A stretch of 64,000 bases of DNA from positions 510,660 through 574,659 of the forward strand of contig JAXMBC010000001.1 of assembly GCA_046350055.1 (NCBI GenBank). Direction: 5' to 3'. Below are positions 1-64,000 of the stretch, in pieces. How positions within the stretch are numbered: position 1 is the stretch's first letter; the number at the start of each line of letters is the position of its first letter. The DNA comes from Gemmatales bacterium. Lineage in GTDB: Bacteria; Planctomycetota; Planctomycetia; Gemmatales; HRBIN36. The translations under genes and the position numbers were made by a program. The notes under the pieces are model-generated. The model was not told where the DNA came from. It was given only the letters and a program-made list of their open reading frames with translations, and made no database searches.

Positions 1-94
1 CAAGCAATTCATGCATGGCGTGCCCAGTGGAAGGACCCCTTATCCCGAGCAACAATTGCCCAGCAGTGGATGAAGTACTTTTAGGGGTGCAGCT

Positions 95-871
95 ATGGAA
101 CCGATTACGATTTTGACGCCTGTCTACCTGGATCGACCAGAACGCTTAGCGTATCTGCAAACCACCCTCCGTTCGTTTTATCAGTGCTGCCAGTATCCTG
201 GTCCATTTAGTCACTATCTGGTCGATGATCGTTCTCCGTTCTTTGCCAAGGAATTGAGGGAGCTATGTGAGCAGTACGACATTCGGCATTTGGGGAGAAC
301 TGACCCCAAGACTCGTCGCGGATTCTTTGAAGTCTTTCGATGGCTTCTGTCCACCGTGAAGACCGAGTTCTTTCTGTATTTGGAGCCAGATCATTACTTC
401 TACCTGCCAGGGGATTTCCTGAGCCCAATACTGAAGCTGTTTGCTCAGGTGCCAGATCTCGTGGGGGTCTACTTGCGTGCACCCATGACTTTGGAACGGT
501 TCAAGCTCGTGGGCGAACAGTTAATCACCATGGACAACAATCAACTGGATCGCCACACGATTGATGAAGCGAATACCGGCTGGCTGGGACGCGGTTATCA
601 ACATGAAGGGTTCTCCCTGATGCCGACACTGTGGCGAACCCAGCCGCTCCAGGAGTATTTCCTGCGGGAAGGATTCTGGCTCGATGTTCCCACTCCCTAT
701 GAACTGGAGTTCCAGGTGGACCACGACTGGTTCCGCCATCCTCGCCTGATGGGTTACCTGAACGCACAGGCTTTTAGTTATCACATCGGTCAAACGGGTG
801 GCATGGGTGGAGGGCACACGTTTCCACGCAACACACAATATGAAGAGGTTTGGAGCTCGAAAATCTTATGA
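95..871 (+). CDS. Glycosyltransferase family 2-like protein
   Basis: 258-aa ORF. The N-terminal 'ITILTPVYLDRPERL...YLVDDRS' resembles the GT-A/GT2 start (beta strand followed by an acidic DD motif). The family call is by motif only. Confidence 0.5.
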   Translation: MEPITILTPVYLDRPERLAYLQTTLRSFYQCCQYPGPFSHYLVDDRSPFFAKELRELCEQYDIRHLGRTDPKTRRGFFEVFRWLLSTVKTEFFLYLEPDHYFYLPGDFLSPILKLFAQVPDLVGVYLRAPMTLERFKLVGEQLITMDNNQLDRHTIDEANTGWLGRGYQHEGFSLMPTLWRTQPLQEYFLREGFWLDVPTPYELEFQVDHDWFRHPRLMGYLNAQAFSYHIGQTGGMGGGHTFPRNTQYEEVWSSKIL

Positions 872-953
872 TGAGCCGGGTTACGCTGTTGCATTAATTG
901 CTCAAATCTACGTGCTGAGCAGTTGAAACAGCTTGCAGCTTGATTTGAGTAAC

Positions 954-3900
954 TGGATAATCCCGAGAGTGCAAGAATTAAGAAGCTTGAGCTGAAGTTG
1001 AGTTCAGGCGAACGATGCGCCCCGTTCTCCGGTGGGAGTCATCGCAATGTATCAATGTGTCGTGACGGAAGATACACTTCCACGCTCGGGGACGGTGACG
1101 ATGGGTGGCGGGAGTCCCACTCCGCCCGCACTCGGTTCATCCGATGGTTGCCAGGGAAGTGGCTGCTGTAGTCCTGGTGGCACGAATATTGTTATTGGTG
1201 ATCAGCCTCCGTTCTGGCACGGCGGGACAATGCCAGGCTCCGGCGGTTCTGGCCATGGTGGTTCAGGCGGAGGAGGTGGTTGTGGCTGCGGAGGGAGTTG
1301 CGGAGGCGGGTGTGGTTGTGGCGGTAGTTGCGGTTGCGGCATTTCTGCTCCTGCCATCCCACGTCCGGGGCTTACCCTTCCCGCGCCGATCACCGTGGCT
1401 GACACGATCCAGGACTCGTCGGTCTTTCCTCGCGCCTCCTTCTCTTCGCCAGCCCTGAATACGCTGCAAGCTCAATTCAGTGAGTTGAGCAAAGATGCCG
1501 GGCACAGTCTGGGAGAGTACAACGGGCATGTCGGGGCCTTCCCTGTGGTGGAACCCGTTTCCGGCACGCTCTATGCCATGCTGACTCCACCGGTAGGTGG
1601 GTTGTTTGACCCCTTCCCCCAGTTCTTCTATGCCGGCAAATCGCCTGCTGCTTCGACCTATGGTTACGGTTGGAATTGCACTTGGGATCGCACGTTGGTC
1701 ATGGTCAGTTCCACGGTCGTCAATGTCGTGGTGGCCAGTGGCACTTCATTTGTATTCAGCGGCAAAGATGTCAGCGGTTATTACTCTCCAGCCAGTGGGC
1801 TTTCAAGCAGCGTGCAGGAATCAGGCAGCGGCTGGAATGAAGTCACCGATACAGGAACGAAGTACCGTTACGATAGCTCCGGTCTGCTCAAGTATGTGGC
1901 CAATGGCTCGGATACACGCTGGACCGTGACCCGTGATGGCGGCGGTCGGATCAACTTCATCACCGATCCGTTCCTGCGCCGCACCAGTTTTGCCTATGAC
2001 GGTTCGAACAAGATCAGACGGCTGACTGATCCAGCCAACCGCATCACCAGCTTCGTGGTCGATGGCTCCGGGGACTTGACCAAGTTCACCCGGCCTGATG
2101 GCAATCGCACCACGATGGCCTACGATGGCAACCATCGCCTGACAGGCTGGAATCCCCTGGGCGGGCCTCGCTATACCCTGGCGTATGATGGCTCAACCGG
2201 GAAGGCTACCTCGCTGCTTTGGCCTCTGGGGGGACGGGTCAGTCTCACTTATCGCTACAAGTTCGGAACTATCCCTGTCGGCACGGTCATCTCCGATGCA
2301 CATTACCTGCGTACCACGCTGACCTATACCAATGGCGTGCTGGGATCAGTACGCAATCCTTTGGCTCAGATCTGCACGTTTACTTATTCCAATGGGTTTT
2401 TAGCCAGTTACACCAATCCCCTGTTGTCAGCCTGGGTAGTAGGCAATCAATCCAACGTCACCTATGGTCGTCGAGCACTCAGCTTCGCGCCTCCACCCCT
2501 GGTGTTCCCCCCTCCGGAGGATAATTACTTTGTCGGGGTGAACAGCTCGGGCCAGTCTACTTCCATAGTCGATGCCAATGGGAACAGCACGCTGTTCCGG
2601 TACGATGGCAACAAGAACCGGATTGCCTCTATCGATCCACAGAGCCGGAGAAACACCTACCTTTACAACAGCCGCGGACAACTGGCGGGCATCCTGAATC
2701 CTCTGCTGTTCCGTAGCACGTACCTTTACGATTCGGTGGGTCGGCTGCAGGCCTGGCTCAATCCGGCCAACCAGCGGTACAGCTTCGGCTATGATGCCTA
2801 CAGCCAGGTGAACTGGCACAGTACTCCGGCAGGCACACGGACCACCTACCTGCGCGACATCGTAGGCCGGGTGCAATCGGTGATCGATCCGCTGCGTCGT
2901 CGGACGAGCTACGTGTTTGACGCCGGAGTCCGGGTTTCGTCCGTGATCAACCCGCTGAACTTCCGCGTGTCATATCTGTTTGATGCAGCAGGACGAACGG
3001 TCGCAAAGATAGATGAACTCGGGGCACGCACCACAGCCGTGTACGATCATGGCGAGGATCATCCTTACCGCATGGTCGATCCGATGGGACGGATCACGAC
3101 CAGTGTCTTTGACAATGCTCATCGCAAGATCGCGAGCATCAATCCGTTGAGCTTCCGCAATACGACGGTTTATGATGCTGCAGGAAATCCGATTGCCAAG
3201 GTTGATCCCTTGCTGCGGCGGACGACCACGATCTATGACGAGCGGAATCGGGTGAAGGCCCAGATCAATGGCTTGAACTTCCGCACCAGCTACCTCTACG
3301 ACAACTCAGATCGTCTCACGGCGGTGGTGAATGCGCTCAACCAGCGCACCACCACGATTTATGACACGCTGTTCAATCCCGTAGCCCGGGTGAATGCCCT
3401 GGGCTTCCGCACGACCACGGTCTATGACCGTGCCAATCAGCCTGTCTCCATGATCAGCCCGCTGTTGCAGCGGAACACCATGGTGTACGATGGCTCTGGG
3501 CGGGTGAAGGCGACCATCAACCCGCTCAACTTCCGCACCAGTTACCTCTACGACAGTGAAGGTCGGCAGAGCGTGGTGGTTGATCCGCTCCAGCGGCGGA
3601 ACACGACCGTGTTTAACACGGCAGGCCAGGTGATTGCCCAAGTCGATGGCCTGGGGCGACGCAACAGCATGATCTATGATGCCGCTGGCCGCAGCTTGGC
3701 GACCATCAATCCCATGCTGCAACGGAACACCAGCGTCTACGATGCGGCCAACCGGGTGATCGCCGGGATCAATCCGCTCAACTTCCGCAGCACCACCGTG
3801 TACAACGCAGTGGGGCAGACCGTGGCCAGGATCGATCCTCTGGGACGGCGTGGCACCATGGTGTATGACGCCGGTGGTCGTGACGTGGCCAGCATCAATC

Positions 3901-5180
3901 CGCTGAACTTCCGCAACACCACGGTCTACAACGCAACCGATGAAACGGTGGCGAGTGTGGATCCGCTGCTGCGGCGCAGCAGTATGGTTTATGACACTGC
4001 CGGGCAGATGAAGGCGAGCATCAGTCCACTGCTCAATCGAACCACGATGATCTACGATTTCCTGGGTCGTCAGGTGGCGGTGCGGAACGCGCTCAACTAC
4101 CGCACGACCACGGTGTATGACATGGCGGGAAGAACCGTGGCAATGGTGGATGCCCTCGCAAATCGCAGCACCACGGTCTATGACAGCGCCGATCGTTCGG
4201 TGGCAATGATCAATCCGTTACTGTTTAGAACGACGAACATCTACGACGTGGCCAACCGCACCGTGGCGGTGCGGAATGCACTCAACAATCGGACGAGCTT
4301 CGTTTACGATGCCGCGAACCAGCAGCGGCGGATGACCAACGCTCTGGCGAATAGCACCACCCAGCTTTACGATGCTGCTGGTCAAACAATTGCCACCATC
4401 AACCCGCTACTCTTCCGCACGAGCTATCTTTATGATGGTGTAGGCCGGCAGCTCGCGGTGCGTGATGCGAACAACAATCGCACCACGACGATCTATGATG
4501 TGGCCGGTCGCAATGTGGCCTCTCTGAATGCCCTGAACATCCGGGTGACCACGGTCTATGATCGGGCCAGCCAGCGCATCGGACTGGTCGATGGCCGGGC
4601 CAATCGCACCAGCTTCGCCTACGATGCCAACGGGCGGCAAGTTTACGTCATGGATGCCTTGCTCCGCCGCACCACTTACGGGTATGATAGCGCCAGTCAG
4701 CAGACACTCCGCATCGATGGCCGGAGTCTGAGAACCACCTACGCCTACGATGCCGAGGGCAAGACCACCGGCTGGAAGTATCAGGACCAAACCCGCGCCA
4801 CCCAGGTCTACGACGCCGTGGGACAACGCGCCAAGATACAGGACTGGACGGGACGCTACACGTACAGCTGCGATGCCGTGGGCCGGACGCTACTGGCTTC
4901 GGATAGCTTCGCCAAGCGGATCACGTATGAGTACGATGCCGTGGGGCAGCGGGTGAGGATGCGGGAACCTGATGGCGGCCGATTTACCTACTGGTATGAT
5001 GGCGTGGGCCAGATCACGAGGTTGCTCAATCCCTTCCAAGAAAACACTACGTTTGCTTATGATGTAGCTGGTAGGCGGACGATGCAGAAACTCGCCAATC
5101 GTGTGCGGGCCAGTTACAGTTACGATGCAGCTGATCGGCTCACGACGCTGGCAAACGTGCGGGCGGATGGCACGTATGTG
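954..5180. repeat. Left arm of a ~4.2-kb inverted repeat (rhs promoter, 5' UTR and core)
   Basis: It is the reverse complement of ~19600-23830. Homology starts at 'tggataatcccgagag' (954 / 23830). There are no amino-acid differences between ~1650 and ~3920, and the antisense ORF translations are identical (2427-2876 vs 21908-22357; 1821-2135 vs 22649-22963). Identity is roughly 85-90% from 3920 to ~5180, then the arms diverge. The inner end is approximate. Confidence 0.85.
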
Positions 5181-6611
5181 TCAAGGTATGATTACGCTTA
5201 CGACAACACAATGAATAAGACGCGAGTCATTGAGGCCAATGGTGACCGGGTGACTTGGAGCCATGATAAGACATACCAACTGACAAGGGAAAGAAGAAGT
5301 GGGGCGAATGCTTATGACATAACCTATACCTATGATGCCGCACAGAATAGACGAATGATGATCGATTCGAATGCCAGGACGACGTATACCTGCGATTCCG
5401 TCAATCAACTTAACTGGCTGCATGATGACACGGGGAAGACGACGTTCAGCTATGATAAAAACGGAAACCAAACACTTGAACGAACTCCAGCGGGTAACAG
5501 CAACACCTATGTATGGGATGGTGACAATCGACCTATTACATACAAGACAGTTTCTGCTGTAACGACTTTTGTGTATGATTTCAATGGCCGTAATATCGCA
5601 CTAAACGATTACCATACCACTTACGATTTAACCACGGTGTTATCATCTTTAAATACATCTACAGACGAGATTGCCCTGTATACTAGCGACCGCGCCCTGC
5701 TCAGTGAATTTGGAAATGCGAGCCGCTACTACACTGGAGATGGATTCAATAATGCAACGGCACTTGTCGATAGTTCGGCTACCATAAATAACTTGTACGT
5801 GTATGACTATTTCGGCAATGCCGTGCTTTCTCAAGAAGCCATAACTGCGTTTTATCGATTCTATGGACTGCACGGAGCCTATACTGTAAGCGACGCTAAT
5901 ATTATGTTCGGTTATAACATTTCCTACAATAATGTTTTATCATATATACTCAATCGCCAAGAAGACAAGATGCAAATGTGCAATAAGGCTATGGATAATG
6001 TACTGAGTTCCAAATGGCTGCAACATCTATTGAAGTCAACGAAATGCCCCTTGCCACCAATGAGGTGTGCAAGCAAAGGAGCAGATTCAAGGTGTAACAA
6101 TATAATGTTTGGCGGCGGATTTGATGGCAGAGTCATTACGATATGTTATGATAATCATGAATCTCAATCTAGCATGGAGTACGCTATGCGGCATGAGTTA
6201 ATTCACTACTTTGATTTATGCACAAAGTATACTGAAAAGAAATATCGTTCAAAATGTTTGCGGCATGCATGCGGTGAGATATTAGCTTATTGGCTATCCG
6301 GAGAGTGCTCATGCCCGCCTAAGCAGATCCCACGAACAACAGAGTCAGACTGTGTACTAGCCTATGGAAGCGGAAGTGTGCTTGAATCTAAGCCATGCAG
6401 TTTTAAGGATATGCCGCGATTGCCAGGCATTGATACTGAAAAAAATGGAATACCCTATGCGCTCTGTTGCGTATGGCTCGAATGCGCAACTCAAAACCCA
6501 ATACACTCAAGATTGCCTATGCCACAATTCTGTCGAGATTTCTTTGACAATCTAATTCATGCTACTACGTTTTGCGAGCTACTTGCTAACGGTCGAGGCG
6601 ATAGCAAATGA
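1047..6611 (+). CDS. RHS/YD-repeat polymorphic toxin with a C-terminal HExxH (ATP23/peptidase M76-like) tip
   Basis: The ORF runs from ATG 1047 (GGGAG 9 nt upstream); the ORF track starts at GTG 1032. It has a Gly/Cys low-complexity N-terminus and dozens of YD repeats ('RTTxVYDxxGR'). The core-end region reads 'RYYTGD...YVYDYFGN'. The AT-rich tip contains 'GGGFDGRVITICYDN...MRHELIHYFDLC'. Confidence 0.9.
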   Translation: MYQCVVTEDTLPRSGTVTMGGGSPTPPALGSSDGCQGSGCCSPGGTNIVIGDQPPFWHGGTMPGSGGSGHGGSGGGGGCGCGGSCGGGCGCGGSCGCGISAPAIPRPGLTLPAPITVADTIQDSSVFPRASFSSPALNTLQAQFSELSKDAGHSLGEYNGHVGAFPVVEPVSGTLYAMLTPPVGGLFDPFPQFFYAGKSPAASTYGYGWNCTWDRTLVMVSSTVVNVVVASGTSFVFSGKDVSGYYSPASGLSSSVQESGSGWNEVTDTGTKYRYDSSGLLKYVANGSDTRWTVTRDGGGRINFITDPFLRRTSFAYDGSNKIRRLTDPANRITSFVVDGSGDLTKFTRPDGNRTTMAYDGNHRLTGWNPLGGPRYTLAYDGSTGKATSLLWPLGGRVSLTYRYKFGTIPVGTVISDAHYLRTTLTYTNGVLGSVRNPLAQICTFTYSNGFLASYTNPLLSAWVVGNQSNVTYGRRALSFAPPPLVFPPPEDNYFVGVNSSGQSTSIVDANGNSTLFRYDGNKNRIASIDPQSRRNTYLYNSRGQLAGILNPLLFRSTYLYDSVGRLQAWLNPANQRYSFGYDAYSQVNWHSTPAGTRTTYLRDIVGRVQSVIDPLRRRTSYVFDAGVRVSSVINPLNFRVSYLFDAAGRTVAKIDELGARTTAVYDHGEDHPYRMVDPMGRITTSVFDNAHRKIASINPLSFRNTTVYDAAGNPIAKVDPLLRRTTTIYDERNRVKAQINGLNFRTSYLYDNSDRLTAVVNALNQRTTTIYDTLFNPVARVNALGFRTTTVYDRANQPVSMISPLLQRNTMVYDGSGRVKATINPLNFRTSYLYDSEGRQSVVVDPLQRRNTTVFNTAGQVIAQVDGLGRRNSMIYDAAGRSLATINPMLQRNTSVYDAANRVIAGINPLNFRSTTVYNAVGQTVARIDPLGRRGTMVYDAGGRDVASINPLNFRNTTVYNATDETVASVDPLLRRSSMVYDTAGQMKASISPLLNRTTMIYDFLGRQVAVRNALNYRTTTVYDMAGRTVAMVDALANRSTTVYDSADRSVAMINPLLFRTTNIYDVANRTVAVRNALNNRTSFVYDAANQQRRMTNALANSTTQLYDAAGQTIATINPLLFRTSYLYDGVGRQLAVRDANNNRTTTIYDVAGRNVASLNALNIRVTTVYDRASQRIGLVDGRANRTSFAYDANGRQVYVMDALLRRTTYGYDSASQQTLRIDGRSLRTTYAYDAEGKTTGWKYQDQTRATQVYDAVGQRAKIQDWTGRYTYSCDAVGRTLLASDSFAKRITYEYDAVGQRVRMREPDGGRFTYWYDGVGQITRLLNPFQENTTFAYDVAGRRTMQKLANRVRASYSYDAADRLTTLANVRADGTYVSRYDYAYDNTMNKTRVIEANGDRVTWSHDKTYQLTRERRSGANAYDITYTYDAAQNRRMMIDSNARTTYTCDSVNQLNWLHDDTGKTTFSYDKNGNQTLERTPAGNSNTYVWDGDNRPITYKTVSAVTTFVYDFNGRNIALNDYHTTYDLTTVLSSLNTSTDEIALYTSDRALLSEFGNASRYYTGDGFNNATALVDSSATINNLYVYDYFGNAVLSQEAITAFYRFYGLHGAYTVSDANIMFGYNISYNNVLSYILNRQEDKMQMCNKAMDNVLSSKWLQHLLKSTKCPLPPMRCASKGADSRCNNIMFGGGFDGRVITICYDNHESQSSMEYAMRHELIHYFDLCTKYTEKKYRSKCLRHACGEILAYWLSGECSCPPKQIPRTTESDCVLAYGSGSVLESKPCSFKDMPRLPGIDTEKNGIPYALCCVWLECATQNPIHSRLPMPQFCRDFFDNLIHATTFCELLANGRGDSK

Positions 6612-6630
6612 CCCTTGGTGGAGGAAAGCA

Positions 6631-7113
6631 ATGAGTGCCGCTGTTCTTGCAATCTCTCTTTTATGCAATGCGCTATTTGCATTTACACTGGCGTATAAAG
6701 GTGATGTTGTGCTAGTTAAAATAAGATCTATACACGTATACAAGGCATTTGCGACATATGATATTACTCTGTATAGTTATTCAAATAGAGATATGCATAT
6801 ACATTATCATGAGATAGGCATAGCGATTGAAAAATCTTGTAATCTCAGTAAGCAGGAAATAATGAGTAATAATGAAGCGTCCGTTAGGTACATGCATTCT
6901 AAAATAAGAACACCAGTATCTCTAACAAATGGGGAATGCAAGAATATGCTTGTTACACTACATGTCGCCTATGATATCCAGCAAAAGCTTGGTATGAAGG
7001 GCTACATCATTGCCGATATTGTTGGGAGTACTCCCGCGATGAGCCTAAAGAGCCATGATCGTGCATTGCTCTATGGCATCGGGACTGCAAAAGTAACTGT
7101 CATGTCAAAGTGA
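6631..7113 (+). CDS. Putative cognate immunity protein of rhs1 (small membrane protein)
   Basis: ATG 6631 is preceded by GGAGGA and lies 20 nt after the rhs1 stop. The N-terminal stretch 'AAVLAISLLCNALFAFTLAY' is hydrophobic. The gene is AT-rich like the toxin tip. The immunity role is inferred from position only. Confidence 0.5.
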   Translation: MSAAVLAISLLCNALFAFTLAYKGDVVLVKIRSIHVYKAFATYDITLYSYSNRDMHIHYHEIGIAIEKSCNLSKQEIMSNNEASVRYMHSKIRTPVSLTNGECKNMLVTLHVAYDIQQKLGMKGYIIADIVGSTPAMSLKSHDRALLYGIGTAKVTVMSK

Positions 7114-7211
7114 ACACACTTCCATGCCTAAATAGCGCCCTGTCCAGCCGAAAGTGTTCTGAGTTTGCGAGGCACGAAGGCGTAGAGTGTGGGTTCAATC
7201 AAACAGTATCA

Positions 7212-7545
7212 TTTAGTTCAATCTCGACCGTTCCAGGGCATCATTTAGAGTCGTAGTGGTTGTCGTATTGTTTGGTAAAGTCACGGGAGGCACTGACCTA
7301 GGGGTTGGTGCCTTGTTCATTTTTATGTGACACAGGAGGGAGCAATGCGACGGTGGCTTGAGTTGACAACCGGGTATCTGGCAGCGTGCCAGGCACGAGG
7401 GATGTGTGAGGAACGTCGTAAGGCAACAAGAAGAGAGCTGGAACGGCTTGGATCGTGGCTCTTGACAACCCGGTCCACGCTTGCCCTGGAGGAGATCGAT
7501 ACAGAGCTTCTGGTGAACTTCATTCGCAGTCGTTCCGTGTTCAAG
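7212..7545 (+). mobile_element. Truncated recombinase-in-trio (RIT) element: terminal sequence plus the 5' part of the first recombinase gene
   Basis: 7212-7345 matches the reverse complement of 53031-53165 ('tttagttcaatctcg...ggtaaagtcacgg.aggcactgacctaggggttggtgcc'). Homology stops at 7545, where a Mu-like transposon terminus begins. Confidence 0.7.
7345..7545 (+). pseudogene. Tyrosine recombinase (first RIT gene), N-terminal 67-codon fragment
   Basis: 'MRRWLELTTGYLAACQARGMCEERRKATRRELERLGSWLLTTRSTLALEEIDTELLVNFIRSRSVFK' is nearly identical to the N-terminus of the 52092-53031 gene. It is cut after FK. Confidence 0.75.
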
Positions 7546-7715
7546 TGTCCCCGTCTTAATTCTGGTCGCACTCATTCCCAAATTAACTCTGTAACGAATC
7601 CGGCCTTCGAGAGGCCCGTTTCCTGAATTGTTGTGCAAACTGTAGACGGGGTGTACGACGGGGCTGGCCAGATGAGAAAAATGTATGGGGTTACGATACC
7701 ATTGGGTGGGCTGAA
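7546..7715 (+). repeat. Solo terminal segment of the Mu/Tn552-like transposon
   Basis: It starts 'tgtccccg' and aligns by eye with the terminus at 7976-8150 and, inverted, with 17453-17634. Confidence 0.6.
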
Positions 7716-7800
7716 GATAACGTTCTAAAAGGTTGCGCACATTCGTCGGGGCCTGGCGGCTCCGAGGGTAGTAGGACAGGAGTTCGAGGCACCTGTCAAT
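7716..7800 (+). repeat. IS256-like 5' leader fragment
   Basis: 'gataacgttc.aa..gttgcgcacattc..cggggcctggcggctccgagggtagtaggacaggagttcgaggca.ctgtcaat' matches the reverse complement of ~47105-47195, just upstream of the IS256-like transposase ATG. Confidence 0.5.
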
Positions 7801-8157
7801 GTGCGCCGTGGGAAGGTATCGGACTTCAGCAGGAAGAGAGTCCTGCCCGGCAACTGGGTCGTTCCAGCTGGTAGTAGTCGAAGTGACGAGGGAGGTAACA
7901 AGCTCGTTGAAGCCTTCGATGTAACGGTAATGCCTGGCATGATCAGCGAGGAGTCAGGCCGTAACGCGAGTGAACTGTCCCCGACCAAATTGTGGTCGCA
8001 CTCTTTCCCGAATTAAGGCTGTAGCGATTTCGGCCTGTCAGAGGCCCGATTCCCGAATTGCTGCGTAATCTGGAGGCGGGATGTACGACGCTGCTGGTCA
8101 GATGAAGAAGAGGAAGCATGGTGGTACGATGCTGGTAATTGGGTGGAAGAAGTAGTG

Positions 8158-8489
8158 TCACTCTTGCGATGCAGCGGAGGAGTCAGTGCACGGCAACCGG
8201 GAACGGTGCCGCTCGTACATCCGCACCAGGATGCTGACGGCGGATTTGAAGTCGTAGCCCATGGTGAGAGAAGCAGGTCGATGTTGTTGAGATTCTTCTT
8301 GCAGCCGAAGCAGTGGGCGAGGTTGTTGCGAGGGTTGACGGTGGCGAGCATTTCGCGGCACTGCGGACAGAGGAAGCGATAGCGTCCTTCGCTGCGTTTG
8401 GCAGGAGGGCCATCGGTGCCGAGGGCGGCGATGGTGACGGGCATGGGCAGATCGTTCCGGAGGTGACGTAGCAGTTCTCTGGTAATCAT
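8158..8489 (-). pseudogene. CHC2-type zinc-finger protein of the Mu-like element, frameshifted
   Basis: 'MITRELLRHLRNDLPMPVTIAALG...FLCPQCREMLATVNPRNNLAHCFGCKKNLNNIDLLL' changes frame near 8270. The tail 'MGYDFKSAVSILVRMYERHRSRL' lies in the 8158-8577 frame. The intact homologue is at 29737-30063. Confidence 0.6.
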
Positions 8490-8573
8490 GGGATGCAGGT
8501 GGTGGAATGAGGCTGATGAGTGAGGGCTCGAACGAAGTGGGCGAAGCGAGAACACTTCGCCCACCGGTGATGA

Positions 8574-10595
8574 TCAATAGTCAACGAGGTCGGATTCCTT
8601 CTGCCAGTGGGGTTGCATCAGCACGCGATTGACGTTGTCGATGTCAATGGTCTTGCTGGCACTGCGAACGGCTTCGATTATGGAGCCGACGCAGAGGTTG
8701 CGTGCCTTGCGCAGCACGCCATCAGCAGAACGGACGATGAGATCGACAGCGGGTTGGGTGAAGGTGTTGTGTCCCAGCCCGACACGATCCAACTCCCGCA
8801 ACAGGAAGTCACGCAGCGAATCGGAGTTCAGACGTTTGGTCACGACGGAGTAGGTGACCCGGCTCTTGATGTCGTGGTTGACACCGAGGTCGAGGTTAGC
8901 CAGCAGACGCGGCTGGCCGATCAGCACCAGGTTGTGGTTCTTGGGGAAGTCCTCGAACAACAATCGCAACTGACGCAGGTTGGCCAAATCCATCAGATGT
9001 GCATCATCAAGGATGGTGGTCACACACTTGCCGGCGTGGTTGAGGTTGAAGGCCTGCTCGATGAGTCGGCGTTCGCACTTGAAGGCGGAACTGTCGAACT
9101 CGACGCGGAAGGCTTCGCAAAGGATCTTCACCGTGTTGGTGTAGGTGTGCAGCGTGCGACCGACGGTAGCGACCAGGTGCTGATTGTCAGGCAACCGCTG
9201 CAAGGCGTGCTTGATGACGCTCTTGCCGGTGCCGGGGCTGCCGAGCACCAGGCACAGACCGCCTTGCTGGCAGTGCACCTTGAGCGTGTCGAAGATCTCC
9301 TGCTGCTGGGGTAACAGAAGCAGTTCGCGAGCATCGAAGGGATTCTGGGTGATGCCGAAGAAGGAGCGGATCATGCCTGCTCCTTTCGGCGTAAGAGGCC
9401 ATTGGCGACCGCATCGAGCAGCCGGGCTGCGGAGTCGTTCGTTCTTGTAGTAGAGGATGACCGTCGGTGACACATCATCCTTGCAGCGTTCGTAGCGGAG
9501 TTGCACTTCCCGGTTGCGCAGATCGACAGGCGTTTCATAACGTCTGCCCTCGAAGCTGAAGGTGTTGTCCTTCTTGACCTGGCGAGTGGCTTCGGCATAG
9601 AAGAGTTCGTCGCTGTGTTCGGAGGGTGCCAGGAAGCGGATGCGATTCAGATCGATGCCGAAGCGGTCGATGGGTTTCATGCCGAGGGCATCGTGCTCGG
9701 TGGCGTTGTAGTCGTGTTCGACCCAGTCGGTGAACTGACGATTGAGCACATCGAGGGAGGAGAGATCGAGCTGGCGGACCAGCAGCTGATCACGCACACG
9801 GCGGAAGAACCGCTCGATCTTGCCCTTGGCTGCCGCATCGCGGACGGCGGTATGTCGCAGGATACAGCCAACGCGAGCGCAGATGAGGGTGATCTCCTGC
9901 GAGCAGTAGATGGAGCCGTTGTCCACCAGCAGTTGTTCGGGCACCCCTCGTTTGTAGAAGGCGGCACGCAGCGTCTGCACCAGTGTCTCGACATTCTCCA
10001 TGAAGAAGAACTCGCCATGACAGATCACCCGGCTGGTATCATCCAGGAAGGCGATCAGCTTGGTCTGCTGACGTGAACCTGATGCGGTCGTGCAGTAGGG
10101 GCCGAACATGGTGTCAGCCTGCCAGAGCTGGTTGGCGAACTGCATGCTGAAGGCCAGGCGTTGCTTGTGATCTTCATTCGCTGGTGCCAGTAACTGGTAC
10201 TCCCGCACAAAGCGGTAGAACGTCGTTTGCGCGATGCGAGCCGGATCAAGCAGCCCCTTCTCGATGCAGAACCGATACAAGGCCATCTTGTTGTGCCGCA
10301 GCTTCTGGAAGTGAGGCTTGGCAGCATTGATAGCTTCGAGGAGTTCTTCGGGAGTGACCTTGCGGGAGTGTCCTTTGTCCTTGCGGGGTTGGGGTGTCAT
10401 GCCGGTGATGCCGTGGTTCTTGTAGCGGTAGAACCAGGTCTGGATGGTACGCCAGGTGAACTGACGTGCGTTGCCTGCTTCATCAAGGAAGGTCATGGAA
10501 GCAACGTGATGGACGCGTTCGTGGCGGGTACGTCCCGGAGCGGTGTCGATGGCACCGAGGACACGCATCTTGAGGTAAACCGACGGCTGCTTCAT
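8574..10595 (-). CDS. Mu-type DDE (rve) transposase continuous in frame with an ExeA/TniB-like AAA+ ATPase
   Basis: The likely start is ATG 10595 (GGAGAA upstream); the ORF-track extension to 10829 looks spurious. DDE signatures are 'LWQADT', 'LLVDNGSIY' and 'GKIERFF'. The ATPase part starts at internal ATG 9374 ('MIRSFFGITQNPF') and has Walker A 'GSPGTGKS' and Walker B 'ILDDAH'. No stop codon separates the two parts. Confidence 0.8.
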   Translation of the reverse strand: MKQPSVYLKMRVLGAIDTAPGRTRHERVHHVASMTFLDEAGNARQFTWRTIQTWFYRYKNHGITGMTPQPRKDKGHSRKVTPEELLEAINAAKPHFQKLRHNKMALYRFCIEKGLLDPARIAQTTFYRFVREYQLLAPANEDHKQRLAFSMQFANQLWQADTMFGPYCTTASGSRQQTKLIAFLDDTSRVICHGEFFFMENVETLVQTLRAAFYKRGVPEQLLVDNGSIYCSQEITLICARVGCILRHTAVRDAAAKGKIERFFRRVRDQLLVRQLDLSSLDVLNRQFTDWVEHDYNATEHDALGMKPIDRFGIDLNRIRFLAPSEHSDELFYAEATRQVKKDNTFSFEGRRYETPVDLRNREVQLRYERCKDDVSPTVILYYKNERLRSPAARCGRQWPLTPKGAGMIRSFFGITQNPFDARELLLLPQQQEIFDTLKVHCQQGGLCLVLGSPGTGKSVIKHALQRLPDNQHLVATVGRTLHTYTNTVKILCEAFRVEFDSSAFKCERRLIEQAFNLNHAGKCVTTILDDAHLMDLANLRQLRLLFEDFPKNHNLVLIGQPRLLANLDLGVNHDIKSRVTYSVVTKRLNSDSLRDFLLRELDRVGLGHNTFTQPAVDLIVRSADGVLRKARNLCVGSIIEAVRSASKTIDIDNVNRVLMQPHWQKESDLVDY

Positions 10596-10780
10596 GAGGA
10601 TTCTCCTGGGTGGAGAGCCATTGCAGCAAAAGGAGGGGGCCTCGCCATGACAGCCTGTGTTGTTGCCTGGATTGGCCGAATCGGGTTCGACCGAAGACGA
10701 CGAGGTGCGCTGGCAGTGTGGCAAGATGCGCAGCCAGCGGGAGTAACACGGTAGTGTCATGCGTGGTGATCGGAGTGAAG

Positions 10781-11317
10781 TTACAGGCAGAAGAGATGGA
10801 TCGTGTGTTGGAATGCGGCGAGAGGACAATCGACTGGAAAGGTGGCTTGCAGATGAGCGATGACCTGGGCTTCAGGGCGGTTGGCTGACAACGTGGGTGA
10901 TGGACAGCGCTTGATCAGTGCAGAACGAAGGGTGCTTTGAGCGCGTTGGAAGCGTTTCCAGAGCCGCTGCCAGGTGCGGTCACTCCGTTCGTATGCCATC
11001 GCACGAGTCGCCGCCGCGAGGCTGCCTGCAATCACCTCTCGCACGAAACGCCACACCACGTGCGTGCTCAGGCTCAAGCGGCGGATTTTGTCCGCCAGCC
11101 AGACACTGAACGTCCGCCCGCAGCCACGCTGAGAATGCCGATTGCTGCAATAGACCCGCCGTGCCCGCAGCACTTGTCGCTGGCTCTCGTCGTAACCCAT
11201 CAGGATGCCATGACGATTCAACGTTCCTGCCACCTGGCAATGGGGACAAGGCATCAGCTTCAGCCGTTCCACCCACTGCGTCCACTCGGCTTCAGTGCGA
11301 TAAAACGAATGCTCCAT
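10781..11317 (-). CDS. Zinc-ribbon protein (transposon-associated, function unknown)
   Basis: 178-aa ORF immediately upstream of the transposase. It contains 'CPHCQ...x29...CSNRHSQRGC'. There is no confident family assignment. Confidence 0.4.
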   Translation of the reverse strand: MEHSFYRTEAEWTQWVERLKLMPCPHCQVAGTLNRHGILMGYDESQRQVLRARRVYCSNRHSQRGCGRTFSVWLADKIRRLSLSTHVVWRFVREVIAGSLAAATRAMAYERSDRTWQRLWKRFQRAQSTLRSALIKRCPSPTLSANRPEAQVIAHLQATFPVDCPLAAFQHTIHLFCL

Positions 11318-11542
11318 GCCTCACCCGAAATCCCACTTCTACCCCAGCAGGCGAGTGCGAGGGAATGGCGAGGTCGAGAGATCTTCAACTGGCGAGGGGC
11401 GAGGGAGCCGACTGCACCGGTCTTACCGAATTACGCACGTACTCCTCCTGCTCATCTACGATGGCAGTTCGTTTCCGTCCGGTGAATCACGTTCTTGACA
11501 GGTTTGCTAACCTCGATCTCTTTCTTTGGAGTCGAGGGTGTT

Positions 11543-11915
11543 ATGGCGAACCGGATGCGGAGTGAGGCGAAGGAGCGGTTGTGGCGGGAGCAGGTGTCGT
11601 CGTGGCAACGGAGTGGGTTGTCGATCCGGCAGTACTGCCAGCAGCATCAGTTGAACGAACCCAACTTCTACGCATGGCGTCGTGAACTGGCACGGCGAGA
11701 CGAAGCCGGTGGCATTCCTGCCCACCCGGTTCCGCGCGCCCATGCCGTCATCCGTGACATGGATGCCGGTTACGGTCGATTCATCAACGACGCCGGTGGT
11801 GGAAGTGCAACTCCCCAATGGGACGGTGCTGCGCGTTCCAGCCGGTGTGGAGCGTGTAACGCTGGAACGCATCCTGACGGCACTGCACCAAGCTACTCAG
11901 GAAGCACAGTCATGA
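11543..11915 (+). pseudogene. IS66 orfA (HTH accessory protein), frameshifted
   Basis: 'MANRMRSEAKERLWREQVSSWQRSGLSIRQYCQQHQLNEPNFYAWRRELARRDEAGG' shifts frame near 11700. The C-terminal half 'SVTWMPVTVDSSTTPVVEVQLPNGTVLRVPAGV' lies in the 11682-11915 frame. Copy 2 (30266-30643) is intact and has one nucleotide fewer in this interval. Confidence 0.65.
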
Positions 11916-12298
11916 TCACGCTGCGACTGCCGGCCCGGGTGTTTTTGTGTCTTGCTCCCACTGATATGCGGAAGAGCTTCGATGGCCTGGCATCGGTGGT
12001 GTCCAGCACGATGGCTGCCGATCCTCTGGCGGGTGATCTGTTCGTCTTCCGCGGCAAGCGTGGCGACCGGATCAAGCTGCTCTATTTCGATGGCGATGGC
12101 TACGCGCTGTGGTACAAGCGACTGGAAGAAGGCACGTTTGTCTTTCCCGCTACCGGGAGCACTCAAGGCGAGTCGGGGCTGTCGATCCGTGCTGCGGACC
12201 TGGTGATGCTGCTGGATGGCGTCGATCTGAGCAGCGTCAAGCGGCAGAAACGCTACCAGCGTCCGTTGCCCCAGGTTGCTCAGGCTGCCTCGGCGTAG
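11912..12298 (+). CDS. IS66 family TnpB (orf2)
   Basis: 'MITLRLPARVFLCLAPTDMRKSFDGLASVV...GDLFVFRGKRGDRIKLLYFDGDGYALWYKRLE' is the typical IS66 orf2 signature. The ATG overlaps the orfA stop. Confidence 0.8.
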   Translation: MITLRLPARVFLCLAPTDMRKSFDGLASVVSSTMAADPLAGDLFVFRGKRGDRIKLLYFDGDGYALWYKRLEEGTFVFPATGSTQGESGLSIRAADLVMLLDGVDLSSVKRQKRYQRPLPQVAQAASA

Positions 12299-13845
12299 CC
12301 TTGTGACTCGGCATCGTCACTGAATCAGAGAGATTTTCCAGAATCGGAATCGAGCTGCGAAACTTCTTCCGCAGTAGAGCGTACTACTAGGCATGAGCAA
12401 GGATGTTCTCCCTCCTGATCCCCTGTCGCTGCCCGAAGATGTCGCGCTGCTCAAGGCGATGATTGTGGAACTGCAGCAAGCCCAGCAGCGTAGTCAACGC
12501 ACCATTGATGGTCTGCAACAACGACTGGAACAACTGCTCAAGCGTCTGTATGGTCCGCGTGGCGAGAAGTTCGACCCTCAGGCGTATGCCCTGTTTCCGG
12601 AACTGAAGGCGCTGCTGGATCAGCCTGCTCCACCCTTAGCACAGCCTGTACAAGAAGCTGGGGCCACACCGAAGAAGTCATCCACGGGTCGTCGCCAGCT
12701 TCCCTCATCCCTTCGCCGTGAACAGCATCGCTACGAACTGCCCGAAGATCAGCGGCAATGCCCGAACTGCCACGTCACCTGCGAACCGTTCAGCGAAGAG
12801 GTGACTGAGCAGCTCGATTACATCCCCGCCAATCTCTTCGTGCACGAGCACATCCGCTGCAAGTATGCCTGCCCCCAGTGCAAAAGCCATGTCGTGACCG
12901 CTCCCAAGCCGGCCCAACCCATCGACAAAGGGCTGCCTGCGGCCGGCCTCATCGCTCATGTCGCCGTGTGCAAGTACAGCGATCATGTACCGCTCCATCG
13001 CCAGGAGCAGATCTTTGCCCGGCATGGCCTGGAACTCCCTCGATCCACGACCTGTGATTGGATGGCGTCAGCTGCAGAACTGCTCAAGCCGCTCTACGAC
13101 GAGATGATCAAAGAGATCCTGCAGTCGCGCCTGCTGCACACGGACGACACGCGGGTGTCGATGCAGGACAAGGCGACACCAGGAAAAACGACCTCGACCC
13201 GCTTCTGGACCTATGTCGGGGATGATGAGCATCCCCTGACAGTCTTCGACTTTACACTCTCACGGCAACGTGATGGCCCCGCCTCCTTCCTGAAGGGTTA
13301 TTCGGGAGCGATTCAGGCCGATGGGTACTCGGCCTACGATGGCATCGCGGCTCAGCGGTAACAACCCACGCGGTGGGTGCTGGGCCCATGCGCGCCGTCA
13401 CTTCCATGACACCGAGAAGACGGCACCACCGATGTATTATGCCGAGGTCATGGCCCGCATCGGTCGGCTGTTTGCCATCGAACGGGACATCAAGGAGCGG
13501 CTGGAGTCGATGACAGAGCAACAAGGCCATCCCGTCGTGGGGACGGCTGCCGATGCGGTGCGCCTGGAGGTACGACAGTTACGCACGATACCGGAGCTTG
13601 AGACGCTACGCCACTTCCTCGACGAGCAGAAGAAGGACGCGTTGCCCAAGAGTCCCTGGGGACAGGCGGTGAACTACGCCCTCAACCAGTGGGACGACTT
13701 GTGTCTCTTCACCACGCTCGGCTGTTTGGCGATAGGTAGAGTCGAGAGGTGGCGGTGGTTTAGGTCAGGCCCATCTGTTGCCGGCCCTTTCGTCTGCCGG
13801 TGCCTCACTCGCCTGACCGTGCTCCGTTTCCACCTCCCGCTCCTC

Positions 13846-13878
13846 GAACCGGACGTGCAGGTTTCCCGCATCCGGCTC
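13846..13878 (-). ncRNA. Group II intron domain V
   Basis: The minus strand reads 'GAGCCGGAUGCGGGAAACCUGCACGUCCGGUUC'. It has the AGC triad, a 2-nt bulge and a GAAA-type loop, close to the consensus GAGCCGUAUGCG..GAAA..CGCACGUACGGUUC. Confidence 0.8.
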
Positions 13879-13890
13879 TCATCCGAATCA

Positions 13891-15219
13891 TCAGGCCTTC
13901 GCATTCGTCTTGGCCACGCGGTGGCTCGGAATTGGGTAAAGCCCCAATTCCTCATACAGGTAGTGGTCCGGAAATCGGTGATGACCCCGGCCGCGACGCT
14001 GAATCCGCCGCATCAGCCAACTGCGGAAACGATTCTCGGTGTACCGGCGGACCGCCCAATACACCTTCGTCACCGGACCCTGGTTGAAGTACCCGCACCA
14101 GCCCCGAAGGATCGGATTGAGCACCTCGACCCGCTCCTCGGGCCGTTGCCAGTTCCAGCGACTACTCGTCTCCTCGTGGATTCGCTTCTTAAGTTTGATC
14201 ACCGCCTTCTTCGAGATGCGTGTGCCGATGAAGGTACGACCCTCTTTGCCGTAGAAACGCCCGACGGTGTAGCCGAGGAAGTCGAACGACTCCTGCGGCA
14301 GTTGCACCAGTCGGGTTTTGGGTTCGTTGACCGTCAGCCCCAGCCGCGTGATAATATTGCGGAACGCGGCCATCGCCGCCGGGCCGTTGCCGGGCCGACA
14401 GCAGATCACCAGATCGTCCGCATAGTTCACCACCCGCGCTTGAAACTGCCGCTCATGACCGAACTGCTTCCACGCCAGAACGAACCGTCGGAAGTACAGG
14501 TTCGCCAGCAACGGCGAGATCACACCGCCCTGAGGCGTGCCGCGGTGAAAGTCCGCGGCAGCCGTCGTGCGTTGCTCCCGTCGCCCCTGCCGCTCCACCG
14601 CCGGTGCTTCGAGCCAGGCTTTTACGACCGACAGCACCCTGCCGTCCGCGATCCGCCGACTCACGCACCGCATCAAAGGGCCGTGGGGAATCGTGTTGAA
14701 GTAGTCGGATAGGTCCGCGTCCACCACTTCCCGCAACCCCGTTCGGCCACATGATAATACGTCCGACGCACTGCCATCTTGGCATCGGCCTCGCTGCGGA
14801 AACCGTACTGCTCGTCGCAGAGGTCCACCTCGAAGATCGGCCCGATGACCAGCAGCACTGCCATCTGCACCACGCGATCCCGAATCGTCGGAATCCCCAG
14901 CGGACGCTGTCCGCCGCTCGCCTTGGGAATCCACACTCTGAGAAGGGGCTGCGGCCGATACTCCTTCCGCCGCAACTCCTCCCGCAACGCCGTCAGCCAC
15001 GGTTCGACGCCATCCGACTCGATGACCGCGAACGACTGGTCGTCCACGCCCGGCACCCCGCCGTTCGCACGGCAACGCCGATACGCTTCCACCAGCACGT
15101 CCCACCGCCACACTTTGTCCCACAGCGTGTAGAACCGACAATCGACGGCCAACTTGGCTTTCGCCTGCAAGCGCCTTCTGCAGCTTCTCAACACTCGAAG
15201 GAGGAGTTGGTAGACTCAT
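13891..15219 (-). pseudogene. Group II intron reverse transcriptase/maturase with two frameshifts
   Basis: The N-terminal RT block ('RANGGVPGVDD...RPLGIPTIRDRVVQMAV...YGFRS') lies in the 14673-15194 frame. The rest ('DADLSDYFNTIPH...GTPQGGVISPLLANLY...NYADDLVI...' plus the maturase X region) lies in the 13891-15282 frame. Confidence 0.75.
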
Positions 15220-15830
15220 CGTCAATCTCCCGGTTGTCGCCGCTTCGTGCGTTCGATCTGAATCAGGGTCCCTTCCCTCCACCGGCGTTACCCGGCTTCA
15301 CGAGTACTACGGACCCATCCGCCATCTGCTCCCACCGCCGCTGGCCCTCACGGGTTCGGCGTTGCTCGAAAGCATGGATGCAGACTTCCCTTGTTGCCTG
15401 GAGAACCATTCGCGTGCGTGCCGTCACCACTACCCCGGAAGAATTGCTCGGTGCACCTAGCGTCGCTTCCCGAACAACGTCGGCCTTCCCCGTTATTGTG
15501 GCGGGTCGGCTTCCCCATTGGCCGTATCGAGGCCTGCTCGGTGTTCACTGAACGTTACGGCCCACACGCCCGCTGACTTCCTTTAACAGAAGCCGTCTCT
15601 GAGAGTGCTTCAGATCATTCGTCGCCTCCTGATCCGCCCCCAGTGCTTCCGGCTGGGACGCTATACGCCGGTCGGGACTTCCACCCGAGGATCCTCCAAG
15701 CCTTTACAAGGCACACACAACAACATCGCCGAGCGGTCACTGCGTGGCATCGCCCTGGGACGACGCAACTGGCTCTTCGTCGGAAGCCCCCAGGGAGGCC
15801 AAACCGCTGCCATCCTCTTCAGCGTGCTCG

Positions 15831-15988
15831 CCAGCTGCAAACGCCATGAAGTCGAACCCTGGGCCTATCTCCGCGACGTGTTGCAACGACTGGCACTGCC
15901 AGCCACTCCTGAAGAGCTACGCCAACTGTTTCCCCATCGCTGGAAGCCAAACCCCGGCACGAAGTGACGGGATTCGTCGGACGCATAC
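15831..15988 (+). repeat. 158-bp IS66 3' end, first copy of a direct duplication
   Basis: 'ccagctgcaaacgccatgaagtcgaaccc...gattcgtcggacgcatac' recurs at 17295-17452 with one visible mismatch. Confidence 0.85.
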
Positions 15989-15993
15989 GCAGT

Positions 15994-17214
15994 TCAGCTA
16001 GATTGGCAACAAAGTACGACCCAAGCGCGGGAAGGAACAGGTAAGCGACTGCGTTGACTCCGTCGCCGTAAGGCGAAGAGCCAGCCGCGAATCACTTGCG
16101 TCCGGAATGCTTCCATGGCTGGCAAGTTGCCAGAGATCGCGTGGTACTGGTAGTAACCTCGTACCACTGAGCCCAGCCACTGGCCTTGCTGCGAAACTGG
16201 AGTGTGACGATACTTCATCAGTGTCGTCTTCACCACTTGCAACTTGGCACGCAGCCGAGCTTTGATCGTCTGTCGGCGAAGCAAGTAGCCCTCGCCATTC
16301 CGAGGTTTTCCACAGATGTGGGTGAACCCCAGAAAATCGAAGGTCTCCGGTTTGCCCAAGCCCCGTTGCTGCCGATTGACTTGGGCGTAACGCCCAAATT
16401 CAATCAGCCGGGTCTTGTTCGCATGCAGGCAAAGACTGAATCGCTTCAGGCGTTCCCGAAGGTCCGCCAGAAAACGCCTTGCGTCCGCCACGTTCTGGAA
16501 TCCCACTACGAAGTCATCCGCATAGCGAACGAGGATGACTTCGCCGGTGGCGTGTTTCTTCCGCCACTGGTGAGCCCAGAGATCGAAGACATAATGCAGG
16601 TAAACATTCGCCAGGAACGGTGATGCCACCGAACCTTGCGGAGTTCCCACCGTCGTCTTCGACCTGGCACCTTGCTCCGAGACTCCTGCCCTGAGCCATT
16701 TCTGAATCAGACGCAAGATTCTCGGATCTGCCACGCGATGCTCGATGAACTTGAGCAGCCATTCATGGCTAATGGTGTCGAAGAAGACCTGAATATCCGC
16801 ATCGAGTATCCACCTCACCCGTTTTCGTGCCAGCCCTACCCAAAGTGAATCCAACGCATCATGTTGGCTACGCCCTGGACGGAAACCATACGAAAACCCC
16901 AGGAAGTCTTCCTCGTGGATCGCCTCCAGTACAGTCACCACTGCCCGTTGGACTAGCTTGTCCTCCAGGGAAGCAATGCCTATCGGACGCTCCCGACCAT
17001 CGGCCTTCGGTATGAAGACGCGACGACTAGGTTGTGCTCGATAGGTTCCGCTGTGGACTCGCCTGTGCAAGTCCATGAGACGCTCTTCGAGACCTTCCTG
17101 ATACTGTTGCCAGGTCACCCGATCCACTCCGGGAGCAGCACTTCGCTTGAGGGCGAAAAAGCTTTCACGCAGCAGGTCGATGGTGACATGATGCAACAGT
17201 GCGGTGAAGCGCAT
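15994..17214 (-). pseudogene. Group II intron-type reverse transcriptase, 3'-truncated/frameshifted and without ribozyme domains
   Basis: True start 'MRFTALLHHVTIDLL' at 17214. RT motifs are 'RPIGIASLEDKLVQ', 'SYGFRPGRSQHDAL', 'GTPQGSVASPFLAN' and 'YADDFVVGF'. The C-terminus degenerates after 'RRRSQRS'. Only ~80 nt lie upstream and ~5 nt downstream before the IS66 sequences. Confidence 0.7.
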
Positions 17215-17294
17215 CCGCTTCTCCCGCTGTGCCACTTTGCGCACACGCCACAGTGGAGACGACGCCAAGCCCCGGCTCTGTGTCCGGCTGGCGG

Positions 17295-17452
17295 CCAGCT
17301 GCAAACGCCATGAAGTCGAACCCTGGGCCTATCTCCGCGACGTGTTGCAACGACTGACACTGCCAGCCACTCCTGAAGAGCTACGCCAACTGTTTCCCCA
17401 TCGCTGGAAGCCAAACCCCGGCACGAAGTGACGGGATTCGTCGGACGCATAC
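17295..17452 (+). repeat. 158-bp IS66 3' end, second copy (solo right-end fragment)
   Basis: It is a direct repeat of 15831-15988 and encodes the same TnpC C-terminus ('CKRHEVEPWAYLRDVLQRL.LPATPEELRQLFPHRWKPNPGTK'). Confidence 0.85.
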
Positions 17453-17634
17453 AGACTACACCTTCCACCCTGTCTCTGGGATCGCACCCCATGCTTCCTC
17501 TTCATCACCTTGCCAGCAGCGTCGTATACCCCTTCTCCAGATTGCGCAGTAATTCGGGAATCGGGCCACTTTTTGATCGAAATCTATACAGCGTTTATTT
17601 GGTAACAACTACGATCAGAAAAAAGACGGGGACA
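17453..17634 (-). repeat. Terminal segment of the Mu/Tn552-like transposon (inverted, ends 'cggggaca' at 17634)
   Basis: It aligns by eye with 30063-30170 (copy 2) and with the reverse complement of 7976-8150. It contains 'aattcgggaatcgggcc'. Confidence 0.65.
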
Positions 17635-17741
17635 TCTAGCCACCTGACCTCGCTAATACCGCTCCTCTGACCACTCCGCTTTGGGGTTCGCCATACGTAT
17701 CTCCTTCACTGCTTGGAATGAGATCGAGGCTAACATACCTG

Positions 17742-18149
17742 TCAAGAATGGCGTTCACAGGACGGGTACCCAATACTTACATAAGCGTAAGCCGTGACGA
17801 ACAAAGTTATAAGCGCGACTACTACAGTAGTAGCGATCAATACTACTTTTGACGATAGCAAGTACTTGTCATACGCAGGCAGTCCATATTTACTATAAAG
17901 AACTTCATCATCCAGGGAGTAGTCACTTGGATCGGCACAGTACACATACTGCACAACATAATTACCTTCCAATATTACAGCGACTATTTTCTGCATTGCT
18001 CCTGCTTGACCATGCGTATCACGGGCCACTCTCTGCAACTTACCGTGGTTCGCTTTAAAGTAGTATTCACATTTTGCCATGTACACAATATACCAAGATG
18101 CAATACATAAGATAAGCATGCATGACGTTTTTATATATACATTCTTCAT
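17742..18149 (-). CDS. Putative cognate immunity protein of rhs2 (small membrane protein)
   Basis: ATG 18149 lies 17 nt after the rhs2 stop. It has hydrophobic N- and C-terminal segments and is AT-rich. The role is inferred from position. Confidence 0.5.
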   Translation of the reverse strand: MKNVYIKTSCMLILCIASWYIVYMAKCEYYFKANHGKLQRVARDTHGQAGAMQKIVAVILEGNYVVQYVYCADPSDYSLDDEVLYSKYGLPAYDKYLLSSKVVLIATTVVVALITLFVTAYAYVSIGYPSCERHS

Positions 18150-18166
18150 CGCTATTGTCCTTAGTG

Positions 18167-21100
18167 CTAAGTGTTGTAAAGGCATAATAGACCTCGTGCT
18201 TTAAGAATCGCCCACCATTGATAATATGCTCTAAGAAGATTTCTTTGTATATTAAACTCGGTACACGAACCTTTTTGACATGCGCTCGCTATCGCTCGAA
18301 GCAAGCAAGAGTAGAAGGAGGAGCATTGCCCAGCACAATAATATGCTTGTAACTCTTTTACGAGATCAGTGAAGCAGTCACCTTTACTAAAATCAGACCA
18401 ACAAGCACACTGTGTTACATGTGTCAACTCGTGATGAAGGTGCCTTTGCCAGTCTGGATCATTTAGGCATATTGCAACGTGAGCACCTTCACATGGCAAT
18501 GGTGGCAACCTAGGAGCAGGCGCTGGCCCTCGCACAGGCCATGTTGTCGTAACTGCACCTCCGACTCCACAGTTACAGAAGCACTCAACATTAAATGTAA
18601 AGTCCTTCTTGCATCTGTAAATCCATTTGAGAATCGCATCATAAACGCCTTTTGGAAGAAAGTCGCCAATCCCCTTTTCTGCCATCTGATTTTCATTCCA
18701 AGGGCAATTTGTCTTCGTCCATGGAACTCCTGCACCTGCTCCCTTTCCCCATTTTGCACATTCCCTAATTGCGCTTCGTATTTGAACCTGCGATGGATGT
18801 GCATCAGCATCCATAAATGCGAAGGCATTGAGTACTCTTCCAAGCCGCGCATTGTAAACTGTTATAGTGTTGAGAATAAGAGATGTTGAGGTATTCCAAT
18901 TTAACAATCCATGGTACTGATATGGATTATACTGTGAATAGGAAGCCAAAAGTGCATTTCCATAACTGTCAAACAGATAGGATCCAGCACTCTGTCCGGA
19001 ATCAAGCAGAACACTATCCACTGAGGCCATACCGTCATGGCTAACGTACATGCTTGATGCCCCTGTTCTGAATCCGATCACGGAGTGCGATTGACGAGGC
19101 GCATGTGTGTATAAAATGCTATCTGTTTCCAGCAGTACGCTATTGTCATAAGTGTACGATAATAACGTGTTTTCATCATTGCAAACGTAAATCAGATTGT
19201 CCATATTATATGTATAAGTTACCATTTGCTGCATTGATTGCATGCATTTAATTCGATTATCGTCATCCCATGTGTATGTGGATCGCGAACCAATATGATC
19301 CCATTCTGCAGTTTGATTACCACTCTTATCGTAAGTGTACGTCGTAAATCCAGACGCGCTTTCTATTCGCAAGAGCTGATTTGCAATATCGGAAGTGTAT
19401 GTAGTTTTAACTCCCGAGTTGATCATTTGAGATCTGTTTTGCGCTAAATCATACGTATAGGTTATATCGTATGCAATTGTGCCACTTCGACGCTCCCTAT
19501 TCAACTGATAGATTAGATCATAACTCCATGTTGTCCGCGTGTTATCCGCATCAAGCACTTTCGTTTTGTTCATCGTATTATCATACGAATAGTCATATCG
19601 AGACACATACGTCCCATCAGCCCGCACGTTAGCGAGCGTCGTCATCCGATCAGCAGAATCGTAGCTGTAACTCGCCCGCACGCGATTGGCGAGCTTCTGC
19701 ATAGTCCTACGGCCAGCCACATCGTAAGTGAAGGTGGTGTTTTCCTGGAACGGATTGAGCAGTCTGGTGATCTGTCGCTCGCCATCGTACCAGTAAGTAA
19801 ACCGCCCGCCATCGGGCTCACGCATTCTCACCCGCTGTCCGATGGCATCGTAGCCATAGGTAATCCGCTTGGCGAAGCTATCCGAGGCCAACAATGTGCG
19901 TCCCACTGCATCGAAGCTGTAGGTGTAGCGTCCCGTCCAGTCTTGTATCTTCGTTCGTTGTCCCACGGCGTCGTAAACCTGGGTGGCTCGGGTTTGGTCC
20001 TGGTACTTCCAGCCGGTGGTCTTCCCCTCAGTATCGTAGAAGTAGGTGGTTCGCAGGCTCCGGCCATCGATGCGAAGCGTCTGCTGACCAGCGCTATCAT
20101 ACCCGTAAGTTGTGCGGCGGAGCAAGGCATCCATCACGTAAACTTGCCGCCCGTTGGGGTCATAGGCGAAGCTGGTGCGATTGGCCCGGCCATCTACCAG
20201 ACCTGTGCGTTGGCTGGCCCGGTCATAAACCGTGGTCACGCGGATGTTCAAGGCATTGAGCGACGCCAAATTCCGTCCTGCCACGTCGTAGATGGCAGTG
20301 GTACGATTATTGTTGGCATCCCGCACGGCCAGTTGCCGCCCCGCACCGTCGTAGAGGTAGCTGGTGCGGAAGAGCAACGGGTTGATCGTGGCTATCGTCT
20401 GTCCGGCGGCATCGTAAAGCTGGGTGGTGCTGTTGGCCAAAGCATTCGTCATCCGCCGCTGCTGGTTGGCAGCATCATACGCAAAGCTAGTGCGGTTGTT
20501 GAGTGCATTCCGTACCGCCAAGGTACGATTGGCCACGTCATAGATCGAAGTCGTTCGGAAGCCGAGGGCATTGATGCTGGCCACCGAGCGATCCGCACTG
20601 TCATACATCGTAGTGCTTCGGTTTGCCAGAGCATCCACCATCGCTACTGTTCGGCCCGCCGCATCATAGACCGTCGTGTTGCGGTAGTTCAGCGCATTCT
20701 GTACCGCCTGTTGCCTACCCAGTGCATCGTAGATCATCGTGGTGCGGTTGAGCAGTGGACTGATGCTCGCCTTCATCTGCCCGGCAGTGTCATAAACCAT
20801 ACTGCTGCGCCGCAGCAGCGGATCAATGCTTGCCACCGTCTCATCGGCGCTATTATACACCGTAGTGTTGCGGAAGTTCAGCGGATTGATGCTGGCCACG
20901 TCACGACCACCGGCGTCATACACCATGGTGCCACGCCGTCCCAGAGGATCGATCCTGGCCACGGTCTGCCCCACTGCGTTGTACACGGTGGTGCTGCGGA
21001 AGTTGAGCGGATTGATCCCGGCGATCACCCGGTTGGCCGCATCGTAGACGCTGGTGTTCCGTTGCAGCATGGGATTGATGGTCGCCAAGCTGCGGCCAGC

Positions 21101-23737
21101 GGCATCATAGATCATGCTGTTGCGTCGCCCCAGGCCATCGACTTGGGCAATCACCTGGCCTGCCGTGTTAAACACGGTCGTGTTCCGCCGCTGGAGCGGA
21201 TCAACCACCACGCTCTGCCGACCTTCACTGTCGTAGAGGTAACTGGTGCGGAAGTTGAGCGGGTTGATGGTCGCCTTCACCCGCCCAGAGCCATCGTACA
21301 CCATGGTGTTCCGCTGCAACAGCGGGCTGATCATGGAGACAGGCTGATTGGCACGGTCATAGACCGTGGTCGTGCGGAAGCCCAGGGCATTCACCCGGGC
21401 TACGGGATTGAACAGCGTGTCATAAATCGTGGTGGTGCGCTGGTTGAGCGCATTCACCACCGCCGTGAGACGATCTGAGTTGTCGTAGAGGTAGCTGGTG
21501 CGGAAGTTCAAGCCATTGATCTGGGCCTTCACCCGATTCCGCTCGTCATAGATCGTGGTCGTCCGCCGCAGCAAGGGATCAACCTTGGCAATCGGATTTC
21601 CTGCAGCATCATAAACCGTCGTATTGCGGAAGCTCAACGGATTGATGCTCGCGATCTTGCGATGAGCATTGTCAAAGACACTGGTCGTGATCCGTCCCAT
21701 CGGATCGACCATGCGGTAAGGATGATCCTCGCCATGATCGTACACGGCTGTGGTGCGTGCCCCGAGTTCATCTATCTTTGCGACCGTTCGTCCTGCTGCA
21801 TCAAACAGATATGACACGCGGAAGTTCAGCGGGTTGATCACGGACGAAACCCGGACTCCGGCGTCAAACACGTAGCTCGTCCGACGACGCAGCGGATCGA
21901 TCACCGATTGCACCCGGCCTACGATGTCGCGCAGGTAGGTGGTCCGTGTGCCTGCCGGAGTACTGTGCCAGTTCACCTGGCTGTAGGCATCATAGCCGAA
22001 GCTGTACCGCTGGTTGGCCGGATTGAGCCAGGCCTGCAGCCGACCCACCGAATCGTAAAGGTACGTGCTACGGAACAGCAGAGGATTCAGGATGCCCGCC
22101 AGTTGTCCGCGGCTGTTGTAAAGGTAGGTGTTTCTCCGGCTCTGTGGATCGATAGAGGCAATCCGGTTCTTGTTGCCATCGTACCGGAACAGCGTGCTGT
22201 TCCCATTGGCATCGACTATGGAAGTAGACTGGCCCGAGCTGTTCACCCCGACAAAGTAATTATCCTCCGGAGGGGGGAACACCAGGGGTGGAGGCGCGAA
22301 GCTGAGTGCTCGACGACCATAGGTGACGTTGGATTGATTGCCTACTACCCAGGCTGACAACAGGGGATTGGTGTAACTGGCTAAAAACCCATTGGAATAA
22401 GTAAACGTGCAGATCTGAGCCAAAGGATTGCGTACTGATCCCAGCACGCCATTGGTATAGGTCAGCGTGGTACGCAGGTAATGTGCATCGGAGATGACCG
22501 TGCCGACAGGGATAGTTCCGAACTTGTAGCGATAAGTGAGACTGACCCGTCCCCCCAGAGGCCAAAGCAGCGAGGTAGCCTTCCCGGTTGAGCCATCATA
22601 CGCCAGGGTATAGCGAGGCCCGCCCAGGGGATTCCAGCCTGTCAGGCGATGGTTGCCATCGTAGGCCATCGTGGTGCGATTGCCATCAGGCCGGGTGAAC
22701 TTGGTCAAGTCCCCGGAGCCATCGACCACGAAGCTGGTGATGCGGTTGGCTGGATCAGTCAGCCGTCTGATCTTGTTCGAACCGTCATAGGCAAAACTGG
22801 TGCGGCGCAGGAACGGATCGGTGATGAAGTTGATCCGACCGCCGCCATCACGGGTCACGGTCCAGCGTGTATCCGAGCCATTGGCCACATACTTGAGCAG
22901 ACCGGAGCTATCGTAACGGTACTTCGTTCCTGTATCGGTGACTTCATTCCAGCCGCTGCCTGATTCCTGCACGCTGCTTGAAAGCCCACTGGCTGGAGAG
23001 TAATAACCGCTGACATCTTTGCCGCTGAATACAAATGAAGTGCCACTGGCCACCACGACATTGACGACCGTGGAACTGACCATGACCAACGTGCGATCCC
23101 AAGTGCAATTCCAACCGTAACCATAGGTCGAAGCAGCAGGCGATTTGCCGGCATAGAAGAACTGGGGATAGGGGTCAAACAGGCCCCCTACCGGTGGGGT
23201 GAGCATGGCATAGAGCGTGCCGGAAACGGGTTCCACCACAGGGAAGGCCCCGACATGCCCCGAGTATTCACCCAGGCTGTGCCCGGTATCTTTGCTCAAC
23301 TCACTGAATTGGGCTTGCAGCGTGTTCAGTGCTGGAGAAGAGAAGGAGGCCCGAGGAAAGACGGACGAGTCCTGGATCACATCTGCCACAGTAATCGGTG
23401 TGGGAAGGGTAAGCCCCGGACGTGGGATGGAAGGTGTGCCCAGGCCGCAGCCGCAACTACCACCACAACCACACCCGCCTCCGCAACCGCCTCCGCAGCC
23501 ACAACCTCCTCCTCCTCCTGAACCACCATGGCCAGAACCGCCGGAGCTTGGCATTGTCCCGCCGTGCCAGAACGGTGGCTGATCACCAATAACAATATTG
23601 CTGCCACCAGGACTACAGCAACCACTGCCCTGGCAACCATCCGATGAACCGAGTGCGGGCGGTGTGGGGCTCCCGCCACCCATCGTCACTGTCCCCGAAC
23701 GAGGTAGTGTATCTTCCGTCACGACACATTGATACAT
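18167..23737 (-). CDS. RHS/YD-repeat polymorphic toxin with a distinct Cys-rich HExxH tip
   Basis: ATG 23737 is equivalent to 1047 in rhs1. The protein is identical or near-identical to rhs1 for ~960 aa, ~90% identical to ~aa 1400, and divergent after that. The tip contains 'CEGAHVAICLNDPDWQRHLHHELTHVTQCACW'. Confidence 0.9.
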   Translation of the reverse strand: MYQCVVTEDTLPRSGTVTMGGGSPTPPALGSSDGCQGSGCCSPGGSNIVIGDQPPFWHGGTMPSSGGSGHGGSGGGGGCGCGGGCGGGCGCGGSCGCGLGTPSIPRPGLTLPTPITVADVIQDSSVFPRASFSSPALNTLQAQFSELSKDTGHSLGEYSGHVGAFPVVEPVSGTLYAMLTPPVGGLFDPYPQFFYAGKSPAASTYGYGWNCTWDRTLVMVSSTVVNVVVASGTSFVFSGKDVSGYYSPASGLSSSVQESGSGWNEVTDTGTKYRYDSSGLLKYVANGSDTRWTVTRDGGGRINFITDPFLRRTSFAYDGSNKIRRLTDPANRITSFVVDGSGDLTKFTRPDGNRTTMAYDGNHRLTGWNPLGGPRYTLAYDGSTGKATSLLWPLGGRVSLTYRYKFGTIPVGTVISDAHYLRTTLTYTNGVLGSVRNPLAQICTFTYSNGFLASYTNPLLSAWVVGNQSNVTYGRRALSFAPPPLVFPPPEDNYFVGVNSSGQSTSIVDANGNSTLFRYDGNKNRIASIDPQSRRNTYLYNSRGQLAGILNPLLFRSTYLYDSVGRLQAWLNPANQRYSFGYDAYSQVNWHSTPAGTRTTYLRDIVGRVQSVIDPLRRRTSYVFDAGVRVSSVINPLNFRVSYLFDAAGRTVAKIDELGARTTAVYDHGEDHPYRMVDPMGRITTSVFDNAHRKIASINPLSFRNTTVYDAAGNPIAKVDPLLRRTTTIYDERNRVKAQINGLNFRTSYLYDNSDRLTAVVNALNQRTTTIYDTLFNPVARVNALGFRTTTVYDRANQPVSMISPLLQRNTMVYDGSGRVKATINPLNFRTSYLYDSEGRQSVVVDPLQRRNTTVFNTAGQVIAQVDGLGRRNSMIYDAAGRSLATINPMLQRNTSVYDAANRVIAGINPLNFRSTTVYNAVGQTVARIDPLGRRGTMVYDAGGRDVASINPLNFRNTTVYNSADETVASIDPLLRRSSMVYDTAGQMKASISPLLNRTTMIYDALGRQQAVQNALNYRNTTVYDAAGRTVAMVDALANRSTTMYDSADRSVASINALGFRTTSIYDVANRTLAVRNALNNRTSFAYDAANQQRRMTNALANSTTQLYDAAGQTIATINPLLFRTSYLYDGAGRQLAVRDANNNRTTAIYDVAGRNLASLNALNIRVTTVYDRASQRTGLVDGRANRTSFAYDPNGRQVYVMDALLRRTTYGYDSAGQQTLRIDGRSLRTTYFYDTEGKTTGWKYQDQTRATQVYDAVGQRTKIQDWTGRYTYSFDAVGRTLLASDSFAKRITYGYDAIGQRVRMREPDGGRFTYWYDGERQITRLLNPFQENTTFTYDVAGRRTMQKLANRVRASYSYDSADRMTTLANVRADGTYVSRYDYSYDNTMNKTKVLDADNTRTTWSYDLIYQLNRERRSGTIAYDITYTYDLAQNRSQMINSGVKTTYTSDIANQLLRIESASGFTTYTYDKSGNQTAEWDHIGSRSTYTWDDDNRIKCMQSMQQMVTYTYNMDNLIYVCNDENTLLSYTYDNSVLLETDSILYTHAPRQSHSVIGFRTGASSMYVSHDGMASVDSVLLDSGQSAGSYLFDSYGNALLASYSQYNPYQYHGLLNWNTSTSLILNTITVYNARLGRVLNAFAFMDADAHPSQVQIRSAIRECAKWGKGAGAGVPWTKTNCPWNENQMAEKGIGDFLPKGVYDAILKWIYRCKKDFTFNVECFCNCGVGGAVTTTWPVRGPAPAPRLPPLPCEGAHVAICLNDPDWQRHLHHELTHVTQCACWSDFSKGDCFTDLVKELQAYYCAGQCSSFYSCLLRAIASACQKGSCTEFNIQRNLLRAYYQWWAILKARGLLCLYNT

Positions 23738-23830
23738 TGCGATGACTCCCACCGGAGAACGGGGCACATCGTTCGCCTGAACTCAACTTCAGCTCAAGCT
23801 TCTTAATTCTTGCACTCTCGGGATTATCCA
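19600..23830. repeat. Right arm of the ~4.2-kb inverted repeat
   Basis: It is the reverse complement of 954-~5180; see the left arm entry. Confidence 0.85.
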
Positions 23831-24022
23831 ACAGCTCTCGATGGGATGCAACTACCGACAGTACCCTAGCGCAGGTTTTCATCGGATTATTGCGGAAGCT
23901 TAAGCGACGCTACTTGTCTGCATTTACTTTCAGAAAAGCAAGCACGAACGTTTACTGAAGACTTGGCTTTGGGGATAATCTTAGCAGTCACAGCTTTATC
24001 ATTCACAGAATGAGGCTTCTCC

Positions 24023-27000
24023 ATGTCCATTCAAAGTGTAGCTGTTCTATTTGACAATACTGATCGCCCTGAGACGACTGGTGTTTATGTTCGCCGAGCC
24101 CTGGGCGAACTCGTGCAGGTAGATCACTACGTGCCGAAAGCTCTTCAAGAGTTGCGCAATGCTCCCTATGACCTCTATTTGCAGGTCGATGATGGTCACG
24201 ATGTGGTCCTGCCTGAGCAGCTCCGACCGATCGCTTTCTGGGCCATCGACACTCACATGGACTTAGATCGGTACCGCCGCATTGCCCATCGCTATGATTG
24301 GGTTTTCACGGCTCAGCGGGACGGAGCCGAGGCACTGCAGAAGATGGGTATTTCTGCAACCTGGCTGCCCTTGGCCTGTGACCCGTTCTTTCATCGACGG
24401 CATGAAGTACCCAAGCAATATGACCTGGCCTTTATTGGCAACATGGTAAGTGGAAGTCGTGCCGACTTGGTGTATTTCCTCCAGCAGCAGTTCCCGAACA
24501 TGCTGATTGATCGACGGTACTTTGCCGAGATGGCCCAGGCATACTCCTCTTCTCGAATTGTCTTCAACCGCAGCATCAAGAACGACATCAATATGCGTGT
24601 CTTTGAAGCAGCCGCCTGCGGTTCGCTTCTCATGACCAATGACCTGCAAAACAATGGAATGGCAGAGTTATTCCAAGACGGGATACACTTAGCAACTTAC
24701 AAAAGCCCCGAAGAGCTGCTTGATAAAACACGGTTCTATTTGGCGAATGAAACGAGCCGGGAAAAGATCGCGGCTGCCGGCATGGCCCATGCTCATCAGC
24801 ATCACACCTACCGCCATCGCGTGGAACAGATTCTGAAAACAGCAGAATCACGTCCAACTCGTGTTGCTTTGGCGAAGCCTGTAGCAGCTTCCACCCCAAC
24901 GTTTCAGAGTGATTCCTTCTACTTCGGATACGTTCGTCAGGAAATCCTTGCTCTCATTCCCCAGGATGCTAAACGCATCCTGGATATTGGCTGTGGAGCA
25001 GGTCGATTAGGTGAGGCACTCCAGCAACGACAAAATGCAACCGTTGTTGGCATCGAAACTGTTCCTGCCGCAGCTGCACAAGCTCGACTTCGACTCGCTG
25101 AGGTCCATGAAGTCGATATTGAAACCAGCACTCCCAACTTTGATCAGCCCTTTGACGTCGTTGTTTGTGCCGATGTCTTGGAGCATCTCAAGAATCCGCT
25201 CGATGTCTTACGTAAGGTGAAGGGCTGGATGCAACCTGAAGGCACCTTGGTAGTCAGTATCCCCAATGCCCGGCACCACACCGTTGTCCGAGGATTGCTG
25301 GATGGACATTGGACTTATGAGCCTGCAGGCATTCTCGATGAAACCCATCTCCGTTTCTTTACTCGTCGCGAAATCGAAAAGCTCCTGTTTCGTGCGGGAT
25401 TCAACATCGCTCAGCGCGACATGACGACAGGAGCCGAGTATGCTGATTGGCTAAAGCAAGGTTGCAAAGGTGAAATCAAACTAGGCCGCCTCTTCATCGG
25501 TGGGATGACACCAGAAGATGCCGAAGAGTTTCATGTTTACCAGTACCTCTTCACTGGCAAACTTAAACAGCACCGTGATTATGGCATAACGTCTATCATC
25601 CTGGTCACTCACAACGGCCTGGCGGACACACGCGAATGTATTTCCAGCTTGATACAACTCACCGACCATCCTTACGAACTGATCTGCATCGATAACGGTT
25701 CGACAGATGGCACACCCGATTACCTTGAAACCCTCGCCAATACGACAGTCATCCGAAATACTGAGAACAGGGGTTTCCCAGCTGCTGTCAACCAGGGACT
25801 GCAACTAGCCACGGGCAAGCAAATCCTGCTGCTCAACAATGATACCGTGCTCACCACAGGCTGGCTGAGTCGAATGCTGGATGCTCTCTATTCGGAAGAT
25901 CGCGTCGGACTGGTTGGACCAGTCAGCAATTGTGCACCTGGTGACCAACGAGTTCGTGATATCCCCTATGCTCCCGACCTGATCGGCATGGACGGTTTTG
26001 CCTGGGACATTGCCACGCGAAACGCCGGTCGACGACTGGCCACTTCTAGTTTGAGCGGGTTCTGTCTCATGTTCCGGAAGGAAGTCTACGAGCAACTAGG
26101 CCTTCTCGATGAACGCTTCGGCATCGGCACCATGGAAGACGATGACTACTGCCACCGTGCCGTCAAGGAAGTTTGGAAGGTTATCGTTGCCCAGGATGTC
26201 TACATCCACCATGCCGGACATCGCACCTTCCAGGCTATGGGGCTCGATTTTGATGCCCTGGCTGAACATAACCGAGAACAATTCCATCAGAAGTGGGCTA
26301 CTGATACACCGGCTAAAACCTGGGGACTCACCAGTATTATTATCCCCGTCCACGGCCAGCTCTCTCATACCCAGCGGTGTATCGAGAGCATTCGTCAGCA
26401 TACGCCTCAGCCCTTTGAAATCATCGTTATCGACAATGCATCTCCAGACGAAACAGCAGCCTGGCTCAAGCAGCAAAACGATATCACAGTCATCGCCAAT
26501 CCAGTCAATCGTGGCTTCCCTGCAGCCATTAACCAAGGCCTGCGCATGGCCCAGGGTGAGCAACTGCTGATCCTCAATAACGACACCGTCGTCACTCCAG
26601 GCTGGCTCGAACGACAACTTGAAGCGTTAGCATCCGCTCCTGAGGTCGGAATGGTTGGGCCTTGCACCAATCGCATCAGTGGAGAACAACAGGTCGCGGT
26701 GGACTACGATCAAGAAGCACTGCAAGGACTGGATGAGTTTTCCAGCAAATGGAGTATTCAACATCGGAAGCAGTACGAACCAACGGACCGCCTGGTTGGT
26801 TTTTGCATGCTTATGAAGCGATCACTGTTCGAGAAAGTCGGGGCCTTTGATGAGCAGTTTGGCTTGGGCAATTTTGAAGATGATGACTATTGCCGTCGTG
26901 CCATGCAGGCTGGCTTCCAATTGCTGATCGTACGCGATGCTTTCATCCACCACGTCGGGCATGCTACGTTCCAAGGTGCTGGTGTGGATATCGTGGGACT

Positions 27001-28693
27001 CTTGGAACGCAATCAGGCCCTCTACCTGCAGAAATGGCAATCCGACAAGCAACGTACTGAAACGCAACCTCTTACTGTCGAATACGAACTCGCGGACACG
27101 GGGGATTCCGGCAACCTGCTACTCCAGCGAAAACGTGTTAGATCCTCGCTCTGCATGATCGCCAAGAATAACGAAAACTGTATCGTCGAATGCCTCACCA
27201 GTATTCGCCCCTATGTCGATGAGATGATCCTCGTTGATACCGGTTCCACCGACCGTACTGCGGAACTGGCCAAATCACTCGGAGCCCGAGTCTACCACTT
27301 CCCCTGGTGCGATAGCTTCAGCGCCGCCCGCAACGAGAGCCTCAAATATGCCCATGGCCAATGGATCTTCTGGATGGACACCGATGATGTCATCAGTCCG
27401 GAATGTGGCCAGAAGCTCCGTGCCCTTACTTATCAAGATCACCCAGACCATATCATGGGATTCTTCATGCAGGTCCACTGCATAGGGCGAGGTCCCGAAG
27501 GTCATCAAGACGTCACCATGGTGGATCACGTCAAGCTGATTCGCAACCATCCGGCCATTCGCTTCGAGTTGAGAATGCATGAGCAAATCATGATGCCCAT
27601 CCGCCGTCTTGGCGGCGAGATCGTCTGGACTGACATATATGTCACTCATGCCAACTATGATCATTCTCCTGTTGGTCAGAAGCACAAGTTGGAACGGGAC
27701 CTCAAGCTTCTACATCTCGACGAAGCCGAAAACCCCGATCATACCTTTGTCCTCTTTAACCTGGGCATGACCTATGAAGCACATGATCCTGACAAAGCTA
27801 TCGGCTACTTGGAACGAAGTATCAAAACGGCTGGGGATGGTGAATCACATCTAAGAAAGGTCTTTTCCTACTTAACCAGTGCCTATGCTCGCACCAATCA
27901 ACTGGAGAAAGCTCTTGATGCCACTGATCGTGGACTGAAGGTGTTTCCCCTGGATGAAGAACTTCGCTATCGAAGGGCAAATTTACTGGTGGAGTTGGGG
28001 AGACTGGAGGTTGCAGTCCAGGCATACAAGCAGTTGTTGGAAGAACGGGAGCCACGTCACATCACCAGTGTCATGCAAGGCCTCAGTAGCCACATGGCTC
28101 GTGCACAGTTGGCTAACACGTATGCTTCCATGGATCGGCTGGATGAAGCTATGAACCATTGGGTGCAAGTTACCAGCGAAGCGCCCTGGTACCGCACGGG
28201 GTGGCGAGGTCGTGTGGAGACTCTTCTCAAATTGGGTAAACCCCAACTGGCAGCCGATCTGGTTCAGGGATCTCCTGTTCTTCGTCAACTTCCTGGCGAA
28301 GCTGAACACCTACTGGGGAACATCCACGTTGCCATCAACGACATGTCGCGAGCTGCTCACTGGTTTCAGCAGGCTGTTGAACAGTATCCTGATGACGAGG
28401 TGTTGCTGGAACGGACATCACGATTCTTCTTTGAGCATGGACCGGCTCATCAGGCATTTCCTTATCTCCAGCGACTGGTCGCCCTCAATCCCAAGAATGC
28501 ATCAGCACTCCACAATCTTGGGACTTTGCTATTCGAGGCTAAGGATTTTGAGCAAGCGGCTGCATGTCTTAAAGACTCCTTGGGTGTCCGACCAAACTCC
28601 AAACAAACATGGGAATTGCTATCGGTAGTCTTACATAAAATGGGAGATGAGCAAGGCGCGGAGGAAGCTAGGCGTCGCAGTCAAGAACTTTGA
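24023..28693 (+). CDS. Multidomain glycosylation protein: CgeB-like GT1 domain, SAM methyltransferase, three GT2 domains and TPR repeats
   Basis: 1556-aa ORF. aa 1-285 are CgeB/GT1-like ('FNRSIKNDINMRVFEAAACGSLLMTN'). The methyltransferase motif I is 'ILDIGCGAGRLG'. Three GT2 starts are seen ('SIILVTHNG...IDNGSTDGT', 'SIIIPVHGQ...IDNASPDET', 'LVDTGSTDRT...WMDTDD'). The C-terminus carries TPR-like repeats. Confidence 0.85.
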   Translation: MSIQSVAVLFDNTDRPETTGVYVRRALGELVQVDHYVPKALQELRNAPYDLYLQVDDGHDVVLPEQLRPIAFWAIDTHMDLDRYRRIAHRYDWVFTAQRDGAEALQKMGISATWLPLACDPFFHRRHEVPKQYDLAFIGNMVSGSRADLVYFLQQQFPNMLIDRRYFAEMAQAYSSSRIVFNRSIKNDINMRVFEAAACGSLLMTNDLQNNGMAELFQDGIHLATYKSPEELLDKTRFYLANETSREKIAAAGMAHAHQHHTYRHRVEQILKTAESRPTRVALAKPVAASTPTFQSDSFYFGYVRQEILALIPQDAKRILDIGCGAGRLGEALQQRQNATVVGIETVPAAAAQARLRLAEVHEVDIETSTPNFDQPFDVVVCADVLEHLKNPLDVLRKVKGWMQPEGTLVVSIPNARHHTVVRGLLDGHWTYEPAGILDETHLRFFTRREIEKLLFRAGFNIAQRDMTTGAEYADWLKQGCKGEIKLGRLFIGGMTPEDAEEFHVYQYLFTGKLKQHRDYGITSIILVTHNGLADTRECISSLIQLTDHPYELICIDNGSTDGTPDYLETLANTTVIRNTENRGFPAAVNQGLQLATGKQILLLNNDTVLTTGWLSRMLDALYSEDRVGLVGPVSNCAPGDQRVRDIPYAPDLIGMDGFAWDIATRNAGRRLATSSLSGFCLMFRKEVYEQLGLLDERFGIGTMEDDDYCHRAVKEVWKVIVAQDVYIHHAGHRTFQAMGLDFDALAEHNREQFHQKWATDTPAKTWGLTSIIIPVHGQLSHTQRCIESIRQHTPQPFEIIVIDNASPDETAAWLKQQNDITVIANPVNRGFPAAINQGLRMAQGEQLLILNNDTVVTPGWLERQLEALASAPEVGMVGPCTNRISGEQQVAVDYDQEALQGLDEFSSKWSIQHRKQYEPTDRLVGFCMLMKRSLFEKVGAFDEQFGLGNFEDDDYCRRAMQAGFQLLIVRDAFIHHVGHATFQGAGVDIVGLLERNQALYLQKWQSDKQRTETQPLTVEYELADTGDSGNLLLQRKRVRSSLCMIAKNNENCIVECLTSIRPYVDEMILVDTGSTDRTAELAKSLGARVYHFPWCDSFSAARNESLKYAHGQWIFWMDTDDVISPECGQKLRALTYQDHPDHIMGFFMQVHCIGRGPEGHQDVTMVDHVKLIRNHPAIRFELRMHEQIMMPIRRLGGEIVWTDIYVTHANYDHSPVGQKHKLERDLKLLHLDEAENPDHTFVLFNLGMTYEAHDPDKAIGYLERSIKTAGDGESHLRKVFSYLTSAYARTNQLEKALDATDRGLKVFPLDEELRYRRANLLVELGRLEVAVQAYKQLLEEREPRHITSVMQGLSSHMARAQLANTYASMDRLDEAMNHWVQVTSEAPWYRTGWRGRVETLLKLGKPQLAADLVQGSPVLRQLPGEAEHLLGNIHVAINDMSRAAHWFQQAVEQYPDDEVLLERTSRFFFEHGPAHQAFPYLQRLVALNPKNASALHNLGTLLFEAKDFEQAAACLKDSLGVRPNSKQTWELLSVVLHKMGDEQGAEEARRRSQEL

Positions 28694-28784
28694 TCCTAAG
28701 CACTCCTTCAACCACAATTCCCTTCTGCTGCCGTCAATCTTGTGACTTACAACTTCCTCACATTTACTAACGTGCTACAAGCGA

Positions 28785-29213
28785 TTACTTATGCCTGAAG
28801 TCATCCCCAGGAGCAACAGGCCAACTGGAACTGTTGTAGAGCACTGTAGTGCGATGTCCTGATGGACTGATGATGGTACGGGAGAGACCTTCAACATCGT
28901 AGACCATTGTTGTTCGATTCCCGATTGTTCCCACACTAGATTGGGGAGATCGATCTAAGTCATACATGTATGTCGTTCTGGGGAATATAGGAATATGGGT
29001 GTCATTACCATCCCTCTCGTAGACAAGACTGCCATTTGAAAGTGCATATAGCCGCAGTAGATTCCCATTACTGTCGAAGTAGCAAACCCCTGGATTGATC
29101 AAAACCCTGCTCAATGTAGACTTTTGATCTCCACTGCGATTGTCGGACTTCTCGTCATTTTCGTCATCAGCTGGAAGAATGACTTCATCGTCTTGGTCGT
29201 TGGCCATTGGCAA
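28785..29213 (-). CDS. Small YD-repeat protein (possible RHS-related fragment)
   Basis: 142-aa ORF with an acidic N-terminus followed by YD-type repeats ('NRTTMVYDVEGLSRTIISPSGHRTTVLYN'). It is adjacent to an IS remnant and may be a gene fragment. Confidence 0.4.
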   Translation of the reverse strand: MPMANDQDDEVILPADDENDEKSDNRSGDQKSTLSRVLINPGVCYFDSNGNLLRLYALSNGSLVYERDGNDTHIPIFPRTTYMYDLDRSPQSSVGTIGNRTTMVYDVEGLSRTIISPSGHRTTVLYNSSSWPVAPGDDFRHK

Positions 29214-29301
29214 TCTCCATAGACAAGTCCATTTAATTTAACCATACACCAATAACAACGCAATGGGACGCGATACTATTCTCTCCTCTACCGTGTCCCT
29301 T

Positions 29302-29654
29302 AACCTCGTGCTGATTGGCCAGTCCAGACTGCTCGCCAATCTCGACCTGGGCGTTAACCACGACATCAAGAGTCGAGTCACCTACTCCGTCATCACTAAG
29401 CGTCTAAACTCCGATTCCCTGCGTGACTTCATCCTGCGTGAGTTGGATCGCGTCGGGCTCGGCCTCAACACCTTCACGCAACCCGCCGTCGATCTTATCG
29501 TCCGTTCGGCTGATGGTGTGCTTCGCAAGGCACGCAACCTCTGCGTCGGCTCGATGATCGAAGCTGTCCGCAGTGCCAGCAAGACATCGACAACGTCAAT
29601 CGCGTCCTGATTCAACCCCACTGGCAGAAAGAGTGTGACCTCGTCGATTACTGA
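29302..29654 (+). pseudogene. ExeA/TniB-like ATPase, 3' fragment with a terminal frameshift
   Basis: It matches the last ~115 aa of the 8574-9374 ATPase. The frame is lost after 'VRSASKT'. Confidence 0.6.
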
Positions 29655-29736
29655 TCGTCACGGGTGAGTGAAGCCTTCGCTTCGCCCACCACGTCCCATC
29701 TGTTTACATGAGTCTTCATTCCACCACCTGCAACCC

Positions 29737-30063
29737 ATGATCACCAGAGAACTGCTGCGCCATCTCCGCAACGATCTGCCCATGCCCGTCACCATCGCCG
29801 CCCTCGGCACCGATGGTCCGCCTGCCAAACGCAGCGAAGGACGCTACCTCTTCCACTGCCCGCATTGCAAAGAGATGCTCGCCACAGTCAACCCACGCAA
29901 CAACCTTGCTCATTGCTTCGGCTGCACCAAGAACCTCAACAATATCGACCTGCTTCTCATCATGGGCTACGACTTCATATCCGCCGTCAGCATCCTGGCG
30001 AGGATGTACGACCAGCACCGGGCCCGGTTGCCTCGTGCTGAATCACCGCTGGCATCGAGCTAG
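29737..30063 (+). CDS. CHC2-type zinc-finger protein of the Mu-like element (intact copy)
   Basis: 'MITRELLRHL...FHCPHCKEMLATVNPRNNLAHCFGCTKNLNNIDLLLIMGYDF' follows the C-P-x-C ... H-C-F-G-C pattern of primase-type CHC2 fingers. Confidence 0.6.
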   Translation: MITRELLRHLRNDLPMPVTIAALGTDGPPAKRSEGRYLFHCPHCKEMLATVNPRNNLAHCFGCTKNLNNIDLLLIMGYDFISAVSILARMYDQHRARLPRAESPLASS

Positions 30064-30265
30064 CAAGACTACTCCTTCCACCCTGTCTCTGGGATCGCCC
30101 CCCCATGCTTACTCTTCATCACCTGACCAGCACCGTCGTATACCCCTTCTCCAGTTTGCGGACCAGCACACCTAGCTTTTCCCTATCTTCAGCGTTTCCG
30201 TCCGGTGAACAGCACCCTTGACAGGTCTGGTACTCTCGCTCTATTTCTTAAGAGGCGAGGGTGTC

Positions 30266-30643
30266 ATGGCGAACCGTGTGCGGAGTGAGGCGAAGGAACG
30301 GTTGTGGCGGGAGCAAGTAACGTCGTGGCAGCGGAGTGGGTTATCGATCCGTGAGTACTGCCAGCAGCATCAGTTGAACGAGCCCAAATTCTACGCATGG
30401 CGTCGCGAGTTAGCACGGCGTGATGAGGCGGGTGGCATTTCCACGAAGTCAGTTCAACGACCTAAGCCATTGTCAGTGACATGGATGCCGCTCACGGTCG
30501 ATCCTTCAACGGTACCAGTGGTAGAAGTGCAGTTGACCACTGGCACAGTGCTGCGTGTCCCTGCTGGTGTCGAGAGCATGCCCCTGGAACGTATCCTGAA
30601 GGCACTACATCAGGCGAATGCTGCTCAGGAAGCACGGCCTTGA
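30266..30643 (+). CDS. IS66 orfA (HTH accessory protein), intact
   Basis: 'MANRVRSEAKERLWREQVTSWQRSGLSIREYCQQHQLNEPKFYAWRRELARRDEAGG...VEVQLTTGTVLRVPAGV'. Confidence 0.7.
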   Translation: MANRVRSEAKERLWREQVTSWQRSGLSIREYCQQHQLNEPKFYAWRRELARRDEAGGISTKSVQRPKPLSVTWMPLTVDPSTVPVVEVQLTTGTVLRVPAGVESMPLERILKALHQANAAQEARP

Positions 30644-30812
30644 TCACGCTGCGACTGCCGACCCGGGTGTTTTGTGCCTGGCCCCCACCGATATGCGTAA
30701 GAGCTTCGATGGCCTGGCATCGGTCGTGTCCAGCACGATGGCTGCCGATCCTCTGGCAGGGGATCTGTTCGTCTTCCGAGGCAAGCATGGCGACCGGATC
30801 AAGCTGCTCTAT
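30640..30812 (+). pseudogene. IS66 TnpB fragment (start ATG changed to TTG, frameshifted and truncated)
   Basis: '(L)ITLRLPTRVF' then shifts frame to 'CLAPTDMRKSFDGLASVV...GDLFVFRGKHGDRIKLLY' and ends. Confidence 0.6.
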
Positions 30813-30835
30813 TGGGAATGCGACTGACGACATGT

Positions 30836-32086
30836 TCACTTTCTCAAATCAAACACCACTTTATGCTGATAGCTGGTCTGATCCATGGAAATCACCATCT
30901 CTACTCGTTCCGGGTCAAAGGAAAGCCCGCCTTTGGGTGTTTCAAAGAGCTTTGCCTCATCCACCGCCCAGCTAGTGTGAACCCAATACCAGGCCACTCT
31001 CTGATCGCCCTTGATGAAACTCAGCGTAACCTTGCAAGCAGGTAGTGATTGCCCTGTCAGAGTTATGATCACACCTCGTTCATCAGTTATCAGAATCCCA
31101 GGATCATAAGGTCGATACTTACAGGTAAAGCGAAGCAGGTCGCAGTGCGCTTTGAAATCCTCTGCTTTTTTGGCTTCATCATACTGGTAGTCTTGAGTGG
31201 TTGTTTGCTCCGCATCATGCACGGTCACTTTGACTTTCTTGACAAGCAGCACAGTCTTGCAGCCTCGTATCTTTCCATTCAAGTTCATGCCAGAGGAATA
31301 GGGACAATAGACCCAGGTATCAGCCTTCCATTCCCTAAGGAAGTGGACATTTTTCTGAACTTGGCCTTGAGCTCCAGTGAGTTCAACAATGATCGTACAG
31401 TTCTTGCGAGTTGGACCAGAATTGTAGAGCTTGCAACAGTCTATTGCGGTAGGAACGATGCTCTCATCAAAGTCGATGATGAATGGTGCAGCTGAAGTGG
31501 ATGCCTGAGGAGAATAGCGTTCAATCACTTTGGCTAAAAGCTGATTGGCTACCTCCAGCGTATCATCTCCAGCGCAAAGTGCTTCATACTCCTTCAGGAT
31601 GGCCTTGCGTACCTGATCGTTCTGAGCACCAATATCTAGGCCGTGCTTGATATCACCTAACGCTCCAAAGATAAACGCTTCTAACATGAGGTTGCCGTCG
31701 TCTTGAAGCTGTGGAAGTGCTTTCACTCTCTGAAGGGACTGAGCAGCGTCCTGATAGACTTGAAGTGTGAGGTCTTTGATGTGGGTGAGATCCTGATCAA
31801 CAGGATGAAGGCCCTTGAGCGTCATGATGTTCTCTTGAAGTGTCAGCTCAAAGTTCTTTGGTCTCTGGAAGGAATCGGGGTCAGCACTGATTGGCACACT
31901 CAGAATCGTGGCAAGAGTGACATACTCGGCAGGGATTCCCTTCGCCGGAAGGGTGACTTGAGGCGTGAGGATATTCGACTGAGATGGATTCGCCTTGGAC
32001 TCTGCAGTCACCGAGGCTGCGGGTGCCGTGGAGCAACCTGATACCGTCAACAACACGCAATGAAAGGCAAGAAGTCTTATCAGCAT
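30836..32086 (-). CDS. Hypothetical lipoprotein
   Basis: 416-aa ORF with the signal/lipobox-like N-terminus 'MLIRLLAFHCVLLTVSGCS'. No recognised domain. Confidence 0.55.
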   Translation of the reverse strand: MLIRLLAFHCVLLTVSGCSTAPAASVTAESKANPSQSNILTPQVTLPAKGIPAEYVTLATILSVPISADPDSFQRPKNFELTLQENIMTLKGLHPVDQDLTHIKDLTLQVYQDAAQSLQRVKALPQLQDDGNLMLEAFIFGALGDIKHGLDIGAQNDQVRKAILKEYEALCAGDDTLEVANQLLAKVIERYSPQASTSAAPFIIDFDESIVPTAIDCCKLYNSGPTRKNCTIIVELTGAQGQVQKNVHFLREWKADTWVYCPYSSGMNLNGKIRGCKTVLLVKKVKVTVHDAEQTTTQDYQYDEAKKAEDFKAHCDLLRFTCKYRPYDPGILITDERGVIITLTGQSLPACKVTLSFIKGDQRVAWYWVHTSWAVDEAKLFETPKGGLSFDPERVEMVISMDQTSYQHKVVFDLRK

Positions 32087-32161
32087 GATTTCACTCCACA
32101 GTTTCCACTACTGTAGACTATAGTAAACAGAAAAGCATACCCCTGACTGTACCTTGCCGAC

Positions 32162-32377
32162 ATGGTTGGTACAGTGTTGCAATCCATCCGCCACCAGCGG
32201 AACATGACTCAAGAAGAGCTGGCATCCAAAGCCAAGGTGGATCGCACGTACATCAGTTTGCTGGAACACAATAAGAAATCACCGACCGTTGATATGCTGT
32301 TTCGCTTGTGCCGTGCTCTGGGCGTGCGGCCTTCCGTCGTGATTGCCCGGACCGAAAAGGCCCAATCCACCAAGTAA
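32162..32377 (+). CDS. XRE-family helix-turn-helix regulator
   Basis: 'IRHQRNMTQEELASKAKVDRTYISLLEHNKKSPTVDMLFRLCRALGV' is a classic HTH_3 pattern. Confidence 0.8.
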   Translation: MVGTVLQSIRHQRNMTQEELASKAKVDRTYISLLEHNKKSPTVDMLFRLCRALGVRPSVVIARTEKAQSTK

Positions 32378-32643
32378 AAGCTCACCTTAATTCAGACCCT
32401 TCTTGCGTCACAATACAGTGAGGGGAGGAATAGCTATTTCCACTCTCATCCCCAGGCTGAAACCTGCGAGAAAAGCGCTTCCCTTCCTCCGGCCATCCTT
32501 GGGCGGAGTCGAGTAGCAGGTGCCAGCCTGCAGCTTTTGTTCCCCCTTTTAATGGAGAAGTCATGCCCAATTCACGTGGGCCGCCAGTCAGGCGCGCACT
32601 GCATCTGTTGTTTCTTGTTTCCCATCCCTAGCAGGAGATTGTT

Positions 32644-32874
32644 ATGAAGGTGTTCTACATCAACAACGATGGGGCCGGGTTCGCCGACACTATCGACATC
32701 CCCGAAGCCCAGACAGTCCAGCAGTTCTTCCAGGAACGCTTACCCGAACGTAGGCCACAGGACTATCTGATTCGTGTGAATCGCTTGCCTGTCAGTGCTG
32801 ACCAGGTGCTGCAGGAGCACGATCGCATTTCCATTTCACCAACGAAGATTCAGGGGGCGGCGATTGCCGCCTGA
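32644..32874 (+). CDS. ThiS/MoaD-like ubiquitin-like (beta-grasp) protein, cassette 1
   Basis: 76 aa. '[31 protein letters not shown]|AAIAA' resembles the ThiS C-terminal half, ending in Gly71 plus a 5-residue tail. It is the first gene of the Ubl-E2-JAMM-E1 cluster. Confidence 0.7.
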   Translation: MKVFYINNDGAGFADTIDIPEAQTVQQFFQERLPERRPQDYLIRVNRLPVSADQVLQEHDRISISPTKIQGAAIAA

Positions 32875-32893
32875 CCTTGACCACGAGTCTCAT

Positions 32894-32925
32894 AAGCCCA
32901 CGGACACACCGTGGGCTTTTTCGTT
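32894..32925 (+). terminator. Intrinsic terminator/attenuator hairpin between the Ubl and E2 genes
   Basis: AAGCCCACGG-acaca-CCGTGGGCTT (10-bp perfect stem) followed by TTTCGTT, 20 nt after the Ubl stop. Confidence 0.6.
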
Positions 32926-32947
32926 CGTCAGACCAGGAGTCACTTCC

Positions 32948-33991
32948 ATGACCACCCGTGAAATGATCCGCCTGGCTCAGAAGCTCCAGCAGAATTGGCT
33001 GCAGAGCTATGAAGACCAGCGTGAATCCGTTGTCCCGATCACCTCGGTGATCAGCAGCCAACTCAAACGCCTGCGCCACGCTGAACATAGGCTGCAGCTG
33101 GCCCGAAACCATCACCTCACCCTAATTGAACCCGAACTCCAGCAAAAGGTAATTTCACAGGCTTGCTCCCTGCGTATCACCTTGCAGGATCTGGAAGGGG
33201 TTCATTTTCCCCGGCAGCGTTCTTACTGTTTCCGCGACTTCTACGAAGACCTGGTGCAATTGCACGAGGAGTTCCCCGAGGTCAAAGTAAACTGGGACGA
33301 TTCCGTGCTGATCGTCGTTACAGAGGCGATCACCTTGAAGCATATAGAACTGGGGGCCTTCGCTCTGCATTTCCACTGGAAACAGTGGGCGGAGGATCAC
33401 AACCTTACATGTCTCCAGGTTATCGCTGAAGAACCGAACTCGCCGGAGCAGAATGAGGAAGTGACTCATCCCCATGTACGTGAGAAAGAACTCTGTTCGG
33501 GGGATGCCCACCTTTCCTTACAGAAAGCGTTTGCAGAGGGGCGACTCGCAGAAGCCTTCCTGATCATTCGGGCAGTGCTTACCAACTACAACCCCGGTAG
33601 TGCCTATGTCCGCCTGGAAGAATGGCACGGCTCTCCCTGTTACGACTGTGGTCAATATTCCCATGACGAAGACCGCGGCAACTGCCATGGCTGTCATCAC
33701 GATTATTGCCAGGAGTGCATCCACAGCTGCTCTACCTGCGACGAGTCTCGTTGCCTGAGTTGCCTGGATAGTTGCTCCGTGTGTGAAGACCGCTGTTGCC
33801 CAGATTGCCTGGAGTTGACCTGCACTAATCACTACGTCTGCCGTTCCTGCCGGGAGACCTGCCCGGGCTGCCAACAACTCTATGGACCTGGTGAACTCGA
33901 TGCGGAGACCAGGCTCTGTCACGACTGTGTTGATGACACCATTCCACTGGAGGAATCTTCCGATGAAGTTCTTTCGACGGCAGCGACCTAA
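32948..33991 (+). CDS. E2 (UBC)-like protein with a C-terminal poly-CxxC domain, cassette 1
   Basis: ATG 32948 (AGGAG upstream). 'EEVTHPHVREKELCSGD' resembles the UBC HPN...C active-site signature. aa 231-327 contain ten CxxC motifs. Confidence 0.65.
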   Translation: MTTREMIRLAQKLQQNWLQSYEDQRESVVPITSVISSQLKRLRHAEHRLQLARNHHLTLIEPELQQKVISQACSLRITLQDLEGVHFPRQRSYCFRDFYEDLVQLHEEFPEVKVNWDDSVLIVVTEAITLKHIELGAFALHFHWKQWAEDHNLTCLQVIAEEPNSPEQNEEVTHPHVREKELCSGDAHLSLQKAFAEGRLAEAFLIIRAVLTNYNPGSAYVRLEEWHGSPCYDCGQYSHDEDRGNCHGCHHDYCQECIHSCSTCDESRCLSCLDSCSVCEDRCCPDCLELTCTNHYVCRSCRETCPGCQQLYGPGELDAETRLCHDCVDDTIPLEESSDEVLSTAAT

Positions 33992-34631
33992 ACGTCGCTG
34001 CCTGGTCTTTTCGCCACTGGCCTACTTAAAGTTCCAGTATCTCTGTCATGCGGGCCCCACGGAAGTTGGGGCCTTTGCTGTTTCATCCCTTCAGCGACCA
34101 CTCTATATCGAGGAGTTGCATACCCTTCCACAAACCACCTCTCCTGGAACTGTTGAGTTCCACGATACTGCCGTGGCCGATTACTTCGATCAGTGTGTTG
34201 ATCGGGGACTGCAGCCTGCACAATTCTTCAGACTTTGGTTGCACACCCATCCGGGTGACTCTGCTGAACCCAGTGGTACCGATGAAGAGACTTTTCAACG
34301 AGTCTTTGGAACTACGGACTGGGCGGTGATGGCCATTCTGAGCCGCGGAGGCCGCAGTTACGCACGCATGCGTCTCAACGTTGGGCCTGGTGCCAGCTGC
34401 CGACTCCGCTGGCGCGTAGATTGGGCATCTTGGCCGGAAGAACTCAATGATCATTCACTGCAGTACCTACATGAGGCCTGGCAGGAAGAGTACTCATTGA
34501 ACATCCGACCTAGCATGCCACACACTTTTCCCCATCACACAGGAATGAACTGGAACTCTCAACTTCTGGCCGAGATCGACCATTGGCATTCCCTTTCCAC
34601 CCCTGGAGACTCTCACGATGTCTTTTCCTGA
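33963..34631 (+). CDS. JAB/JAMM (MPN+) metallopeptidase, cassette 1
   Basis: 'GPTEVGAF' supplies the Glu, and 'HTHPGDSAEPSGTDEETF' matches H-x-H-x7-S-x2-D. The gene overlaps the E2 end by 29 nt. Confidence 0.85.
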   Translation: MKFFRRQRPKRRCLVFSPLAYLKFQYLCHAGPTEVGAFAVSSLQRPLYIEELHTLPQTTSPGTVEFHDTAVADYFDQCVDRGLQPAQFFRLWLHTHPGDSAEPSGTDEETFQRVFGTTDWAVMAILSRGGRSYARMRLNVGPGASCRLRWRVDWASWPEELNDHSLQYLHEAWQEEYSLNIRPSMPHTFPHHTGMNWNSQLLAEIDHWHSLSTPGDSHDVFS

Positions 34632-35292
34632 ACGAAATATCCGACAACGCGGACTTGTTCCCTCTGAAAAGCTTGCTCAGCTACACGTCCTGGTCATTGG
34701 TGTTGGAGCCATCGGTCGCCAAGTGGCACTCCAACTGGCTAGCCTTGGTGTGCTGCGCATGACCCTGATGGACCACGACCATGTGGCTGTGGAGAACCTG
34801 GCTGTTCAGGGCTACTGGCCGGACGATCTGGGACAAGCCAAGGTTCAAGCCTCGGGGGCCCTCTGTCAGAAGATACACCCGGCGCTGGACGTGACAGAGA
34901 TTCCAGATCGCTTTCGACGACATCCAGGCTGGTATGCTGATCCTGGTAGGATTCCCGTGGTGATGGTCTGTGTGGACAGCATCAGCACACGGAAGATCAT
35001 CTGGGAATCGATGCAAGACCATGTCGCCCTCTACATCGATGGGCGTATGCAGGGAGAAGTCATGCGGGTCCTGGCACAGGATGAGCGGACTGATCCTAAT
35101 CGCTACCAGGACTCCCTCTTCTCTGAAGCTGAAGCCCAGAACGGTACGTGTACCACTCGATCCACTATTTACACCGCATCGATCGCGGCAGGCCTCATGG
35201 TAGCGCAGCTGGTTCGCTGGCTTCGTCAGGTGCCGTTGATCCCCGATCAAACCCTCAATCTGCTCAGCGGTGAATTAATCACCAGCGAGTAG
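34618..35292 (+). CDS. Minimal ThiF/MoeB/E1-like adenylyltransferase, cassette 1
   Basis: The Rossmann motif is 'VLVIGVGAIGRQVALQLASLGV', followed by 'LMDHDHVAVENL'. The Cys segment '[19 protein letters not shown]' is conserved. The protein is only 224 aa. Confidence 0.85.
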   Translation: MSFPERNIRQRGLVPSEKLAQLHVLVIGVGAIGRQVALQLASLGVLRMTLMDHDHVAVENLAVQGYWPDDLGQAKVQASGALCQKIHPALDVTEIPDRFRRHPGWYADPGRIPVVMVCVDSISTRKIIWESMQDHVALYIDGRMQGEVMRVLAQDERTDPNRYQDSLFSEAEAQNGTCTTRSTIYTASIAAGLMVAQLVRWLRQVPLIPDQTLNLLSGELITSE

Positions 35293-35320
35293 GTGTCTCC
35301 AACCAATCTGTTCACTATTC

Positions 35321-35351
35321 GGCCCCTTCCTGGAAGGGGCCTTTCTTTTTT
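35321..35351 (+). terminator. Rho-independent terminator after the E1 gene
   Basis: GGCCCCTTCC-tg-GAAGGGGCC followed by TTTCTTTTTT. Confidence 0.75.
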
Positions 35352-35360
35352 GCCTGGAGG

Positions 35361-36080
35361 ATGCAGGTGTTAACACAAGGCAATCGTAAACTGGGCAGGA
35401 AACATATCTGGGGATTCACTCTCCCTTCCGGAACTGATGCCGTCTGTCCAGGACGTACCATCAGTTGCTCACACCATTGTTATGCTCGACGACTGGAGAA
35501 GATTCGTCCGAACGCGCACAAGGCCTATCGTCGCAACTTGCACTTGAGTCAACGCAAGGACTTCCCGCGCCGCGTGTATCATTTTGTTCGGGCCATGCGG
35601 ATTCGGACGGTTCGCATCCATGTCGGAGGTGATTTCTACTCCGATGAGTATGCCCGAAAATGGCTTCGCATCATCGAACGTTCACCCAAGACCCGGTTCT
35701 ACTTCTATTCCCGTTCCTGGCGCGTTCCACCGATTCGTACTGTGCTGGAGCAAATGGCTTGTTTGCCAAACTGTCGAGCCTGGTACTCCTGTGACCAGGA
35801 AACCGGGCTTCCAGCACAGGTGCCAGCAACCGTCAAACTGGCCTGGCTCCAAGTGGATGAAGAGGAAGAGATAGCATCAAACATCGATCTCGTCTTTCGG
35901 CGACAGGGGCTAAGGCGATTGTCACTATCCACCATTGCAGCCAAAGTCTGTCCTGAGCAGGATGGCGTGGCTCGATCGATGCCAGTCACCTGCGAGCAGT
36001 GCCAACTCTGTCTTCGCCCTGAACTAACTACATCCAGCACTCATGACTTGTTGTCATCGCTGCATCTGGCAATGCATTAG
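35361..36080 (+). CDS. Cys-rich phage/plasmid-type protein (GP88-like?)
   Basis: 'GNRKLGRKHIWGFTLPSGTDAVCPGRTISCSHHCYARR' resembles my recollection of the phage GP88 family N-terminus. This is unverified. Confidence 0.45.
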   Translation: MQVLTQGNRKLGRKHIWGFTLPSGTDAVCPGRTISCSHHCYARRLEKIRPNAHKAYRRNLHLSQRKDFPRRVYHFVRAMRIRTVRIHVGGDFYSDEYARKWLRIIERSPKTRFYFYSRSWRVPPIRTVLEQMACLPNCRAWYSCDQETGLPAQVPATVKLAWLQVDEEEEIASNIDLVFRRQGLRRLSLSTIAAKVCPEQDGVARSMPVTCEQCQLCLRPELTTSSTHDLLSSLHLAMH

Positions 36081-36147
36081 CTGGTTCCAACTTGGGTTTG
36101 CCATCTCTTGCAACACGTCTCCAACCTCAACTGAAAGGAGTTCCCCT

Positions 36148-36300
36148 ATGGGAGCACGCAATGATCTCAATGAGATCTACATCACTGGCAGTCTGATACT
36201 GGCTGCCGTCCTGGGGGCCATGGCCCAATCGTGGGTGGTGTTTGTCGTGGCGCTAATGTTGATCATTGGCACCTTGATCACGACCACCAAGATCAGGTAG
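36148..36300 (+). CDS. Small membrane protein (50 aa)
   Basis: ATG 36148 is preceded by AAGGAG. It has two hydrophobic stretches ('ITGSLILAAVLGAMAQSWVVFVVALMLIIGTLI'). Confidence 0.4.
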   Translation: MGARNDLNEIYITGSLILAAVLGAMAQSWVVFVVALMLIIGTLITTTKIR

Positions 36301-36474
36301 TCATTAAAGAGGCCAGGGAAATCCCTTGGCCTCTTCTCATTTGCCTCACCTGCACTCCTAGATCTGATGTCGAGGCTTCCGTTATGTCAAGGTGTCATTG
36401 CATCATTCGAGCCTTAACGTTTATAATTTGGTACTCAACACCAAGAGAACAACACCCTGAGGGAGGTCTCCGTT

Positions 36475-37491
36475 ATGGATCGGCAAGAACGGTATGAGAT
36501 GCTTGGCTGTCTTCAATCTTCGACCAAAGCTGATAAGTATGGAGTTACATTCCAACCACCTTCCCTAAAGGATGACGAAGTACAGTACGTGATCCCTGAG
36601 CCTCTCGTCGACGCTATTTCAGGCTCTCGACGGGGGTGGCTGTCAGAACAAGAGATTGAGCTAGAGATGTTCTTTGCTCAACTCTGCCGACGCGTTGGAA
36701 TCGTGGGATTCGGATGCGGGGGCGGGGTGCGTTATCCACTTTTGGAATCACTGAATCGGAAAACAACAGGACTCCACGAACGGTTTGAAGCACACCAATG
36801 TGTGATGCAGTTTGCAAACCGCGTCATTGACCAGTTCAACGTACCACAATTGGCGTTTCTAGGCTGGTTGACGAAACACTCCCCGTATCAAAAGGATCGG
36901 TTGAGATTATTGCGCAAATGGCGAAAACTCGGTTCTAATCCAACGTATCTAACTGGTCGCAATCATTTGCGACAGTATCGAACTATGCCTGCTCAAATGC
37001 AATATGGATCTGGCTTGCATCCAGAACTCTGTAATGACTTTTTAGCTTTCTATCGGAAGTGGGATTTGAATGGAATGACCACCTGGGATTTACCTCTCCA
37101 ACAGGAACCCAATTTAGGTGGCCCTGGAGAACTGGGAGCACTCATGGAACTGAACCGTAACCCTACCATTCAGGTACCAGCCACCATGAAACTACCATCC
37201 AGACTTCCACTTCAAGAACTGCTCGAACAACAACCACCTGACCACTTGGCACCATGGCTAGAGATCTTGAAAAGGAACCAGACCAAACGATGGGCAGAAG
37301 GTTTTATTATTCACTTCTACCAGGACATTATTCTCAAGCGTATCTTCGGCAAAGAGTTGCATCGATGCCAGAGTAAGCTGGACAACATCCTGGCAATCGC
37401 TTTCAGTTTCGAGGCACCGATCAAGGCAATGAAGAAGATGCCTGTTGATTCAATAAAAAAAGTTAGACAGGCTTTCCAAAGAAGCGAGTAA
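36475..37491 (+). CDS. Hypothetical protein (338 aa)
   Basis: Long ORF with coding-like composition and no recognised motif. Confidence 0.5.
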   Translation: MDRQERYEMLGCLQSSTKADKYGVTFQPPSLKDDEVQYVIPEPLVDAISGSRRGWLSEQEIELEMFFAQLCRRVGIVGFGCGGGVRYPLLESLNRKTTGLHERFEAHQCVMQFANRVIDQFNVPQLAFLGWLTKHSPYQKDRLRLLRKWRKLGSNPTYLTGRNHLRQYRTMPAQMQYGSGLHPELCNDFLAFYRKWDLNGMTTWDLPLQQEPNLGGPGELGALMELNRNPTIQVPATMKLPSRLPLQELLEQQPPDHLAPWLEILKRNQTKRWAEGFIIHFYQDIILKRIFGKELHRCQSKLDNILAIAFSFEAPIKAMKKMPVDSIKKVRQAFQRSE

Positions 37492-37543
37492 TACATCGCA
37501 ATTCGAAGAATGAGGCAAATTCGGCTTCTCGGACTGGCCTCGT

Positions 37544-39058
37544 TTGTACGCGGATTATATTCCAGAATCCCAGCACCCTCACGGTTTGCTTCCACTGTGG
37601 AAGACAACTTTCAGAATGGTGCTGACGATTCTCATGACTGCCTCGCTCACGAAACAATCTGATTCACGCAAGTGGCAGACAACTGAGCTACTAGGAAAGC
37701 ATGTTCACAAGACACTAAACAATTGCAGTGTCAGTATCGTTGAACGCAATGGCAAATACATGGCTCGTGGCCGACACCTTCGCAAGCAATACTGTGAAAC
37801 ACTAGGCGGCACAAGGTTAGAGGCTGAATCAAGATTAATCGAGCTACTATCCGAGTTAACGAAGGGTACTTTTCAGCCGCCTCAGGTACAACGGAAACAG
37901 TTCGTGCAGCACCGATTCGTGTCGCACTTGACATTTTCAGAATTGCTAAGCCAATACATCACTGATGTTCGGAAAACCAAAGGACGCGACACCACAAAGA
38001 CGTATCTGGCCAGGCTGGGACATATTGAACGATTTGCTTGTGAGCCTGGTAACGCTAAACAATGGCCCACAGTCAACAGTATTAATCGTGATTTTATCTT
38101 GAAACTGAAATGCCAGCTTCAGCACGCTACCGTTACTCCCAACGGCCACGCACATAGCATCGCCAAGCCCATGTCACAACGACAGATCTTCAACGTGCTG
38201 TCAATGTTGGGGACGATGTTCCAGTGGGCGCTTCGTACCGATATTCGTCGACTTCCTGCACACTGGATAAATCCATTAACCAGGGAGTTGATAGGAGCCA
38301 AGCCAACTAAGGATCCTATTCGGAGGCTTACCATGAACGATGAGTATTTGCTACAGCTGATCCAGCACTGTGATGCTTGGCAGCTGACACACCTCGCGCT
38401 TAGTTTCGTTTATCCTCTGCGACCCGAAGAAGCAGTTGGCCTCCTTGTTGAGGAGGTTGACTTCTCGAAGAGGGAGCTCCGATTTGGTTCCAGGTTCGGT
38501 GGTGACGACTACACCAAAGGCAAGCAAAGTTTCGTGTTGCCTGTCCCGCCCGAGCTGACTCCCATCTTGAGCCACCTCGTGAATGGCAGGCACCATGGCC
38601 CACTTCTGCGTCAACGGCGACATTACACCCTGCCGAGCGAATCTTTACAGCCTGATACCATCGAAAACGGATACCGAGCCATGCTGATGGTCAACCAGGC
38701 AGATGTTATCACAGCCCAAGATCGTAAGCGATATCTACGGAGGACGTTGTCACAGTTCGGCGGTATCACACCCGACGTCTTAACCAAGGAGTTTAAAACG
38801 CTGATGCGCCAGGCTGGTGTGACTAGCAAGATAAGGCTCTACGATCTTCGAAGCCTCAATAGTACCAGGCTTTATCAATCGGATGTAAACCATCTTGCCT
38901 GCCGGTATTTCACCGGACATGCTGCCAACGACATCATGAACAGCTATGTGGCCCTGCAGCCACACAAGGACATACAACCATACTTCCTGGCCCTGCAACC
39001 AGTCTTGCAGGCCATCACCAAGCGATACCAGGAGCTCAGACTTGGTGTCACTGTATAA
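37544..39058 (+). CDS. Tyrosine recombinase/integrase (start uncertain: 37544, 37616 or 37634)
   Basis: The C-terminal catalytic region contains 'YDLRSLNSTRL' and 'FTGHAANDIMNSYV' (R...H...Y). The N-terminal arm/SAM-like region reads 'TFSELLSQYITDVRKTKGRDTTKTYLARL'. Confidence 0.8.
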   Translation: MYADYIPESQHPHGLLPLWKTTFRMVLTILMTASLTKQSDSRKWQTTELLGKHVHKTLNNCSVSIVERNGKYMARGRHLRKQYCETLGGTRLEAESRLIELLSELTKGTFQPPQVQRKQFVQHRFVSHLTFSELLSQYITDVRKTKGRDTTKTYLARLGHIERFACEPGNAKQWPTVNSINRDFILKLKCQLQHATVTPNGHAHSIAKPMSQRQIFNVLSMLGTMFQWALRTDIRRLPAHWINPLTRELIGAKPTKDPIRRLTMNDEYLLQLIQHCDAWQLTHLALSFVYPLRPEEAVGLLVEEVDFSKRELRFGSRFGGDDYTKGKQSFVLPVPPELTPILSHLVNGRHHGPLLRQRRHYTLPSESLQPDTIENGYRAMLMVNQADVITAQDRKRYLRRTLSQFGGITPDVLTKEFKTLMRQAGVTSKIRLYDLRSLNSTRLYQSDVNHLACRYFTGHAANDIMNSYVALQPHKDIQPYFLALQPVLQAITKRYQELRLGVTV

Positions 39059-39309
39059 TGGCTTTACATCGAGCCGACTACCATGACCTGCAACCTGCTT
39101 CACCAGTGCCCCGACTCCCAGCTGCCAGTGATTTTGGCAGGGCTTGCTGGTGCACGAGTGGTGCACACTTGGTGCACAAGCATGTTGGCTGGTAGTTTTG
39201 AGGCTTCAATCAACCAGTGGGTAGAATTAACTCCAATGCTCAAAAAGCACTGGAATATCAAGGGTTTGTGGACTGGCTGGTGTTTGCGAAGGTACAACCT
39301 ATGAGGTGT

Positions 39310-39334
39310 AGCGGAGAGTCCCCCCCTCTCCGCT
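39310..39334. repeat. C-rich hairpin containing a 16-mer shared with 60869-60884
   Basis: AGCGGAGAG-tcccccc-CTCTCCGCT (9-bp stem) lies between the two convergent integrase genes. TCCCCCCCTCTCCGCT recurs at 60869. Confidence 0.5.
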
Positions 39335-39560
39335 GTTTGAGAATACCATCCGCGCAAACCCCTTGATTTCAGGCCTTTCTAGCGTTGCCATGAGCTGGCT
39401 CCTTGTCATTGTGCTGAAACTGTGCTGAGCACATCCAGCGGGTTTTCAAGCTTTCGGTCTGTCCTACAGGCCAGCGTGGCGGCAGTTTTCACTGCCGCCA
39501 CCACTGATCTTCACCTGATTGCTTCTAGCCTGCGTGCATCCCTGCAGCGGCCTCCGACTC

Positions 39561-40706
39561 CTAGGCGGATTTGTTCTCCACACCTCCTTGCTGAGGACGC
39601 AGGATCGGCTGATTCATCAGACTATCCATCGCAGCCTTTGCCACATGGTCATGGGTCTTGGCGTAATGACGCAAGATTTCTTCATCGACATGTCCTACCC
39701 ATGAGCGAACCGTTGTCTCAGATGCCGTTTTTCCCGAAAGCGCATACGAGATAAACGAGTGCCTGAAGGTGTGAAGATGTCCCGGTAAACCGAGTTGCTT
39801 GAGTACCTTTTTCAATCGCCCCAGCAATCGTTTTTCACTCCATTGCTTTCCTTCGATTCGTTGCTGCTGCGTCACTGGCATCGTCATTACCCAGGCACTG
39901 ATCCGAGGCATAGACGTAAACATATCCCGTAGTTTGTTGGACATCGTGATCACTCGTTGATCGCCCGACTTTGGCTTCCAGCCTTCCTTAGCCCGGATAT
40001 GGATGATCTCTTTCTCGAGATCTAGATCCTCCCATTTCAACCAAGCTAATTCTCCAAACCTAGCTCCCGTATGCGCCAGAAAAGTCAACTCTGACTTGAT
40101 GTTCTCGGGAGAGGCATCAATTATCATGTTGACTTGTTCCCAAGTCCAACATGGCTGAATCGCTGCAACGGGCTCAGGATTACTAAGTCCTTCCAGGGGA
40201 TCCTCAGCAATGAGCTTTCGTTTCAGGCAAAAGTTGATCCAGGTACGAATGATCATGACCTCGTCATGAATCGTTTGCTCCCCAGGCGGTTTTTTGGCCT
40301 TTGAACGAGCAATCCTGTATTGATCCACAAAGAGCAGATTCACTTGGCTGAGCTTTGTGCATTTCTGGAGATTTGCCAGATTCGCGACACGATCCATCAC
40401 CAATTGATACTTCCCAAGGGTCTTACGAGCCCGACCATTGACCCTGAGTTGATCCAAGTAAAGCTTCTGCCCTTCGGCAATCGACTTTACGGTTTGCTTG
40501 GCTTGGAAAGTTCCCTCATTGAGTTGCACCTCGATCTTCATTGCTCGAGCGCGGGCTTCCTTCTTGTTGGTTGTTTTCATCGAGTCGCGCTGCTGACGAC
40601 CGTCTAGTTGATAATTCGCGTACCACTTTCGGCCACGCTGGAAGATACTGACAAGTTCGCCTATCCGCTCACTGTCGCGATTGGGTTTGTGGGATTGTTC
40701 CGACAT
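39561..40706 (-). CDS. Tyrosine recombinase/integrase
   Basis: ATG 40706 (GGAGAA upstream). Motifs are 'TGARFGELAWLKWEDLD' and 'HLHTFRHSFISYAL...GHVDEEILRHY' (R, HxxR, H, Y). Confidence 0.85.
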   Translation of the reverse strand: MSEQSHKPNRDSERIGELVSIFQRGRKWYANYQLDGRQQRDSMKTTNKKEARARAMKIEVQLNEGTFQAKQTVKSIAEGQKLYLDQLRVNGRARKTLGKYQLVMDRVANLANLQKCTKLSQVNLLFVDQYRIARSKAKKPPGEQTIHDEVMIIRTWINFCLKRKLIAEDPLEGLSNPEPVAAIQPCWTWEQVNMIIDASPENIKSELTFLAHTGARFGELAWLKWEDLDLEKEIIHIRAKEGWKPKSGDQRVITMSNKLRDMFTSMPRISAWVMTMPVTQQQRIEGKQWSEKRLLGRLKKVLKQLGLPGHLHTFRHSFISYALSGKTASETTVRSWVGHVDEEILRHYAKTHDHVAKAAMDSLMNQPILRPQQGGVENKSA

Positions 40707-40784
40707 AGATTCTCCGAGTTCGAATGTTGACAAGCATGTCAACGCGGGTGTTGTTGGGAAAAACATGAGCCATCCGAGAGGATG

Positions 40785-41438
40785 CTAGCCGACGTACTCA
40801 ACTTCGACAGGCAGCGAAGGATCATACTCTGCTGCTTCTGCTTTTGATCGAATGGAGGTATCGAGGCCGTGTGTGGCTATGAGATTGAGCAGGCAGTCGC
40901 GAAAGATGCTGATCTTTCTTCCAAGCTTTCGTTTGCAGGTGTTGATCAATCCTCGGGATGACCACTCATACAGACTCTTGAGCCCGACATTCAGCATGCA
41001 CGCTGTCAGCTCCATGGTGAGCAACTCACCATACTGACTGGCAAAGTGAGGATCCTTCCGAAGTTGCTTCATGTATCGAAGCAGACTGGTCGCAATTTCT
41101 GATCGAGAGGGGCGTTGTGCCTTGGGTAGCCTCTTGGCACCATCAAGTTTTCCATCGACAAGCTGATCCAATACACAGTTACGGAGGAAAAGCCTACGAC
41201 GTCCCACACGGCACTTGCAGTTGTCGAAGATGCCTTTGCTGGAAAGCTTGTAGATGGTGTCAGTGGATGTGTTCAAGAACCTGGCCGTTGCAGCCACGTC
41301 CATCAACGGTGAGTGCTTTGAACTGAACTCAGCATCTTGCTTGAGTTCGTTGACATGTCGTTTCAAGAGTTGGTCGCCTTCCATGGCAACGCTCCGAGTA
41401 AGTTGGGGTTGTAAGTGATCTACACGGCGGAAGATCAT
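40785..41438 (-). CDS. Tandem excisionase-type HTH protein
   Basis: It has two internal repeats: 'LMDVAATARFLNTSTDTIYKLSSKGIFDNCKCRVGRRRLF' and 'LTMELTACMLNVGLKSLYEWSSRGLINTCKRKLGRKISIF'. It is adjacent to the integrase. Confidence 0.55.
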   Translation of the reverse strand: MIFRRVDHLQPQLTRSVAMEGDQLLKRHVNELKQDAEFSSKHSPLMDVAATARFLNTSTDTIYKLSSKGIFDNCKCRVGRRRLFLRNCVLDQLVDGKLDGAKRLPKAQRPSRSEIATSLLRYMKQLRKDPHFASQYGELLTMELTACMLNVGLKSLYEWSSRGLINTCKRKLGRKISIFRDCLLNLIATHGLDTSIRSKAEAAEYDPSLPVEVEYVG

Positions 41439-42105
41439 GGTGACCTGAGCGCCGAATTACAATCTCAGTTTCGTTCCAAGGTCACGGAATTTGGCAAATA
41501 GTAAGCTGCGTCATCTTTGATGAGATTAACGACTGTTCTACTAATCTGATCTGTGATCAACCGAAGCAGCAGCAGCACGTTCATCCAGTCTTGGCTGTTT
41601 TTGCCATGCTTCGACAAGCTGCTTGGCAAGCACTTCGATCAATAGACGCCAGGGCTCTGGGATCAAAGGCTCGTGGTTGTTGCTGCAACTTACATCAGTG
41701 TGTGAAGTAGTCGGTACTGCGCGCAGAGGCGTAAGGGGGTTTCACAATCGTCCTCGCATGAATGAAGAGGTGGATGATGGGAAGACTTTCCCAACAACGA
41801 CTACAGCAGAGTACCTGGCTGAGAGCTAGGTTCTCCCCGTCATTTCTTATGACACATTTTGGTGAATAGTTTAGTGGTTGTCATTTTGCATATCATCACA
41901 TTGCTGTGTTGATGCGTACATCATATGTCTAGAAAGTGGATGTCATTTGACTCAGACTCGAAGAGCGCTGAGGCCGAAGCTTGGGCAATCGTAGTACGAA
42001 ACGTGGTAATTGATAACAGAGCAACCGGATTAAGCATATTAGAATCGTGAATTCTGCATTGTCTTGGAGATGACTTAGAGGTCGAGCAGTTTCCAATGGC
42101 AACAT

Positions 42106-43095
42106 CTATTTCTTGGTTGATTTCTTTCTTCGCGTCTTTCTACCGCTCTTCTTTGAGCGTTTGTTAGCGCCAGGTAAAGCAATGGCTGCTACTGGTAGTG
42201 CATTTGCTGGAGCGACGAACGGGCAATGGCAAACGTCGACCCAGAGATGTTCGAGTCGGAAAGAAGTCGGGGCAAAGCTACGTACTAGGGTGGATTGGGA
42301 GAGTATGTTGACCCCTTTTGCAACCCATCCTGCGCCAATCCGCGAGAGCAGCGGGATATTTCGCGAAGCCGCCCCAGCATTTACTTCGATCAGAATTGTC
42401 GCCGGAGACGAGCTTTCAATGTAGCCAATCATTGCTGCAGATTCGTAACCCTTTGCATACTGCCACCCAGTATTGACGAACCGATCAATTCCGTGCGCCG
42501 AGTAGTTTTCATTCAAAACCCAATTCCCAACGCTATGCCCAAGCCGCTTGCATTCGACGTAGTAATTGATTTGCGAAGTACGAAAGTCAACGGCCTGAGG
42601 ATTCATCAGCGAACAAGTGAAGTCTGGCCGTTTCCGTAGGCGTTGCGACCTGACAACATCATCTGGCTCAGGCTGACTGACGCTGTCGAAGTTAATCACA
42701 AAGTTCATGATTCCCGGAGTTGCTGCCTGCATCAGATCGTAATGAGACTGTCGGAGAAGCCAATAAAGCTCCAGATTGATGTGTTCCTCAGCTCGTCTTA
42801 GCTGAGCAATAGTCGTGAGCCTTTTGAGGGCTTCCCGCAAGACGGTTAGCACCGCAGTTTCAAATATGCCCCAGTTAAGGGCAACTGTAAGCCTAGCGCG
42901 GCCACGCTTATCACCTGCCTTCATGCTCGCCGATGCCAACTGCATGACCATAAGCATCGTCGCCTCCGCATCATCCCGAGCAACAGATGAAGTCCAAAGC
43001 CGACGCTCGTTGCGCTTAATGATTATCATGTCTACATCGGTGACTAAGCGAATGAGCCCGTCGATGTACACACGGTTGGCCGTTACTGGTTGCAT
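42106..43095 (-). CDS. Candidate PD-(D/E)xK nuclease (restriction partner?)
   Basis: It contains 'KRPDFTC...(23 aa)...YYVECKRLG' and lies 55 nt downstream of the methyltransferase gene on the same strand. It has a Lys-rich C-terminal tail. Confidence 0.45.
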   Translation of the reverse strand: MQPVTANRVYIDGLIRLVTDVDMIIIKRNERRLWTSSVARDDAEATMLMVMQLASASMKAGDKRGRARLTVALNWGIFETAVLTVLREALKRLTTIAQLRRAEEHINLELYWLLRQSHYDLMQAATPGIMNFVINFDSVSQPEPDDVVRSQRLRKRPDFTCSLMNPQAVDFRTSQINYYVECKRLGHSVGNWVLNENYSAHGIDRFVNTGWQYAKGYESAAMIGYIESSSPATILIEVNAGAASRNIPLLSRIGAGWVAKGVNILSQSTLVRSFAPTSFRLEHLWVDVCHCPFVAPANALPVAAIALPGANKRSKKSGRKTRRKKSTKK

Positions 43096-43150
43096 AGAGT
43101 TATTTTCAAGTTTAGAGAGAATGTTGATCCACTCTTGTTCGTCGCTCGTA

Positions 43151-46100
43151 CTAGGAGCCGCTTAAGTAGTTGTCATTCTCCTCCGATTGGAAAATGGTAG
43201 CAAGCATAGACGAAGCACCGGTGGGTCGAATTATTCGCCAGCGAAGACACCCACGCTGGGCTTTTAAGTGCGGTTCCCAGAGTTTAAGGTAGGTGGTTAG
43301 GTACTGCCCCAACTCCGTCCCGTTCGTCCGTTCCATTAGATCGTTTAAGCGGCCATGTTTGGGTAGTGTGTCAGGCCAGTCTAGTGGCTGCACCGCCTCG
43401 CTTTCCATTCCCTTGTAGTAAAGGTCAAGGCTCAGGGTGCACAATTCAGTGATGCATTCACGCTCTACATCAGTGAGCTCAAAAAGATCGAACACCACCT
43501 GGTCAAGCTGTCCCTCAAGACCCCTGATCAGTTCGGCGCGTTCCACTTGGGCGATACCCTTGTCTGCAAATAACCGGTTAGGGTCTGTCGCTGGAGGGAT
43601 CTCACGAAGTGTATCTACGATTCGCACGATTTTGTTTTGAAGGCTCACCTTTTTGGGAAACCGTACCGGAAGACTGTACAAAACATCTTTCTTTACTTCG
43701 TCATGCCAGAGGCCCCAAGTCCCCGATGTTAGGAATAGGTAGTACCTCGTGAGAGACGACCATAGAATCGCGAGTAGAACCTTCGCTTTGTCCTCACCCA
43801 ACTCTGAAACCGGTACGCAGTGGATCGAGTCTTTAAAAGCAAATGGCTTAGTTTCAAACCTGGCAGCGATCTGCCCGTCAAGCCCAGCCGATTGGTCGAT
43901 ACCACGTTTTATTAGGAGGCGAGGACCTTCATAGATGAAACGTTCCCTACGACGGTGAACCTTAGTAGGCGCGTCCTCAAATTCGTCAGATGGCATCGGG
44001 CTATACCGTTCGAACAGTTTGGTGGGAAATACCTTGAATTCTAGTAACCAATCACTCGGATCTTTGCGTGATGCGACCTGAAATCCTACCCGCATCTTCG
44101 ATTCGTCAGGGTCAACTGCCTTCTTGAAGGACTCTTCAAGCCGCAAACGCTGGATTAATGCACGGTCACGATTCGTCCCCCACCAATAAATCTTCCATAA
44201 TGTTTCGTCGGACAGGAACTCATCTTGTACACCGTAACAGAAGTCCGCTCGGTTGAGTACAACTGCTTTGACGTGTCGGATTAGTGCGGTTTCCTTCGCT
44301 GCCCAATAACTAAACGAGCTTCCGATTTTTGGCCGTACATTATCGAATATGACTGCGGCGAATGGAGCAATCGAGCCCTGACCATCTTCCTCGTCCTTGT
44401 CCTCGTTCTGAAAGTATGCGTCGCGCACTGCGGCAAAGTTAATCACCTTTTGTAAGGTAGCCCCGGTCAGCCACTGTTCGCGAAACTTTCGCGTCTTGTC
44501 GCCACGTTTGAAAAATACCCCTGTTGAGACAAGTAACCCTGCTCGACCGTTAGGACGAAGCAGGTCAAGGCTTCGGTGAATAAAACTCTGTGAGCGCTCT
44601 TTGTCACCGAGCGAAAAACCTCGAGCCTCACACCATTGAACGCCACCATCCGACCTCAGTTCGTCGGGCACATCGGCGCGCGGCGAGCCCCACGGCGGGT
44701 TCCCCACCACAATGTCTGCACAATCTGTGAGAAAGCGGGTTCGCACCGCTTCGCTGACGATGGTGTCATCGATCTGGAACGCATCTTCAGCTAGCAGAAT
44801 GTCGAAGTGGATCTTCGGGTCGGTCTTAGTCCGAACCGAGTATGTGAGGCACGGAAGTCTATGCTGAAGGATGTCGGGCGGTTCGAGATAGTGGAGCATA
44901 GCCAGGTAAAGACTAAATGCCGTGACCCTAACTGCTTCAGGGTTAATGTCGATCCCCGCGATCTGGTCCCGCAGTATTACTCGTAGTTCGTCGGGCCGCA
45001 GACGTCGGCGTAGCTCTCCGACTCTATGTCTAACGATCCGGCGGAACGTCTCAACGAGAAAAATTCCCGAACCACATGCGGGGTCAATCACTCTAGGTCG
45101 TTTTGCCAACTCATTCTGCCCGAGGATTGCGACAGAACAAACTCAACCAACGCGGCAGGAGTGTAGTAGCTACCATCGTCCCGCTTCTGACCGGGTTTCG
45201 TGCTGTAGAACTTTTCGTAGATACTGCTGATTAGCTCGATCGGGATGATTTCGAACCGGTAGGCGAAGAAGAACAGATTATCGTCCACGTTGGCGAGCAG
45301 AAGTTTGCGAAGAAGTTTCAGGTGATTCTCAGTAACTGCCCGAAACTCCTCAGCATCCACAGGAAACATGTCCCCGTTGAAGTCATCAGAGAGCTGAGTG
45401 AACAGAGCATAGGTAAATGCTTTGTTGCTCAGGACGGCGGGGTAGAATACTCGGCGACCAGAACCTGCTGCAAACGTATCCAAGTTTTCGTCCAACAGCC
45501 TCGGCCACTTCGCTTTGTCGCCCTTAGCTACCTTTCGGAAGTAATCCTCTATGAGCACTCGACGGTCTTCGAGGTAGCGAATAAAGATCGAGCGACCGAT
45601 CAATGCGTGCGCGTATGTGGCGGAGAGACCTGCATTAATAAGTGCACTCCGCACCTTCCCGAGGTCCCGAATAAGTGCTCGGTCGGCCCGGTCACCGGAG
45701 CCAAATCGCTCGTCTTCGAACAAGCGCCCTGACTCTACCTGATCGCGTCGGTAGTTGGCAAGCTTGTCCTGGACATCTGCTGTGGTCTTGACTGCGGCCA
45801 ACAGTCGTTCGCTCCGGTATCGATCGTCGCTCTTTCGGGATGGCCTAACCGTAAGATTGAAGACGCACAGTTCACCATCACGAGCAAGGAATAACATCTG
45901 CGGGCGCGCCATGCACCAGCTAGAGTTGAAATACCCTAACCAGTCTGATGGATCGCCGGAAACCTGCTCAGCAAAGGCGATGACCGGGTAGTTGTTGACG
46001 AAGAAGACTTTCTCGGCCCCAACCTTCTTGGCGAGGGTGAGCCAGTCCCCCTTCTCGACCCAATTCGCTGGTGTAGTGTCAGTCGGACGGTCAACGGCGT

Positions 46101-46260
46101 CTTGCAGGTCACCCTCGGAAAACCCCAATCGCGAGTAAGCGACATCCAATAGCTGTCGTGATGTGTTTGACACGGCAGTAGACTGGCTCTTGCGAGGAAT
46201 ACTCAGAACTCTCATTGATAGGGTATTAGACACGAGTTGCAGGGGCAAAGTCGATGGCAT
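43151..46260 (-). pseudogene. Type IIG-like N6-adenine DNA methyltransferase (about 1035 aa if repaired), split by a frameshift
   Basis: The N-terminal ORF ends '...GSYYTPAALVEFVLSQ' (45088-46260). The C-terminal ORF continues in another frame with '(ILGQNE)LAKRPRVIDPACGSGIFLVE' (motif I) and 'VVGNPPWGSP' (motif IV). The two overlap at 45088-45109. Confidence 0.75.
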
Positions 46261-46583
46261 CTCTCCGCGTCAGTCTTCTACACTTGGCACCGCATTCTTG
46301 CGAGGATGTCAAATTTTGCATCTACTTCGATGGTTTTGGGGCACCAACATAGATGGAACTAGCCACGCTCGTATGTTAACACGGTTCATACTGAACATGT
46401 CAATCGCGACTAGACTTGCGGGAAAACTTGGGAAATAGGTCGCTTCGGGTAATAAGAGTCGGGATCCAGCGATCTTGTAGACCATAGAGTTGCTTGCCCT
46501 GTTACCCATTTTGCGGCAATCTGGCTTCACCAAGGCTGCCGAACCCTGTCAAACAATGCAAGTTGCGAAACAACTCCTAAATA

Positions 46584-47093
46584 CTAGTGTTGCTTCCCGT
46601 GGATCGGCTCGTTCCGCCACGCTTTGATCCGTTCGTAGACCATCTGGTTCAGGTCGCACACCACCCCAGGCTTCACCCGCACGCCCCACAACGCCTCGGT
46701 GATGTCCTCCACCCGACGCACCGACACGCCCGCCAGGAACATTTCCATCAGCGACTCTTCCACGCTCGACTGACGGCGACGATACCGCTCGATGATCTGC
46801 GTCTCGAACGTGAACGACCGCAGCCGAGGCATCTTCAGGTTGACCTCGCCCACCGTTGTATGAAGCTTCCGCTGGTAGCTCCCCGAACGCGTCGTCTGAC
46901 GGTCTGCCGTCCGCTGGTACTTCTCCGCCTGGCACAGCGTATCCGCCTCCGCGTCCAGCATCTTGTTCATCATCTCCTCGATGGTAGACCGCATCTTCTC
47001 CTGGAGGAAATGCTCCACCTGGCCCGCATCCACCTGGAACGCTTCTTTTAGTTCCACCGTGGCCGCGCCCGCTTCCAGTCCTATCGTGTCCAT
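46584..47093 (-). pseudogene. IS256-family (Mutator-type) transposase, N-terminal 169-aa fragment
   Basis: '...LDAEADTLCQAEKYQRTADRQTTRSGSYQRKLHTTVGEVNLKMPRLR...EMFLAGVSVRRVEDITEALWG...' is typical of the IS256 N-terminal half. It breaks after 'WRNEPI'. Confidence 0.75.
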
Positions 47094-47200
47094 GGCTGCT
47101 CCTGGGGTAGTTATTGACAGTTGCCTCGAACTCCTGTCCTACTACCCTCGGAGCCGCCAGGCCCCGCTGAATGTGCGCAACTATTTGAACGTTATCCACC

Positions 47201-47287
47201 GGTCAGTGCCACCCGTGACTTTACCAGACAATTCGATACACAATACGACTCTACTACGAGACTCGAAACGGGCGAGATTGAACTAAA
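47201..47287 (-). repeat. Solo RIT terminal fragment (87 bp), cut by the IS256 fragment
   Basis: The reverse complement 'tttagttcaatctcgcccg...ggtaaagtcacgggtggcactgacc' matches the RIT ends at 7212 and 53165. Confidence 0.6.
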
Positions 47288-47551
47288 AGGCAGGTTTCCC
47301 CGTGTCAATGGCAGTCAGCTTCAGTGGCAACTTTCGGGGCCTGCTCAGCGCACAGAATGAGAAATATTTCTTCGTCTATGTTTGACGATAGCAAGTCTTG
47401 TCACCCAAAGTAATTGCTAGCGATTTTAGACCAATATTGTTCTGCACTATGTCATCGATACGATGATTCATTACAACCTTCTTTTTGTCTATACTAAGCA
47501 CGCCAATGTCAGCCCATTGTCTTATTCTCTTATTTACATACGCGGCATTGA

Positions 47552-48175
47552 CTAGCCCAAAAAAATTGCTGCAACTTTTGTCTCGACTACATTGAGATCT
47601 TCACTTCTTACCACACTATTGAAAATACACTTGTCAATCCGTGCTAATTTTACATGTCGTCTACTATACTCACCTTGCAAGACCATAATGTTCTTTGCAA
47701 TCGGCGCAAGACACAAATATCGTACGCAATGCTTGACAAATGTATTTAGTGGAGATTCTACAAATAGTCGCCATCCTTCAACAAGGTATTGCACTGCATT
47801 TCTATCTAGTTTTATCATTATTTCTGCGACAGGGATGCTACTTTTATGGTTGTAGTAATCAGTATGCACGCCGTACTTAAACCGCACTAAATCAACTGCA
47901 TGAATCGCAAGCACGCTCAAGTCTGACTTCCAACGTTTGCGGCCAGCAATAGAATGTATAACCGAGAGAGTACATAGCATACATTGCAGCGTAGTCCCGG
48001 TGACTATGCTGACGCCGCCATAGTAATTCATGGACGATAAACTCGCTCCGAGCAATGAAGGGCGTTTACAAAGGAGGTCGCTATAATAATACTGTACACC
48101 TTCGCATTTTTGATAATAATCGATCATCGTTTCAGATATTATAATATTGTGAACACGATTTTGAGTTAAGGACAT
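47552..48175 (-). CDS. Putative immunity protein of the orphan rhs tip
   Basis: 207-aa AT-rich ORF whose ATG (48175) overlaps the tip stop (48166) by 10 nt. The role is positional inference. Confidence 0.4.
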   Translation of the reverse strand: MSLTQNRVHNIIISETMIDYYQKCEGVQYYYSDLLCKRPSLLGASLSSMNYYGGVSIVTGTTLQCMLCTLSVIHSIAGRKRWKSDLSVLAIHAVDLVRFKYGVHTDYYNHKSSIPVAEIMIKLDRNAVQYLVEGWRLFVESPLNTFVKHCVRYLCLAPIAKNIMVLQGEYSRRHVKLARIDKCIFNSVVRSEDLNVVETKVAAIFLG

Positions 48176-50050
48176 GTGACTACCCTCCCATCAGACCATT
48201 TAATAGTTGCGGGCCATGTCCCTTGAGCTTCACAATATCGAAAACACGCTTCGCACAGCGTTTCAATGCCCAACGGCCCTCTATCGTGATTTTTATCTTT
48301 GCACTCTAAATATGATTGCATACACTTTCTATGCCTCCTTCTGCTCGGAAAAGTCGTCGTCATAGCCATATATACAATAAATGTAACTGTAACTGTAGCA
48401 AGCAAAACCCACGGGTTAATTCGGACCAAGCATTTACCGATATTTAGCGCCCATCCTGAAGTTGTTTGTGTCCTTGTCCATGGAATAGCTAGTGCAAATA
48501 GCATTGACATTGACTGTGGCTCAGGCTCGTCCGGAGTAAGGTCCAGGCACTGCAGGTATCGTCTTATGGCATCAATCTCGCACTTTAGTCGCTTACGGTA
48601 CTCTGATATTTGCCTGCATTCTGCCATATCAATATGATATAACTCAACACAGATTGCATCAGGATGAATAGGAGGCATTTTTTGCTTATCACCATTCCAC
48701 TGCTCCCCACTTATTCCTATAGGATTATTAGAGTTAAAGGCATAGGGTAGTGACTTCCATATTGCAATGATCGGATCATACCATTTTCCTTGACTGTAGT
48801 AATCTGCCTGAATGTAGCGAAATCCACTTCCTCCTCCAAATCTGAAAGACAGTGGTACCATGCCACTGCTCGATAAGCTAGACCCAAACGCACTGTAGTT
48901 AAATACTTCTGACGTAGTGCCAATGCCATTAGTAATCTGCCTAATTGACCCAACAGAATCTCCATGGTAATATCTGGACGCGCCCACGCTGTTCACACAG
49001 TAGATTGAAAGGCATGCTAATATCGTTAGTATACGCGGCATACGTCGCACCTGATATGTCTGTATCGATCAAGCAATCGTAACGGTCAAGCGTAAAATGA
49101 CTCACATCTCCTTGCAAAGATGATTCTACCATCCTTCTGCTGCTGTCGTACAAATATGTACTGTTAATACTACTGCCTCGAATTACTCTTACCATGCAAT
49201 TATTACCATCCCACAGATTTGTGGTGCGTGTCAACGTCGGGTCGATCTGTAGCGTCTGATTGCCATTGTTGTCATAGCTGAACGTAGTCCTTCCTGAGTT
49301 GTCCTGGAACCAGTTGAGTTGATTGACAGCATCGCAGGTATAGGTAGTTCTTGCCCCCGAATCGATCATCAGCCTTCGATTCTGTGCAGCATCATAAGTG
49401 TACGTAGTGTCGTAAGCGTTCGCCCCGCTACGACGTTCTCGCGTAAGCTGATACGTCGTGTCATAGCTCCACGTCACACGATCAGCATCGGCTTCGATAA
49501 CCCGTGTCTTGTTCATGGTGTTATCGTAAGCGTAATCATACTTCGACACATACGTTCCATCGGCCCGCACATTCGCCAGTGTCGTCAGCCGATCCGCCGC
49601 ATCATAGCTGTAACTGGCCCGCACGCGATTGGCGAGCTTCTGCATCGTCCGCCTGCCTGCCACATCGTAGGTGAAGGTCGTGTTCTCCTGGAACGGATTG
49701 AGCAGTCTGGTGATCTGGCCCACGCCGTCATACCAGTAAGTAAACCGTCCACCATCCGGCTCTCGCATCTTCGCACGCTGTCCCACAGCATCGTACGCAT
49801 AGGTGATCCGTTTGGCGAAGCTGTCCGAAGCCAAGAGCGTCCGGCCCACGGCATCGAAGCTGTAGGTGTAGCGTCCCGTCCAGTCTTGTATCTTGGTGCG
49901 TTGCCCCACGGCGTCGTAGGCCTGGGTGGCTCGGGTTTGATCCTGGTACTTCCAACCGATGGTCTTGCCCTCAGTATCGTAGGCGTATTTAGTGCAATCC
50001 GCGCGGCGGTTAGAAAGAAGCGAACGGGTCTTGAGTTTTGCCAGCACCAT
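48166..50050 (-). pseudogene. Orphan rhs C-terminal cassette (5'-truncated and frameshifted)
   Basis: It begins abruptly within the YD repeats ('YAYDTEGKTIGWKYQDQTRATQ...') and is highly similar to rhs1 aa ~1235-1500. A frameshift near 49010 precedes 'SRYYHGDSVGSIRQITN...NYSAFG...WYDPIIAIW'. It ends in a novel tip with a hydrophobic segment and a Cys-rich end. Confidence 0.8.
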
Positions 50051-50219
50051 AATGTTGGTCCTGAGTTACCTCATCACGAGCATTGAGTCGCTCGTCACCC
50101 GTTGCTTCAGAGCGTCACATCAGTCATCCTGCGGGGTAAAATCGCGGAGTAAACGTACCTTCTACGCACCATACCCTCTGTGCATGGTCTCTGCAAACCT
50201 AATTCCTCATCAGCGCACT

Positions 50220-51197
50220 TTATCCTGCCTGCTGGCGTCGCACTGGAGGGTAGTGCCAAGGCAGTTTGACACCAGGCAAGAGTTGATCGAGATCATTCAT
50301 CAGTCGCTTAATGGGATGCTTCTCCACCGCTTCCTTCAGGTCATGAGCGGTGGTGTGCAGGTAGATCTGCGTGCTGCTGATCTGGCGATGGCCAAGCAAG
50401 TCACGAATGGTCACGATGCCGACGCCGGCTTTGACCAGATGCGTGGCGAACGTGTGACGCAAGCGATGCGGTGACATGGCCTTCTCGATCTTCGCCACGG
50501 CCGACCATTTGCGGACACGTTCGTAGATCGCACCACGCGTCATCTGCTTGCGTCGCAGGCTCAGGAAGAAGCAGGCCTTGGGATCGATCTCGCCACGGAC
50601 CTGGCGGTAGGCCTTCATCACAGTCATCACACGGGTATTGAGCGGCACACTCCGTTGATGCCCGCCTTTGCCCGTCACCCGGATGCATTTGTTCTCCAGA
50701 TCGACATCCTCCTCTTTCAGTGTAGAACACTCGCTCGCTCGAATGCCGGTGCCATAGAGCAGACCCAGGATGGCACGATCCCGTACCATCAACACCGTGT
50801 CCCCTGGAGGCGACCTGAGCAAGCGAGTCACTTCGTCTTCCGAGAGATACACCGGCAACTTGCTCGGTGCTGCCTTCACCTTCGGGAAGTGCACAAGTGG
50901 ATTCTCCACTGGCTTCAGATGCTCCATGGCCACCAACGCACGATAGAAGCACTTCAGGATCACCAGGCTGCGGCTCACTGCTGCTTCGGCATTCTTTCGA
51001 TCGGTGCGAAGGTACTGCAAGTACTCCAGCACGTCTCGGGCCGCCACCGCAGCTGGTGCCTTGTTCTGCAGCTTCACCTCCACATAGCTGACGAACTGAC
51101 GCAGGCTTGCTTCATAGGAAGCAATCGTCGAAGCCTTCATGCCTCGAGCCGTGCAGTGCGTTCGCAGGTATAAACTCAGGCAGTACTGCCACATCAT
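50220..51197 (-). CDS. Tyrosine recombinase (third RIT gene), intact
   Basis: 'GTGIRASECSTLKEEDVD', 'HRLRHTFATHLVKAGVGIVTIRDLLGHRQISSTQIYLH' (R, HxxR, H, Y). Confidence 0.85.
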   Translation of the reverse strand: MMWQYCLSLYLRTHCTARGMKASTIASYEASLRQFVSYVEVKLQNKAPAAVAARDVLEYLQYLRTDRKNAEAAVSRSLVILKCFYRALVAMEHLKPVENPLVHFPKVKAAPSKLPVYLSEDEVTRLLRSPPGDTVLMVRDRAILGLLYGTGIRASECSTLKEEDVDLENKCIRVTGKGGHQRSVPLNTRVMTVMKAYRQVRGEIDPKACFFLSLRRKQMTRGAIYERVRKWSAVAKIEKAMSPHRLRHTFATHLVKAGVGIVTIRDLLGHRQISSTQIYLHTTAHDLKEAVEKHPIKRLMNDLDQLLPGVKLPWHYPPVRRQQAG

Positions 51198-52095
51198 GAG
51201 GAAGCCCCTTCATCCAGGCGCTGCACAGCATCTTCCGTGTTCTGCTCCAGCACATGCAAGTACACACCCGTCTCCTGCGGGCTGCGGTGGCCCATCAATG
51301 ATGCAATCACGGCAAGGTCCACGCCGCGATCCATCAGATGGGTAGCAAAGGAATGACGCAATACTTTGGGAGTGACGCCTCCGTCCAGGCCGCCACGTGT
51401 GGCCGCTTCACTCACCACGCGGCAAATAGCATGGGCGCGTAGCCTCTTCCCCTTGTGAGATCGCAACAGGAAGCCACGCTGCCCCCTCGTTCCTGCAGGT
51501 AGGCCAGCAACTCCGTGTAGACCACCGAGGGGATCGGGATGGTTCGCTGGCGATCTCCTTTACCCTTCTCAATGAAGAGTTCCTGCCGTTCGCGGTCCAC
51601 ATCCTGAAGGCGTATATGGCAAAGTTCATCGGTGCGAACGCCACAGCCATAGAGCAGCAGAATGATGATCCTCTCTCGTCGTTCTGCTGCTGTCGTGGAA
51701 GGGCAGGCATCGACCAATCGGCGGGCTTCCTCTACCGTCAGCCAGCGTGGCTTCGCCGGTCGCTTCACATCCTGAAGAGCAAACCCATCCAGCACATTGC
51801 ACTCGCTGCGTCCTGCCCGGAAGCTGTAATCGAGCAATCCCCGCAAGTGACTCAGGTACTTCTCCAGGCTGCGAGGTGAAGTCTCTGCCAACCGCTCCGC
51901 TTCCAGCCAGGCCAGATAGACTTGGAGGGAGAGTTGCCACAGTGGCTTCTCAGCCCCATGGCCCTCCATCCATTGGCTCACTCGCTTGAGCGTGCAGCGA
52001 ACATCACGAACCGTACCGGCCGCCTTCTTCTGCACATCCTGCAAATAATGCAGGTAACTATCATACCAGGGGTTCCATGCTGCTGGAGTCTTCAT
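51194..52095 (-). pseudogene. Tyrosine recombinase (second RIT gene), frameshifted
   Basis: The N-terminal 227 aa (51412-52095) end out of frame. The catalytic C-terminus 'KVLRHSFATHLMDRGVDLAVIASLMGHRSPQETGVYLH' lies in the 51194-51466 frame. Confidence 0.75.
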
Positions 52096-53031
52096 GCAGC
52101 ACCTCCTTGTTGATCCAGGAAGTCGTTGAGCGGATGACGATCCACTGCGGCACGGCGCTGCGGATCGCTGAAGTGCAGATACCGCACGGTTGAGGTGATC
52201 ACAGCATGCCCCAGCAACCGCTGCACTTCGGGCAGATGCACGCCTGCTTCAATGAGGTCTGATGCACAGGTATGACGGAACTGATGGAGCCGATCCAATG
52301 GCACTTCCATGCGTTCTGCAATCCGGAACAGGCCTGCACCGAGCCGCCGGACCAGAGAGTCGCTTGCCACGCCGATTAATGAACAACGCGGTCTCATCGG
52401 CCTTGCCCAACTCGCGGAGATGCTCTTCCCGTTCTGGCAGATACGCTTCCATGCATCGCGCCACAATCTCTTGAAGCGGAAGACTCAGTTGCTTCCTCGT
52501 CTTCCGGGCATCGGCTCGAATCAACCCTTCCCCAGGCTGCCAGTCCTTCACGTTCAATCGCGTGATCTCACCACGACGCAAGCCCAGGCCATACAGCAGC
52601 GACAGAGCACACAGCCATTGCTTCTGCCCGAAGGAACTCTTCGAGGTGGCGGCTCCCTGCCACAGCTTGGTCATCGACTCTTTGCTGATCCGCTGTGGGG
52701 CCTTCGCATACGGATTGATCTTGGGGCCCTTCAGCCACTGCAGCGGACTCTTCTTCCAATAGCCTTCCTGCACCAGCCACACTCCAAAACACCTCAGCTT
52801 GCTCACGATGCCACTGACCGTTGCCTTCGCCTTGAACACGGAACGACTGCGAATGAAGTTCACCAGAAGCTCTGTATCGATCTCCTCCAAAGCAAGCGTG
52901 GACCGGGTTGCCAGGAGCCACGATCCAAGCCGTTCCAGTTCTCTTCTTGTTGCCTTACGTCGTTCCTCACACATCCCTCGCGCCTGGCACGCCGCCATAT
53001 ACCCTGTTGTCACCTCAAGCCACCGTCGCAT
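52092..53031 (-). pseudogene. Tyrosine recombinase (first RIT gene), frameshifted
   Basis: Start 'MRRWLEVTTGYMAAC' at 53031. The frame is lost near 52375 after 'ALFINRRGKRLS'. The catalytic C-terminus 'LHQFRHTCASDLIEAGVHLPEVQRLLGHAVITSTVRYLH' lies in the 52092-52466 frame. Confidence 0.75.
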
Positions 53032-53160
53032 TGCTCTCTCCTGTGTCACATGAAAATGAACAAAGGCACCAACCCCTAGGTCAGTGCCTACCGTGACTTT
53101 ACCAAACAATACGACGCACAATATGACGCTACTTCAAGCCTCCAAACGGACGAGATTGAA

Positions 53161-53802
53161 CTAAATAAAGGGATACTTCTCAACCGCCTCCGCCAAGACC
53201 GGCTTCATGTTCCAACTATCAGTTACAATGACGTAATCGGGCTGAAAATCATCGACTGCCTCGCGATAGCGCTGTTGAATATCTCGTAAATTCCAGTGAG
53301 TTGCATTGAATCGCAGTTCGTGGCTGATCATGGGAGTCTGCTGCTTGACAACTCCCAATTCCCATGGATCGTACCGAGCATAGTAATGCTCTACTTCGTA
53401 GCCAGCACGATTCAAGAAATCACACAGCTCCACTGTGTGGACGATGCCACCCCCGGTGGAAGGCCAGTTGAACAGAAAACTCAGCACAGCAATGCGCGCT
53501 CGCGTTTTCTTCGAAGGGAGTGGGGCTTGTCCCGCTACACCGAATCGATCTGCAGCCAGCAGTTCGTAGTTCCATCGTGCAACGTCATTGCCTGAGTCCA
53601 GTTGCAATGCTTCCTGAAATGTGGACATACTCTCGGGATGATCACCGAGGCTTCTCAAGACCCCTAAGTGGGCCATCCATCGACTACGATCCTGGGCGTT
53701 ATTAGCCTTTTTCAACTCTTCATCGATCAGAATTTCAGCGTACGACCATTTGCCCGAACGAAGGAGCGACTTGAGCTTCGCCGTGGAATCCATGTGTACC
53801 AC
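53161..53802 (-). pseudogene. TPR plus GT4-type glycosyltransferase N-terminal part, truncated by the RIT insertion
   Basis: 'RIAVLSFLFNWPSTGGGIVHTVELCDFLNRAGYEV' is a GT-B/GT4 N-domain start. The ORF ends in the TAG contributed by the RIT terminus (tttAGttc on the minus strand). Confidence 0.6.
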
Positions 53803-53900
53803 ATCCCATACTTTTACAGTCGCATTCTAACATGGTGATGGTGCAATCCAAAGAGATAGTGCCGGAAGTACCCCCAAACTTACTCATGATTTCTTGGAAT

Positions 53901-54803
53901 TCAGCCAAGCGACGGCACCGGCACAGAGTGCCACACTCCGCCCAGCCACTTGCCTACACTCGACTTACCCAGCGCGATGGAACCAGCAGTGGTCAGATGA
54001 TTGACCTGAGAACGGTGCCACTGCTGGGCGTGATTCGTGGATTCAGTGTTGTGACGTACTCCCGAATATGTCAATTGGGGATTTCGAAAGAGGGCGTGCT
54101 CACGCGCCATTGAAATTGGTGGCTGGATTACTTGATCATTCAACTCCATGAGGATCATGTCGTTGACCTTCCATCCTGAATGGCTGACGACATGAAGCAC
54201 TCCATTCATGATGGTTAGCCCCATTGCATCCCGGGCTCGGGCTCGAAAGGCCACGTAGTATCCACCTCCGAGGTTAGCGGGAACAGCCTGCTCGGTCGAA
54301 AGTTCAATACCCTCATCCTCCATGGCCTCTTGCTGCGAATACAACACTTCCAATGCAGGATGCATGGCAGGGGTGACATGTTTCCTTGCTTCTTGAATCG
54401 AAGTCGATTTAGCGAAAGCATGACACACTTGAAGGGGTGTGGGAGAAGTCGCGAAGAAACTGGAGTAGAGCCAGAAGCCCACTAGACCCACGACGATTGC
54501 AATCACAACCAGACGATAGTGGTACGCTGGAGTGTTTGCCGACGCAGATGCTTTAATCGGCGCTGGTGTTGTGATCGAAGATATTGTCTGCTCAGGAGCG
54601 GCATCCTCGATTCGCTGGGCGATGGGAGCCAACTGAAGCAGTTGATTCAACGGCAACCAAGTTGAACCACCCACGGGGCAAGCCCGTGTTGTCCAGGTGC
54701 AGCTTCCCTGTTGAATCTGAGCGAGGATGTCATTCGCAGGAAAGGGACCAGTCGGTGTTTCACCCGAGAGGAGCCAATAACTCAGTGGAGGAGAGGGGTT
54801 CAT
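53901..54803 (-). CDS. GYF_2-like domain membrane protein
   Basis: The likely start ATG 54803 overlaps the upstream stop (ATGA). 'YWLLSGETPTGPFPANDILAQIQQGSCTWTTRACPVGGSTWLPLNQL' fits the bacterial GYF-type pattern and is followed by a TM helix. Confidence 0.55.
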   Translation of the reverse strand: MNPSPPLSYWLLSGETPTGPFPANDILAQIQQGSCTWTTRACPVGGSTWLPLNQLLQLAPIAQRIEDAAPEQTISSITTPAPIKASASANTPAYHYRLVVIAIVVGLVGFWLYSSFFATSPTPLQVCHAFAKSTSIQEARKHVTPAMHPALEVLYSQQEAMEDEGIELSTEQAVPANLGGGYYVAFRARARDAMGLTIMNGVLHVVSHSGWKVNDMILMELNDQVIQPPISMAREHALFRNPQLTYSGVRHNTESTNHAQQWHRSQVNHLTTAGSIALGKSSVGKWLGGVWHSVPVPSLG

Positions 54804-55282
54804 TGCTTCTCCAAAGAAGGTCGTGGAGGAGTTTGGCGGAAAGGGCGTTTCTTGATGTAGGACCAGACCAAACGCAAGAGGTTGGCGACTACGAACACCA
54901 CACTGGCAACAACCAAGGTATCCAATAGTGCAAACAGATCGAACGGACGCACCGTCGTTACCTTGTGGATGCACACCACCATGGGGAGGATGGTCAAAAT
55001 CCACAGCTCAACACCATGGGCGTTGCCTCCACCCAATTGATGCAGCCAGCTTCGATCAATTGATCGCTGTAACGCCTCTTGCTTGTATTCAGACCATAGC
55101 AAGATGAAGAGACGCTGGAGCACGAGATACCCCAGAACGGCAAGGAGTACCACCACGCCAGTGATGGAAACAGGGTGATGCCAGAGTAGAAACGCCAATT
55201 GCTGGAGAGCGATGGCTACGATCGCCAGAACAACAACGATCTTGGCAACGAGTGCCCAGTTCCGTTTAGCATCGTGACACAT
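54800..55282 (-). CDS. Four-TM membrane protein
   Basis: 160-aa ORF with four hydrophobic segments, translationally coupled to the downstream GYF gene. Confidence 0.55.
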   Translation of the reverse strand: MCHDAKRNWALVAKIVVVLAIVAIALQQLAFLLWHHPVSITGVVVLLAVLGYLVLQRLFILLWSEYKQEALQRSIDRSWLHQLGGGNAHGVELWILTILPMVVCIHKVTTVRPFDLFALLDTLVVASVVFVVANLLRLVWSYIKKRPFRQTPPRPSLEKQ

Positions 55283-55354
55283 GACACATCACCCGACAAT
55301 AATGTCACTTATAGTCGATACACCTATAGTCTACATCATTGTAACGTCGATGCA

Positions 55355-55594
55355 ATGGCTCGACGTCCTTCTGCCACTGATATTCGGGTACGCTTCGGCT
55401 TCGTGATCCGGACGCTGCGTGAAGCCAGAGAACTGACACAAGAAGAACTGGCGGAACGCTCAAGAATCCATCGGACTTACCTGAGCGATATCGAACGTGG
55501 GTCGCGCAACGTGGCCCTGATCAACATCGAACGCTTGGCACAAAGCTTGTCGGTCAGCCTGGGTGACCTGTTTCGCCGAGTGGATCGCGCCTAG
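55355..55594 (+). CDS. XRE-family helix-turn-helix regulator
   Basis: 'IRTLREARELTQEELAERSRIHRTYLSDIERGSRNVALINIERLAQSL'. Confidence 0.8.
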   Translation: MARRPSATDIRVRFGFVIRTLREARELTQEELAERSRIHRTYLSDIERGSRNVALINIERLAQSLSVSLGDLFRRVDRA

Positions 55595-55600
55595 TTCCTA

Positions 55601-55637
55601 GCTAAAGAAAAGCCGATCCTCGCGAAGAGAATCGGCT
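55601..55637 (-). terminator. Terminator hairpin after E1 of cassette 2 (between convergent genes)
   Basis: On the minus strand, AGCCGATTCTC-ttcgc-GAGGATCGGCT (one mismatch) is followed by TTTCTTT. Confidence 0.55.
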
Positions 55638-55642
55638 GGGGT

Positions 55643-56308
55643 TCATTGGGTTACCCCTGGCAACGTCATCTCACTAGCAAGCAGGTTGAGCAACGCATCA
55701 GGCTCCACTGGTATGCCACGCAACCAGCGGCTGAACTGATGCATCATCAGCCCCGCTGCGATGGATGCGGCGTAAAGGGTACTCCGTGCGGTGCATCTCC
55801 CCACCTCCGCTTCTTCCTGGGAGAAGAGCGTAGATGGATAATGTCTTCGTGAAGCTTCGTCACCCACCGCCAATACTCGAAGCGTTTCTCCGAGCATGCG
55901 ACCATCGGCCCAGAAACGCACCTTGGAAGCAAGGGACTTCCAAATCACGCTTCGCGCACTGATGGTATCGACAGCACAGAAGACTACTTCTCCGACCGAC
56001 AGATGCTTGCGGTACACATCCCTAACAATCTGAACTTCAATAGTCTTGTCCATTCTCCGAATCGGTGACAGCAAGGAAACCGGCTTGCTCTGGCCGACAT
56101 CACGTGCTTCATATCCTTGCGTGGTAACGTTATGCAATTCCACCGTATCAGGATCGATCAATTGCAGATGCCTGGCTCCTGCTGCAGCCAGCTTCAGAGT
56201 CAAAGGCCTGCCAATTGCTCCGAGTCCGATGACCGTGATCTGAAGGTGCTCCAAGCGAGCTTGAGGCATGAGGTCAGCCTGCCTCACAAAGCGATCAGGC
56301 GTACTCAT
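55643..56308 (-). CDS. Minimal ThiF/MoeB/E1-like adenylyltransferase, cassette 2
   Basis: '[21 protein letters not shown]', '[12 protein letters not shown]', '[19 protein letters not shown]'. The protein is 221 aa and roughly 45% identical by eye to cassette 1 E1. Confidence 0.85.
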
Positions 56309-56972
56309 AGATCAGCTCCTTTTCTTCTTGATACACTTCCTGGCCCATCCATTCTTCTTCCGTGAGTTGCAGCAGCTTGGGTAGCTCCTCATCACCTCCG
56401 ATGAATTTCTCAAAACGATGAAAGGATGGTAGTTCTTCGACGCAGCGCTGATACTCGTCATACCAGGCCGAGGGATCACTGCCGCGAAAGTTCTGCTGGT
56501 AGCTGATTTCGACAGGAAGCAGGATGTCACCTGCAGGACCAGCGTGGAAGCGTAGTCGGGCATATGTCTGCCCGCCTCGCGCCAGAATGAACATCACGGC
56601 CCAGTCACTGGTGCCGAAGCAACGGGTGAAAGTGTCTTCATCGGTGGAGCTCGGTTCCGGGCAGTGCCCTGGATGCGTATGCACCCAGATGCGTGCACTG
56701 GCTTCCGGCGTAACACCACGGTCCACCATAGCATCGAAGTAGTCCGCCACGGACGCATCCTCAAAGCTCACGGTGCCGACGGTGGTTTGTTGCTTGACCA
56801 GATGAATATCCTGGATGAGCAGCAGATCACTGGGATCGGTTTCGGCAAAGCCACCGACTTCGGTGGTGCCGATATCACGCAAGAACAGCAACTTCGCCCA
56901 AGCATAGGGCGTGAGCCTCAGGGCCGGCTTGGTCGTCTTCCTCGTCATCTGGCGATTCAGTCGACTCGTCAT
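56295..56972 (-). CDS. JAB/JAMM (MPN+) metallopeptidase, cassette 2
   Basis: 'GTTEVGGF' and '[18 protein letters not shown]' (HxHx7Sx2D). The start is taken as 'MTSRLNRQ' (56972). Confidence 0.85.
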
Positions 56973-57924
56973 ATTCAGTCTCCTCGTTGGGTTGGCAGTT
57001 AGGACATAGACCATCGAACAGGCATGCATCGCAGCCATCCGCCATACAGGCGGAACAGTGGATCATGCAGTGGGCACAGAAGTTGTCTCCACAGATCGAG
57101 CATGGCTTGATGCAGCCCTGACATCTGGGATCGGTACAGTTGGAGCAGTACCCGGTGCAGTCGAGACAAACCAGATCGTCACAGCAAGGACATGTGATAC
57201 CTTCACTGGTCTCCACCATGGCTGAGCAACTTTGGCAGGGTGTACCGAACCACTTGTCCATCGCGTGGTATGCGCTGTCTGGGTTGTAAGTAGTCAGGAT
57301 CTGCTGCACGATAAGGAAGAAATCAAACAAGCGTCCTTGCTGAAGCGATTGCTTGATGGATAAGGCTCCATCTCCTTCACACAGATACTCGTGACTGACA
57401 TGAGGATGCACCATCTCCTCGTTGACTTCGGCGGGATTGGGATCGAGTGCCTTGATGCGATAACAGTGGCGTTGACCCAACTTTCTCCATTCCAGGATGA
57501 CCTGAAACCGTCCAAGCTCGATTCCCTCGAACACCATGCTTGGGATGGTGACACGAAGTTCGGACTTCTCCAGGTCACACTCGACCTCCTCGAATTCTTC
57601 TTCGAGGTACTCCAGCTCACGCCAGAGTTCAGGAAGCGTTATAAGCCCAACTTGCTCTCGTTGTTGCTTGAGAGCACTTTGCAAGCTCTGAGCGTAACCA
57701 GCTAAGTCTGTTAGCAATCGCTCAAGATCGTCAGCCAACTCAGCCTGAGCATGGAGCCACTGGGCATCAAGAGTCGTTTGATGGAGTAGCATTCTGGTGA
57801 GCAGCCTACTCCAGATCATGTGCGGCAATTCCAAAGTGTCCCGTGAGAGACGGGCCTGGACCAGTTGCCGATGAATCCGGAGAGCTGCTCGCCAGCGCTG
57901 ACGTTGGTCATTTGACCATGACAT
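56875..57924 (-). CDS. E2 (UBC)-like protein with a C-terminal poly-CxxC domain, cassette 2
   Basis: It contains 'EEMVHPHVSHEYLCEGD'. aa 230-310 carry ten CxxC motifs with the same 7/8-residue spacing as cassette 1, followed by an acidic tail. Confidence 0.65.
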   Translation of the reverse strand: MSWSNDQRQRWRAALRIHRQLVQARLSRDTLELPHMIWSRLLTRMLLHQTTLDAQWLHAQAELADDLERLLTDLAGYAQSLQSALKQQREQVGLITLPELWRELEYLEEEFEEVECDLEKSELRVTIPSMVFEGIELGRFQVILEWRKLGQRHCYRIKALDPNPAEVNEEMVHPHVSHEYLCEGDGALSIKQSLQQGRLFDFFLIVQQILTTYNPDSAYHAMDKWFGTPCQSCSAMVETSEGITCPCCDDLVCLDCTGYCSNCTDPRCQGCIKPCSICGDNFCAHCMIHCSACMADGCDACLFDGLCPNCQPNEETEYDESTESPDDEEDDQAGPEAHALCLGEVAVLA

Positions 57925-57939
57925 GTTGGCCCTTTCGTA

Positions 57940-57976
57940 ATGTTGAAACGAAACGAGCGGCCACCTTGAGCCGCTC
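57940..57976 (-). terminator. Terminator/attenuator-like hairpin between Ubl and E2, cassette 2
   Basis: On the minus strand, GAGCGGC-tcaaggtg-GCCGCTC is followed by GTTTCGTTTC, 21 nt after the Ubl stop. Confidence 0.5.
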
Positions 57977-57996
57977 GATCTGATCGCTTGACGGGG

Positions 57997-58215
57997 TTAC
58001 TGAGCCCCTTCAATCTTGACAGCGGTGATCGACACACGGTCACCTTCCTGCAAAACCTGATCCGCTGAAGCCGGCTGTCGATTGACTCGGATCAGATATG
58101 ACGACGGGTCGCCCTTGATCTTGGCGTCGAAGAGTTGCCGGACCGTGGTACCTACTTCGATGGCTAGGTAATCCGCGAAGCCGGCACCCTGGTTGTTGAT
58201 GAACAAAATCCTCAT
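57997..58215 (-). CDS. ThiS/MoaD-like ubiquitin-like protein, cassette 2
   Basis: 72 aa. '[31 protein letters not shown]|AQ'. It is roughly 55% identical by eye to the cassette 1 Ubl. Confidence 0.7.
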
Positions 58216-58285
58216 GTGTCTCTCCTTGGGTAAACGAAAGCAGCCACCCCACCTTGGGATGGCTTGATGCGGCAGAACGTGAAAC

Positions 58286-58483
58286 TCAAAACAAACGCCG
58301 ATAGCGCACCCGGCGTTGATGACGGTTGCGTAGTCGCTTGCGTCGACGCAAGCGATAGGGACGAAACGTCAGATGGTTGGGCAGCAGTAATCGCTGATGA
58401 AACTGGAACCCGCTGTGTTCCAGAAAGCTCATACTCTCTCCCGTGACGCGCGCGAGCGCACGCATCAGGGCATGCCTGTTCAT
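58286..58483 (-). CDS. Arg-rich 65-aa ORF upstream of Ubl 2 (doubtful)
   Basis: ORF on the same strand between the recombinase terminator and the Ubl gene. Its tail is '[25 protein letters not shown]'. It has no homologue in cassette 1. Confidence 0.25.
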
Positions 58484-58500
58484 GGTTTCTCCTTGTTGTT

Positions 58501-58540
58501 ATCGAAAAGGAAAACCGGCAAGGACTGTGCTTGCCGGTTT
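58501..58540 (-). terminator. Rho-independent terminator after the serine recombinase gene
   Basis: On the minus strand, AAACCGGCAAG-cacagtc-CTTGCCGGTTT is followed by TCCTTTTCGAT. Confidence 0.6.
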
Positions 58541-58565
58541 GGTTGAGAATTGAACGAATCAGGTG

Positions 58566-60785
58566 CTAGGCGGCATCTTGATCTGCTTGCTTTTCACGTT
58601 CAAGACGAAGCTGCTTTTGTCGTGTTTTCCCGTGCAGCCACGGTAATCCGTGCTCCTGGTGCCATTTCTTGATCATGACTGTCACCGAATTGCGTGAACA
58701 ACCGACCATCTCGGCGATGGTTTGAATGGGTTTCCCTTCATTCCACAACTGAATCACTTGGCTTATCACAGCATCCTGAATGGGAGTCGGTCTGATGATC
58801 CTGGATCGTTTCTCTGATCCCGTTGGCACGGGAAGCCCACGCTGCACGTACCACCACATCAGGCCTTTCGCAATTGCTGCGAACTTCAGACCAAGCTTTT
58901 CAGCAATCGCGAGTGCACTTAGATTCTGATCGTACAAAGCCTTCACTTCGTCCGCACGCTGTGCCCAGATTGGTAACGGTGCAAAACAGAGTGTTACTGA
59001 TTCTGATGCGATTGGTGGCAAGTCTTTCAGCCCCAACACAGAACGAGCCAGCCGAACTGGATCTAAAGTGAACGTCCCGACAAGCTTCTTCCGTTTGAGC
59101 CCCGGAAAATCCACCTCTCTAACCGTGATACATCCAATGAGTTGACGTATCGCGACTCCTGCTCGTGCGGGATCTCCTTCGAGCAAATGATGCATCTTCA
59201 GCAGTCGCTCGATGACCCATTCACGAGTCGGAGCCTGCTTGATGTTCTGGTCATTCCCCAGAGCATCGAGTTGACGCTGAATCTCATTCAGCTCGCGTCG
59301 ACGTGCACTCAGGCGTCCAGAAACCTCAGGGCCAGCCTCACCCTGCTCGATACATTCCAGAATGGCATTGATGCGCCGGACAATATCACTGCGACGACGT
59401 TCCAGCCCTTCCCGTTCCTGTGGGTGCAATTGCTGCTGTGTGTTCCAGGCGTTTGTAACTGCCTGAAATAGCCATTCGCGTAGCTTAACGTGTTTCAGAA
59501 GAATACCGTGAAGGTATCCGACGATCTGTTCCTCCGCATACTTGCGAAGCAACGAAGTCTTCACATCGCACTGTCGACTGGGATAGCCGCTGCACTGTAA
59601 ATACAAGCCACGTAGGCCATTCATGTACAGTGGTCGGCCACATTTCTCACACTTGAACAGACCCTGCAGCATGTGACGAGGGTTTTGGAGATCGCGGACA
59701 GAACCACGCAACCTACCATTCTTTTCACGCACTATGGCGAACTTCTGTCGATCCTGCTCTCGCAGTTGCTGAGCCCGGTAAAAGAGTTCAACCTCTACGA
59801 TACGCAGGTTTGGACGTTCAGTGACCGAATAACCTTCATCACCTTCTGAGCGCAGTTCAATGGTGACATCACCCGTCAGAGGGTTGCACTTGTTCTTCCT
59901 CTTTCCGTAGGGCCATAAACCGACGTACTTCACATTCTCGAGAATGTGGATTACGACAATCGTTGTCCAGCCGTTGGAACCAGATGCACGATGGCCGCGA
60001 GGTGCGTTCAGTCGATTGAGTTGCGTGGTGATCCAATAGACGGATCGTCCCTCATCGCAGTACCAGCGAAAGATGCGCACCACCCATTCTGCTTGAGCTG
60101 GGTCAATGTCGATGACTTTCTTAGGCCGCATCTTGCGTGCACGGCTCTGGTTGACCGATCCAGGGGCAACTACCGAGGCATAGCCATAACAATGGTCTCC
60201 GTTGGAGTTCCCGGATTTGACATTGTTTTGGTGTCCGCGCTTTACGTCTTCTGTCAGTTGCTTTATCTTGGCCTCCGCAAGGATGCAATCAAGATAAATG
60301 ATGGATTCCCAGCCCGCATTGTTCGTGTCAAAACCGTTGGCCGTGCAGATGATGCGGATCCCAAGGTTATAGACGAGGTCTTTGATCATCGGGATGCTGA
60401 TCGCGGATTCTCTCGCTAATCGCGAGATGTTCCAGATGTACATCACCTTGAACAAGCCTTTCCGGGCTGCCTCCAGGATGGCGTTTAACCCAATTCGTCT
60501 CAGCTTGCGACCGGATACTGCTTCATCCATGAACCGTAGTTCCACTGGAATGAAGTGATGATTTCGAGCAGCTGCTTGTTCGATAGAATCAAACTGCTGC
60601 TCGATGCTGCTCTCATCTTGAGACTCGCTGCTGTAGCGTGCGTAAGCCGCCGCGATCTCTTTGATGGAATCAGTCTCATTGCCTCCATCATCTGGCCGAG
60701 TAATACCGGATGAATTCTGTGCTGAAACTGTGCTGAGATTCAACCGAAACAGAGTCAGGTAGGCATATAGCACGGCAAACAACAA
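58566..60785 (-). CDS. Large serine recombinase (start codon uncertain)
   Basis: The resolvase catalytic region is 'AAYARYSSESQDESSIEQQ...ISRLARE'. A recombinase domain and a zinc ribbon ('CEKCGRPLY...LQCSGY...C') follow. The C-terminal HTH reads 'IQTIAEMVGCSRNSVTVMIKKW'. The ORF track begins at a TTG. Confidence 0.85.
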   Translation of the reverse strand: MLFAVLYAYLTLFRLNLSTVSAQNSSGITRPDDGGNETDSIKEIAAAYARYSSESQDESSIEQQFDSIEQAAARNHHFIPVELRFMDEAVSGRKLRRIGLNAILEAARKGLFKVMYIWNISRLARESAISIPMIKDLVYNLGIRIICTANGFDTNNAGWESIIYLDCILAEAKIKQLTEDVKRGHQNNVKSGNSNGDHCYGYASVVAPGSVNQSRARKMRPKKVIDIDPAQAEWVVRIFRWYCDEGRSVYWITTQLNRLNAPRGHRASGSNGWTTIVVIHILENVKYVGLWPYGKRKNKCNPLTGDVTIELRSEGDEGYSVTERPNLRIVEVELFYRAQQLREQDRQKFAIVREKNGRLRGSVRDLQNPRHMLQGLFKCEKCGRPLYMNGLRGLYLQCSGYPSRQCDVKTSLLRKYAEEQIVGYLHGILLKHVKLREWLFQAVTNAWNTQQQLHPQEREGLERRRSDIVRRINAILECIEQGEAGPEVSGRLSARRRELNEIQRQLDALGNDQNIKQAPTREWVIERLLKMHHLLEGDPARAGVAIRQLIGCITVREVDFPGLKRKKLVGTFTLDPVRLARSVLGLKDLPPIASESVTLCFAPLPIWAQRADEVKALYDQNLSALAIAEKLGLKFAAIAKGLMWWYVQRGLPVPTGSEKRSRIIRPTPIQDAVISQVIQLWNEGKPIQTIAEMVGCSRNSVTVMIKKWHQEHGLPWLHGKTRQKQLRLEREKQADQDAA

Positions 60786-60868
60786 GAAGTGTCGAACTTG
60801 TTGAACCTTATGGACTTGCGTCAGAAGTCTCGAACTAATAGGGTGTTGCGGAAGGTGGGGGGCGATAT

Positions 60869-60884
60869 TCCCCCCCTCTCCGCT
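60869..60884. repeat. 16-mer TCCCCCCCTCTCCGCT, second copy (within an imperfect hairpin at 60848-60884)
   Basis: It matches 39319-39334 exactly and lies between the serine recombinase start and the divergent efflux gene. Confidence 0.45.
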
Positions 60885-61110
60885 TGCAAGTCTTGTCGAT
60901 TGGCGTAACTGACTGAGCTACTAAGGGTTACGTCACCCATTTCATATGCAGAAACACTCGCAGGTGCACCTTGGGGGCATACGGGTGGTCTACCATTATG
61001 TCATCATGTCATCAAGGATGAGGAACTGTCTCCAGTTCTGTTAACTTAGGCAAAATCAAGGGGTTTTATGTTTTGTTTGTCGAGAAAGCCTCAACAAAGA
61101 CCCGATACCA

Positions 61111-62820
61111 TTGAAGGATGACGTGTCGATACGTTGGAGCCTGTTCGTGCCATTCAGCGTCCGAGCATGTTTACACTTGTGCGCGTTGATGACCGCTTGT
61201 GCGCTGTGCATGGCAGGTTGTACTTCCCTGGATGATTCAAGCCCACTCTTCCAGCCGACAGCAGCGATATTGCTTCCTGAAATGCCCCAGAGTGCTGGTG
61301 CTCCTGAAGCGAAGTCCGAGTCGCAGGGTAGCCCGAGCGCTGCTTCAGCCAGTTCCACTCGATCGCTGAATCTCCCCGCTGTGCCTGCGGCTACAACTGT
61401 CGGCAAGGCCCTGCCCATAACCCTGCCTACTGCTTTGCAACTGACGCATTCGAGCCCGCTCGACATTCAGATTGCGGAAGAACGTATTCGTGCGTCTGCT
61501 GCACAATATGATCGAGCCAAGGTCATGTGGCTACCCAATCTCAATTCAGGAGTAGATTACTTTCGCCACGATGGCCAGATACAGGATATTGTGGGCAAGG
61601 TCTTCCAAACCAGCAGGTCATCCCTGCTGTTAGGCGCTGGCCCGCAAGCTGTAGTTTCGCTGTCTGAGGCCATCTACGCTCCGCTTGCTGCACGTCAACT
61701 GGTCAACAATGCGGATGCCAGCGCTCAAACTGTCCGGAATGATACAACGCTAGCAGTGGCAATTGCCTACTTCAATGTGCAGCAGGCTCGCGGCGAGGTA
61801 GCGGGGACAGTGGAATCGTTACGCCGCGCGGAAGATCTTGTTGCCCGGGCGACGAAACTGGCGCCTGACCTGACACCCGATGTAGAAATCCATCGTGCGA
61901 AGACAGAAGCAGCCAGACGCCGACTGGCAGTGGAAACTGCCTATGAAAAATGGCAGGTTGCCAGTGCTGACCTTTCCCGTCTGCTCCGACTCGAAGCAGG
62001 CACGGTAGTGGAGCCTGCTGAAGAGCCTTCGCTGACGGTAAACCTGATTGACATGCATGTCCCGATGGAGGAGATGATTTCCCTGGCCCTGACGTATCGT
62101 CCGGAGTTGGCGTCGCATCAGGCACTCGTGCAGGCTGCCCTGGTGCGAACCAGGCAGGAGAAAGCGCGGCCGTTTCTGCCCGTGCTGGGTGTACGTGGCG
62201 TGGGATCAAACACGCCGGGACTGGCTGGTGGCTACTTTGGAGGCGGAGTCAATGACGATATGCAGAACTTCAGTGCACGCTTCAGCGTAGACATCCAGGC
62301 GGTCTGGGAACTGCAGAACCTGGGCTTTGGCAACAAAGCTCTGGTACGTGAGCGGGAAGCTGACCAACGCCGTGCACTGTTAGAACTGCAGCGAACACAG
62401 GAATTGATCATGGCGGAAGTGACGCAAGCACACGCTCAACTCAGTCGTGCAGCGAAGCGTCTCCAGTATGCTGAAGAAGGTGTGGAAAATGCAATTGCTA
62501 CTGCCGAGAAGAATCTTCAGGGACTCGGGCAAACCAAACGGTTAGGTGAGCAACTGGTGCTGGTCTTCCGTCCGCAGGAAGCAGTTGCATCAGTCACCGC
62601 ACTCGATCAATCGTACAGAGATTATTATCAGGCTGTGGCCGATCATAATCGTGCTCAATTTCGTCTCTATCGTGCACTGGGACATCCAGGACAAGCGATC
62701 TGCCAGCATGATCAGCCTGGCTTAACCATGCCCGTGACACCCACGCCTTTGAGCAACCTCAACGAGTCAGAAACTCTCAAGCCCGAATTGCCGGCATCTG
62801 TTGAACCAATCCGGCCGTAG
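61111..62820 (+). CDS. Outer membrane efflux protein (TolC/NodT-family lipoprotein)
   Basis: It has a lipobox-like 'LCMAGC' and two repeated halves with typical OEP features ('ALQLTHSSPLDIQIAEERIRASAAQYDRAK', 'LELQRTQELIMAEVTQAHAQL'). Confidence 0.85.
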   Translation: MKDDVSIRWSLFVPFSVRACLHLCALMTACALCMAGCTSLDDSSPLFQPTAAILLPEMPQSAGAPEAKSESQGSPSAASASSTRSLNLPAVPAATTVGKALPITLPTALQLTHSSPLDIQIAEERIRASAAQYDRAKVMWLPNLNSGVDYFRHDGQIQDIVGKVFQTSRSSLLLGAGPQAVVSLSEAIYAPLAARQLVNNADASAQTVRNDTTLAVAIAYFNVQQARGEVAGTVESLRRAEDLVARATKLAPDLTPDVEIHRAKTEAARRRLAVETAYEKWQVASADLSRLLRLEAGTVVEPAEEPSLTVNLIDMHVPMEEMISLALTYRPELASHQALVQAALVRTRQEKARPFLPVLGVRGVGSNTPGLAGGYFGGGVNDDMQNFSARFSVDIQAVWELQNLGFGNKALVREREADQRRALLELQRTQELIMAEVTQAHAQLSRAAKRLQYAEEGVENAIATAEKNLQGLGQTKRLGEQLVLVFRPQEAVASVTALDQSYRDYYQAVADHNRAQFRLYRALGHPGQAICQHDQPGLTMPVTPTPLSNLNESETLKPELPASVEPIRP

Positions 62821-62924
62821 ATGCAGGACATCCATTCTAAAGAGAAATTCATCAATTTGAGCTATGACTCTCAGAGGCAGCGCGGTTTAATGATCTTGAC
62901 CTTGTCCGTTTGTAAGGATCGGTT

Positions 62925-64000
62925 GTGAACCCCATCACATCAGCTTTGCGCCGCCCCGTAACAGTGATGGTGCTGGTTGCAGCAGTCGTCTTCGCAGGTG
63001 TGCTGGCTTACAGCCGCATGAAGGTGGACATCTTTCCCGCTCTGAACCTTCCCGTTATTTACGTCTGTCAGCCGTATGGCGGGATGGACCCGCAGCAGAT
63101 GGAAGGACTGATCGCCAACTATTACGAATATCACTTCCTGTACATCAACGGCATTCACCACGTCGAATCGAAGAATGTTCAGGGCGTATCGCTGATGAAA
63201 CTCTACTTTCATCCCGATACCGACATGGCCCAGGCCATGGGTGAAACCGTCGGGTATGTCAATCGCAGCCGGGCGTTCATGCCACCGGGTACTGTCAATC
63301 CATTCATCATGCGGTTCGATACAGGATCGGTGCCGGTTGGCTACCTGGTGATGTCGAGTGAGACCAAGACGATTGGCCAGATTCAGGATCAGGCCCTGTT
63401 CAAAGTTCGCCCGATGTTTGCAGCTATCGAAGGCGTCTCCGCGCCTCCTCCTTTTGGCGGCAGTCAGCGTACCGTCGTTATCCGTGCCGATCCCGACCGG
63501 CTTCGTGCCTACGGAGTCTCTGCTGACGATGTCGTGAAAAAGTTGACCGAAGGGAACACGATTGCCCCTTCAGGCCAGATACGGATTCAGGAACGGATGC
63601 CCCTGGTGCCTACCAATGCCATGGTGGTGCAGCCTGCCGAACTGGGTGCAATCGAAGTGAAACCCGGTGTTTTCATCCGTGATGTTGTCCGACGAGATCC
63701 GGTAACTGACAAGCCCCTCATCGAAGATGCCAGCGACGTTCCCACCGGGTATGCACTGGTCAATGGCAAGCGGGCGGTGTACATCCTGGTAACCAAGCGT
63801 GCCAACGCTTCCACGCTCAGCGTCGTGAACAATGTCAAAGCCAATCTGTCGAAGATGCAGGCAGAACTGCCGGATGACATCAAAGTCAGTTTCGAGTTTG
63901 ATCAGTCGCCGTACGTCACGAATTCCATGAAAGGTGTTGCCATCGAAGGTGCATTGGCCGCTGGCCTGGTTGGCCTGATGGTGCTGGTGTTTCTGCGTGA
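62925..64000 (+). CDS. RND efflux transporter permease (AcrB/CzcA superfamily), 5' partial running off the window
   Basis: It is not in the ORF track because there is no stop in the window. My own translation from GTG 62925 gives '[62 protein letters not shown]...', the canonical RND N-terminus (TM1 plus porter domain). Confidence 0.85.

What the first reader, a model, noticed from the sequence alone, without database searches (positions are those of the whole stretch)
32162..35351. Ubiquitin-like conjugation cassette 1 (Ubl - E2 - JAMM - E1) on an integrase-bounded island
**What the sequence shows:**
- Four tightly packed or overlapping genes follow an XRE regulator.
- The first encodes a 76-aa ThiS-like beta-grasp protein.
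- The second is a 347-aa protein with a UBC-like 'HPHV-x5-C' signature.
- The third is a JAMM peptidase (HTHPGDSAEPSGTD).
- The fourth is a 224-aa ThiF/E1 Rossmann protein.

**Established knowledge:** the order Ubl-E2-JAB-E1 is that of the described Bil antiphage operons. It also matches the prokaryotic Ub-like operons of the Iyer/Burroughs/Aravind analyses and the PRTRC-type cassettes.

**Inference:**
- This version looks atypical. It has a single minimal Ubl, a very small E1 and a large poly-CxxC extension on the E2.
- It sits on a putative integrative island with GP88-like and unknown cargo.
- It could therefore be an undescribed variant of a bacterial ubiquitination-like defence or MGE-maintenance system.
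Basis: partly seen in the sequence, partly recalled or inferred. Interest (0 to 1): 0.8.

Follow-up and report, generated by a model that had tools for sequence, protein, structure and literature searches.

The report
Planctomycete ubiquitin-like tagging operon, undescribed type
Four packed genes on a small integrase-carrying element of a planctomycete encode what looks like a complete ubiquitin-style protein-tagging kit (tag precursor, E2-like carrier with a built-in zinc-finger array, trimming peptidase, minimal activating enzyme); the type is common in metagenomes but is not in any family database searched.

Summary

**What was confirmed**
- **Ubl:** it models as a ubiquitin-like beta-grasp (pLDDT 91; ubiquitin, SUMO, ThiS and TtuB hits).
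- **Peptidase:** it has a complete JAMM motif, and its nearest solved relatives are Rpn11-type.
- **E1:** the 224-aa protein is a solid ThiF-family adenylation domain.
- **347-aa protein:** no Pfam, NCBIfam, PADLOC or PHROGs model matches it. It models (pLDDT 87) as a helical N-domain, an alpha/beta core and a run of 8-10 CxxC knuckles.
  - The core's best globular matches are UBC E2 enzymes (TM about 0.5).
  - A profile alignment puts HPH-x6-Cys183 in register with HPN-Cys of canonical E2s, but the statistics are weak.

**Conservation**
- The order Ubl-E2-JAMM-E1 recurs in every related locus fetched that was long enough to show it.
- Wherever a taxon is named, it is Planctomycetota, apart from one MAG labelled delta-proteobacterial.
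- The E2-like core matches 2,436 cluster representatives.
- Every Ubl listed carries a tail after an invariant Gly-Ala, so it is made as a precursor.
- A strong hairpin follows the Ubl gene in 16 of 16 loci.
- A diverged second cassette lies at 55643-58215.

**Verdict**
It is not Bil, Bub, CBASS Cap2/3 or PRTRC by their defining features. I call it a new variant of a known kind. The biological role (defence or element maintenance) is unresolved.

The parts
32162..32377 (+). XRE/Cro-type HTH regulator (71 aa), 266 nt upstream of the Ubl gene
   Evidence: Pfam HTH_3 E=1e-14. PADLOC HTH_VI 7e-17 and capH 4e-10. XRE-like genes lie next to the cassette in 5 of 18 loci, so the association is loose.
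32644..32874 (+). Ubiquitin-like protein precursor (76 aa). One beta-grasp domain, invariant Gly71-Ala72 (Gly71 = 32854-32856), then a 5-residue tail (AAIAA).
   Evidence: AlphaFold pLDDT 91 with bb-a-bb topology. Foldseek hits BfUbb, RnfH, SUMO2, ubiquitin, TtuB, Caldiarchaeum Ub and ThiS at probability 1.0. At least 992 homologue clusters. Of the 120 listed homologues, 119 keep a tail of 1-30 aa after the conserved Gly (one has Glu at that position). The tail starts with Ala in all 103 that matched the motif.
32894..32918 (+). GC-rich hairpin plus T-run in the Ubl-to-E2 spacer. Probable partial terminator or attenuator.
   Evidence: A comparable hairpin occurs in 16 of 16 loci (dG -18 to -41, median -29 kcal/mol). 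Random 110-nt windows have a median of -10.9, and 7 of 90 reach -17.9. The sequence differs between loci while the structure is kept.
32948..33223 (+). E2-like protein, N-terminal helical domain (residues 1-92). Fast-evolving.
   Evidence: The model has helices at 3-27, 31-54 and 61-85, with pLDDT about 90. Mean pairwise identity is 18%, against 46% for the core.
33224..33631 (+). E2-like protein, UBC-like alpha/beta core (residues 93-228). It carries H174-P-H176 (from 33467) and the candidate catalytic Cys183 (33494-33496).
   Evidence: The best non-coiled-coil Foldseek PDB hits are E2 enzymes: UbcA1, UbcH5c, UBE2H, Ubc2b and UFC1, with target TM 0.36-0.50, 124-139 aligned columns and E 0.1-1.6. 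hhalign against canonical E2s covers 103-113 columns with HPH on HPN and Cys on Cys, P=0.043. H174, P175, H176, C183 and G185 are invariant. There are 2,436 representatives at E<=1e-3.
33632..33991 (+). E2-like protein, C-terminal array of 10 CxxC knuckles (about 229-328; predicted 4-5 Zn sites), then an acidic variable tail and the stop codon.
   Evidence: Eight CxxC pairs are invariant or nearly so. Most representatives have 8-10 CxxC. The model shows small hairpins. Profile hits in the PDB are only Cys-rich treble-clef fingers: MID1 B-box1 E=0.0014, then TFIIH p44, TRIM25/5/56, Mdm2 and RING2 at E 0.03-0.3. No Pfam RING or B-box hit reaches threshold.
33963..34631 (+). JAMM/MPN+ metallopeptidase (222 aa from Met28; the longest ORF starts at 33882). 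Catalytic HxH-x7-S-xx-D at 34242-34283.
   Evidence: Prok-JAB 24.9 bits against cutoff 25. The profile of 9 homologues hits only Rpn11-type proteins at the top; best is the Caldiarchaeum Rpn11-like 6fjv, E=0.0045. The catalytic Glu, His, His, Ser and Asp are invariant. It is fused to E1 in locus L001.
34618..35292 (+). Minimal E1-like adenylating enzyme (224 aa). One ThiF Rossmann domain with GxGxxG at 34699-34716 and invariant Cys178 (35149-35151). No CxxC zinc motif, no second (inactive) adenylation domain and no separate Cys domain.
   Evidence: Pfam ThiF 89 bits. Profile against the PDB: ThiF 1.8e-15, UBA7, MoeB and BubCD 2.4e-12; only residues 15-125 align. Invariant residues include R9, Q10, G28, G30, G33, D52, N60, K75, D120 and C178. 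All NCBIfam equivalog cutoffs are missed.
35321..35341 (+). Terminator-like hairpin plus T-run, 29 nt after the E1 stop codon. It closes the four-gene unit.
   Evidence: The equivalent hairpin follows the E1 of cassette 2 at 55637-55611.
30836..32086 (-). 416-aa protein of unknown function, upstream on the opposite strand. Part of the same element.
   Evidence: Syntenic with L026. No family match.
35361..39058 (+). Rest of the element: GP88-family protein (35361-36080), small membrane protein (ORF 36043-36300), 338-aa unknown protein (36475-37491) and tyrosine integrase (37544-39058).
   Evidence: GP88 E=2e-34 and Phage_integrase 7.6e-9. The same gene series occurs in L026, followed there by housekeeping genes. 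DNA synteny with L026 spans 30896-37545. Homologues of the unknown protein and the membrane protein are in L006 and L001.
55643..58215 (-). Paralogous cassette 2: Ubl 57997-58215, hairpin 57977-57954, E2-like 56875-57924, JAMM 56295-57038 and E1 55643-56308.
   Evidence: Identity to cassette 1 is 56% (Ubl), 36% (E2-like), 39% (JAMM) and 43% (E1). Hairpins.

Best explanation
The cassette encodes a self-contained ubiquitin-like protein-conjugation pathway, carried by a small integrase-bearing mobile element of a planctomycete (Gemmatales-like).

**Proposed steps**
1. The 76-aa Ubl is made as a precursor. The JAMM peptidase cuts after the invariant Gly71 and removes the Ala-led tail. This step is inferred.
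2. The 224-aa ThiF-type E1, presumably a homodimer like ThiF and MoeB, adenylates the exposed Gly. The adenylation residues are shown by conservation. It may then hold the Ubl as a thioester on invariant Cys178 (inferred).
3. The Ubl passes to Cys183 of the UBC-like core of the 347-aa protein. The fold and motif are supported; the chemistry is inferred.
4. No separate E3 is encoded. The fast-evolving N-terminal helical domain and the C-terminal zinc-knuckle array of the same protein probably choose the target and promote transfer to a lysine (inferred).
5. The JAMM enzyme may also reverse the modification (inferred).

A conserved hairpin after the Ubl gene probably keeps Ubl transcripts in excess over enzyme transcripts (inferred).

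**Biological role.** The most likely role is in conflicts between mobile elements, phages and host: defence, or exclusion carried as cargo. Modification of proteins for the element's own upkeep is a close second.
For: - **Domain identities:** Ubl fold; ThiF E1; JAMM motif and Rpn11-type affinities; UBC-like core with invariant HPH...C.
- **Functional linkage:** the order Ubl-E2-JAMM-E1 is kept in 15 further loci spanning 28-93% identity of the E2-like protein, while the flanks vary. JAMM and E1 are fused in L001. The genes overlap.
- **Precursor:** 119 of the 120 listed Ubl homologues keep a tail after the conserved Gly.
- **Target-recognition inference:** the N-domain and the non-Cys positions of the zinc array are 18% identical, against 46% for the core.
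- **Mobile context:**
  - Integrases or recombinases lie next to both window cassettes.
  - Integrases followed by host genes occur in L026 and L006.
  - There are two copies in this window and three in one MAG.
  - RM-type genes are nearby.
- **Attenuator:**
Against: - No sequence profile recognises the 347-aa protein as an E2.
- Foldseek E-values for the E2 hits are 0.1-1, and the hhalign probability is low.
- Only the Rossmann half of the E1 aligns with known E1s, so equating Cys178 with the ThiF/MoeB crossover-loop cysteine is my inference.
- The zinc array's resemblance to RING or B-box fingers could be Cys-pattern bias.
- No target, phage link or phenotype is known.
- No relatives were found in 2.9 million viral contigs or in PHROGs. 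That says nothing positive about defence.
- Known defence-associated regulators (CapW, CapH+CapP) are absent; only a generic XRE is present.
Confidence: 0.6

Rival explanations
1. It is simply a Bil (bacterial ISG15-like) antiphage operon. The four genes would be BilA, BilB, BilC and BilD, and the Ubl would be attached to phage structural proteins.
For: The gene order Ubl-E2-JAMM-E1 is the same as in Bil (PMC11601596, read). The cassette is mobile and sporadically distributed, and lies near RM-type genes.
Against: [quoted passage not shown] Here the E1 is a single 224-aa domain.
- Row 6d of Iyer 2006 (Ubl, JAB, E1, E2), which I equate with Bil, has E2s that lack the classical His (PMC1779556). 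Here HPH is invariant.
- BilA has two Ub domains and ends in Gly (10.1101/2023.09.04.556158). Here there is one domain and a tail in 119 of the 120 listed.
- No Prok-E2 or PADLOC hit for the E2-like protein or the Ubl.
Confidence: 0.08
2. The pathway serves the mobile element itself. It would tag element or host proteins to control integration, excision, replication or stability of the element, rather than defend against phages. This would be analogous to what has been proposed for ThiF-containing cassettes on plasmids and ICEs.
For: - In the window, L026 and L006, the cassette makes up most of a compact element that ends in an integrase.
- It recurs with GP88, a small membrane protein and the 338-aa unknown protein.
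- On one contig ThiF-GP88 sits beside a PrimPol/DNA polymerase A gene. Elsewhere the cassette sits beside PD-(D/E)XK nuclease and ligase genes.
- Iyer et al. proposed addiction-like roles for such systems.
Against: - These flanking genes are not conserved across the family.
- Some cassettes have no integrase within 10 kb (L001).
- The fast-evolving recognition surfaces fit an arms race better than housekeeping of the element.
Confidence: 0.25
3. The 347-aa protein is not a catalytic E2. It would be a zinc-finger adaptor or regulator, and the Ubl and E1 would act as a ThiS/MoaD-type sulfur-carrier pair.
For: - Some databases name the Ubl homologues 'sulfur carrier protein ThiS' or 'molybdopterin converting factor'.
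- The closest solved E1 relatives are ThiF and MoeB.
- No E2 profile hit exists.
Against: - No sulfurtransferase, rhodanese, or thiamine, molybdopterin or tRNA-thiolation gene is linked.
- The Ubl has a single Gly followed by a tail, not a free GG end.
- Linkage to a JAMM peptidase is obligatory.
- HPH...C is invariant in a core whose model resembles E2s.
- The E1 misses every ThiF and MoeB equivalog cutoff.
Confidence: 0.05
4. The tag marks proteins for unfolding and degradation. This would be a proteasome-like logic using the Rpn11-like JAMM together with the AAA ATPase and trypsin-like protease genes found beside many related cassettes.
For: - A module of DUF1257-like, DUF2997 and classic AAA ATPase (about 495 aa) genes, plus three unknown proteins, adjoins the cassette in L008, L027/L028, L029 and L021, and partly in L005 and L010.
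- GYF_2 and Trypsin_2 genes adjoin the cassette in L027.
- GYF_2 and trypsin domains are fused to the E2-like core in P0106.
- The JAMM profile's top PDB hits are all Rpn11.
Against: - Cassette 1 in the window has no such module.
- Only about a third of the loci have it.
- The AAA ATPase is uncharacterised, with only weak IetA- and TRIP13-like hits.
- The Rpn11 E-values are marginal (0.005-0.06).
Confidence: 0.12

Closest known systems
Bil (bacterial ISG15-like) Type I/II antiphage operons, which I equate with row 6d of Iyer et al. 2006
   Same: Four separate genes in the same order (Ubl, E2, JAMM peptidase, E1). No E3 gene, so the E2 is thought to pick targets itself. Mobile, sporadic distribution.
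   Different: - The E1 here is a single 224-aa adenylation domain, not IAD-AAD-CYS.
- The E2-like protein keeps a classical His-Pro-x motif before the Cys, and adds an N-terminal helical domain and a poly-CxxC array.
- The Ubl has one beta-grasp domain and is always a tailed precursor.
- No profile-level similarity was found.
- Wherever a taxon is named, the family comes from Planctomycetota, with one exception.
Bub (6E/DUF6527) operons
   Same: Encodes Ubl, E2, JAMM and a homodimer-type E1. A JAMM-E1 fusion, as in BubCD, occurs in a relative (L001). BubCD is among the E1 profile's PDB hits (2.4e-12). The Ubl needs proteolytic maturation.
   Different: - Bub works through Ser and Tyr oxyesters and lacks catalytic cysteines. 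Here the cysteines are invariant in both E1 and E2-like proteins.
- No DUF6527 (BubE) protease is present.
- There is no Ubl-E2 or E2-E1 fusion.
Caldiarchaeum-type 'eukaryote-like' operon (Ub, E1, E2, small RING, Rpn11-like) and the bacterial tri-ligase systems of Burroughs et al. 2011
   Same: - A pro-Ubl is trimmed by an Rpn11-type JAMM.
- The JAMM profile's best PDB hit is the Caldiarchaeum Rpn11 homologue.
- The E2 has His-Pro-x before the Cys.
- A zinc-finger module with marginal RING/B-box-like sequence hits is present.
   Different: - The zinc module is fused to the E2-like protein and is a long 8-10-knuckle array, not a small RING protein.
- The E2-like core is not matched by UQ_con.
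- The E1 lacks UFD and Cys domains.
- The Burroughs 2011 paper was not available to me, so overlap with its catalogue is unchecked.
ThiS-ThiF / MoaD-MoeB sulfur-carrier pairs
   Same: The closest sequence relatives of the E1 (ThiF 1.8e-15). The Ubl gives a weak ThiS Pfam hit. The E1 is small and single-domain.
   Different: - An E2-like protein and a JAMM peptidase are obligatory partners here.
- The Ubl is a tailed precursor.
- The E1 has no CxxC zinc site.
- No biosynthetic genes are linked.
- All equivalog cutoffs are missed.

Membership tests
UBC/E2 superfamily (fold level) | Alpha/beta UBC fold: helix, four-stranded antiparallel sheet, loop, then helices | tested here: inconclusive
   The model has pLDDT about 90 in residues 93-228. 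The best globular Foldseek hits are E2s with target TM 0.36-0.50, but E is 0.1-1.6. hhalign gives P=0.043 over 103-113 columns. No Pfam UQ_con or Prok-E2 hit in 34 members.
UBC/E2 superfamily (fold level) | Catalytic Cys preceded by an HPN-like motif | tested here: met
   H174-P-H176-x6-C183 is invariant in 34 homologues, and the HPH...C motif is present in 147 representatives.
Bil Type I/II | Gene set and order: Ubl, E2, JAB, E1 | tested here: met
Bil Type I/II | [quoted passage not shown] | tested here: not met
   The E1 is 224 aa with one ThiF domain. The feature definition is from PMC11601596.
Bil Type I/II | Ubl ending in the reactive Gly, typically with two or more beta-grasp domains | tested here: not met
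   One beta-grasp domain. 119 of the 120 listed homologues keep a tail of 1-30 aa after the conserved Gly. Bil description from 10.1101/2023.09.04.556158.
Bil Type I/II | 6d-type E2 (lacks the classical His; matched by Prok-E2 profiles) | tested here: not met
   HPH is invariant. No Prok-E2 hit at E<=10. The 6d description is in PMC1779556; that 6d is Bil is my own equation.
Bil Type I/II | Protects against phage by tagging a virion protein | not testable with these tools
   Needs an experiment.
Bub Type I/II | DUF6527 (BubE) serine protease in the operon | tested here: not met
   No such Pfam hit among the flanking genes of cassette 1 or cassette 2.
Bub Type I/II | E1 and E2 lack catalytic Cys (oxyester chemistry) | tested here: not met
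   E1 Cys178 and E2-like Cys183 are invariant.
CBASS Type II Cap2/Cap3 | E2-E1 fusion protein next to a CD-NTase and an effector | tested here: not met
   E1 and E2-like are separate genes. The PADLOC E1-E2 models match only the Rossmann part of the E1. Cap3 scores 17.7 bits against a cutoff of 200. No CD-NTase was found in the neighbourhood.
PRTRC (ParB-related, ThiF-related cassette) | PRTRC_ThiF together with PRTRC proteins A-F and a ParB homologue | tested here: not met
   PRTRC_ThiF scores 36.3 bits against a cutoff of 144.75. No other PRTRC model hit.
ThiF/MoeB sulfur-carrier activating enzymes | Score above the NCBIfam equivalog cutoff, linkage to biosynthetic genes, and a carrier with a free GG end | tested here: not met
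   Best score is 65.9 bits against a cutoff of 275. No biosynthetic neighbours. The Ubl is tailed.
JAMM/MPN+ metallopeptidases | E...HxH-x7-S-xx-D zinc site | tested here: met
   All five residues are invariant. Prok-JAB scores 24.9 against a cutoff of 25. Rpn11 proteins top the PDB profile search.
RING/B-box binuclear treble-clef E3 modules | Cross-braced eight-ligand two-zinc domain that binds an E2~Ub | tested here: inconclusive
   Only marginal hits that could reflect Cys bias: MID1 B-box1 at 0.0014, and TFIIH p44 and several TRIM/Mdm2/RING2 RINGs at 0.03-0.3. ANCHR-like B-box and Siva appear in a few members at E>0.01.

The most novel reading that the evidence does not exclude
The 347-aa protein is an E2-E3 hybrid. 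A classical-type (His-Pro-x...Cys) UBC core would be fused in cis to a RING/B-box-like multi-zinc module and a variable helical substrate receptor.

Together with a minimal homodimeric Cys-E1 and an Rpn11-like JAMM, this would be the smallest complete thioester-based ubiquitination cascade known.

In the related loci that carry the AAA ATPase, GYF_2 and trypsin genes, the cascade would feed tagged proteins to an unfoldase and protease. That would be a bacterial tag-and-destroy system in Planctomycetota, independent of Pup.
Probability: 0.15. Interest if true: 0.85.

Novelty: new variant of a known kind. Interest (0 to 1): 0.62.

Why it matters
Bacterial ubiquitin-like conjugation has only recently been shown to be real, in Type II CBASS, Bil and Bub. 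Each newly studied family has revealed unexpected chemistry.

**Why this family is worth studying**
- It is large: 2,436 representatives at 50% identity for the E2-like core and at least 992 Ubl clusters.
- It is unannotated everywhere I looked.
- Named sources place it in a phylum with few genetic tools and almost no defence-system annotation.

**What is unusual about it**
- The E1 is stripped to a single ThiF-size domain but keeps a cysteine.
- The E2-like protein keeps the eukaryote-type His-Pro-x...Cys arrangement.
- That same protein carries its own zinc-finger array and variable helical domain, in place of an E3.

**If the biochemistry holds**
- It would be a compact model for how E2s select targets without an E3.
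- It would be another data point on how the E1-E2-(E3) cascade was assembled before eukaryotes.
- Practically, family models built from alignments A1/A6 (E2-like), A7 (Ubl), A8 (JAMM) and A9 (E1) would let annotation pipelines name thousands of 'hypothetical proteins'.

Tried and rejected
**Searches that found nothing**
- Direct family assignment of the E2-like protein failed in Pfam, NCBIfam, PADLOC and PHROGs. It also failed for all 34 homologues scanned singly at E<=10.
- phmmer and profile searches of the E2-like protein against PDB sequences found no E2. They found only Cys-rich zinc fingers.
- A phage origin was tested three ways, all negative:
  - back-translated peptide patterns on IMG/VR found no relative;
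  - a degenerate DNA pattern for THPHV-x4-hCxGD gave 0 hits;
  - PHROGs gave nothing.
- BFVD fold hits were to uncharacterised phage proteins, some annotated as Cys-rich (LIM, metallothionein, Siva-like), over roughly 80-130 aligned columns. They were not informative.
- The same DNA pattern on JGI metagenome contigs gave 9 hits, of which 8 were chance.
- No tRNA gene lies in the window to mark an att site.

**Leads left unresolved**
- A 20-nt exact repeat (39410/60718) and a nearby 21-nt repeat (39314/60864) do not extend into longer repeats, and their order is swapped at the two sites. I did not interpret them as element ends.
- Equating E1 Cys178 with the ThiF/MoeB crossover-loop Cys could not be tested. 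Alignments to solved E1s stop at residue 125.

**Material not available**
- Burroughs et al. 2011 (prokaryotic RING fingers) and Burroughs 2012 were not held. I could not check whether this family is mentioned there.
- P0001, the 93%-identical Gemmatales MAG protein, has no contig on record. No direct comparison of filled and empty sites was possible.

**Considered and rejected:** PRTRC, CBASS Cap2/3, Bub and Bil membership (see the membership table), and a sulfur-carrier role.

Full report
**1. Is it there?**

Yes. ORF listing gives these genes:
- an XRE gene at 32162-32377;
- a 76-aa ORF at 32644-32874;
- a long ORF ending at 33991, whose conserved start is the ATG at 32948 (347 aa; Met1 is invariant in homologues);
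- an ORF at 33882-34631, probably starting at Met28 (33963) as in the 84%-identical locus L026;
- a 224-aa ORF at 34618-35292.

The last three overlap by 29 nt (or 110 nt) and by 14 nt. GP88 (E=2e-34) and a tyrosine integrase follow.

**2. What each protein is**

*Ubl.*
- Pfam ThiS reaches only E=0.007.
- With an alignment of 45 homologues the AlphaFold model has pLDDT 91 and beta-grasp topology.
- Foldseek returns only ubiquitin-like proteins at probability 1.0 and TM 0.6-0.7. They include Bacteroides Ubb, RnfH, SUMO2, ubiquitin, TtuB, Caldiarchaeum ubiquitin and ThiS.
- At least 992 clusters of homologues exist. A few are named ThiS or MoaD by their sources.
- Of the 120 listed, 119 keep the conserved Gly; one has Glu there. 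All 120 continue 1-30 residues beyond that position. The tail begins with Ala in all 103 that matched my motif.
- The protein is therefore made as a precursor that must be trimmed.

*E1.*
- Pfam ThiF scores 89 bits.
- A family profile hits E. coli ThiF (1.8e-15), UBA7, MoeB, UBA1 and Citrobacter BubCD (2.4e-12). Only residues 15-125 align.
- The residues expected for ATP binding and adenylation are invariant, as is Cys178.
- There is no CxxC zinc site, no second adenylation domain and no separate Cys domain.
- Every NCBIfam equivalog cutoff is missed.

*JAMM.*
- Prok-JAB scores 24.9 bits against a cutoff of 25.
- All five catalytic residues are invariant.
- A profile of nine homologues finds only Rpn11-type proteins at the top of the PDB list, led by the Caldiarchaeum Rpn11 homologue. 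E-values are marginal, 0.0045-0.06.

*The 347-aa protein.*
- No family model matches it or any of 33 homologues.
- The AlphaFold model (34-sequence alignment) is confident, with pLDDT 87. It shows:
  - long helices at 3-85;
  - an alpha/beta core at about 95-212;
  - a C-terminal series of small hairpins at 228-330.
- In Foldseek against the PDB nothing passes E=1e-3. Apart from coiled-coil noise, the best hits to the core are ubiquitin-conjugating enzymes: UbcA1 (E=0.1, probability 0.89, target TM 0.50), UbcH5c, UBE2H, Ubc2b and UFC1. They align over 124-139 columns.
The four aligned with each other with the expected invariant HPN and Cys.
- That profile-profile comparison covers 103-113 columns, from the first helix to the helix after the active site. 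HPH falls on HPN, Cys183 on Cys85 and YNP on PNP. P is 0.043 and the HH probability is low.
- I therefore treat 'UBC-like fold with Cys183 at the active-site position' as likely but not demonstrated.
- The C-terminal part has eight invariant or nearly invariant CxxC pairs, and ten in this protein. Profile hits are confined to B-box, RING, FYVE and PHD-type fingers at marginal E-values. This may be a real treble-clef relationship or Cys-pattern bias.
- The N-terminal helices and the non-Cys positions of the array evolve fast (18% pairwise identity). The core is at 46%.

**3. Is the association real, and how wide is it?**

- A word-indexed search found only 35 relatives of the E2-like protein. 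The best is 93% identical, from a Gemmatales MAG.
- An exhaustive profile search with the core alone found 2,436 representatives at 50% identity (1,487 at E<=1e-10). All 147 representatives examined carry HPH[VI]-x4-h-C-x-G-[DE], and most carry 8-10 CxxC.
- Genome-collection loci come from Gemmataceae, Planctomycetaceae, Pirellulales and Phycisphaeraceae MAGs, plus one MAG labelled delta-proteobacterium. Named cluster members are Gemmataceae, Pirellulales, Planctomycetia and Thermoguttaceae.
- The order Ubl, E2-like, JAMM, E1 is kept in 15 further loci, and partly in 2 short contigs, while the flanks differ.
  - In L001 the JAMM and E1 are one 457-aa protein.
  - L011 looks frameshifted.
  - On the P0020 contig the genes are dispersed.
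- The window itself holds a second, diverged cassette on the minus strand at 55643-58215. It is 36-56% identical to the first.
- One MAG has three copies.

**4. Regulatory anatomy**

Both window cassettes have two hairpin features:
- a GC-rich hairpin with a T-run between the Ubl and E2-like genes (32894-32918; 57977-57954);
- another hairpin just after E1 (35321-35341; 55637-55611).

The first feature is general. All 16 loci tested have a hairpin of -18 to -41 kcal/mol (median -29) in that spacer. Random 110-nt windows from the same DNA have a median of -10.9, and 7 of 90 are as strong. The sequences differ but the structure persists. I read it as a leaky terminator that raises the Ubl-to-enzyme ratio. 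That reading is inferred.

**5. Context**

- Cassette 1 lies in a block syntenic with L026 from about 30.9 to 37.5 kb. The block contains a 416-aa unknown protein on the minus strand, XRE, the four genes, GP88, a small membrane protein, a 338-aa unknown protein and an integrase.
- In L026 and L006 the integrase is followed directly by ordinary host genes. The cassette is therefore the bulk of a compact integrative element.
- The window around it is full of mobile DNA:
  - a second integrase plus an excisionase-like HTH_17 protein;
  - an Eco57I/MmeI-type methylase;
  - three tandem tyrosine recombinases;
  - a large serine recombinase;
  - IS66 elements, group II introns and RHS toxins.
- No relatives were found in viral contigs or in PHROGs.
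- In about a third of the related loci, but not beside cassette 1, a second module adjoins the cassette. It contains a DUF1257-like protein, DUF2997, a classic AAA ATPase of about 495 aa and several unknown proteins.
- GYF_2 membrane proteins and trypsin-like proteases also recur. One of them lies near cassette 2, at 53901-55004. In one protein GYF_2 and trypsin are fused to the E2-like core.

**6. Mechanism**

Shown:
- the domain identities of Ubl, JAMM and E1;
- the invariant catalytic-type residues;
- the obligatory linkage of the four genes;
- the precursor tails;
- the mobile context.

Supported but not shown: the UBC fold of the core.

Inferred:
- JAMM cuts after Gly71.
- E1 adenylates the Ubl and perhaps forms a thioester at Cys178.
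- The Ubl transfers to Cys183.
- The variable N-domain and the zinc array select the target.
- The JAMM enzyme reverses the modification.
- The role lies in conflict between genetic elements.

**7. Comparison with known systems**

- **Bil:** the gene order is the same. The E1 architecture, the E2 motif and the Ubl architecture and terminus all differ, and no profile links them.
- **Bub:** it uses oxyesters and has BubE. Here the cysteines are invariant and BubE is absent.
- **CBASS Cap2/3 and PRTRC:** both are excluded by architecture and score.
- **Caldiarchaeum-type and bacterial tri-ligase systems:** the nearest in logic. They share a pro-Ub trimmed by an Rpn11-like JAMM, a His-Pro-x E2 and a zinc-finger partner. 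However, they have separate small RING proteins and larger E1s. I could not read the paper that catalogues them.

**8. Verdict**

This is a real, conserved, abundant and apparently undescribed variant of bacterial ubiquitin-like conjugation operons. The biochemical outline is well supported. The E2 assignment is likely. The biological role is open.

Noticed in passing
window 55643-58215 (-), with XRE at 55199-55594 (+) and serine recombinase at 58566-60785 (-): A second, diverged copy of the whole cassette (Ubl, hairpin, E2-like, JAMM, E1). It is 36-56% identical to cassette 1 at the protein level and lies next to a large serine recombinase.
   Followed up: yes
window 32894-32918 and 57977-57954; loci L001-L011, L019, L022, L024, L026: A strong GC-rich hairpin, usually with a T-run, lies between the Ubl and E2-like genes in 16 of 16 loci. 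The structure is conserved and the sequence is not. Likely an attenuator that sets the Ubl-to-enzyme ratio.
   Followed up: yes
L027 3150-9931, L008 5140-9116, L029 12691-16877, L021 2536-4756, L005 16272-16917, L010 8097-9327: A conserved module adjoins the Ubl cassette in about a third of the related loci, on either side. It contains a DUF1257-like protein, DUF2997, a classic AAA ATPase of about 495 aa, and proteins of 313-323 aa, 77-80 aa and 64-68 aa. It is absent from the window.
   Followed up: partly
window 53901-55004 (-); L002 13387-14619; L027 12929-16681; protein P0106 (L021 5440-7791): Homologous GYF_2-domain membrane proteins sit beside the cassette in three independent loci. L027 adds a GYF_2 protein and a Trypsin_2 protease. 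In P0106, GYF_2 and trypsin are fused to the N-terminus of the E2-like core.
   Followed up: partly
window 58286-58483 (-); L005 5293-5535, L006 112-405, L007 112-414, L010 9366-9638: A small ORF lies just upstream of the Ubl gene in cassette-2-type loci and shares a motif, RA[ILV]AR[AV]TGE[ST]...GF. It is related to the 64-68-aa proteins of the AAA module. Cassette 1 has no equivalent.
   Followed up: partly
L022 302-2503 (protein P0036, 733 aa): A tandem duplication: two E2-like units, each with its own zinc array, in one polypeptide, within an otherwise normal cassette.
   Followed up: no
window 39314-39334 / 60864-60884 and 39410-39429 / 60718-60737: A 20-nt exact repeat and a 21-nt 90% repeat lie 21.3-21.6 kb apart, with their order swapped at the two sites. 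They bracket the region holding cassette 2 and several recombinases. A 20-nt exact match is unlikely by chance in 40 kb, but no longer repeat surrounds them.
   Followed up: partly
window 47201-47287 and 53079-53165: An 87-nt direct repeat (85% identical) flanks a 5.9-kb block. The block contains RHS-repeat fragments and three tandem tyrosine recombinase genes (50220-53121).
   Followed up: no
window 7827-7969 (+), 13736-13880 and 15550-15690 (-), with reverse transcriptase at 15994-17304 (-): Group II intron RNA domains match above the Rfam gathering scores. One copy is inserted in or next to an IS66 element (11495-13361).
   Followed up: no
window 1032-6611 (+) and 18167-23767 (-): Two paralogous RHS-repeat proteins of about 1,860 aa with beta-flower domains. 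The first ends in a Peptidase_M76-like domain. These are polymorphic-toxin-type genes.
   Followed up: no
window 43151-45109 (-) with 45088-46260 (-) and 42106-43095 (-): An Eco57I/MmeI-type N6-adenine methylase gene overlaps an upstream 390-aa unknown ORF, possibly as a split or frameshifted gene. A 329-aa unknown protein follows. This may be a restriction-modification or BREX-like fragment between the two cassettes.
   Followed up: no
window 35361-36080; the P0020 contig; L026 5882-6595: A GP88-family gene (PF17338, phrog_1392, function unknown) directly follows the E1 in three loci. On one contig the ThiF-GP88 pair lies upstream of a PrimPol/DUF3987/DNA polymerase A gene.
   Followed up: partly

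Follow-up and report, generated by a model that had tools for sequence, protein, structure and literature searches.

A repeat array of CxxC pairs on a putative E2 in two Ubl conjugation cassettes of a Gemmatales bacterium

The study of Ubl conjugation in bacteria (CBASS Cap2, Bil, Bub) is still young, and the choice of targets by systems without an E3 remains an open question. The DNA analyzed here (the window; 64,000 nt of contig JAXMBC010000001.1 from a Gemmatales bacterium) holds two cassettes that encode a Ubl precursor, an E2-like protein, a JAB peptidase and a minimal E1, and in both of them the E2-like protein carries a C-terminal tail densely set with CxxC motifs. We asked what this tail is, which metal sites it would form, and what it could contribute to the protein to which it is joined. 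The coordinates of all features are collected in the table.

Two cassettes and their E2-like proteins

The two E2-like proteins are 36% identical over 197 residues and 29% overall, and the accompanying Ubl, JAB and E1 proteins are 56%, 39% and 43% identical between the cassettes. Both follow the layout of a larger family: a helical N-terminus, a UBC-like core with an invariant HPH-x6-Cys motif, the CxxC array, and an acidic disordered tail. In the AF2 model of the cassette 1 protein, the N-terminal helices span residues 3–27, 31–54 and 61–85 (pLDDT mostly >85), and residues 331–347 have pLDDT <50; family-wide, the linker behind the array is ~24% Asp plus Glu and the ends are rich in Ala, Ser and Gly.

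The sequence-only reading had called the protein E2-like, and four lines of evidence agree with it. Across 34 homologues, H174, P175, H176, C183, G185, G198, R199, F204, N215, W226 and G228 are invariant, and an HPN-type motif with the catalytic Cys about 8–10 residues behind it is a mark of the UBC/E2 superfamily that these proteins share. An hhalign alignment of low probability places HPH174–176 and Cys183 on HPN75–77 and Cys85 of UbcH5B, and YNPxS on PNPDDP. In the AF2 model a helix leads into a beta-meander, which is followed by the Cys loop and a pair of helices; Foldseek matches the model weakly (TM ~0.5) to UBC E2s, with TMt 0.47–0.50, probability up to 0.89 and E ≥0.1. Finally, the gene stands in an operon of the order Ubl>E2>JAB>E1. 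Curated E2 families (Pfam UQ_con and Prok-E2_A to E) match none of the 34 members even at E ≤10, and a profile of the E2 core run against PDB sequences returned only coiled-coil noise, with E2, BilB and Cap2 absent. The E2 assignment is supported by motif, fold and operon context, and is kept as putative in view of the lack of a significant profile match.

The operon itself is conserved. Among 117 genome loci, 66 have the complete gene order; of the 50 incomplete ones, 45 end at the locus edge. An E3 gene is absent from the conserved four-gene operon across these 117 loci. The Ubl C-terminus (...TPTKIEG, then A and 0–10 more residues) is kept in ~90 related loci. In the cassette 1 E1 the crossover-loop Cys is conserved, and among PDB entries this protein is most like ThiF, MoeB and the UBA7 AAD. 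The cassette 1 JAB frame opens at 33882, has its likely start at Met28 (33963), and overlaps the 3' end of the E2 gene.

Related loci, sought with the hand-built degenerate DNA pattern HPH...C.G...GR...F...N...W.G, are almost all from Planctomycetota and lie on integrative elements and phage contigs; searches of INPHARED phages and PLSDB plasmids by tblastn gave no match. An AAA ATPase gene (phrog_8638) recurs among the neighbours. In the window, a tyrosine integrase flanks cassette 1, and the large serine recombinase upstream of cassette 2 has counterparts in the same arrangement on the P0031 contig and in 12 related loci. Phages and integrative elements, chiefly those of Planctomycetota, carry the cassette, a context that the earlier reading had overlooked.

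Table. Features of the two cassettes in the window
Feature	Position	Strand	Basis or remark
Cassette 1 XRE-type HTH regulator	32162..32377	+	directly 5' of operon; Pfam HTH_3 E 1e-14
Cassette 1 Ubl precursor, 76 aa	32644..32874	+	beta-grasp (ThiS-like), weak ThiS match; ends ...TKIQG-AAIAA
Cassette 1 E2-like protein	32948..33991	+	347-aa translation; includes stop codon
Cassette 1 E2-like N-terminal helical region, aa 1–94	32948..33229	+	three long AF2 helices
Cassette 1 UBC-like (putative catalytic) core, aa 95–228	33230..33631	+	invariant residues, hhalign, Foldseek
Cassette 1 HPH174–176	33467..33475	+
Cassette 1 Cys183	33494..33496	+
Cassette 1 poly-CxxC array, aa 231–327	33638..33928	+	ten CxxC; type B spacing
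Cassette 1 acidic disordered C-terminal tail and stop	33929..33991	+	AF2 pLDDT; ends ...STAAT
Cassette 1 JAB/JAMM peptidase	33882..34631	+	Pfam Prok-JAB E 2e-5; HTHPx7SxxD motif
Cassette 1 minimal E1, 224 aa	34618..35292	+	one ThiF adenylation domain; Pfam ThiF E 2.6e-25
Cassette 1 GP88-family gene	35361..36080	+	3' of E1; Pfam GP88 E 2e-34; phrog_1392
Cassette 1 flanking tyrosine integrase	37544..39058	+	Pfam Phage_integrase
Cassette 2 XRE-type HTH regulator	55199..55594	+	convergent with operon; Pfam HTH_3 E 1.6e-14
Cassette 2 minimal ThiF-type E1, 221 aa	55643..56308	-	Pfam ThiF E 6.9e-21
Cassette 2 JAB/JAMM peptidase	56295..57038	-	Pfam Prok-JAB; overlaps E2 3' end
Cassette 2 E2-like protein, 349 aa	56875..57924	-	HPH173–175, Cys182
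Cassette 2 poly-CxxC array, aa 230–310	56995..57237	-	ten CxxC; type A spacing
Cassette 2 Ubl precursor, 72 aa	57997..58215	-	weak ThiS match; ends ...VKIEG-AQ
Large serine recombinase	58566..60785	-	directly upstream of cassette 2; Pfam Resolvase, Recombinase, Zn_ribbon_recom

The array and its repeat unit

The earlier reading had described ten CxxC motifs in each protein with a periodicity of 7/8 residues, and the translations match its positions exactly. In cassette 1 the motifs start at residues 231, 246, 254, 261, 269, 276, 284, 298, 305 and 324 (CYDC, CHGC, CQEC, CSTC, CLSC, CSVC, CPDC, CRSC, CPGC and CHDC), and in cassette 2 at 230, 245, 253, 260, 268, 275, 283, 290, 298 and 307 (CQSC, CPCC, CLDC, CSNC, CQGC, CSIC, CAHC, CSAC, CDAC and CPNC). 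Spacing recomputed from start to start runs 15, 8, 7, 8, 7, 8 in both, followed by 14, 7, 19 in cassette 1 versus 7, 8, 9 in cassette 2. The periodicity is real, and arises because a 15-residue repeat contains two CxxC motifs. Judged from the sequences, this 15-residue repeat of variable copy number is the true unit of the array, which the earlier reading had overlooked. The array is built from a CxxC cap, a spacer of x9–12, n copies of the repeat (C-x2-C-x4-C-x2-C-x3; consensus C-x-x-C-[DEG]-[ED]-x-[FVYL]-C-x-x-C-L-x-x) and a closing CxxC, so that the family motif reads W-x-G-x2-[CxxC]-x9-12-[C-x2-C-x4-C-x2-C-x3]n-[CxxC].

The cassette 2 array, with n = 4 and inter-pair spacing of 11,4,3,4,3,4,3,4,5 (type A), has the commonest architecture, and that of cassette 1 (11,4,3,4,3,4,10,3,15; type B) departs from it by a ghost pair and an inserted pair. 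Other members have 11,4,3,4,3,4,10/11,3,15 or variants with 8 or 14 pairs, and n ranges from 3 to ~8; phage copies reach 14–19 CxxC, and one of them (L119) has six perfect 15-residue repeats.

The survey of E2-like homologues that the sequence-only reading had proposed found the Cys array kept across 34 homologues and 233 unique tails drawn from genomes and metagenomes. The CxxC start positions had been called conserved despite low identity, and the Cys columns are indeed retained: 11 of the 20 Cys (C231, 234, 246, 249, 254, 257, 261, 264, 269, 272 and 284) are invariant in the 34 homologues, and C276, 279, 287, 298 and 301 are ≥90% conserved. Exactly ten CxxC occur in 151 of the 233 tails, nine in 35 and eight in another 35 (221 with 8–10), and lower counts come mostly from proteins that are short, truncated or frameshifted. 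A core-only profile detects 2,639 representatives of 50%-identity clusters, and at 90% identity the family counts 1,115 clusters. As far as these sequences tell, the CxxC tail is the hallmark of a large unannotated E2-like family, present family-wide in >1,000 clusters.

The tail had not been recognized as a standard domain, and this holds: scans of the E2-like protein against Pfam, NCBIfam, PADLOC and PHROG models gave zero matches (the Ubl was likewise unmatched in PADLOC), and no well-characterized domain known from E2 fusions was matched. A literature text search for CxxC-bearing E2s in bacteria or Planctomycetes returned nothing relevant; an earlier account is possible in Burroughs, Iyer and Aravind 2011, reportedly a survey of prokaryotic RING and treble-clef proteins (Mol Biosyst 7:2261).

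Zinc-finger likeness, metal sites and ligation topology

In an AF2 model of the tail alone (pLDDT 85 overall, >90 across the array), the chain forms serial short hairpins with CxxC motifs at their tips. The top sequence matches of the tail in the PDB are all cross-brace zinc fingers, led by MID1 B-box1 (2FFW; phmmer E 0.11; profile E 2.4e-4, 24 bits), with further profile matches to the TRIM5/25 RING, the WDFY3 FYVE domain and Mdm2. The Siva C-terminus, compared in an approximate sequence, gave an hhalign E of 3.2e-4 with all 10 Cys of pairs 1–5 aligned. Among Pfam models, Siva (PF05458) matched best, weakly and below threshold, in 7 of the 34 members (best E 0.019), ANCHR-like BBOX (E 0.041) and, weakly, DNAJ_related in three each, and zf-B_box and RING in none. 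Foldseek of the tail found a local FYVE match (TMt 0.61), a local likeness to RING as well, and a Siva-like giant-virus protein (TMt 0.54). These B-box, RING, FYVE and Siva similarities all lie under family thresholds, and may partly reflect bias in Cys composition. Because Foldseek of the full and tail models against the PDB gave nothing with E <0.02 (nothing <0.08 for the tail), we do not class the tail as LIM, PHD, FYVE or RING. The tail gave no global structural match, and the DnaJ motif CxxCxGxG is absent from both tails.

Metal binding by the array is likely, and the arrays of the window probably bind five zinc ions each, the number that the sequence-only reading had derived from 20 Cys. 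This number agrees with the predicted architecture, in which each tetrahedral Zn(Cys)4 site would draw on two CxxC motifs to give n+1 sites. We propose that the topology is most likely staggered, or cross-braced, such that the knuckle CxxC at a hairpin tip and the helical-turn CxxC one repeat further on would hold a zinc in common, and the lone CxxC caps would close the first and the last site. In cassette 1 the predicted sites would be {231,234,254,257}, {246,249,269,272}, {261,264,284,287}, one of 276,279 with 298,301 or 305,308, and a last one that includes 324,327. In terms of sequence, a cap, 2n pairs and a second cap is the layout that a staggered chain demands. Behind the first cap, the x11 spacer has the length 4+4+3 that a repeat would keep after loss of its helical-turn CxxC, and AF2 puts a short Cys-free helix there. 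The alignment with MID1 sets array pairs 2, 4 and 5 on C119/C122, C134/C137 and C142/C145; in solved MID1 one zinc is held by C119/C122/C142/C145 and the other by C134/C137 (PMC4162623), and therefore pair 2 would partner pair 5. The outcome would be a stiff, rod-like ‘zinc solenoid’ with its length set by repeat number and an acidic, fast-evolving surface. If this topology is true, the repeat (one Zn per 15 residues, variable length) would make an unusual protein-design scaffold.

A different topology, in which the two adjacent CxxC motifs of each repeat (x4 apart) bind a metal of their own (in cassette 1 {246,249,254,257}, {261,264,269,272} and so on) and the caps jointly clasp one further metal, or in which separate four-pair B-box-like modules follow in series, would give the same n+1 site count. 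It is compatible with the gain and loss of single repeats, as expected of autonomous units, and the best full-length Foldseek matches in the PDB (E 0.08, TM ~0.25) are tandem LIM domains, where the fingers are sequential. We nevertheless consider it rather unlikely: in every solved cross-brace family with CxxC-x4-CxxC the two pairs sit on different zincs, as do C134/C137 and C142/C145 of MID1 (PMC4162623), AF2 places the first CxxC at the hairpin tip and the second past the return strand, and a cap-to-cap clasp is ill-suited to arrays that span 8 to 19 pairs. Modules of 30 residues (pairs 1+3 and 2+4, 5+7 and 6+8, 9+10) were rejected: they leave single 15-residue indels unexplained, and these indels, together with the 14–19-pair phage arrays, favor a uniform repeat. 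A discrete two-zinc cross-brace domain does not fit the continuous repeat and the 8 to 19 CxxC pairs. Variants that have lost ligand pairs jointly proved to be register shifts of one ‘ghost’ pair or irregular sequences (e.g. P0128); they fit either topology, and co-loss was dropped as a guide to zinc partners.

The nature of the metal and of the array itself can be questioned in turn. Rubredoxin ligands are also CxxC knuckles, and sequence alone cannot separate Zn from Fe, which would allow for electron transfer through Fe-S clusters or through Fe(Cys)4 sites like those of rubredoxin; but the ferredoxin pattern CxxCxxCxxxCP is absent from both tails, the operon has no redox partner, and all detectable similarity is to structural zinc fingers, and we regard iron as very improbable. 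An array that arose by chance or as a low-complexity artefact, or that is a secreted disulfide-rich domain, has a high Cys content in its favor and nothing more. This reading is effectively refuted by the conservation of Cys by position in hundreds of diverged sequences, by the confident AF2 fold, and by the fusion to a cytoplasmic ATP-dependent conjugation cassette.

Relation to known systems and possible roles

In its spacing, C-x2-C-x(7-11)-C-x2-C-x4-C-x2-C-x3-..., the array comes close to B-box1 and other cross-brace treble clefs (RING, FYVE, PHD, ZZ). B-boxes occur in ubiquitin-ligase proteins and have E3 activity, and their B-box1 ligand pattern is C-x2-C-x7-10-C-x2-C-x4-5-C-x2-C/H-x3-6-H-x2-8-H (PMC4162623). 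Array pairs 1–4 read C-x2-C-x11-C-x2-C-x4-C-x2-C-x3-C-x2-C, all-Cys and with a first spacer one residue beyond the B-box1 range. Whereas B-box1 is a discrete two-zinc domain of 40–55 residues, the array is an open-ended 15-residue repeat with 4 to ~10 predicted sites and all-Cys ligands, joined in cis to an E2. The C-terminal region of Siva, the CD27-binding protein, is described as a B-box plus zinc-finger-like domain with 13 Cys (PMC3935273), and its pattern C-x2-C-x9-C-x2-C-x4-C-x2-C-x3-C-x2-C-x4-C-x2-C matches array pairs 1–5, the x9 spacer also occurring in some family members; Siva differs in having ~6 pairs, no E2 domain, and an N-terminus of SAH and death-domain-homology regions. Tandem LIM domains and the DnaJ cysteine-rich domain are likewise elongated multi-zinc modules of CxxC knuckles, but LIM has one Zn per ~27 residues, sequential fingers and His/Asp ligands, DnaJ carries CxxCxGxG motifs, the array has neither motif, and neither similarity is significant. 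The tail could be related, as a prokaryotic counterpart, to the Cys-rich Siva/B-box modules of eukaryotes; fusion of an E2 to a RING/B-box-like element would then have an ancient example here, and the family would bear on the origins of the E2–RING/B-box partnership and of the Siva Cys-rich domain.

As a conjugation system, the cassettes resemble type I/II Bil (BilABCD). The two have in common the order Ubl-E2-JAB-E1 (PMC10557695), a Ubl with a conserved Gly and a short removable extension (cleavage by JAB is predicted here), the lack of an E3 gene and a nearby XRE/CapH-like regulator. Accounts of Bil place it mainly in Rhizobiaceae and defence islands, describe the BilD E1 as a tandem IAD-AAD with a mobile Cys domain (10.1101/2024.11.21.623953), and in the text consulted mention no zinc-finger tail on BilB (PMC10557695; 10.1101/2024.11.21.623953); in contrast, the present family comes from Planctomycetota phages and integrative elements, has an E1 of a single ThiF domain (221–224 aa), and carries such a tail on its E2. 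None of the solved BilB or BilD proteins gave a sequence match. Bub (6E/DUF6527) is also a bacterial Ubl/E1/E2 conjugation operon with a peptidase, but its E1 and E2 lack the catalytic Cys and use oxyester chemistry, whereas Cys183 is invariant here; Bub further has Ubl-E2 or E2-E1 fusions and the DUF6527 serine protease, whereas the cassettes encode four separate proteins and no DUF6527.

Based on these comparisons, we propose that JAB would cut the Ubl precursor behind its conserved Gly, that the minimal ThiF-type E1 would then adenylate the Ubl, and that the Ubl would pass to Cys183 of the E2 as a predicted thioester. The zinc rod would serve as the E2's own partner- or target-binding (E3-like) arm, a role suggested because the operon has no separate E3; the Bil E2, which likewise works without an E3, is proposed to choose the target (10.1101/2024.11.21.623953). 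The sequence-only reading had suggested an E3/RING-like or substrate-recognition role, and we infer by analogy that this may be so from the weak B-box1/RING/FYVE/Siva similarity, the lack of an operon E3, and the hypervariable surface (entropy of 2.78 bits in non-Cys array columns vs 1.31 bits in the catalytic block). Diversifying selection need not be the cause of this variability, since positions between the Cys could equally be free of constraint, like those of a spacer. The array is strongly acidic, with a median net charge of -10 to -11, and nucleic-acid binding was therefore rejected. Taken as a whole, a distinct E2-like family with a staggered poly-zinc rod as a built-in partner- or target-binding arm is our best explanation, and its chances of being right seem to us about even.

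The array might instead dock or assemble the minimal E1, JAB or another E2 copy, and not bind substrates. With its 224 aa the E1 consists of one ThiF domain and lacks both a UFD and a Cys domain, so that another element must mediate E1–E2 contact, and either the array or the N-terminal helices might bind E1; furthermore, virtually all loci that are not truncated combine the array with E1 and JAB. A surface facing conserved partners should itself be conserved, yet nothing else in the protein varies as much as the non-Cys array positions, the repeat number varies from ~3 to ~8 while the E1 and JAB ORF sizes stay broadly similar, and docking of E1 would more readily be assigned to the helical N-terminus, which is conserved. 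A docking scaffold thus appears unlikely. A redox- or metal-sensing switch, in which oxidation or zinc loss toggles the E2 under stress or infection, draws on the chemical sensitivity of at least 20 thiolates per ~100 residues to oxidation and on the XRE-type regulators that adjoin both cassettes and suggest stress-linked expression. Zinc-thiolate switches are established, e.g. in Hsp33 and RsrA. Such known switches have one or two sites rather than a length-variable repeat, and growth to 14–19 pairs in phage copies fits a function in binding or length better than a sensor, which makes a switch very unlikely.

In its most far-reaching form, our reading of the array as a target-binding arm would make the tail a new fold class: a variable-length ‘zinc solenoid’ of 15-residue repeats with 4 to ~10 staggered Zn(Cys)4 sites, acting as an E3-like arm, linked in cis to the E2 and evolving fast, with which a Ubl system deployed by phages and mobile elements would recognize its targets among the proteins of hosts or rivals. 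We put this forward tentatively, as possible but doubtful. It could show that Ubl conjugation is wielded by mobile elements and not by hosts alone. The family itself is large and entirely unannotated. Across a whole phylum, its phages and integrative elements combine a minimal E1 with an E2 that has a probable multi-zinc module built in, and how an E2 selects targets in the absence of an E3 could be studied in this family as a tractable model.

The GP88-family gene behind the E1 of cassette 1 is absent from the 117 genome loci and conserved only in close relatives of that cassette; it was set aside as a system component, and its membership of the cassette 1 system is uncertain. A ThiF–GP88 pair is also present on the P0020 contig.

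The CxxC array of the E2-like proteins

Both Ubl-E2-JAB-E1 operons in the window (cassettes 1 and 2) encode an E2-like protein whose translation contains exactly ten C-terminal CxxC pairs, at the positions and in the nucleotide ranges assigned by the sequence-only reading. The two proteins are 36% identical across 197 aa and have motif-start spacings of 15, 8, 7, 8, 7 and 8 in common, diverging thereafter; these spacings bear out the proposed 7/8 periodicity, which arises from a unit of 15 residues, C-x2-C-x4-C-x2-C-x3. Arrays of the family follow a general formula: cap CxxC, x9-12, [C-x2-C-x4-C-x2-C-x3]n, cap CxxC, where the caps are lone end motifs and n ranges from 3 to about 8, so that an array has 2n+2 pairs and could form n+1 Cys4 sites. 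With non-Cys positions included, the repeat reads C-x-x-C-[DEG]-[ED]-x-[FVYL]-C-x-x-C-L-x-x. Compared with the type A template, type B lacks one knuckle pair (the CxxC at a β-hairpin tip), lost in situ, its x11 spacer being the "ghost" of 3+4+4, and has gained one CPxC pair ahead of the last cap. Homologues on IMG/VR viral contigs carry 14–19 CxxC, with six perfect 15-residue repeats in one of them (L119).

Array architectures, with CxxC pairs numbered from the N-terminal side
Architecture	CxxC spacing	Remark
Type A	11,4,3,4,3,4,3,4,5	cassette 2; commonest
Type B	11,4,3,4,3,4,10/11,3,15	cassette 1
8-pair	11,4,3,4,11,3,15	type B less one repeat
8-pair	11,4,3,4,3,4,10/11	pairs 9-10 absent
14-pair	11,4,3,4,3,4,3,4,3,4,3,4,5	family member P0068; type A plus two repeats

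In type A the non-Cys columns of the array are very variable, at 2.78 bits against 1.31 bits for the catalytic block, as they are in type B, at 2.17 against 1.10, and the array is acidic (median net charge -11 and -10, respectively). A disordered D/E-rich linker of about 39 residues follows, frequently terminated by Ala, Ser or Gly. Family-wide, these acidic ends close in sequences such as ...TAAT, ...AAS, ...APVPA and ...AA, with Ala last in 41% of 233 tails; the small-residue end could be degron-like or peptidase-recognised, or could result from the overlap with the JAB frame.

Conservation and relation to known zinc domains

An initial search returned 35 homologues, the best of which, in a Gemmatales MAG, is 93% identical; none of the 35 has a Pfam domain or a protein name. 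When 34 homologues are aligned, 11 Cys of the array never vary and another 5 reach at least 90% conservation; outside the array, HPH174-176, Cys183, GR198-199, F204, N215 and W226-x-G228 are conserved. A core-only profile (aa 1-228, tail left out), searched against 1.84 billion cluster representatives, matched 2,639 proteins at E <=1e-3 and 887 at E <=1e-30, and a word-indexed search gave 1,115 clusters, every one "hypothetical" and without a Pfam domain. The array is nearly universal among the top core-profile matches, and 221 of 233 unique tails contain 8–10 CxxC (10 in 151, 9 in 35 and 8 in 35), those with fewer deriving mostly from short, truncated or frameshifted proteins. The array is a hallmark of the family rather than a chance feature. 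In one of two long members, P0036 (733 aa) and P0084 (783 aa), two stretches match the core profile, possibly a tandem E2 duplication or fusion; the other has an N-terminal extension of about 400 aa.

Pfam and the other family libraries scanned gave no curated match for the tail, in keeping with the earlier impression that the repeat is not a standard domain. By phmmer the tail reached MID1 B-box1 at E 0.11, and its profile retrieved the same domain from the PDB at E 2.4e-4, followed by TRIM5 and TRIM25 RING, WDFY3 FYVE, RNF213, RING2 and Mdm2. Foldseek gave no significant global match in the PDB; local matches were to FYVE (TMt 0.61, probability 0.99), LIM, PHD and RBR, and the viral models matched were a Siva-like protein (TMt 0.54) and, at E 7e-5 to 1e-3, Cys-rich proteins of phages and giant viruses, all uncharacterised. 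Pfam Siva matches 7 of 34 family members weakly, and hhalign of the tail profile with human Siva gave E 3.2e-4, each of the ten Cys in pairs 1-5 finding a counterpart; the 13 C-terminal Cys of the Siva sequence used agree with those reported for Siva (PMC3935273). These signals are weak yet coherent, all pointing toward the cross-brace binuclear treble-clef class. Judged by the libraries and texts compared, the tail is no already-characterised E2-fusion domain, with an earlier mention possible in a 2011 survey of prokaryotic RING/treble-clef domains.

Predicted topology and possible function

The full-length AF2 model (pLDDT 87) comprises three long N-terminal helices; a helix, β-meander, HPH/Cys loop and two helices; and a series of short hairpins. 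In the tail modelled alone (pLDDT 85, >90 over the array), even-numbered CxxC form zinc knuckles at the tips of the hairpins, odd-numbered ones come after the return strand, in some cases within a helical turn, and the x11 spacer that follows pair 1 contains a short helix without Cys. In the profile alignment MID1 C119/C122, C134/C137 and C142/C145 fall opposite array pairs 2, 4 and 5, respectively; in solved MID1 B-box1 one zinc is bound by C119, C122, C142 and C145, of which C142 and C145 belong to the first helical turn, and the other by C134 and C137 (PMC4162623). We consider the array very probably a metal-binding structural unit. Should metal be bound, the analogy makes it rather probable that a knuckle shares its zinc with the helical-turn CxxC of the following repeat, which in type A would pair 1+3, 2+5, 4+7, 6+9 and 8+10. 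Because such a chain is staggered, it would leave one unpaired cap at each end and permit gain or loss of single repeats; the first spacer of 11 would be 4+4+3, a repeat minus the helical-turn CxxC, because that motif would find no upstream partner. Autonomous repeats with a cap-to-cap clasp satisfy the site count equally, but conflict with the geometry known for CxxC-x4-CxxC and with the great differences in array length.

Sequence anatomy, conservation, operon and taxonomic and mobile distribution are observed; as a mechanism we propose that JAB would expose the Ubl Gly, E1 would adenylate it, and Cys183 of E2 would carry the Ubl. With the staggered chain, the array would form a rigid, acidic poly-zinc rod, variable in surface and length, which may bind a partner or target and so fill the E3 or substrate-receptor role otherwise missing from the operon. 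The conserved, non-standard array of the sequence-only reading is confirmed and its interpretation supported in part, the E3-like or target-binding role being put forward tentatively. The rod might instead be a docking scaffold for E1 or JAB, which we think unlikely; a redox switch is considerably less plausible, and iron in place of zinc least of all.

Operon partners and mobile context

The invariant HPH-x6-Cys, weak Foldseek UBC matches and operon context support E2 identity. So does an hhalign register on UbcH5B (E 0.039, low probability), which places HPH on HPN, Cys on C85 and YNPxS on PNPDDP; the Pfam scan and PDB profile search matched no E2 family, solved BilB or Cap2 at the profile level. 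Gene order is identical to that of Bil; however, the system is not a Bil member by the E1 criterion, since the Bil E1 is a tandem IAD-AAD-Cys protein (10.1101/2024.11.21.623953). Nor is it Bub, with its oxyesters, fusions and DUF6527. We class it as a bacterial cassette for Ubl conjugation whose gene order is Bil-like and whose E2s form a distinct family bearing a Siva/B-box-like, repeat-expandable putative zinc array. In both cassettes the JAB ORF overlaps the E2 gene at its 3' end, to an extent that varies with the true start; this suggests translational coupling.

Features of the window
Feature	Position	Strand	Remark
Group II intron RNA domains (RF02003 twice, RF00029 once) and reverse-transcriptase ORF	7827-7969 (+), 13736-13880 (-), 15550-15690 (-), 15994-17304 (-)		
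RHS-repeat protein	18167-23767	-	1,866 aa, beta-flower domains; upstream of cassette 1
Multi-glycosyltransferase/methyltransferase/TPR protein	24023-28693	+	1,556 aa; upstream of cassette 1
CHC2 (DnaG-type) zinc-finger ORF and IS66-type accessory ORFs (HTH_Tnp_1)	29668-30063, 30218-30827	+	just 5' of cassette 1
Cassette 1 E2-like ORF	32948-33991	+	347 aa from the Met of the sequence-only reading
Its CxxC array	33638-33928	+	
Its acidic disordered end	33929-33988	+	
JAB/E2 overlap, cassette 1	33882-33991		~29-110 nt
GP88-family gene (PF17338, phrog_1392)	35361-36080	+	directly 3' of cassette 1 E1
Two tyrosine integrases facing each other	37544-39058 (+), 39561-40766 (-)		between cassettes
Eco57I/MmeI-like N6 DNA methylase (type IIG-like)	43151-45109	-	between cassettes
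Cassette 2 E2-like ORF	56875-57924	-	349 aa
Its CxxC array	56995-57237	-	
Its acidic disordered end	56878-56994	-	
JAB/E2 overlap, cassette 2	56875-57038		~75-165 nt
Ubl			72-76 aa, ThiS-like, ends ...KI[EQ]G plus short extension; flanking gene
JAB peptidase			HTHPx7SxxD motif; flanking gene
E1			221-224 aa, single-domain ThiF with crossover-loop Cys; flanking gene

A degenerate DNA pattern of the core motifs, scanned over GTDB genomes, found at least 117 loci; the operon is complete in 66, and a locus edge cuts 45 of 50 incomplete ones. Across related loci the Ubl C-terminus is kept as ...TPTKIEG, then A and 0-10 more residues. Among the matches listed, 77 of 80 titles name Planctomycetota lineages (Planctomycetaceae, Pirellulales, Gemmataceae, Phycisphaerae, Sedimentisphaerales and others), several genomes have 2-3 copies, and one match is a Chloroflexota MAG; its complete operon (JAJCYX010000200.1) reflects either horizontal transfer or a binning error. 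The ThiF-GP88 pair recurs on a metagenome contig (P0020), GP88 being absent from the 117 genome loci.

Cassette 1 is flanked by an XRE regulator and a tyrosine integrase, and cassette 2 lies directly 3' of a large serine recombinase. Mobile and conflict genes abound in the window (IS66, an rve and AAA transposase, group II intron reverse transcriptase and RNA pieces, the RHS protein and the methylase), and the stretch between the cassettes resembles a defence island or a patchwork of integrated elements. One intron piece lies within or adjoins an IS66 transposase ORF. The cassette is also present on six IMG/VR viral contigs (31-129 kb), two of which (L119 and L120) in addition encode a phage-family DnaB-like helicase, exonuclease and nucleotidyltransferase. 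From these flanks, neighbours and viral contigs we therefore conclude that the system is cargo of phages and integrative elements; it may serve host defence, as prophage-encoded immunity, or the element itself, in takeover or counter-defence.

Recurrent co-directional upstream neighbours in related loci are a 323-aa protein without a Pfam match (20 loci), a classical AAA ATPase (18), DUF2958 (15) and serine recombinases (12). The 323-aa protein, DUF2958 and several small uncharacterised upstream ORFs, for example at L062:4893-6080 and L001:4839-5873, together suggest a larger conserved mobile-element module. The AAA ATPase (PF00004; phrog_8638, E 6e-86) lies close to the operon and in its direction in the 18 genome loci and on 2 viral contigs (for example L069:208-1845, L123:8259-9749 and L120:1-1011), and the Ubl-tagging cassette and this unfoldase-type ATPase could be a functional pair. 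On viral contigs L118-L122 the cassettes lie within dense same-strand small-gene regions with DnaB helicase, exonuclease and nucleotidyltransferase genes, and the Ubls there have diverged and end in ...KV[KDE]G.

Follow-up and report, generated by a model that had tools for sequence, protein, structure and literature searches.

What does an operon with the parts of a ubiquitin-like tagging pathway do in a Gemmatales bacterium, and how did the genome come to hold two of them, each with its own recombinase? The window, by which we mean the whole stretch of 64,000 nucleotides that was analysed, contains two cassettes of the same kind, and it is the second of them, cassette 2, that is treated here. 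The reading that we lean towards is that cassette 2 would be an intact tagging operon, the only cargo of a serine-integrase module, that it entered the genome separately from cassette 1, and that it would have a role in defence similar to that of the Bil systems.

Cassette 2 occupies 55643-58215 on the minus strand with all four genes present, and the ORF calls agree with the gene order given in a preliminary description of this DNA, Ubl, E2, JAMM and E1, an order that is fixed across 38 genome loci. The Ubl gene (57997-58215, minus) encodes 72 aa ending in K-I-E-G-A-Q, the E2-like gene (56875-57924, minus) a 349-aa cysteine protein with a zinc-finger array, and the E1 gene (55643-56308, minus) a 221-aa protein of the ThiF/MoeB type. 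The JAMM ORF lies at 56295-57038 (minus), with a likely start at M31 (56948) as judged from the family alignment, and it overlaps both the E2 and the E1 gene, which fits one translationally coupled operon. Between Ubl and E2, a hairpin with a T-run after it (57954-57977, minus; pattern match only) is a possible attenuator that would yield more Ubl than enzymes. Convergent with the operon there is, as had been described, a gene for an XRE-family HTH regulator (55355-55594, plus; Pfam HTH_3 at 1.6e-14), whose position relative to the cassette is kept in loci L002 and L043, and a terminator-like hairpin pattern lies between the convergent genes, after E1 (55611-55637, minus). All catalytic motifs quoted earlier can be read in the translations, GLGAIG as part of VIGLGAIG. 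As far as its sequence tells, cassette 2 is complete as an operon that would tag proteins covalently with a small ubiquitin-like protein. It belongs to a large unannotated planctomycete family of at least 1,321 cluster representatives, nearly all from Planctomycetota, and a genome often has several copies, with two to four per MAG.

A module of about 5.6 kb (55298-60886, minus) carries the cassette and no other cargo; in it the integrase is followed by a 65-aa ORF, the Ubl, E2-like, JAMM and E1 genes and then the convergent XRE gene. DNA similarity to other loci stops at its limits; the window shares both module ends (55298 and 60886) with L001, L002 and L043, and the flanks beyond them differ. 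The large serine recombinase (58566-60785, minus; 735-739 aa) has a C-terminal HTH, the catalytic-serine motif YARYSSESQ, Pfam matches to Resolvase (2.3e-21), Recombinase (2.4e-13), Zn_ribbon_recom and HTH_23, and a match to the phrog_95 integrase at 4.5e-69. Directly after its stop codon comes a terminator-like hairpin pattern (58512-58540, minus), and terminator and recombinase are thus both found on the side of the cassette where they had been reported. The conserved ORF for a basic 65-aa protein between the recombinase and Ubl (58286-58483, minus) had been missed. The protein is kept with 33-66% identity in L001, L002 and L003, has no Pfam or PHROG match, and might be a directionality factor or a small regulator. 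The island in the window also holds a methylase of the MmeI/Eco57I type and several integrases.

The XRE-side end of the module (55299-55345) is non-coding, has GACTATA repeats and promoter-like hexamers, and is about 100% identical in L002 and L043, compared with only about 67% for the coding DNA; promoter-like sites were found at 55274-55330. A near-identical non-coding stretch with such repeats and hexamers may be an operator, a promoter or a recombination half-site. The 20-nt motif CTCAGCACAGTTTCAGCACA (60718-60737, minus), at the 5' end of the integrase ORF, is kept with no more than 3 mismatches in L001, L002, L043, L044, L045 and L046, the integrases of which are 39-66% identical, and a second exact copy is found at 39410-39429; it is a candidate binding site for the integrase or for a regulator. 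The integrase-side end consists of an imperfect palindrome, GCGGAGAGGGGGGG-AATATC-GCCCCCCACCTTCCGC (60848-60883, minus), that is similar, as the reverse complement, to the 3' end of a tRNA-Ser, and in L027 a genuine tRNA-Ser(GGA) adjoining an integrase and a cassette begins with the same 14-mer. Neither ARAGORN nor Rfam gave a tRNA in the window, and no core repeat shared by the two module ends was found. In 24 metagenome loci the OMP orthologues stand without the module, but the upstream flank there is not conserved either. Neither an empty site nor a target duplication nor an excision junction was found, and mobility of the module is therefore something that we infer from the comparison of loci. 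The layout is that of small serine-integrase elements (phage-type, phrog_95), with the integrase at one end beside a conserved site, a short ORF for a basic protein next to it, a repressor-type HTH at the far end, and ends that are conserved across host contexts. The module differs from them in that it has no replication, transfer or virion genes, in its only cargo being a Ubl operon, in that no att core repeat or empty site was found, and in an integrase-side end that has the look of a decayed 3' end of a tRNA-Ser and not of a known attP.

Who would benefit from the cassette? We hypothesize that a defence of the Bil kind would protect the host, and hence the module, from phages or other mobile DNA. 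The cassette probably acts in defence, as judged by its neighbour genes only (DISARM-like, Wadjet, AbiE, CapP): one locus, L042, adjoins DISARM-like genes, and the 119 directly adjoining genes at 37 loci, collected without a background control, include JetC/JetD of Wadjet, AbiEi/AbiEii, a type III restriction enzyme, CapP (at two loci) and a DruE-like helicase. At many loci the neighbours are ordinary housekeeping genes, e.g. L041.

The cassette could instead serve the mobile module, by tagging proteins of the host or the element for the stability of the element (addiction-like, E1/E2 against JAMM), for control of integration and excision or for anti-defence, which we consider rather unlikely. 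An addiction-like role of this kind was proposed, as speculation, for mobile E1/E2/JAB clusters by Iyer et al. (2006) (PMC1779556), and the pairing of cassette and integrase is tight in so far as the cassette is the only cargo in the window and in L001, L002 and L003. The serine recombinase, the 65-aa ORF and the Ubl-E2-JAB-E1 order recur in these three loci, in L002 also the convergent XRE, so that the co-inheritance suggested earlier holds there. Related integrases (39-66% identity) carry the cassette in most contexts examined, among them the closer relatives in L043 (66%) and L044 (62%), and more distant ones on the P0260 contig (39%) and in L020. L043 and L044 have the closest recombinases and yet the GP88-linked cassette subfamily, and this disagreement between recombinase and cassette trees indicates that cassettes have been swapped between modules and have not strictly co-diverged with them. 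Across the 38 genome loci the cassette stands with a serine integrase, with a tyrosine integrase or, in most of them, with no recombinase within 6 kb, and partners so varied, or absent, disfavour a recombinase-specific role. The related integrases of L045 and L046 moreover carry other cargo, and known defence genes nearby fit the habit of a defence island.

The predicted tagging chemistry can be followed protein by protein. The E1 matches Pfam ThiF at 6.9e-21 (74.9 bits, cutoff 28.1), and its family profile finds ThiF (5.7e-16) and also UBA7, MoeB and UBA1, and in the PDB BubCD at 3e-10. It is a single ThiF domain, 218-225 aa long in 30 homologues, in which RFxRQ, GxGxxG, D52/D54, K75, D114, R119, DGRM and C172 are invariant; the predicted adenylation domain, the GxGxxG, the Arg finger and the catalytic Asp place it in the E1/ThiF/MoeB superfamily. 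In the JAMM protein, E30, H90-x-H92, S100 and D103 are invariant (30-33 homologues) and make up the JAMM/MPN+ metal site E...HxH-x7-S-xx-D. The single sequence matches Pfam Prok-JAB at 1.1e-3, below the cutoff, and the family profile finds a Caldiarchaeum Rpn11-like protein (6e-4) and RPN11 (0.02), the best solved relatives being Rpn11-type deubiquitinases. This metallopeptidase is probably the Ubl-processing and deconjugating enzyme. The Ubl family matches Pfam ThiS, a family of ThiF partners, weakly, in 29 of its 32 members. An AlphaFold2 model with a two-sequence alignment as input has pLDDT 87.9 (four of the five models had lower confidence) and the order beta-beta-alpha-beta-beta, and Foldseek gave probability 1.0 and TM 0.6-0.76 to ubiquitin, ThiS, SUMO, SAMP1 and Caldiarchaeum Ub. 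G70-A71 is invariant in the family alignment and is followed by 0-4 variable residues. The Ubl is modelled, from this shallow alignment, with a beta-grasp fold and a Gly-containing C-terminal tail.

The E2-like protein is named for its invariant HPH-x6-C motif, the topology of its fold and its operon context. It begins with a helical domain (residues 1-96), continues with an alpha/beta core (97-225) that contains the invariant H173-P174-H175 and C182, and ten CxxC pairs (228-311), and ends with a tail that is acidic and disordered and with a conserved motif of the LGEAAVxA type at the C-terminus. In an alignment of 56 homologues HPH-x6-C is invariant, with the Asn of the HPN-type motif replaced by His, and C182 is without any invariant His downstream. 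The spacing agrees with that in the UBC/E2 superfamily, where the catalytic Cys comes some 7-10 residues after the motif. The AlphaFold2 model (pLDDT 89.5) shows a helix, four strands, the Cys loop and two helices, an order compatible with the UBC fold; it had weak Foldseek matches only, many to eukaryotic UBC E2s, about 15 of which had E 0.3-3 and TM 0.3-0.5, the lowest E to any E2 being 0.3, with TM 0.38-0.50. None of the 56 family members matched the Pfam E2 or Prok-E2 families, even at E up to 1, the probability in hhalign of the family against four human E2s was 0.5%, and no Pfam or PADLOC model matched the E2-like protein or the Ubl above threshold. Zinc fingers were the only matches when the PDB was searched with the family profile. 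RING and other binuclear treble-clef E3 domains bind two zinc ions in a cross-brace through eight Cys/His ligands; the array has weak matches to B-box (1.5e-3), FYVE, TFIIH p44, RING, ZZ and also Siva, and neither the RING model of Pfam nor Prok-RING matches it.

A sulfur-carrier or peptide-modification pathway, in which a ThiS-like protein adenylated by a ThiF-like enzyme would give a thiocarboxylate or a modified small molecule, with the Cys-rich protein as a metal or redox partner, is in our opinion very improbable. It would suit the best sequence matches of the Ubl, which are to the ThiS family, those of the E1, which include ThiF, MoeB, PaaA and MccB, and an E2 assignment without profile support, but neither ThiG, MoaE or rhodanese nor any other gene for sulfur transfer or biosynthesis is conserved beside the cassette, and an Rpn11-like JAMM is always present. 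Nor does such a pathway fit a Cys protein with HPH-x6-C in a UBC-like topology, a Ubl that ends in Gly-Ala and a variable tail like processed conjugation Ubls, or carriage on integrase modules.

For the tagging operon, the following order of events can be imagined. The XRE protein would keep the operon in check. The JAMM would trim the Ubl precursor after Gly70 or Ala71, by analogy with BilC and BilA and with Caldiarchaeum Rpn11 and Ub, and a dimer of the ThiF-like E1, the adenylation residues of which are intact, would adenylate the new C-terminus. The Ubl may then be kept on Cys172 of the E1, from where it would pass to Cys182 of the E2-like protein, six residues past the HPH motif. The N-terminal helical domain and the five-zinc array of the latter would replace an E3 and select the target lysine, and the JAMM could also reverse the tag.

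The origin of the two copies can be judged from cassette 1, the module of which (32162-39058, plus) contains XRE (32162-32377), Ubl (32644-32874), E2 (32948-33991), JAMM (about 33981-34631), E1 (34618-35292), GP88 (35361-36080), a 338-aa protein (36475-37491) and a tyrosine integrase (37544-39058). Its relatives in L047 (84%) and L048 (55%) have the same gene order with GP88 and a tyrosine integrase downstream. The similarity of the two cassettes is far beyond chance. In BLASTP the Ubls are 56% identical (E 5e-28), the E2s 35% over the C-terminal 217 aa (4e-44) and 28% over the full alignment, the JAMMs 39% (1e-46) and the E1s 43% (2e-60); three of the four genes thus fall below the identity of about 45-55% estimated in the preliminary description. 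Closer relatives are found elsewhere, 55-67% identical for the E2 of cassette 2 (P0002-P0006) and 93%, 84% and 52-64% for that of cassette 1 (P0078-P0095), and the Ubl, JAMM and E1 identities rank the relatives in the same way. In a neighbour-joining tree of 102 E2 proteins with 200 bootstraps, each cassette grouped with these relatives in 200/200 replicates, and the two cassettes were sisters in 0/200. An ancient intragenomic duplication, which would make the cassettes old paralogues and the recombinases coincidental in a recombination-prone island, is extremely improbable, for although a single mosaic island with at least six recombinase genes contains both copies, 23 kb apart, and short motifs are common to both regions, each copy has its far closer relatives in other genomes and samples with the matching recombinase module, in a clade of its own, and module ends recur in other genomic contexts. 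Separate entry of cassette 2, with cassette 1 belonging to another subfamily with GP88 and a tyrosine integrase, is supported by these sequence comparisons, and the earlier proposal of mobile cargo acquired twice, with a serine and a tyrosine recombinase respectively, agrees well with the separate E2 clades and the recurring module ends; neither of the two refuting outcomes named with that proposal was observed.

BilABCD, the bacterial ISG15-like system (Type I/II, classes 6d/6c of Iyer 2006; Chambers et al., PMC10557695), protects against phage by conjugating its Ubl to a virion protein. It shares with cassette 2 the four functions and their order, and its Ubl likewise has a conserved Gly before a short tail. 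In Type II BilA up to nine residues follow the Gly and are removed by BilC, and the tail of E. aridi BilA is a single Ala, in parallel to the G-A of cassette 2 (PMC10557695), where cleavage is predicted. The distribution is patchy and mobile in both, near defence genes, as with CapP in two loci of the cassette family. BilD has an inactive, an active and a Cys domain, whereas the E1 of cassette 2 is one adenylation domain; BilB has a catalytic Cys with a downstream His (CEHH in Type II) and no classical upstream His (PMC10557695; PMC1779556), whereas in the cassette 2 protein HPH precedes the Cys, no conserved His follows, and there are in addition the helical domain and the zinc array. Type I BilA has two beta-grasp domains and the Ubl of cassette 2 one, and the cassette family differs also in its near-confinement to Planctomycetota. 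In PADLOC v2 no Bil/ISG15-like model matched any component of cassette 2; the E1 matched CBASS E1-E2 models (3e-15), and the match to a JAB model was weak. The traits specific to BilABCD are thus lacking: the gene order and the Gly-tail of the Ubl agree, but the E2, the multidomain E1 and the recognition by models do not.

With the eukaryote-like Ub operons of archaea and bacteria, of which Caldiarchaeum has one (E1, HPN-type E2, small RING E3, Rpn11; PMC5654768, PMC6043591), cassette 2 has in common a His-Pro-x before the E2 Cys, a JAMM whose best solved relative is Caldiarchaeum Rpn11, a Ubl precursor that is extended at its C-terminus, and a zinc-finger module that accompanies the E2, although it is fused to the E2 only in the cassette. 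The ten CxxC pairs do not form a recognisable C4HC3/C3HC4 RING, the E1 lacks a ubiquitin-fold domain, and the Ubl, which ends in G-A, resembles ThiS, where theirs is ubiquitin-like with G-G. Type II CBASS Cap2/Cap3 and Bub likewise have a ThiF-type adenylation domain, and a JAB peptidase partner is a further common trait. Unlike Type II CBASS, cassette 2 has neither a CD-NTase nor an E1-E2 fusion, and in contrast to the oxyester chemistry and serine protease of Bub (PMC11601596), invariant cysteines are retained in both its E1 and its E2-like protein.

A bolder and doubtful, although not far-fetched, idea is that the 349-aa protein is a single-chain E2-E3, with an HPN-type core and a RING-like multi-zinc array for substrates, working with a minimal E1 of ThiF size and an Rpn11-like deubiquitinase. 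Planctomycetota would then hold a large, uncatalogued and complete pathway of the ubiquitination type on dedicated integrase modules, apart from Bil, Bub and CBASS; the catalogue of Burroughs et al. (2011) lies outside this comparison. If true, such a single-chain E2-E3 pathway would bear on a pre-eukaryotic origin of E2, E3 and Rpn11 features.

Cassette 2, the Ubl-E2-JAMM-E1 operon at 55643-58215, consists of four consecutive minus-strand ORFs: a 72-aa Ubl (57997-58215), a 349-aa E2-like protein (56875-57924), a JAMM-motif protein (ORF 56295-57038) and a 221-aa E1 of the ThiF type (55643-56308). The preliminary description had called this a repeat of the gene order of cassette 1 with 45-55% identity, and had proposed a pairwise alignment. 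In BLASTP all four genes match those of the plus-strand cassette at 32644-35292, with 56% identity for the Ubl (E 5e-28), 35% for the E2-like protein (E 4e-44), 39% for JAMM (E 1e-46) and 43% for E1 (E 2e-60). These identities show that the four-gene repeat is real, but E2, JAMM and E1 are more diverged than was estimated. The three catalytic motifs quoted are all found in cassette 2 and the flanks are as described, with a convergent XRE gene (55355-55594, Pfam HTH_3 at 1.6e-14) on one side, and on the other a strong hairpin followed by a T-run (58540-58512), just past the stop of a large serine recombinase (58566-60785). Absent from the earlier gene list was a conserved 65-aa basic ORF at 58286-58483, the protein of which is kept in related loci. 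Neither this ORF nor the Ubl, E2 and JAMM gave any PHROGs match. Another hairpin with a T-run (57954-57977, minus strand) lies within the 72-nt gap between Ubl and E2, and could be a transcription attenuator giving Ubl in excess over the enzymes.

That the two cassettes were acquired separately, as had been suggested, agrees with their phylogeny. In a neighbour-joining tree of 102 E2 proteins (200 bootstraps), cassette 2 groups with the database proteins P0002-P0006 and cassette 1 with P0078-P0095, each in 200/200 bootstraps, and the two cassettes are sisters in 0/200. The E2 of cassette 2 is 55-67% identical to P0002-P0006, and that of cassette 1 shares 93% identity with a Gemmatales MAG protein (P0078), 84% with P0079 and 52-64% with P0080-P0095, while the mutual identity of the two window copies is 28-35%. 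Ubl, JAMM and E1 rank the relatives alike. The proposed linkage of each cassette to its recombinase is also seen in the relatives, with the serine type for cassette 2 (loci L001-L003) and the tyrosine type for cassette 1 (loci L047 and L048). It is very likely that the cassette family is carried on mobile modules and has been acquired twice.

The order serine recombinase, 65-aa ORF, Ubl, E2, JAB (the JAMM gene), E1 recurs in L001, L002 and L003, where the E2 is 57%, 56% and 67% identical to that of cassette 2; the contig of L003 stops inside its JAMM gene, and the convergent XRE gene is also present in L002. On the integrase side the similarity of the window DNA to L001, L002 and a further locus, L043, ends at 60886, on the XRE side that to L002 and L043 ends at 55298, and the sequence outside these ends is different in each locus compared. 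The unit is thus 5.6 kb long, and the operon is its only cargo. A metagenome scan using the neighbouring outer-membrane protein found no empty site; all 24 loci matched have the orthologous outer-membrane gene and lack the module, but the upstream flank is not conserved in them. Cassettes are themselves interrupted in two loci, by a group II intron reverse transcriptase that splits the JAMM gene of L001 and by a recombinase trio, similar to one found in the window, inserted inside the E1 gene of L006.

Relatives of the serine recombinase carry a cassette in L043 (66% identity), in L044 (62%) and, judging from gene sizes and a ThiF match, on the contig of P0260 (39%), and three unrelated small genes in L045/L046 (39%). 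L043 has the module ends of the window in common, and the cassettes of L043 and L044 belong to a GP88-linked subfamily nearer to cassette 1, in modules with extra genes, which indicates that cassettes have been exchanged between modules. In both (L043 4913-11909, L044 2563-7140) GP88 follows the cassette, and then come conserved genes for proteins of ~130 aa and ~205 aa and a second ThiF-like gene. We considered the second ThiF gene of L043 as a remnant of a cassette-2-type operon, but dropped this since the same extra genes in L044 make it part of a conserved sub-module. A reverse transcriptase gene follows the integrase in L043. The GP88-family protein (PF17338, phrog_1392), which has a Cys-rich N-terminus, always stands after E1 in the cassette-1 subfamily (window 35361-36080, L047 5882-6595, L048 9919-10623) and is absent from cassette 2. 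The cassette 1 relatives L047 (84%) and L048 (55%) share with the window the downstream GP88 and tyrosine integrase, and in L027 the cassette has as neighbours a tyrosine integrase and a genuine tRNA-Ser(GGA). A recombinase lies at most 6 kb away in ~17 of the 45 loci examined.

On the integrase side, the module begins with an imperfect palindrome (60848-60883), the first 14 bases of which correspond to a tRNA-Ser 3' end in reverse complement. Neither ARAGORN nor Rfam finds a tRNA in the window, so this end is not a tRNA gene. About 130 nt inward is a 20-nt motif (60718-60737), kept in all of the recombinase relatives that were examined, even at 39% identity. The XRE-side end (55299-55345) contains promoter-like hexamers and GACTATA repeats, and hardly differs between loci whose coding DNA is only ~67% identical. 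Both integrase-side motifs occur a second time at 39314-39429, beside a tyrosine integrase gene (39561-40766); 39410-39429 repeats 60718-60737 exactly over 20 nt, and 39314-39334 corresponds to 60864-60884 in the 14-mer resembling the tRNA-Ser 3' end, after which ~50 nt of further similarity follow. Both pairs are on the same strand in swapped order. A longer element of 21.5 kb, running between the 39.3- and 60.8-kb repeats and having the module at one end, was considered and discarded, since in five other contexts these integrase-side motifs are part of the 5.6-kb module. The recurrence may mark integrative elements accumulating in tandem at related att sequences. Both XRE genes have the same TAGACTATAG-type sequence 20-40 nt before the start codon, overlapping a TATAGT box (32112-32123 and 55324-55335), so the operators recognised may be alike and the two regulators may cross-talk.

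The window is a mosaic between 29 and 61 kb, with integrases, a recombinase trio, an MmeI/Eco57I-type methylase and RHS fragments. Three tyrosine recombinase genes in a row (50220-53121, minus strand) look like a recombinase-in-trio arrangement, and around them are direct repeats of 87 nt with 85% identity (47201-47287 and 53079-53165, 5.9 kb apart). An RHS-repeat fragment is found at 48941-50050. At 43151-46260 on the minus strand, a 652-aa N6-adenine methylase of the Eco57I/MmeI type is preceded by a 390-aa ORF without match, and the two, lying between the Ubl cassettes, may be a restriction component, type IIG or BREX-like. Rfam matches RNA domains of group II introns at 7827-7969 (plus), 13736-13880 (minus) and 15550-15690 (minus), with E about 1e-14 and 3e-6, which indicates at least two such introns in the left part of the window.

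As to function, the E1 clearly belongs, by its sequence, to the adenylating enzymes of the ThiF/MoeB family. Its Pfam ThiF score is 74.9 bits against a cutoff of 28.1, and a profile of 30 homologues finds ThiF first (5.7e-16), then UBA7, PaaA, MoeB and UBA1. It has one domain only, with invariant RFxRQ, GxGxxG, D52/D54, K75, D114, R119, DGRM and a single cysteine, C172. The JAMM protein stays under the Pfam cutoff as a single sequence; its invariant residues are E30, H90-x-H92, S100 and D103, and its family profile has as best solved relatives a Caldiarchaeum Rpn11-like deubiquitinase (6e-4) and proteasomal RPN11 (0.02). The Ubl is the most conserved of the four proteins (68% mean column identity, 32 homologues), always ends in K-I-x-G-A followed by 0-4 variable residues, and matches ThiS weakly in 29/32 members. 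Its AlphaFold2 model, made from a two-sequence alignment (pLDDT 87.9), is a beta-grasp fold that matches ubiquitin, ThiS, SUMO, SAMP1 and Caldiarchaeum Ub (probability 1.0, TM 0.6-0.76).

The E2 assignment of the 349-aa protein is the weak link among the four identifications. As a single sequence it has no Pfam or PADLOC match, and of 56 homologues searched against Pfam at E up to 1 none matches any E2 family, the only matches being of the Cys-rich Siva type. No match was given by hhalign between the family and four human E2s, and Foldseek of the model against viral structures gave zinc-rich and low-quality matches only. For an E2 role count the operon context and the residues H173-P174-H175 and C182, invariant in the family. 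In the model (pLDDT 89.5) residues 97-225 form a helix, four strands, a loop with the His-Pro-His and Cys, and two helices, a predicted order that is the UBC order, and the weak Foldseek list is dominated by eukaryotic E2s (E 0.3-3, TM 0.38-0.50). Outside this core are an N-terminal helical domain and ten CxxC pairs, all invariant or nearly so, which would suffice for five zinc sites and weakly resemble B-box, RING, FYVE and ZZ. The C-terminal part is an acidic disordered linker followed by a conserved hydrophobic motif (56875-56900; consensus LGEAAVxA, in the window LGEVAVLA).

A word-indexed search gave 77 E2 relatives, all annotated as hypothetical and none with a Pfam domain, the named sources being Planctomycetota MAGs, and an exhaustive profile search (E up to 1e-30) gave at least 1,321 representatives of 50%-identity clusters. 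Neither the E2 nor the Ubl of the family is matched above threshold by any Pfam or PADLOC model. A scan of one genome per species found 38 loci, ~32 of them from Planctomycetota with one isolate (Planctomicrobium sp. SH661), and the order Ubl-E2-JAB-E1 is identical in every locus long enough to judge. Several MAGs have two to four copies. Tandem variants exist of both Ubl and E2, given that a Ubl ORF of ~146-161 aa (L024 2287-2772) scores as two Ubl units and that the 733-aa protein P0113 has two E2-like stretches. In 8-11 loci (L005, L006, L008, L009, L011, L014, L021, L024, L034, L036 and L038) a conserved gene set lies 0.1-5 kb upstream of Ubl on the same strand, encoding an AAA ATPase of the classical type (PF00004, ~500-560 aa), a DUF1257 protein and three unknown proteins (~314, ~80 and ~260 aa), and a ~500-aa unknown protein is often encoded downstream of the cassette. 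The arrangement resembles a larger operon, ancestral or alternative, in which the missing target or effector could be encoded.

The cassette probably encodes a Ubl-conjugation cascade. Whether it acts in defence is evenly balanced. DISARM-like genes adjoin it in L042, and the 119 immediate neighbours in 37 loci include, in raw counts, Wadjet JetC/JetD, AbiEi/AbiEii, a type III restriction enzyme, a DruE-like helicase and, in two loci, CapP; some loci sit among housekeeping genes. For mobile modules acquired twice, a conjugation cascade and a defence role taken together, the balance is somewhat favourable. Ubl conjugation and protection against phage are both properties of Bil operons (PMC10557695). 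By analogy the cassette may work like BilABCD, which it resembles in gene order and in a predicted processed Ubl with a Gly tail. It fails, however, those Bil-specific features that could be tested: its E2 has HPH before the Cys and lacks the conserved His after it, its E1 is a single domain, and no Bil model matched its proteins. The E2 motif and the JAMM type are also those of archaeal and bacterial E1/E2/RING/Rpn11 operons, from which the cassette differs by a fused non-canonical zinc array, a minimal E1 and a ThiS-like Ubl. No published description of the family was found in the literature searched, which did not cover Burroughs et al. 2011, the likeliest place.

In the cassette, an E1 of the smallest plausible size would be joined by an E2 that has its own zinc-finger array and retains a His-Pro motif like that of eukaryotes, and the nearest solved relatives of its putative deubiquitinase are Rpn11 enzymes. 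Bacterial ubiquitin-like conjugation has only recently been shown to work and to serve in immunity, in CBASS Cap2, Bil and Bub, and the present family would be a fourth architecture beside these. Since the 5.6-kb integrase module has no cargo other than the operon, it is compact enough for cloning and testing as a whole in a heterologous host, and two diverged copies in one genome make it a testable question whether their Ubl cascades would be mutually insulated.
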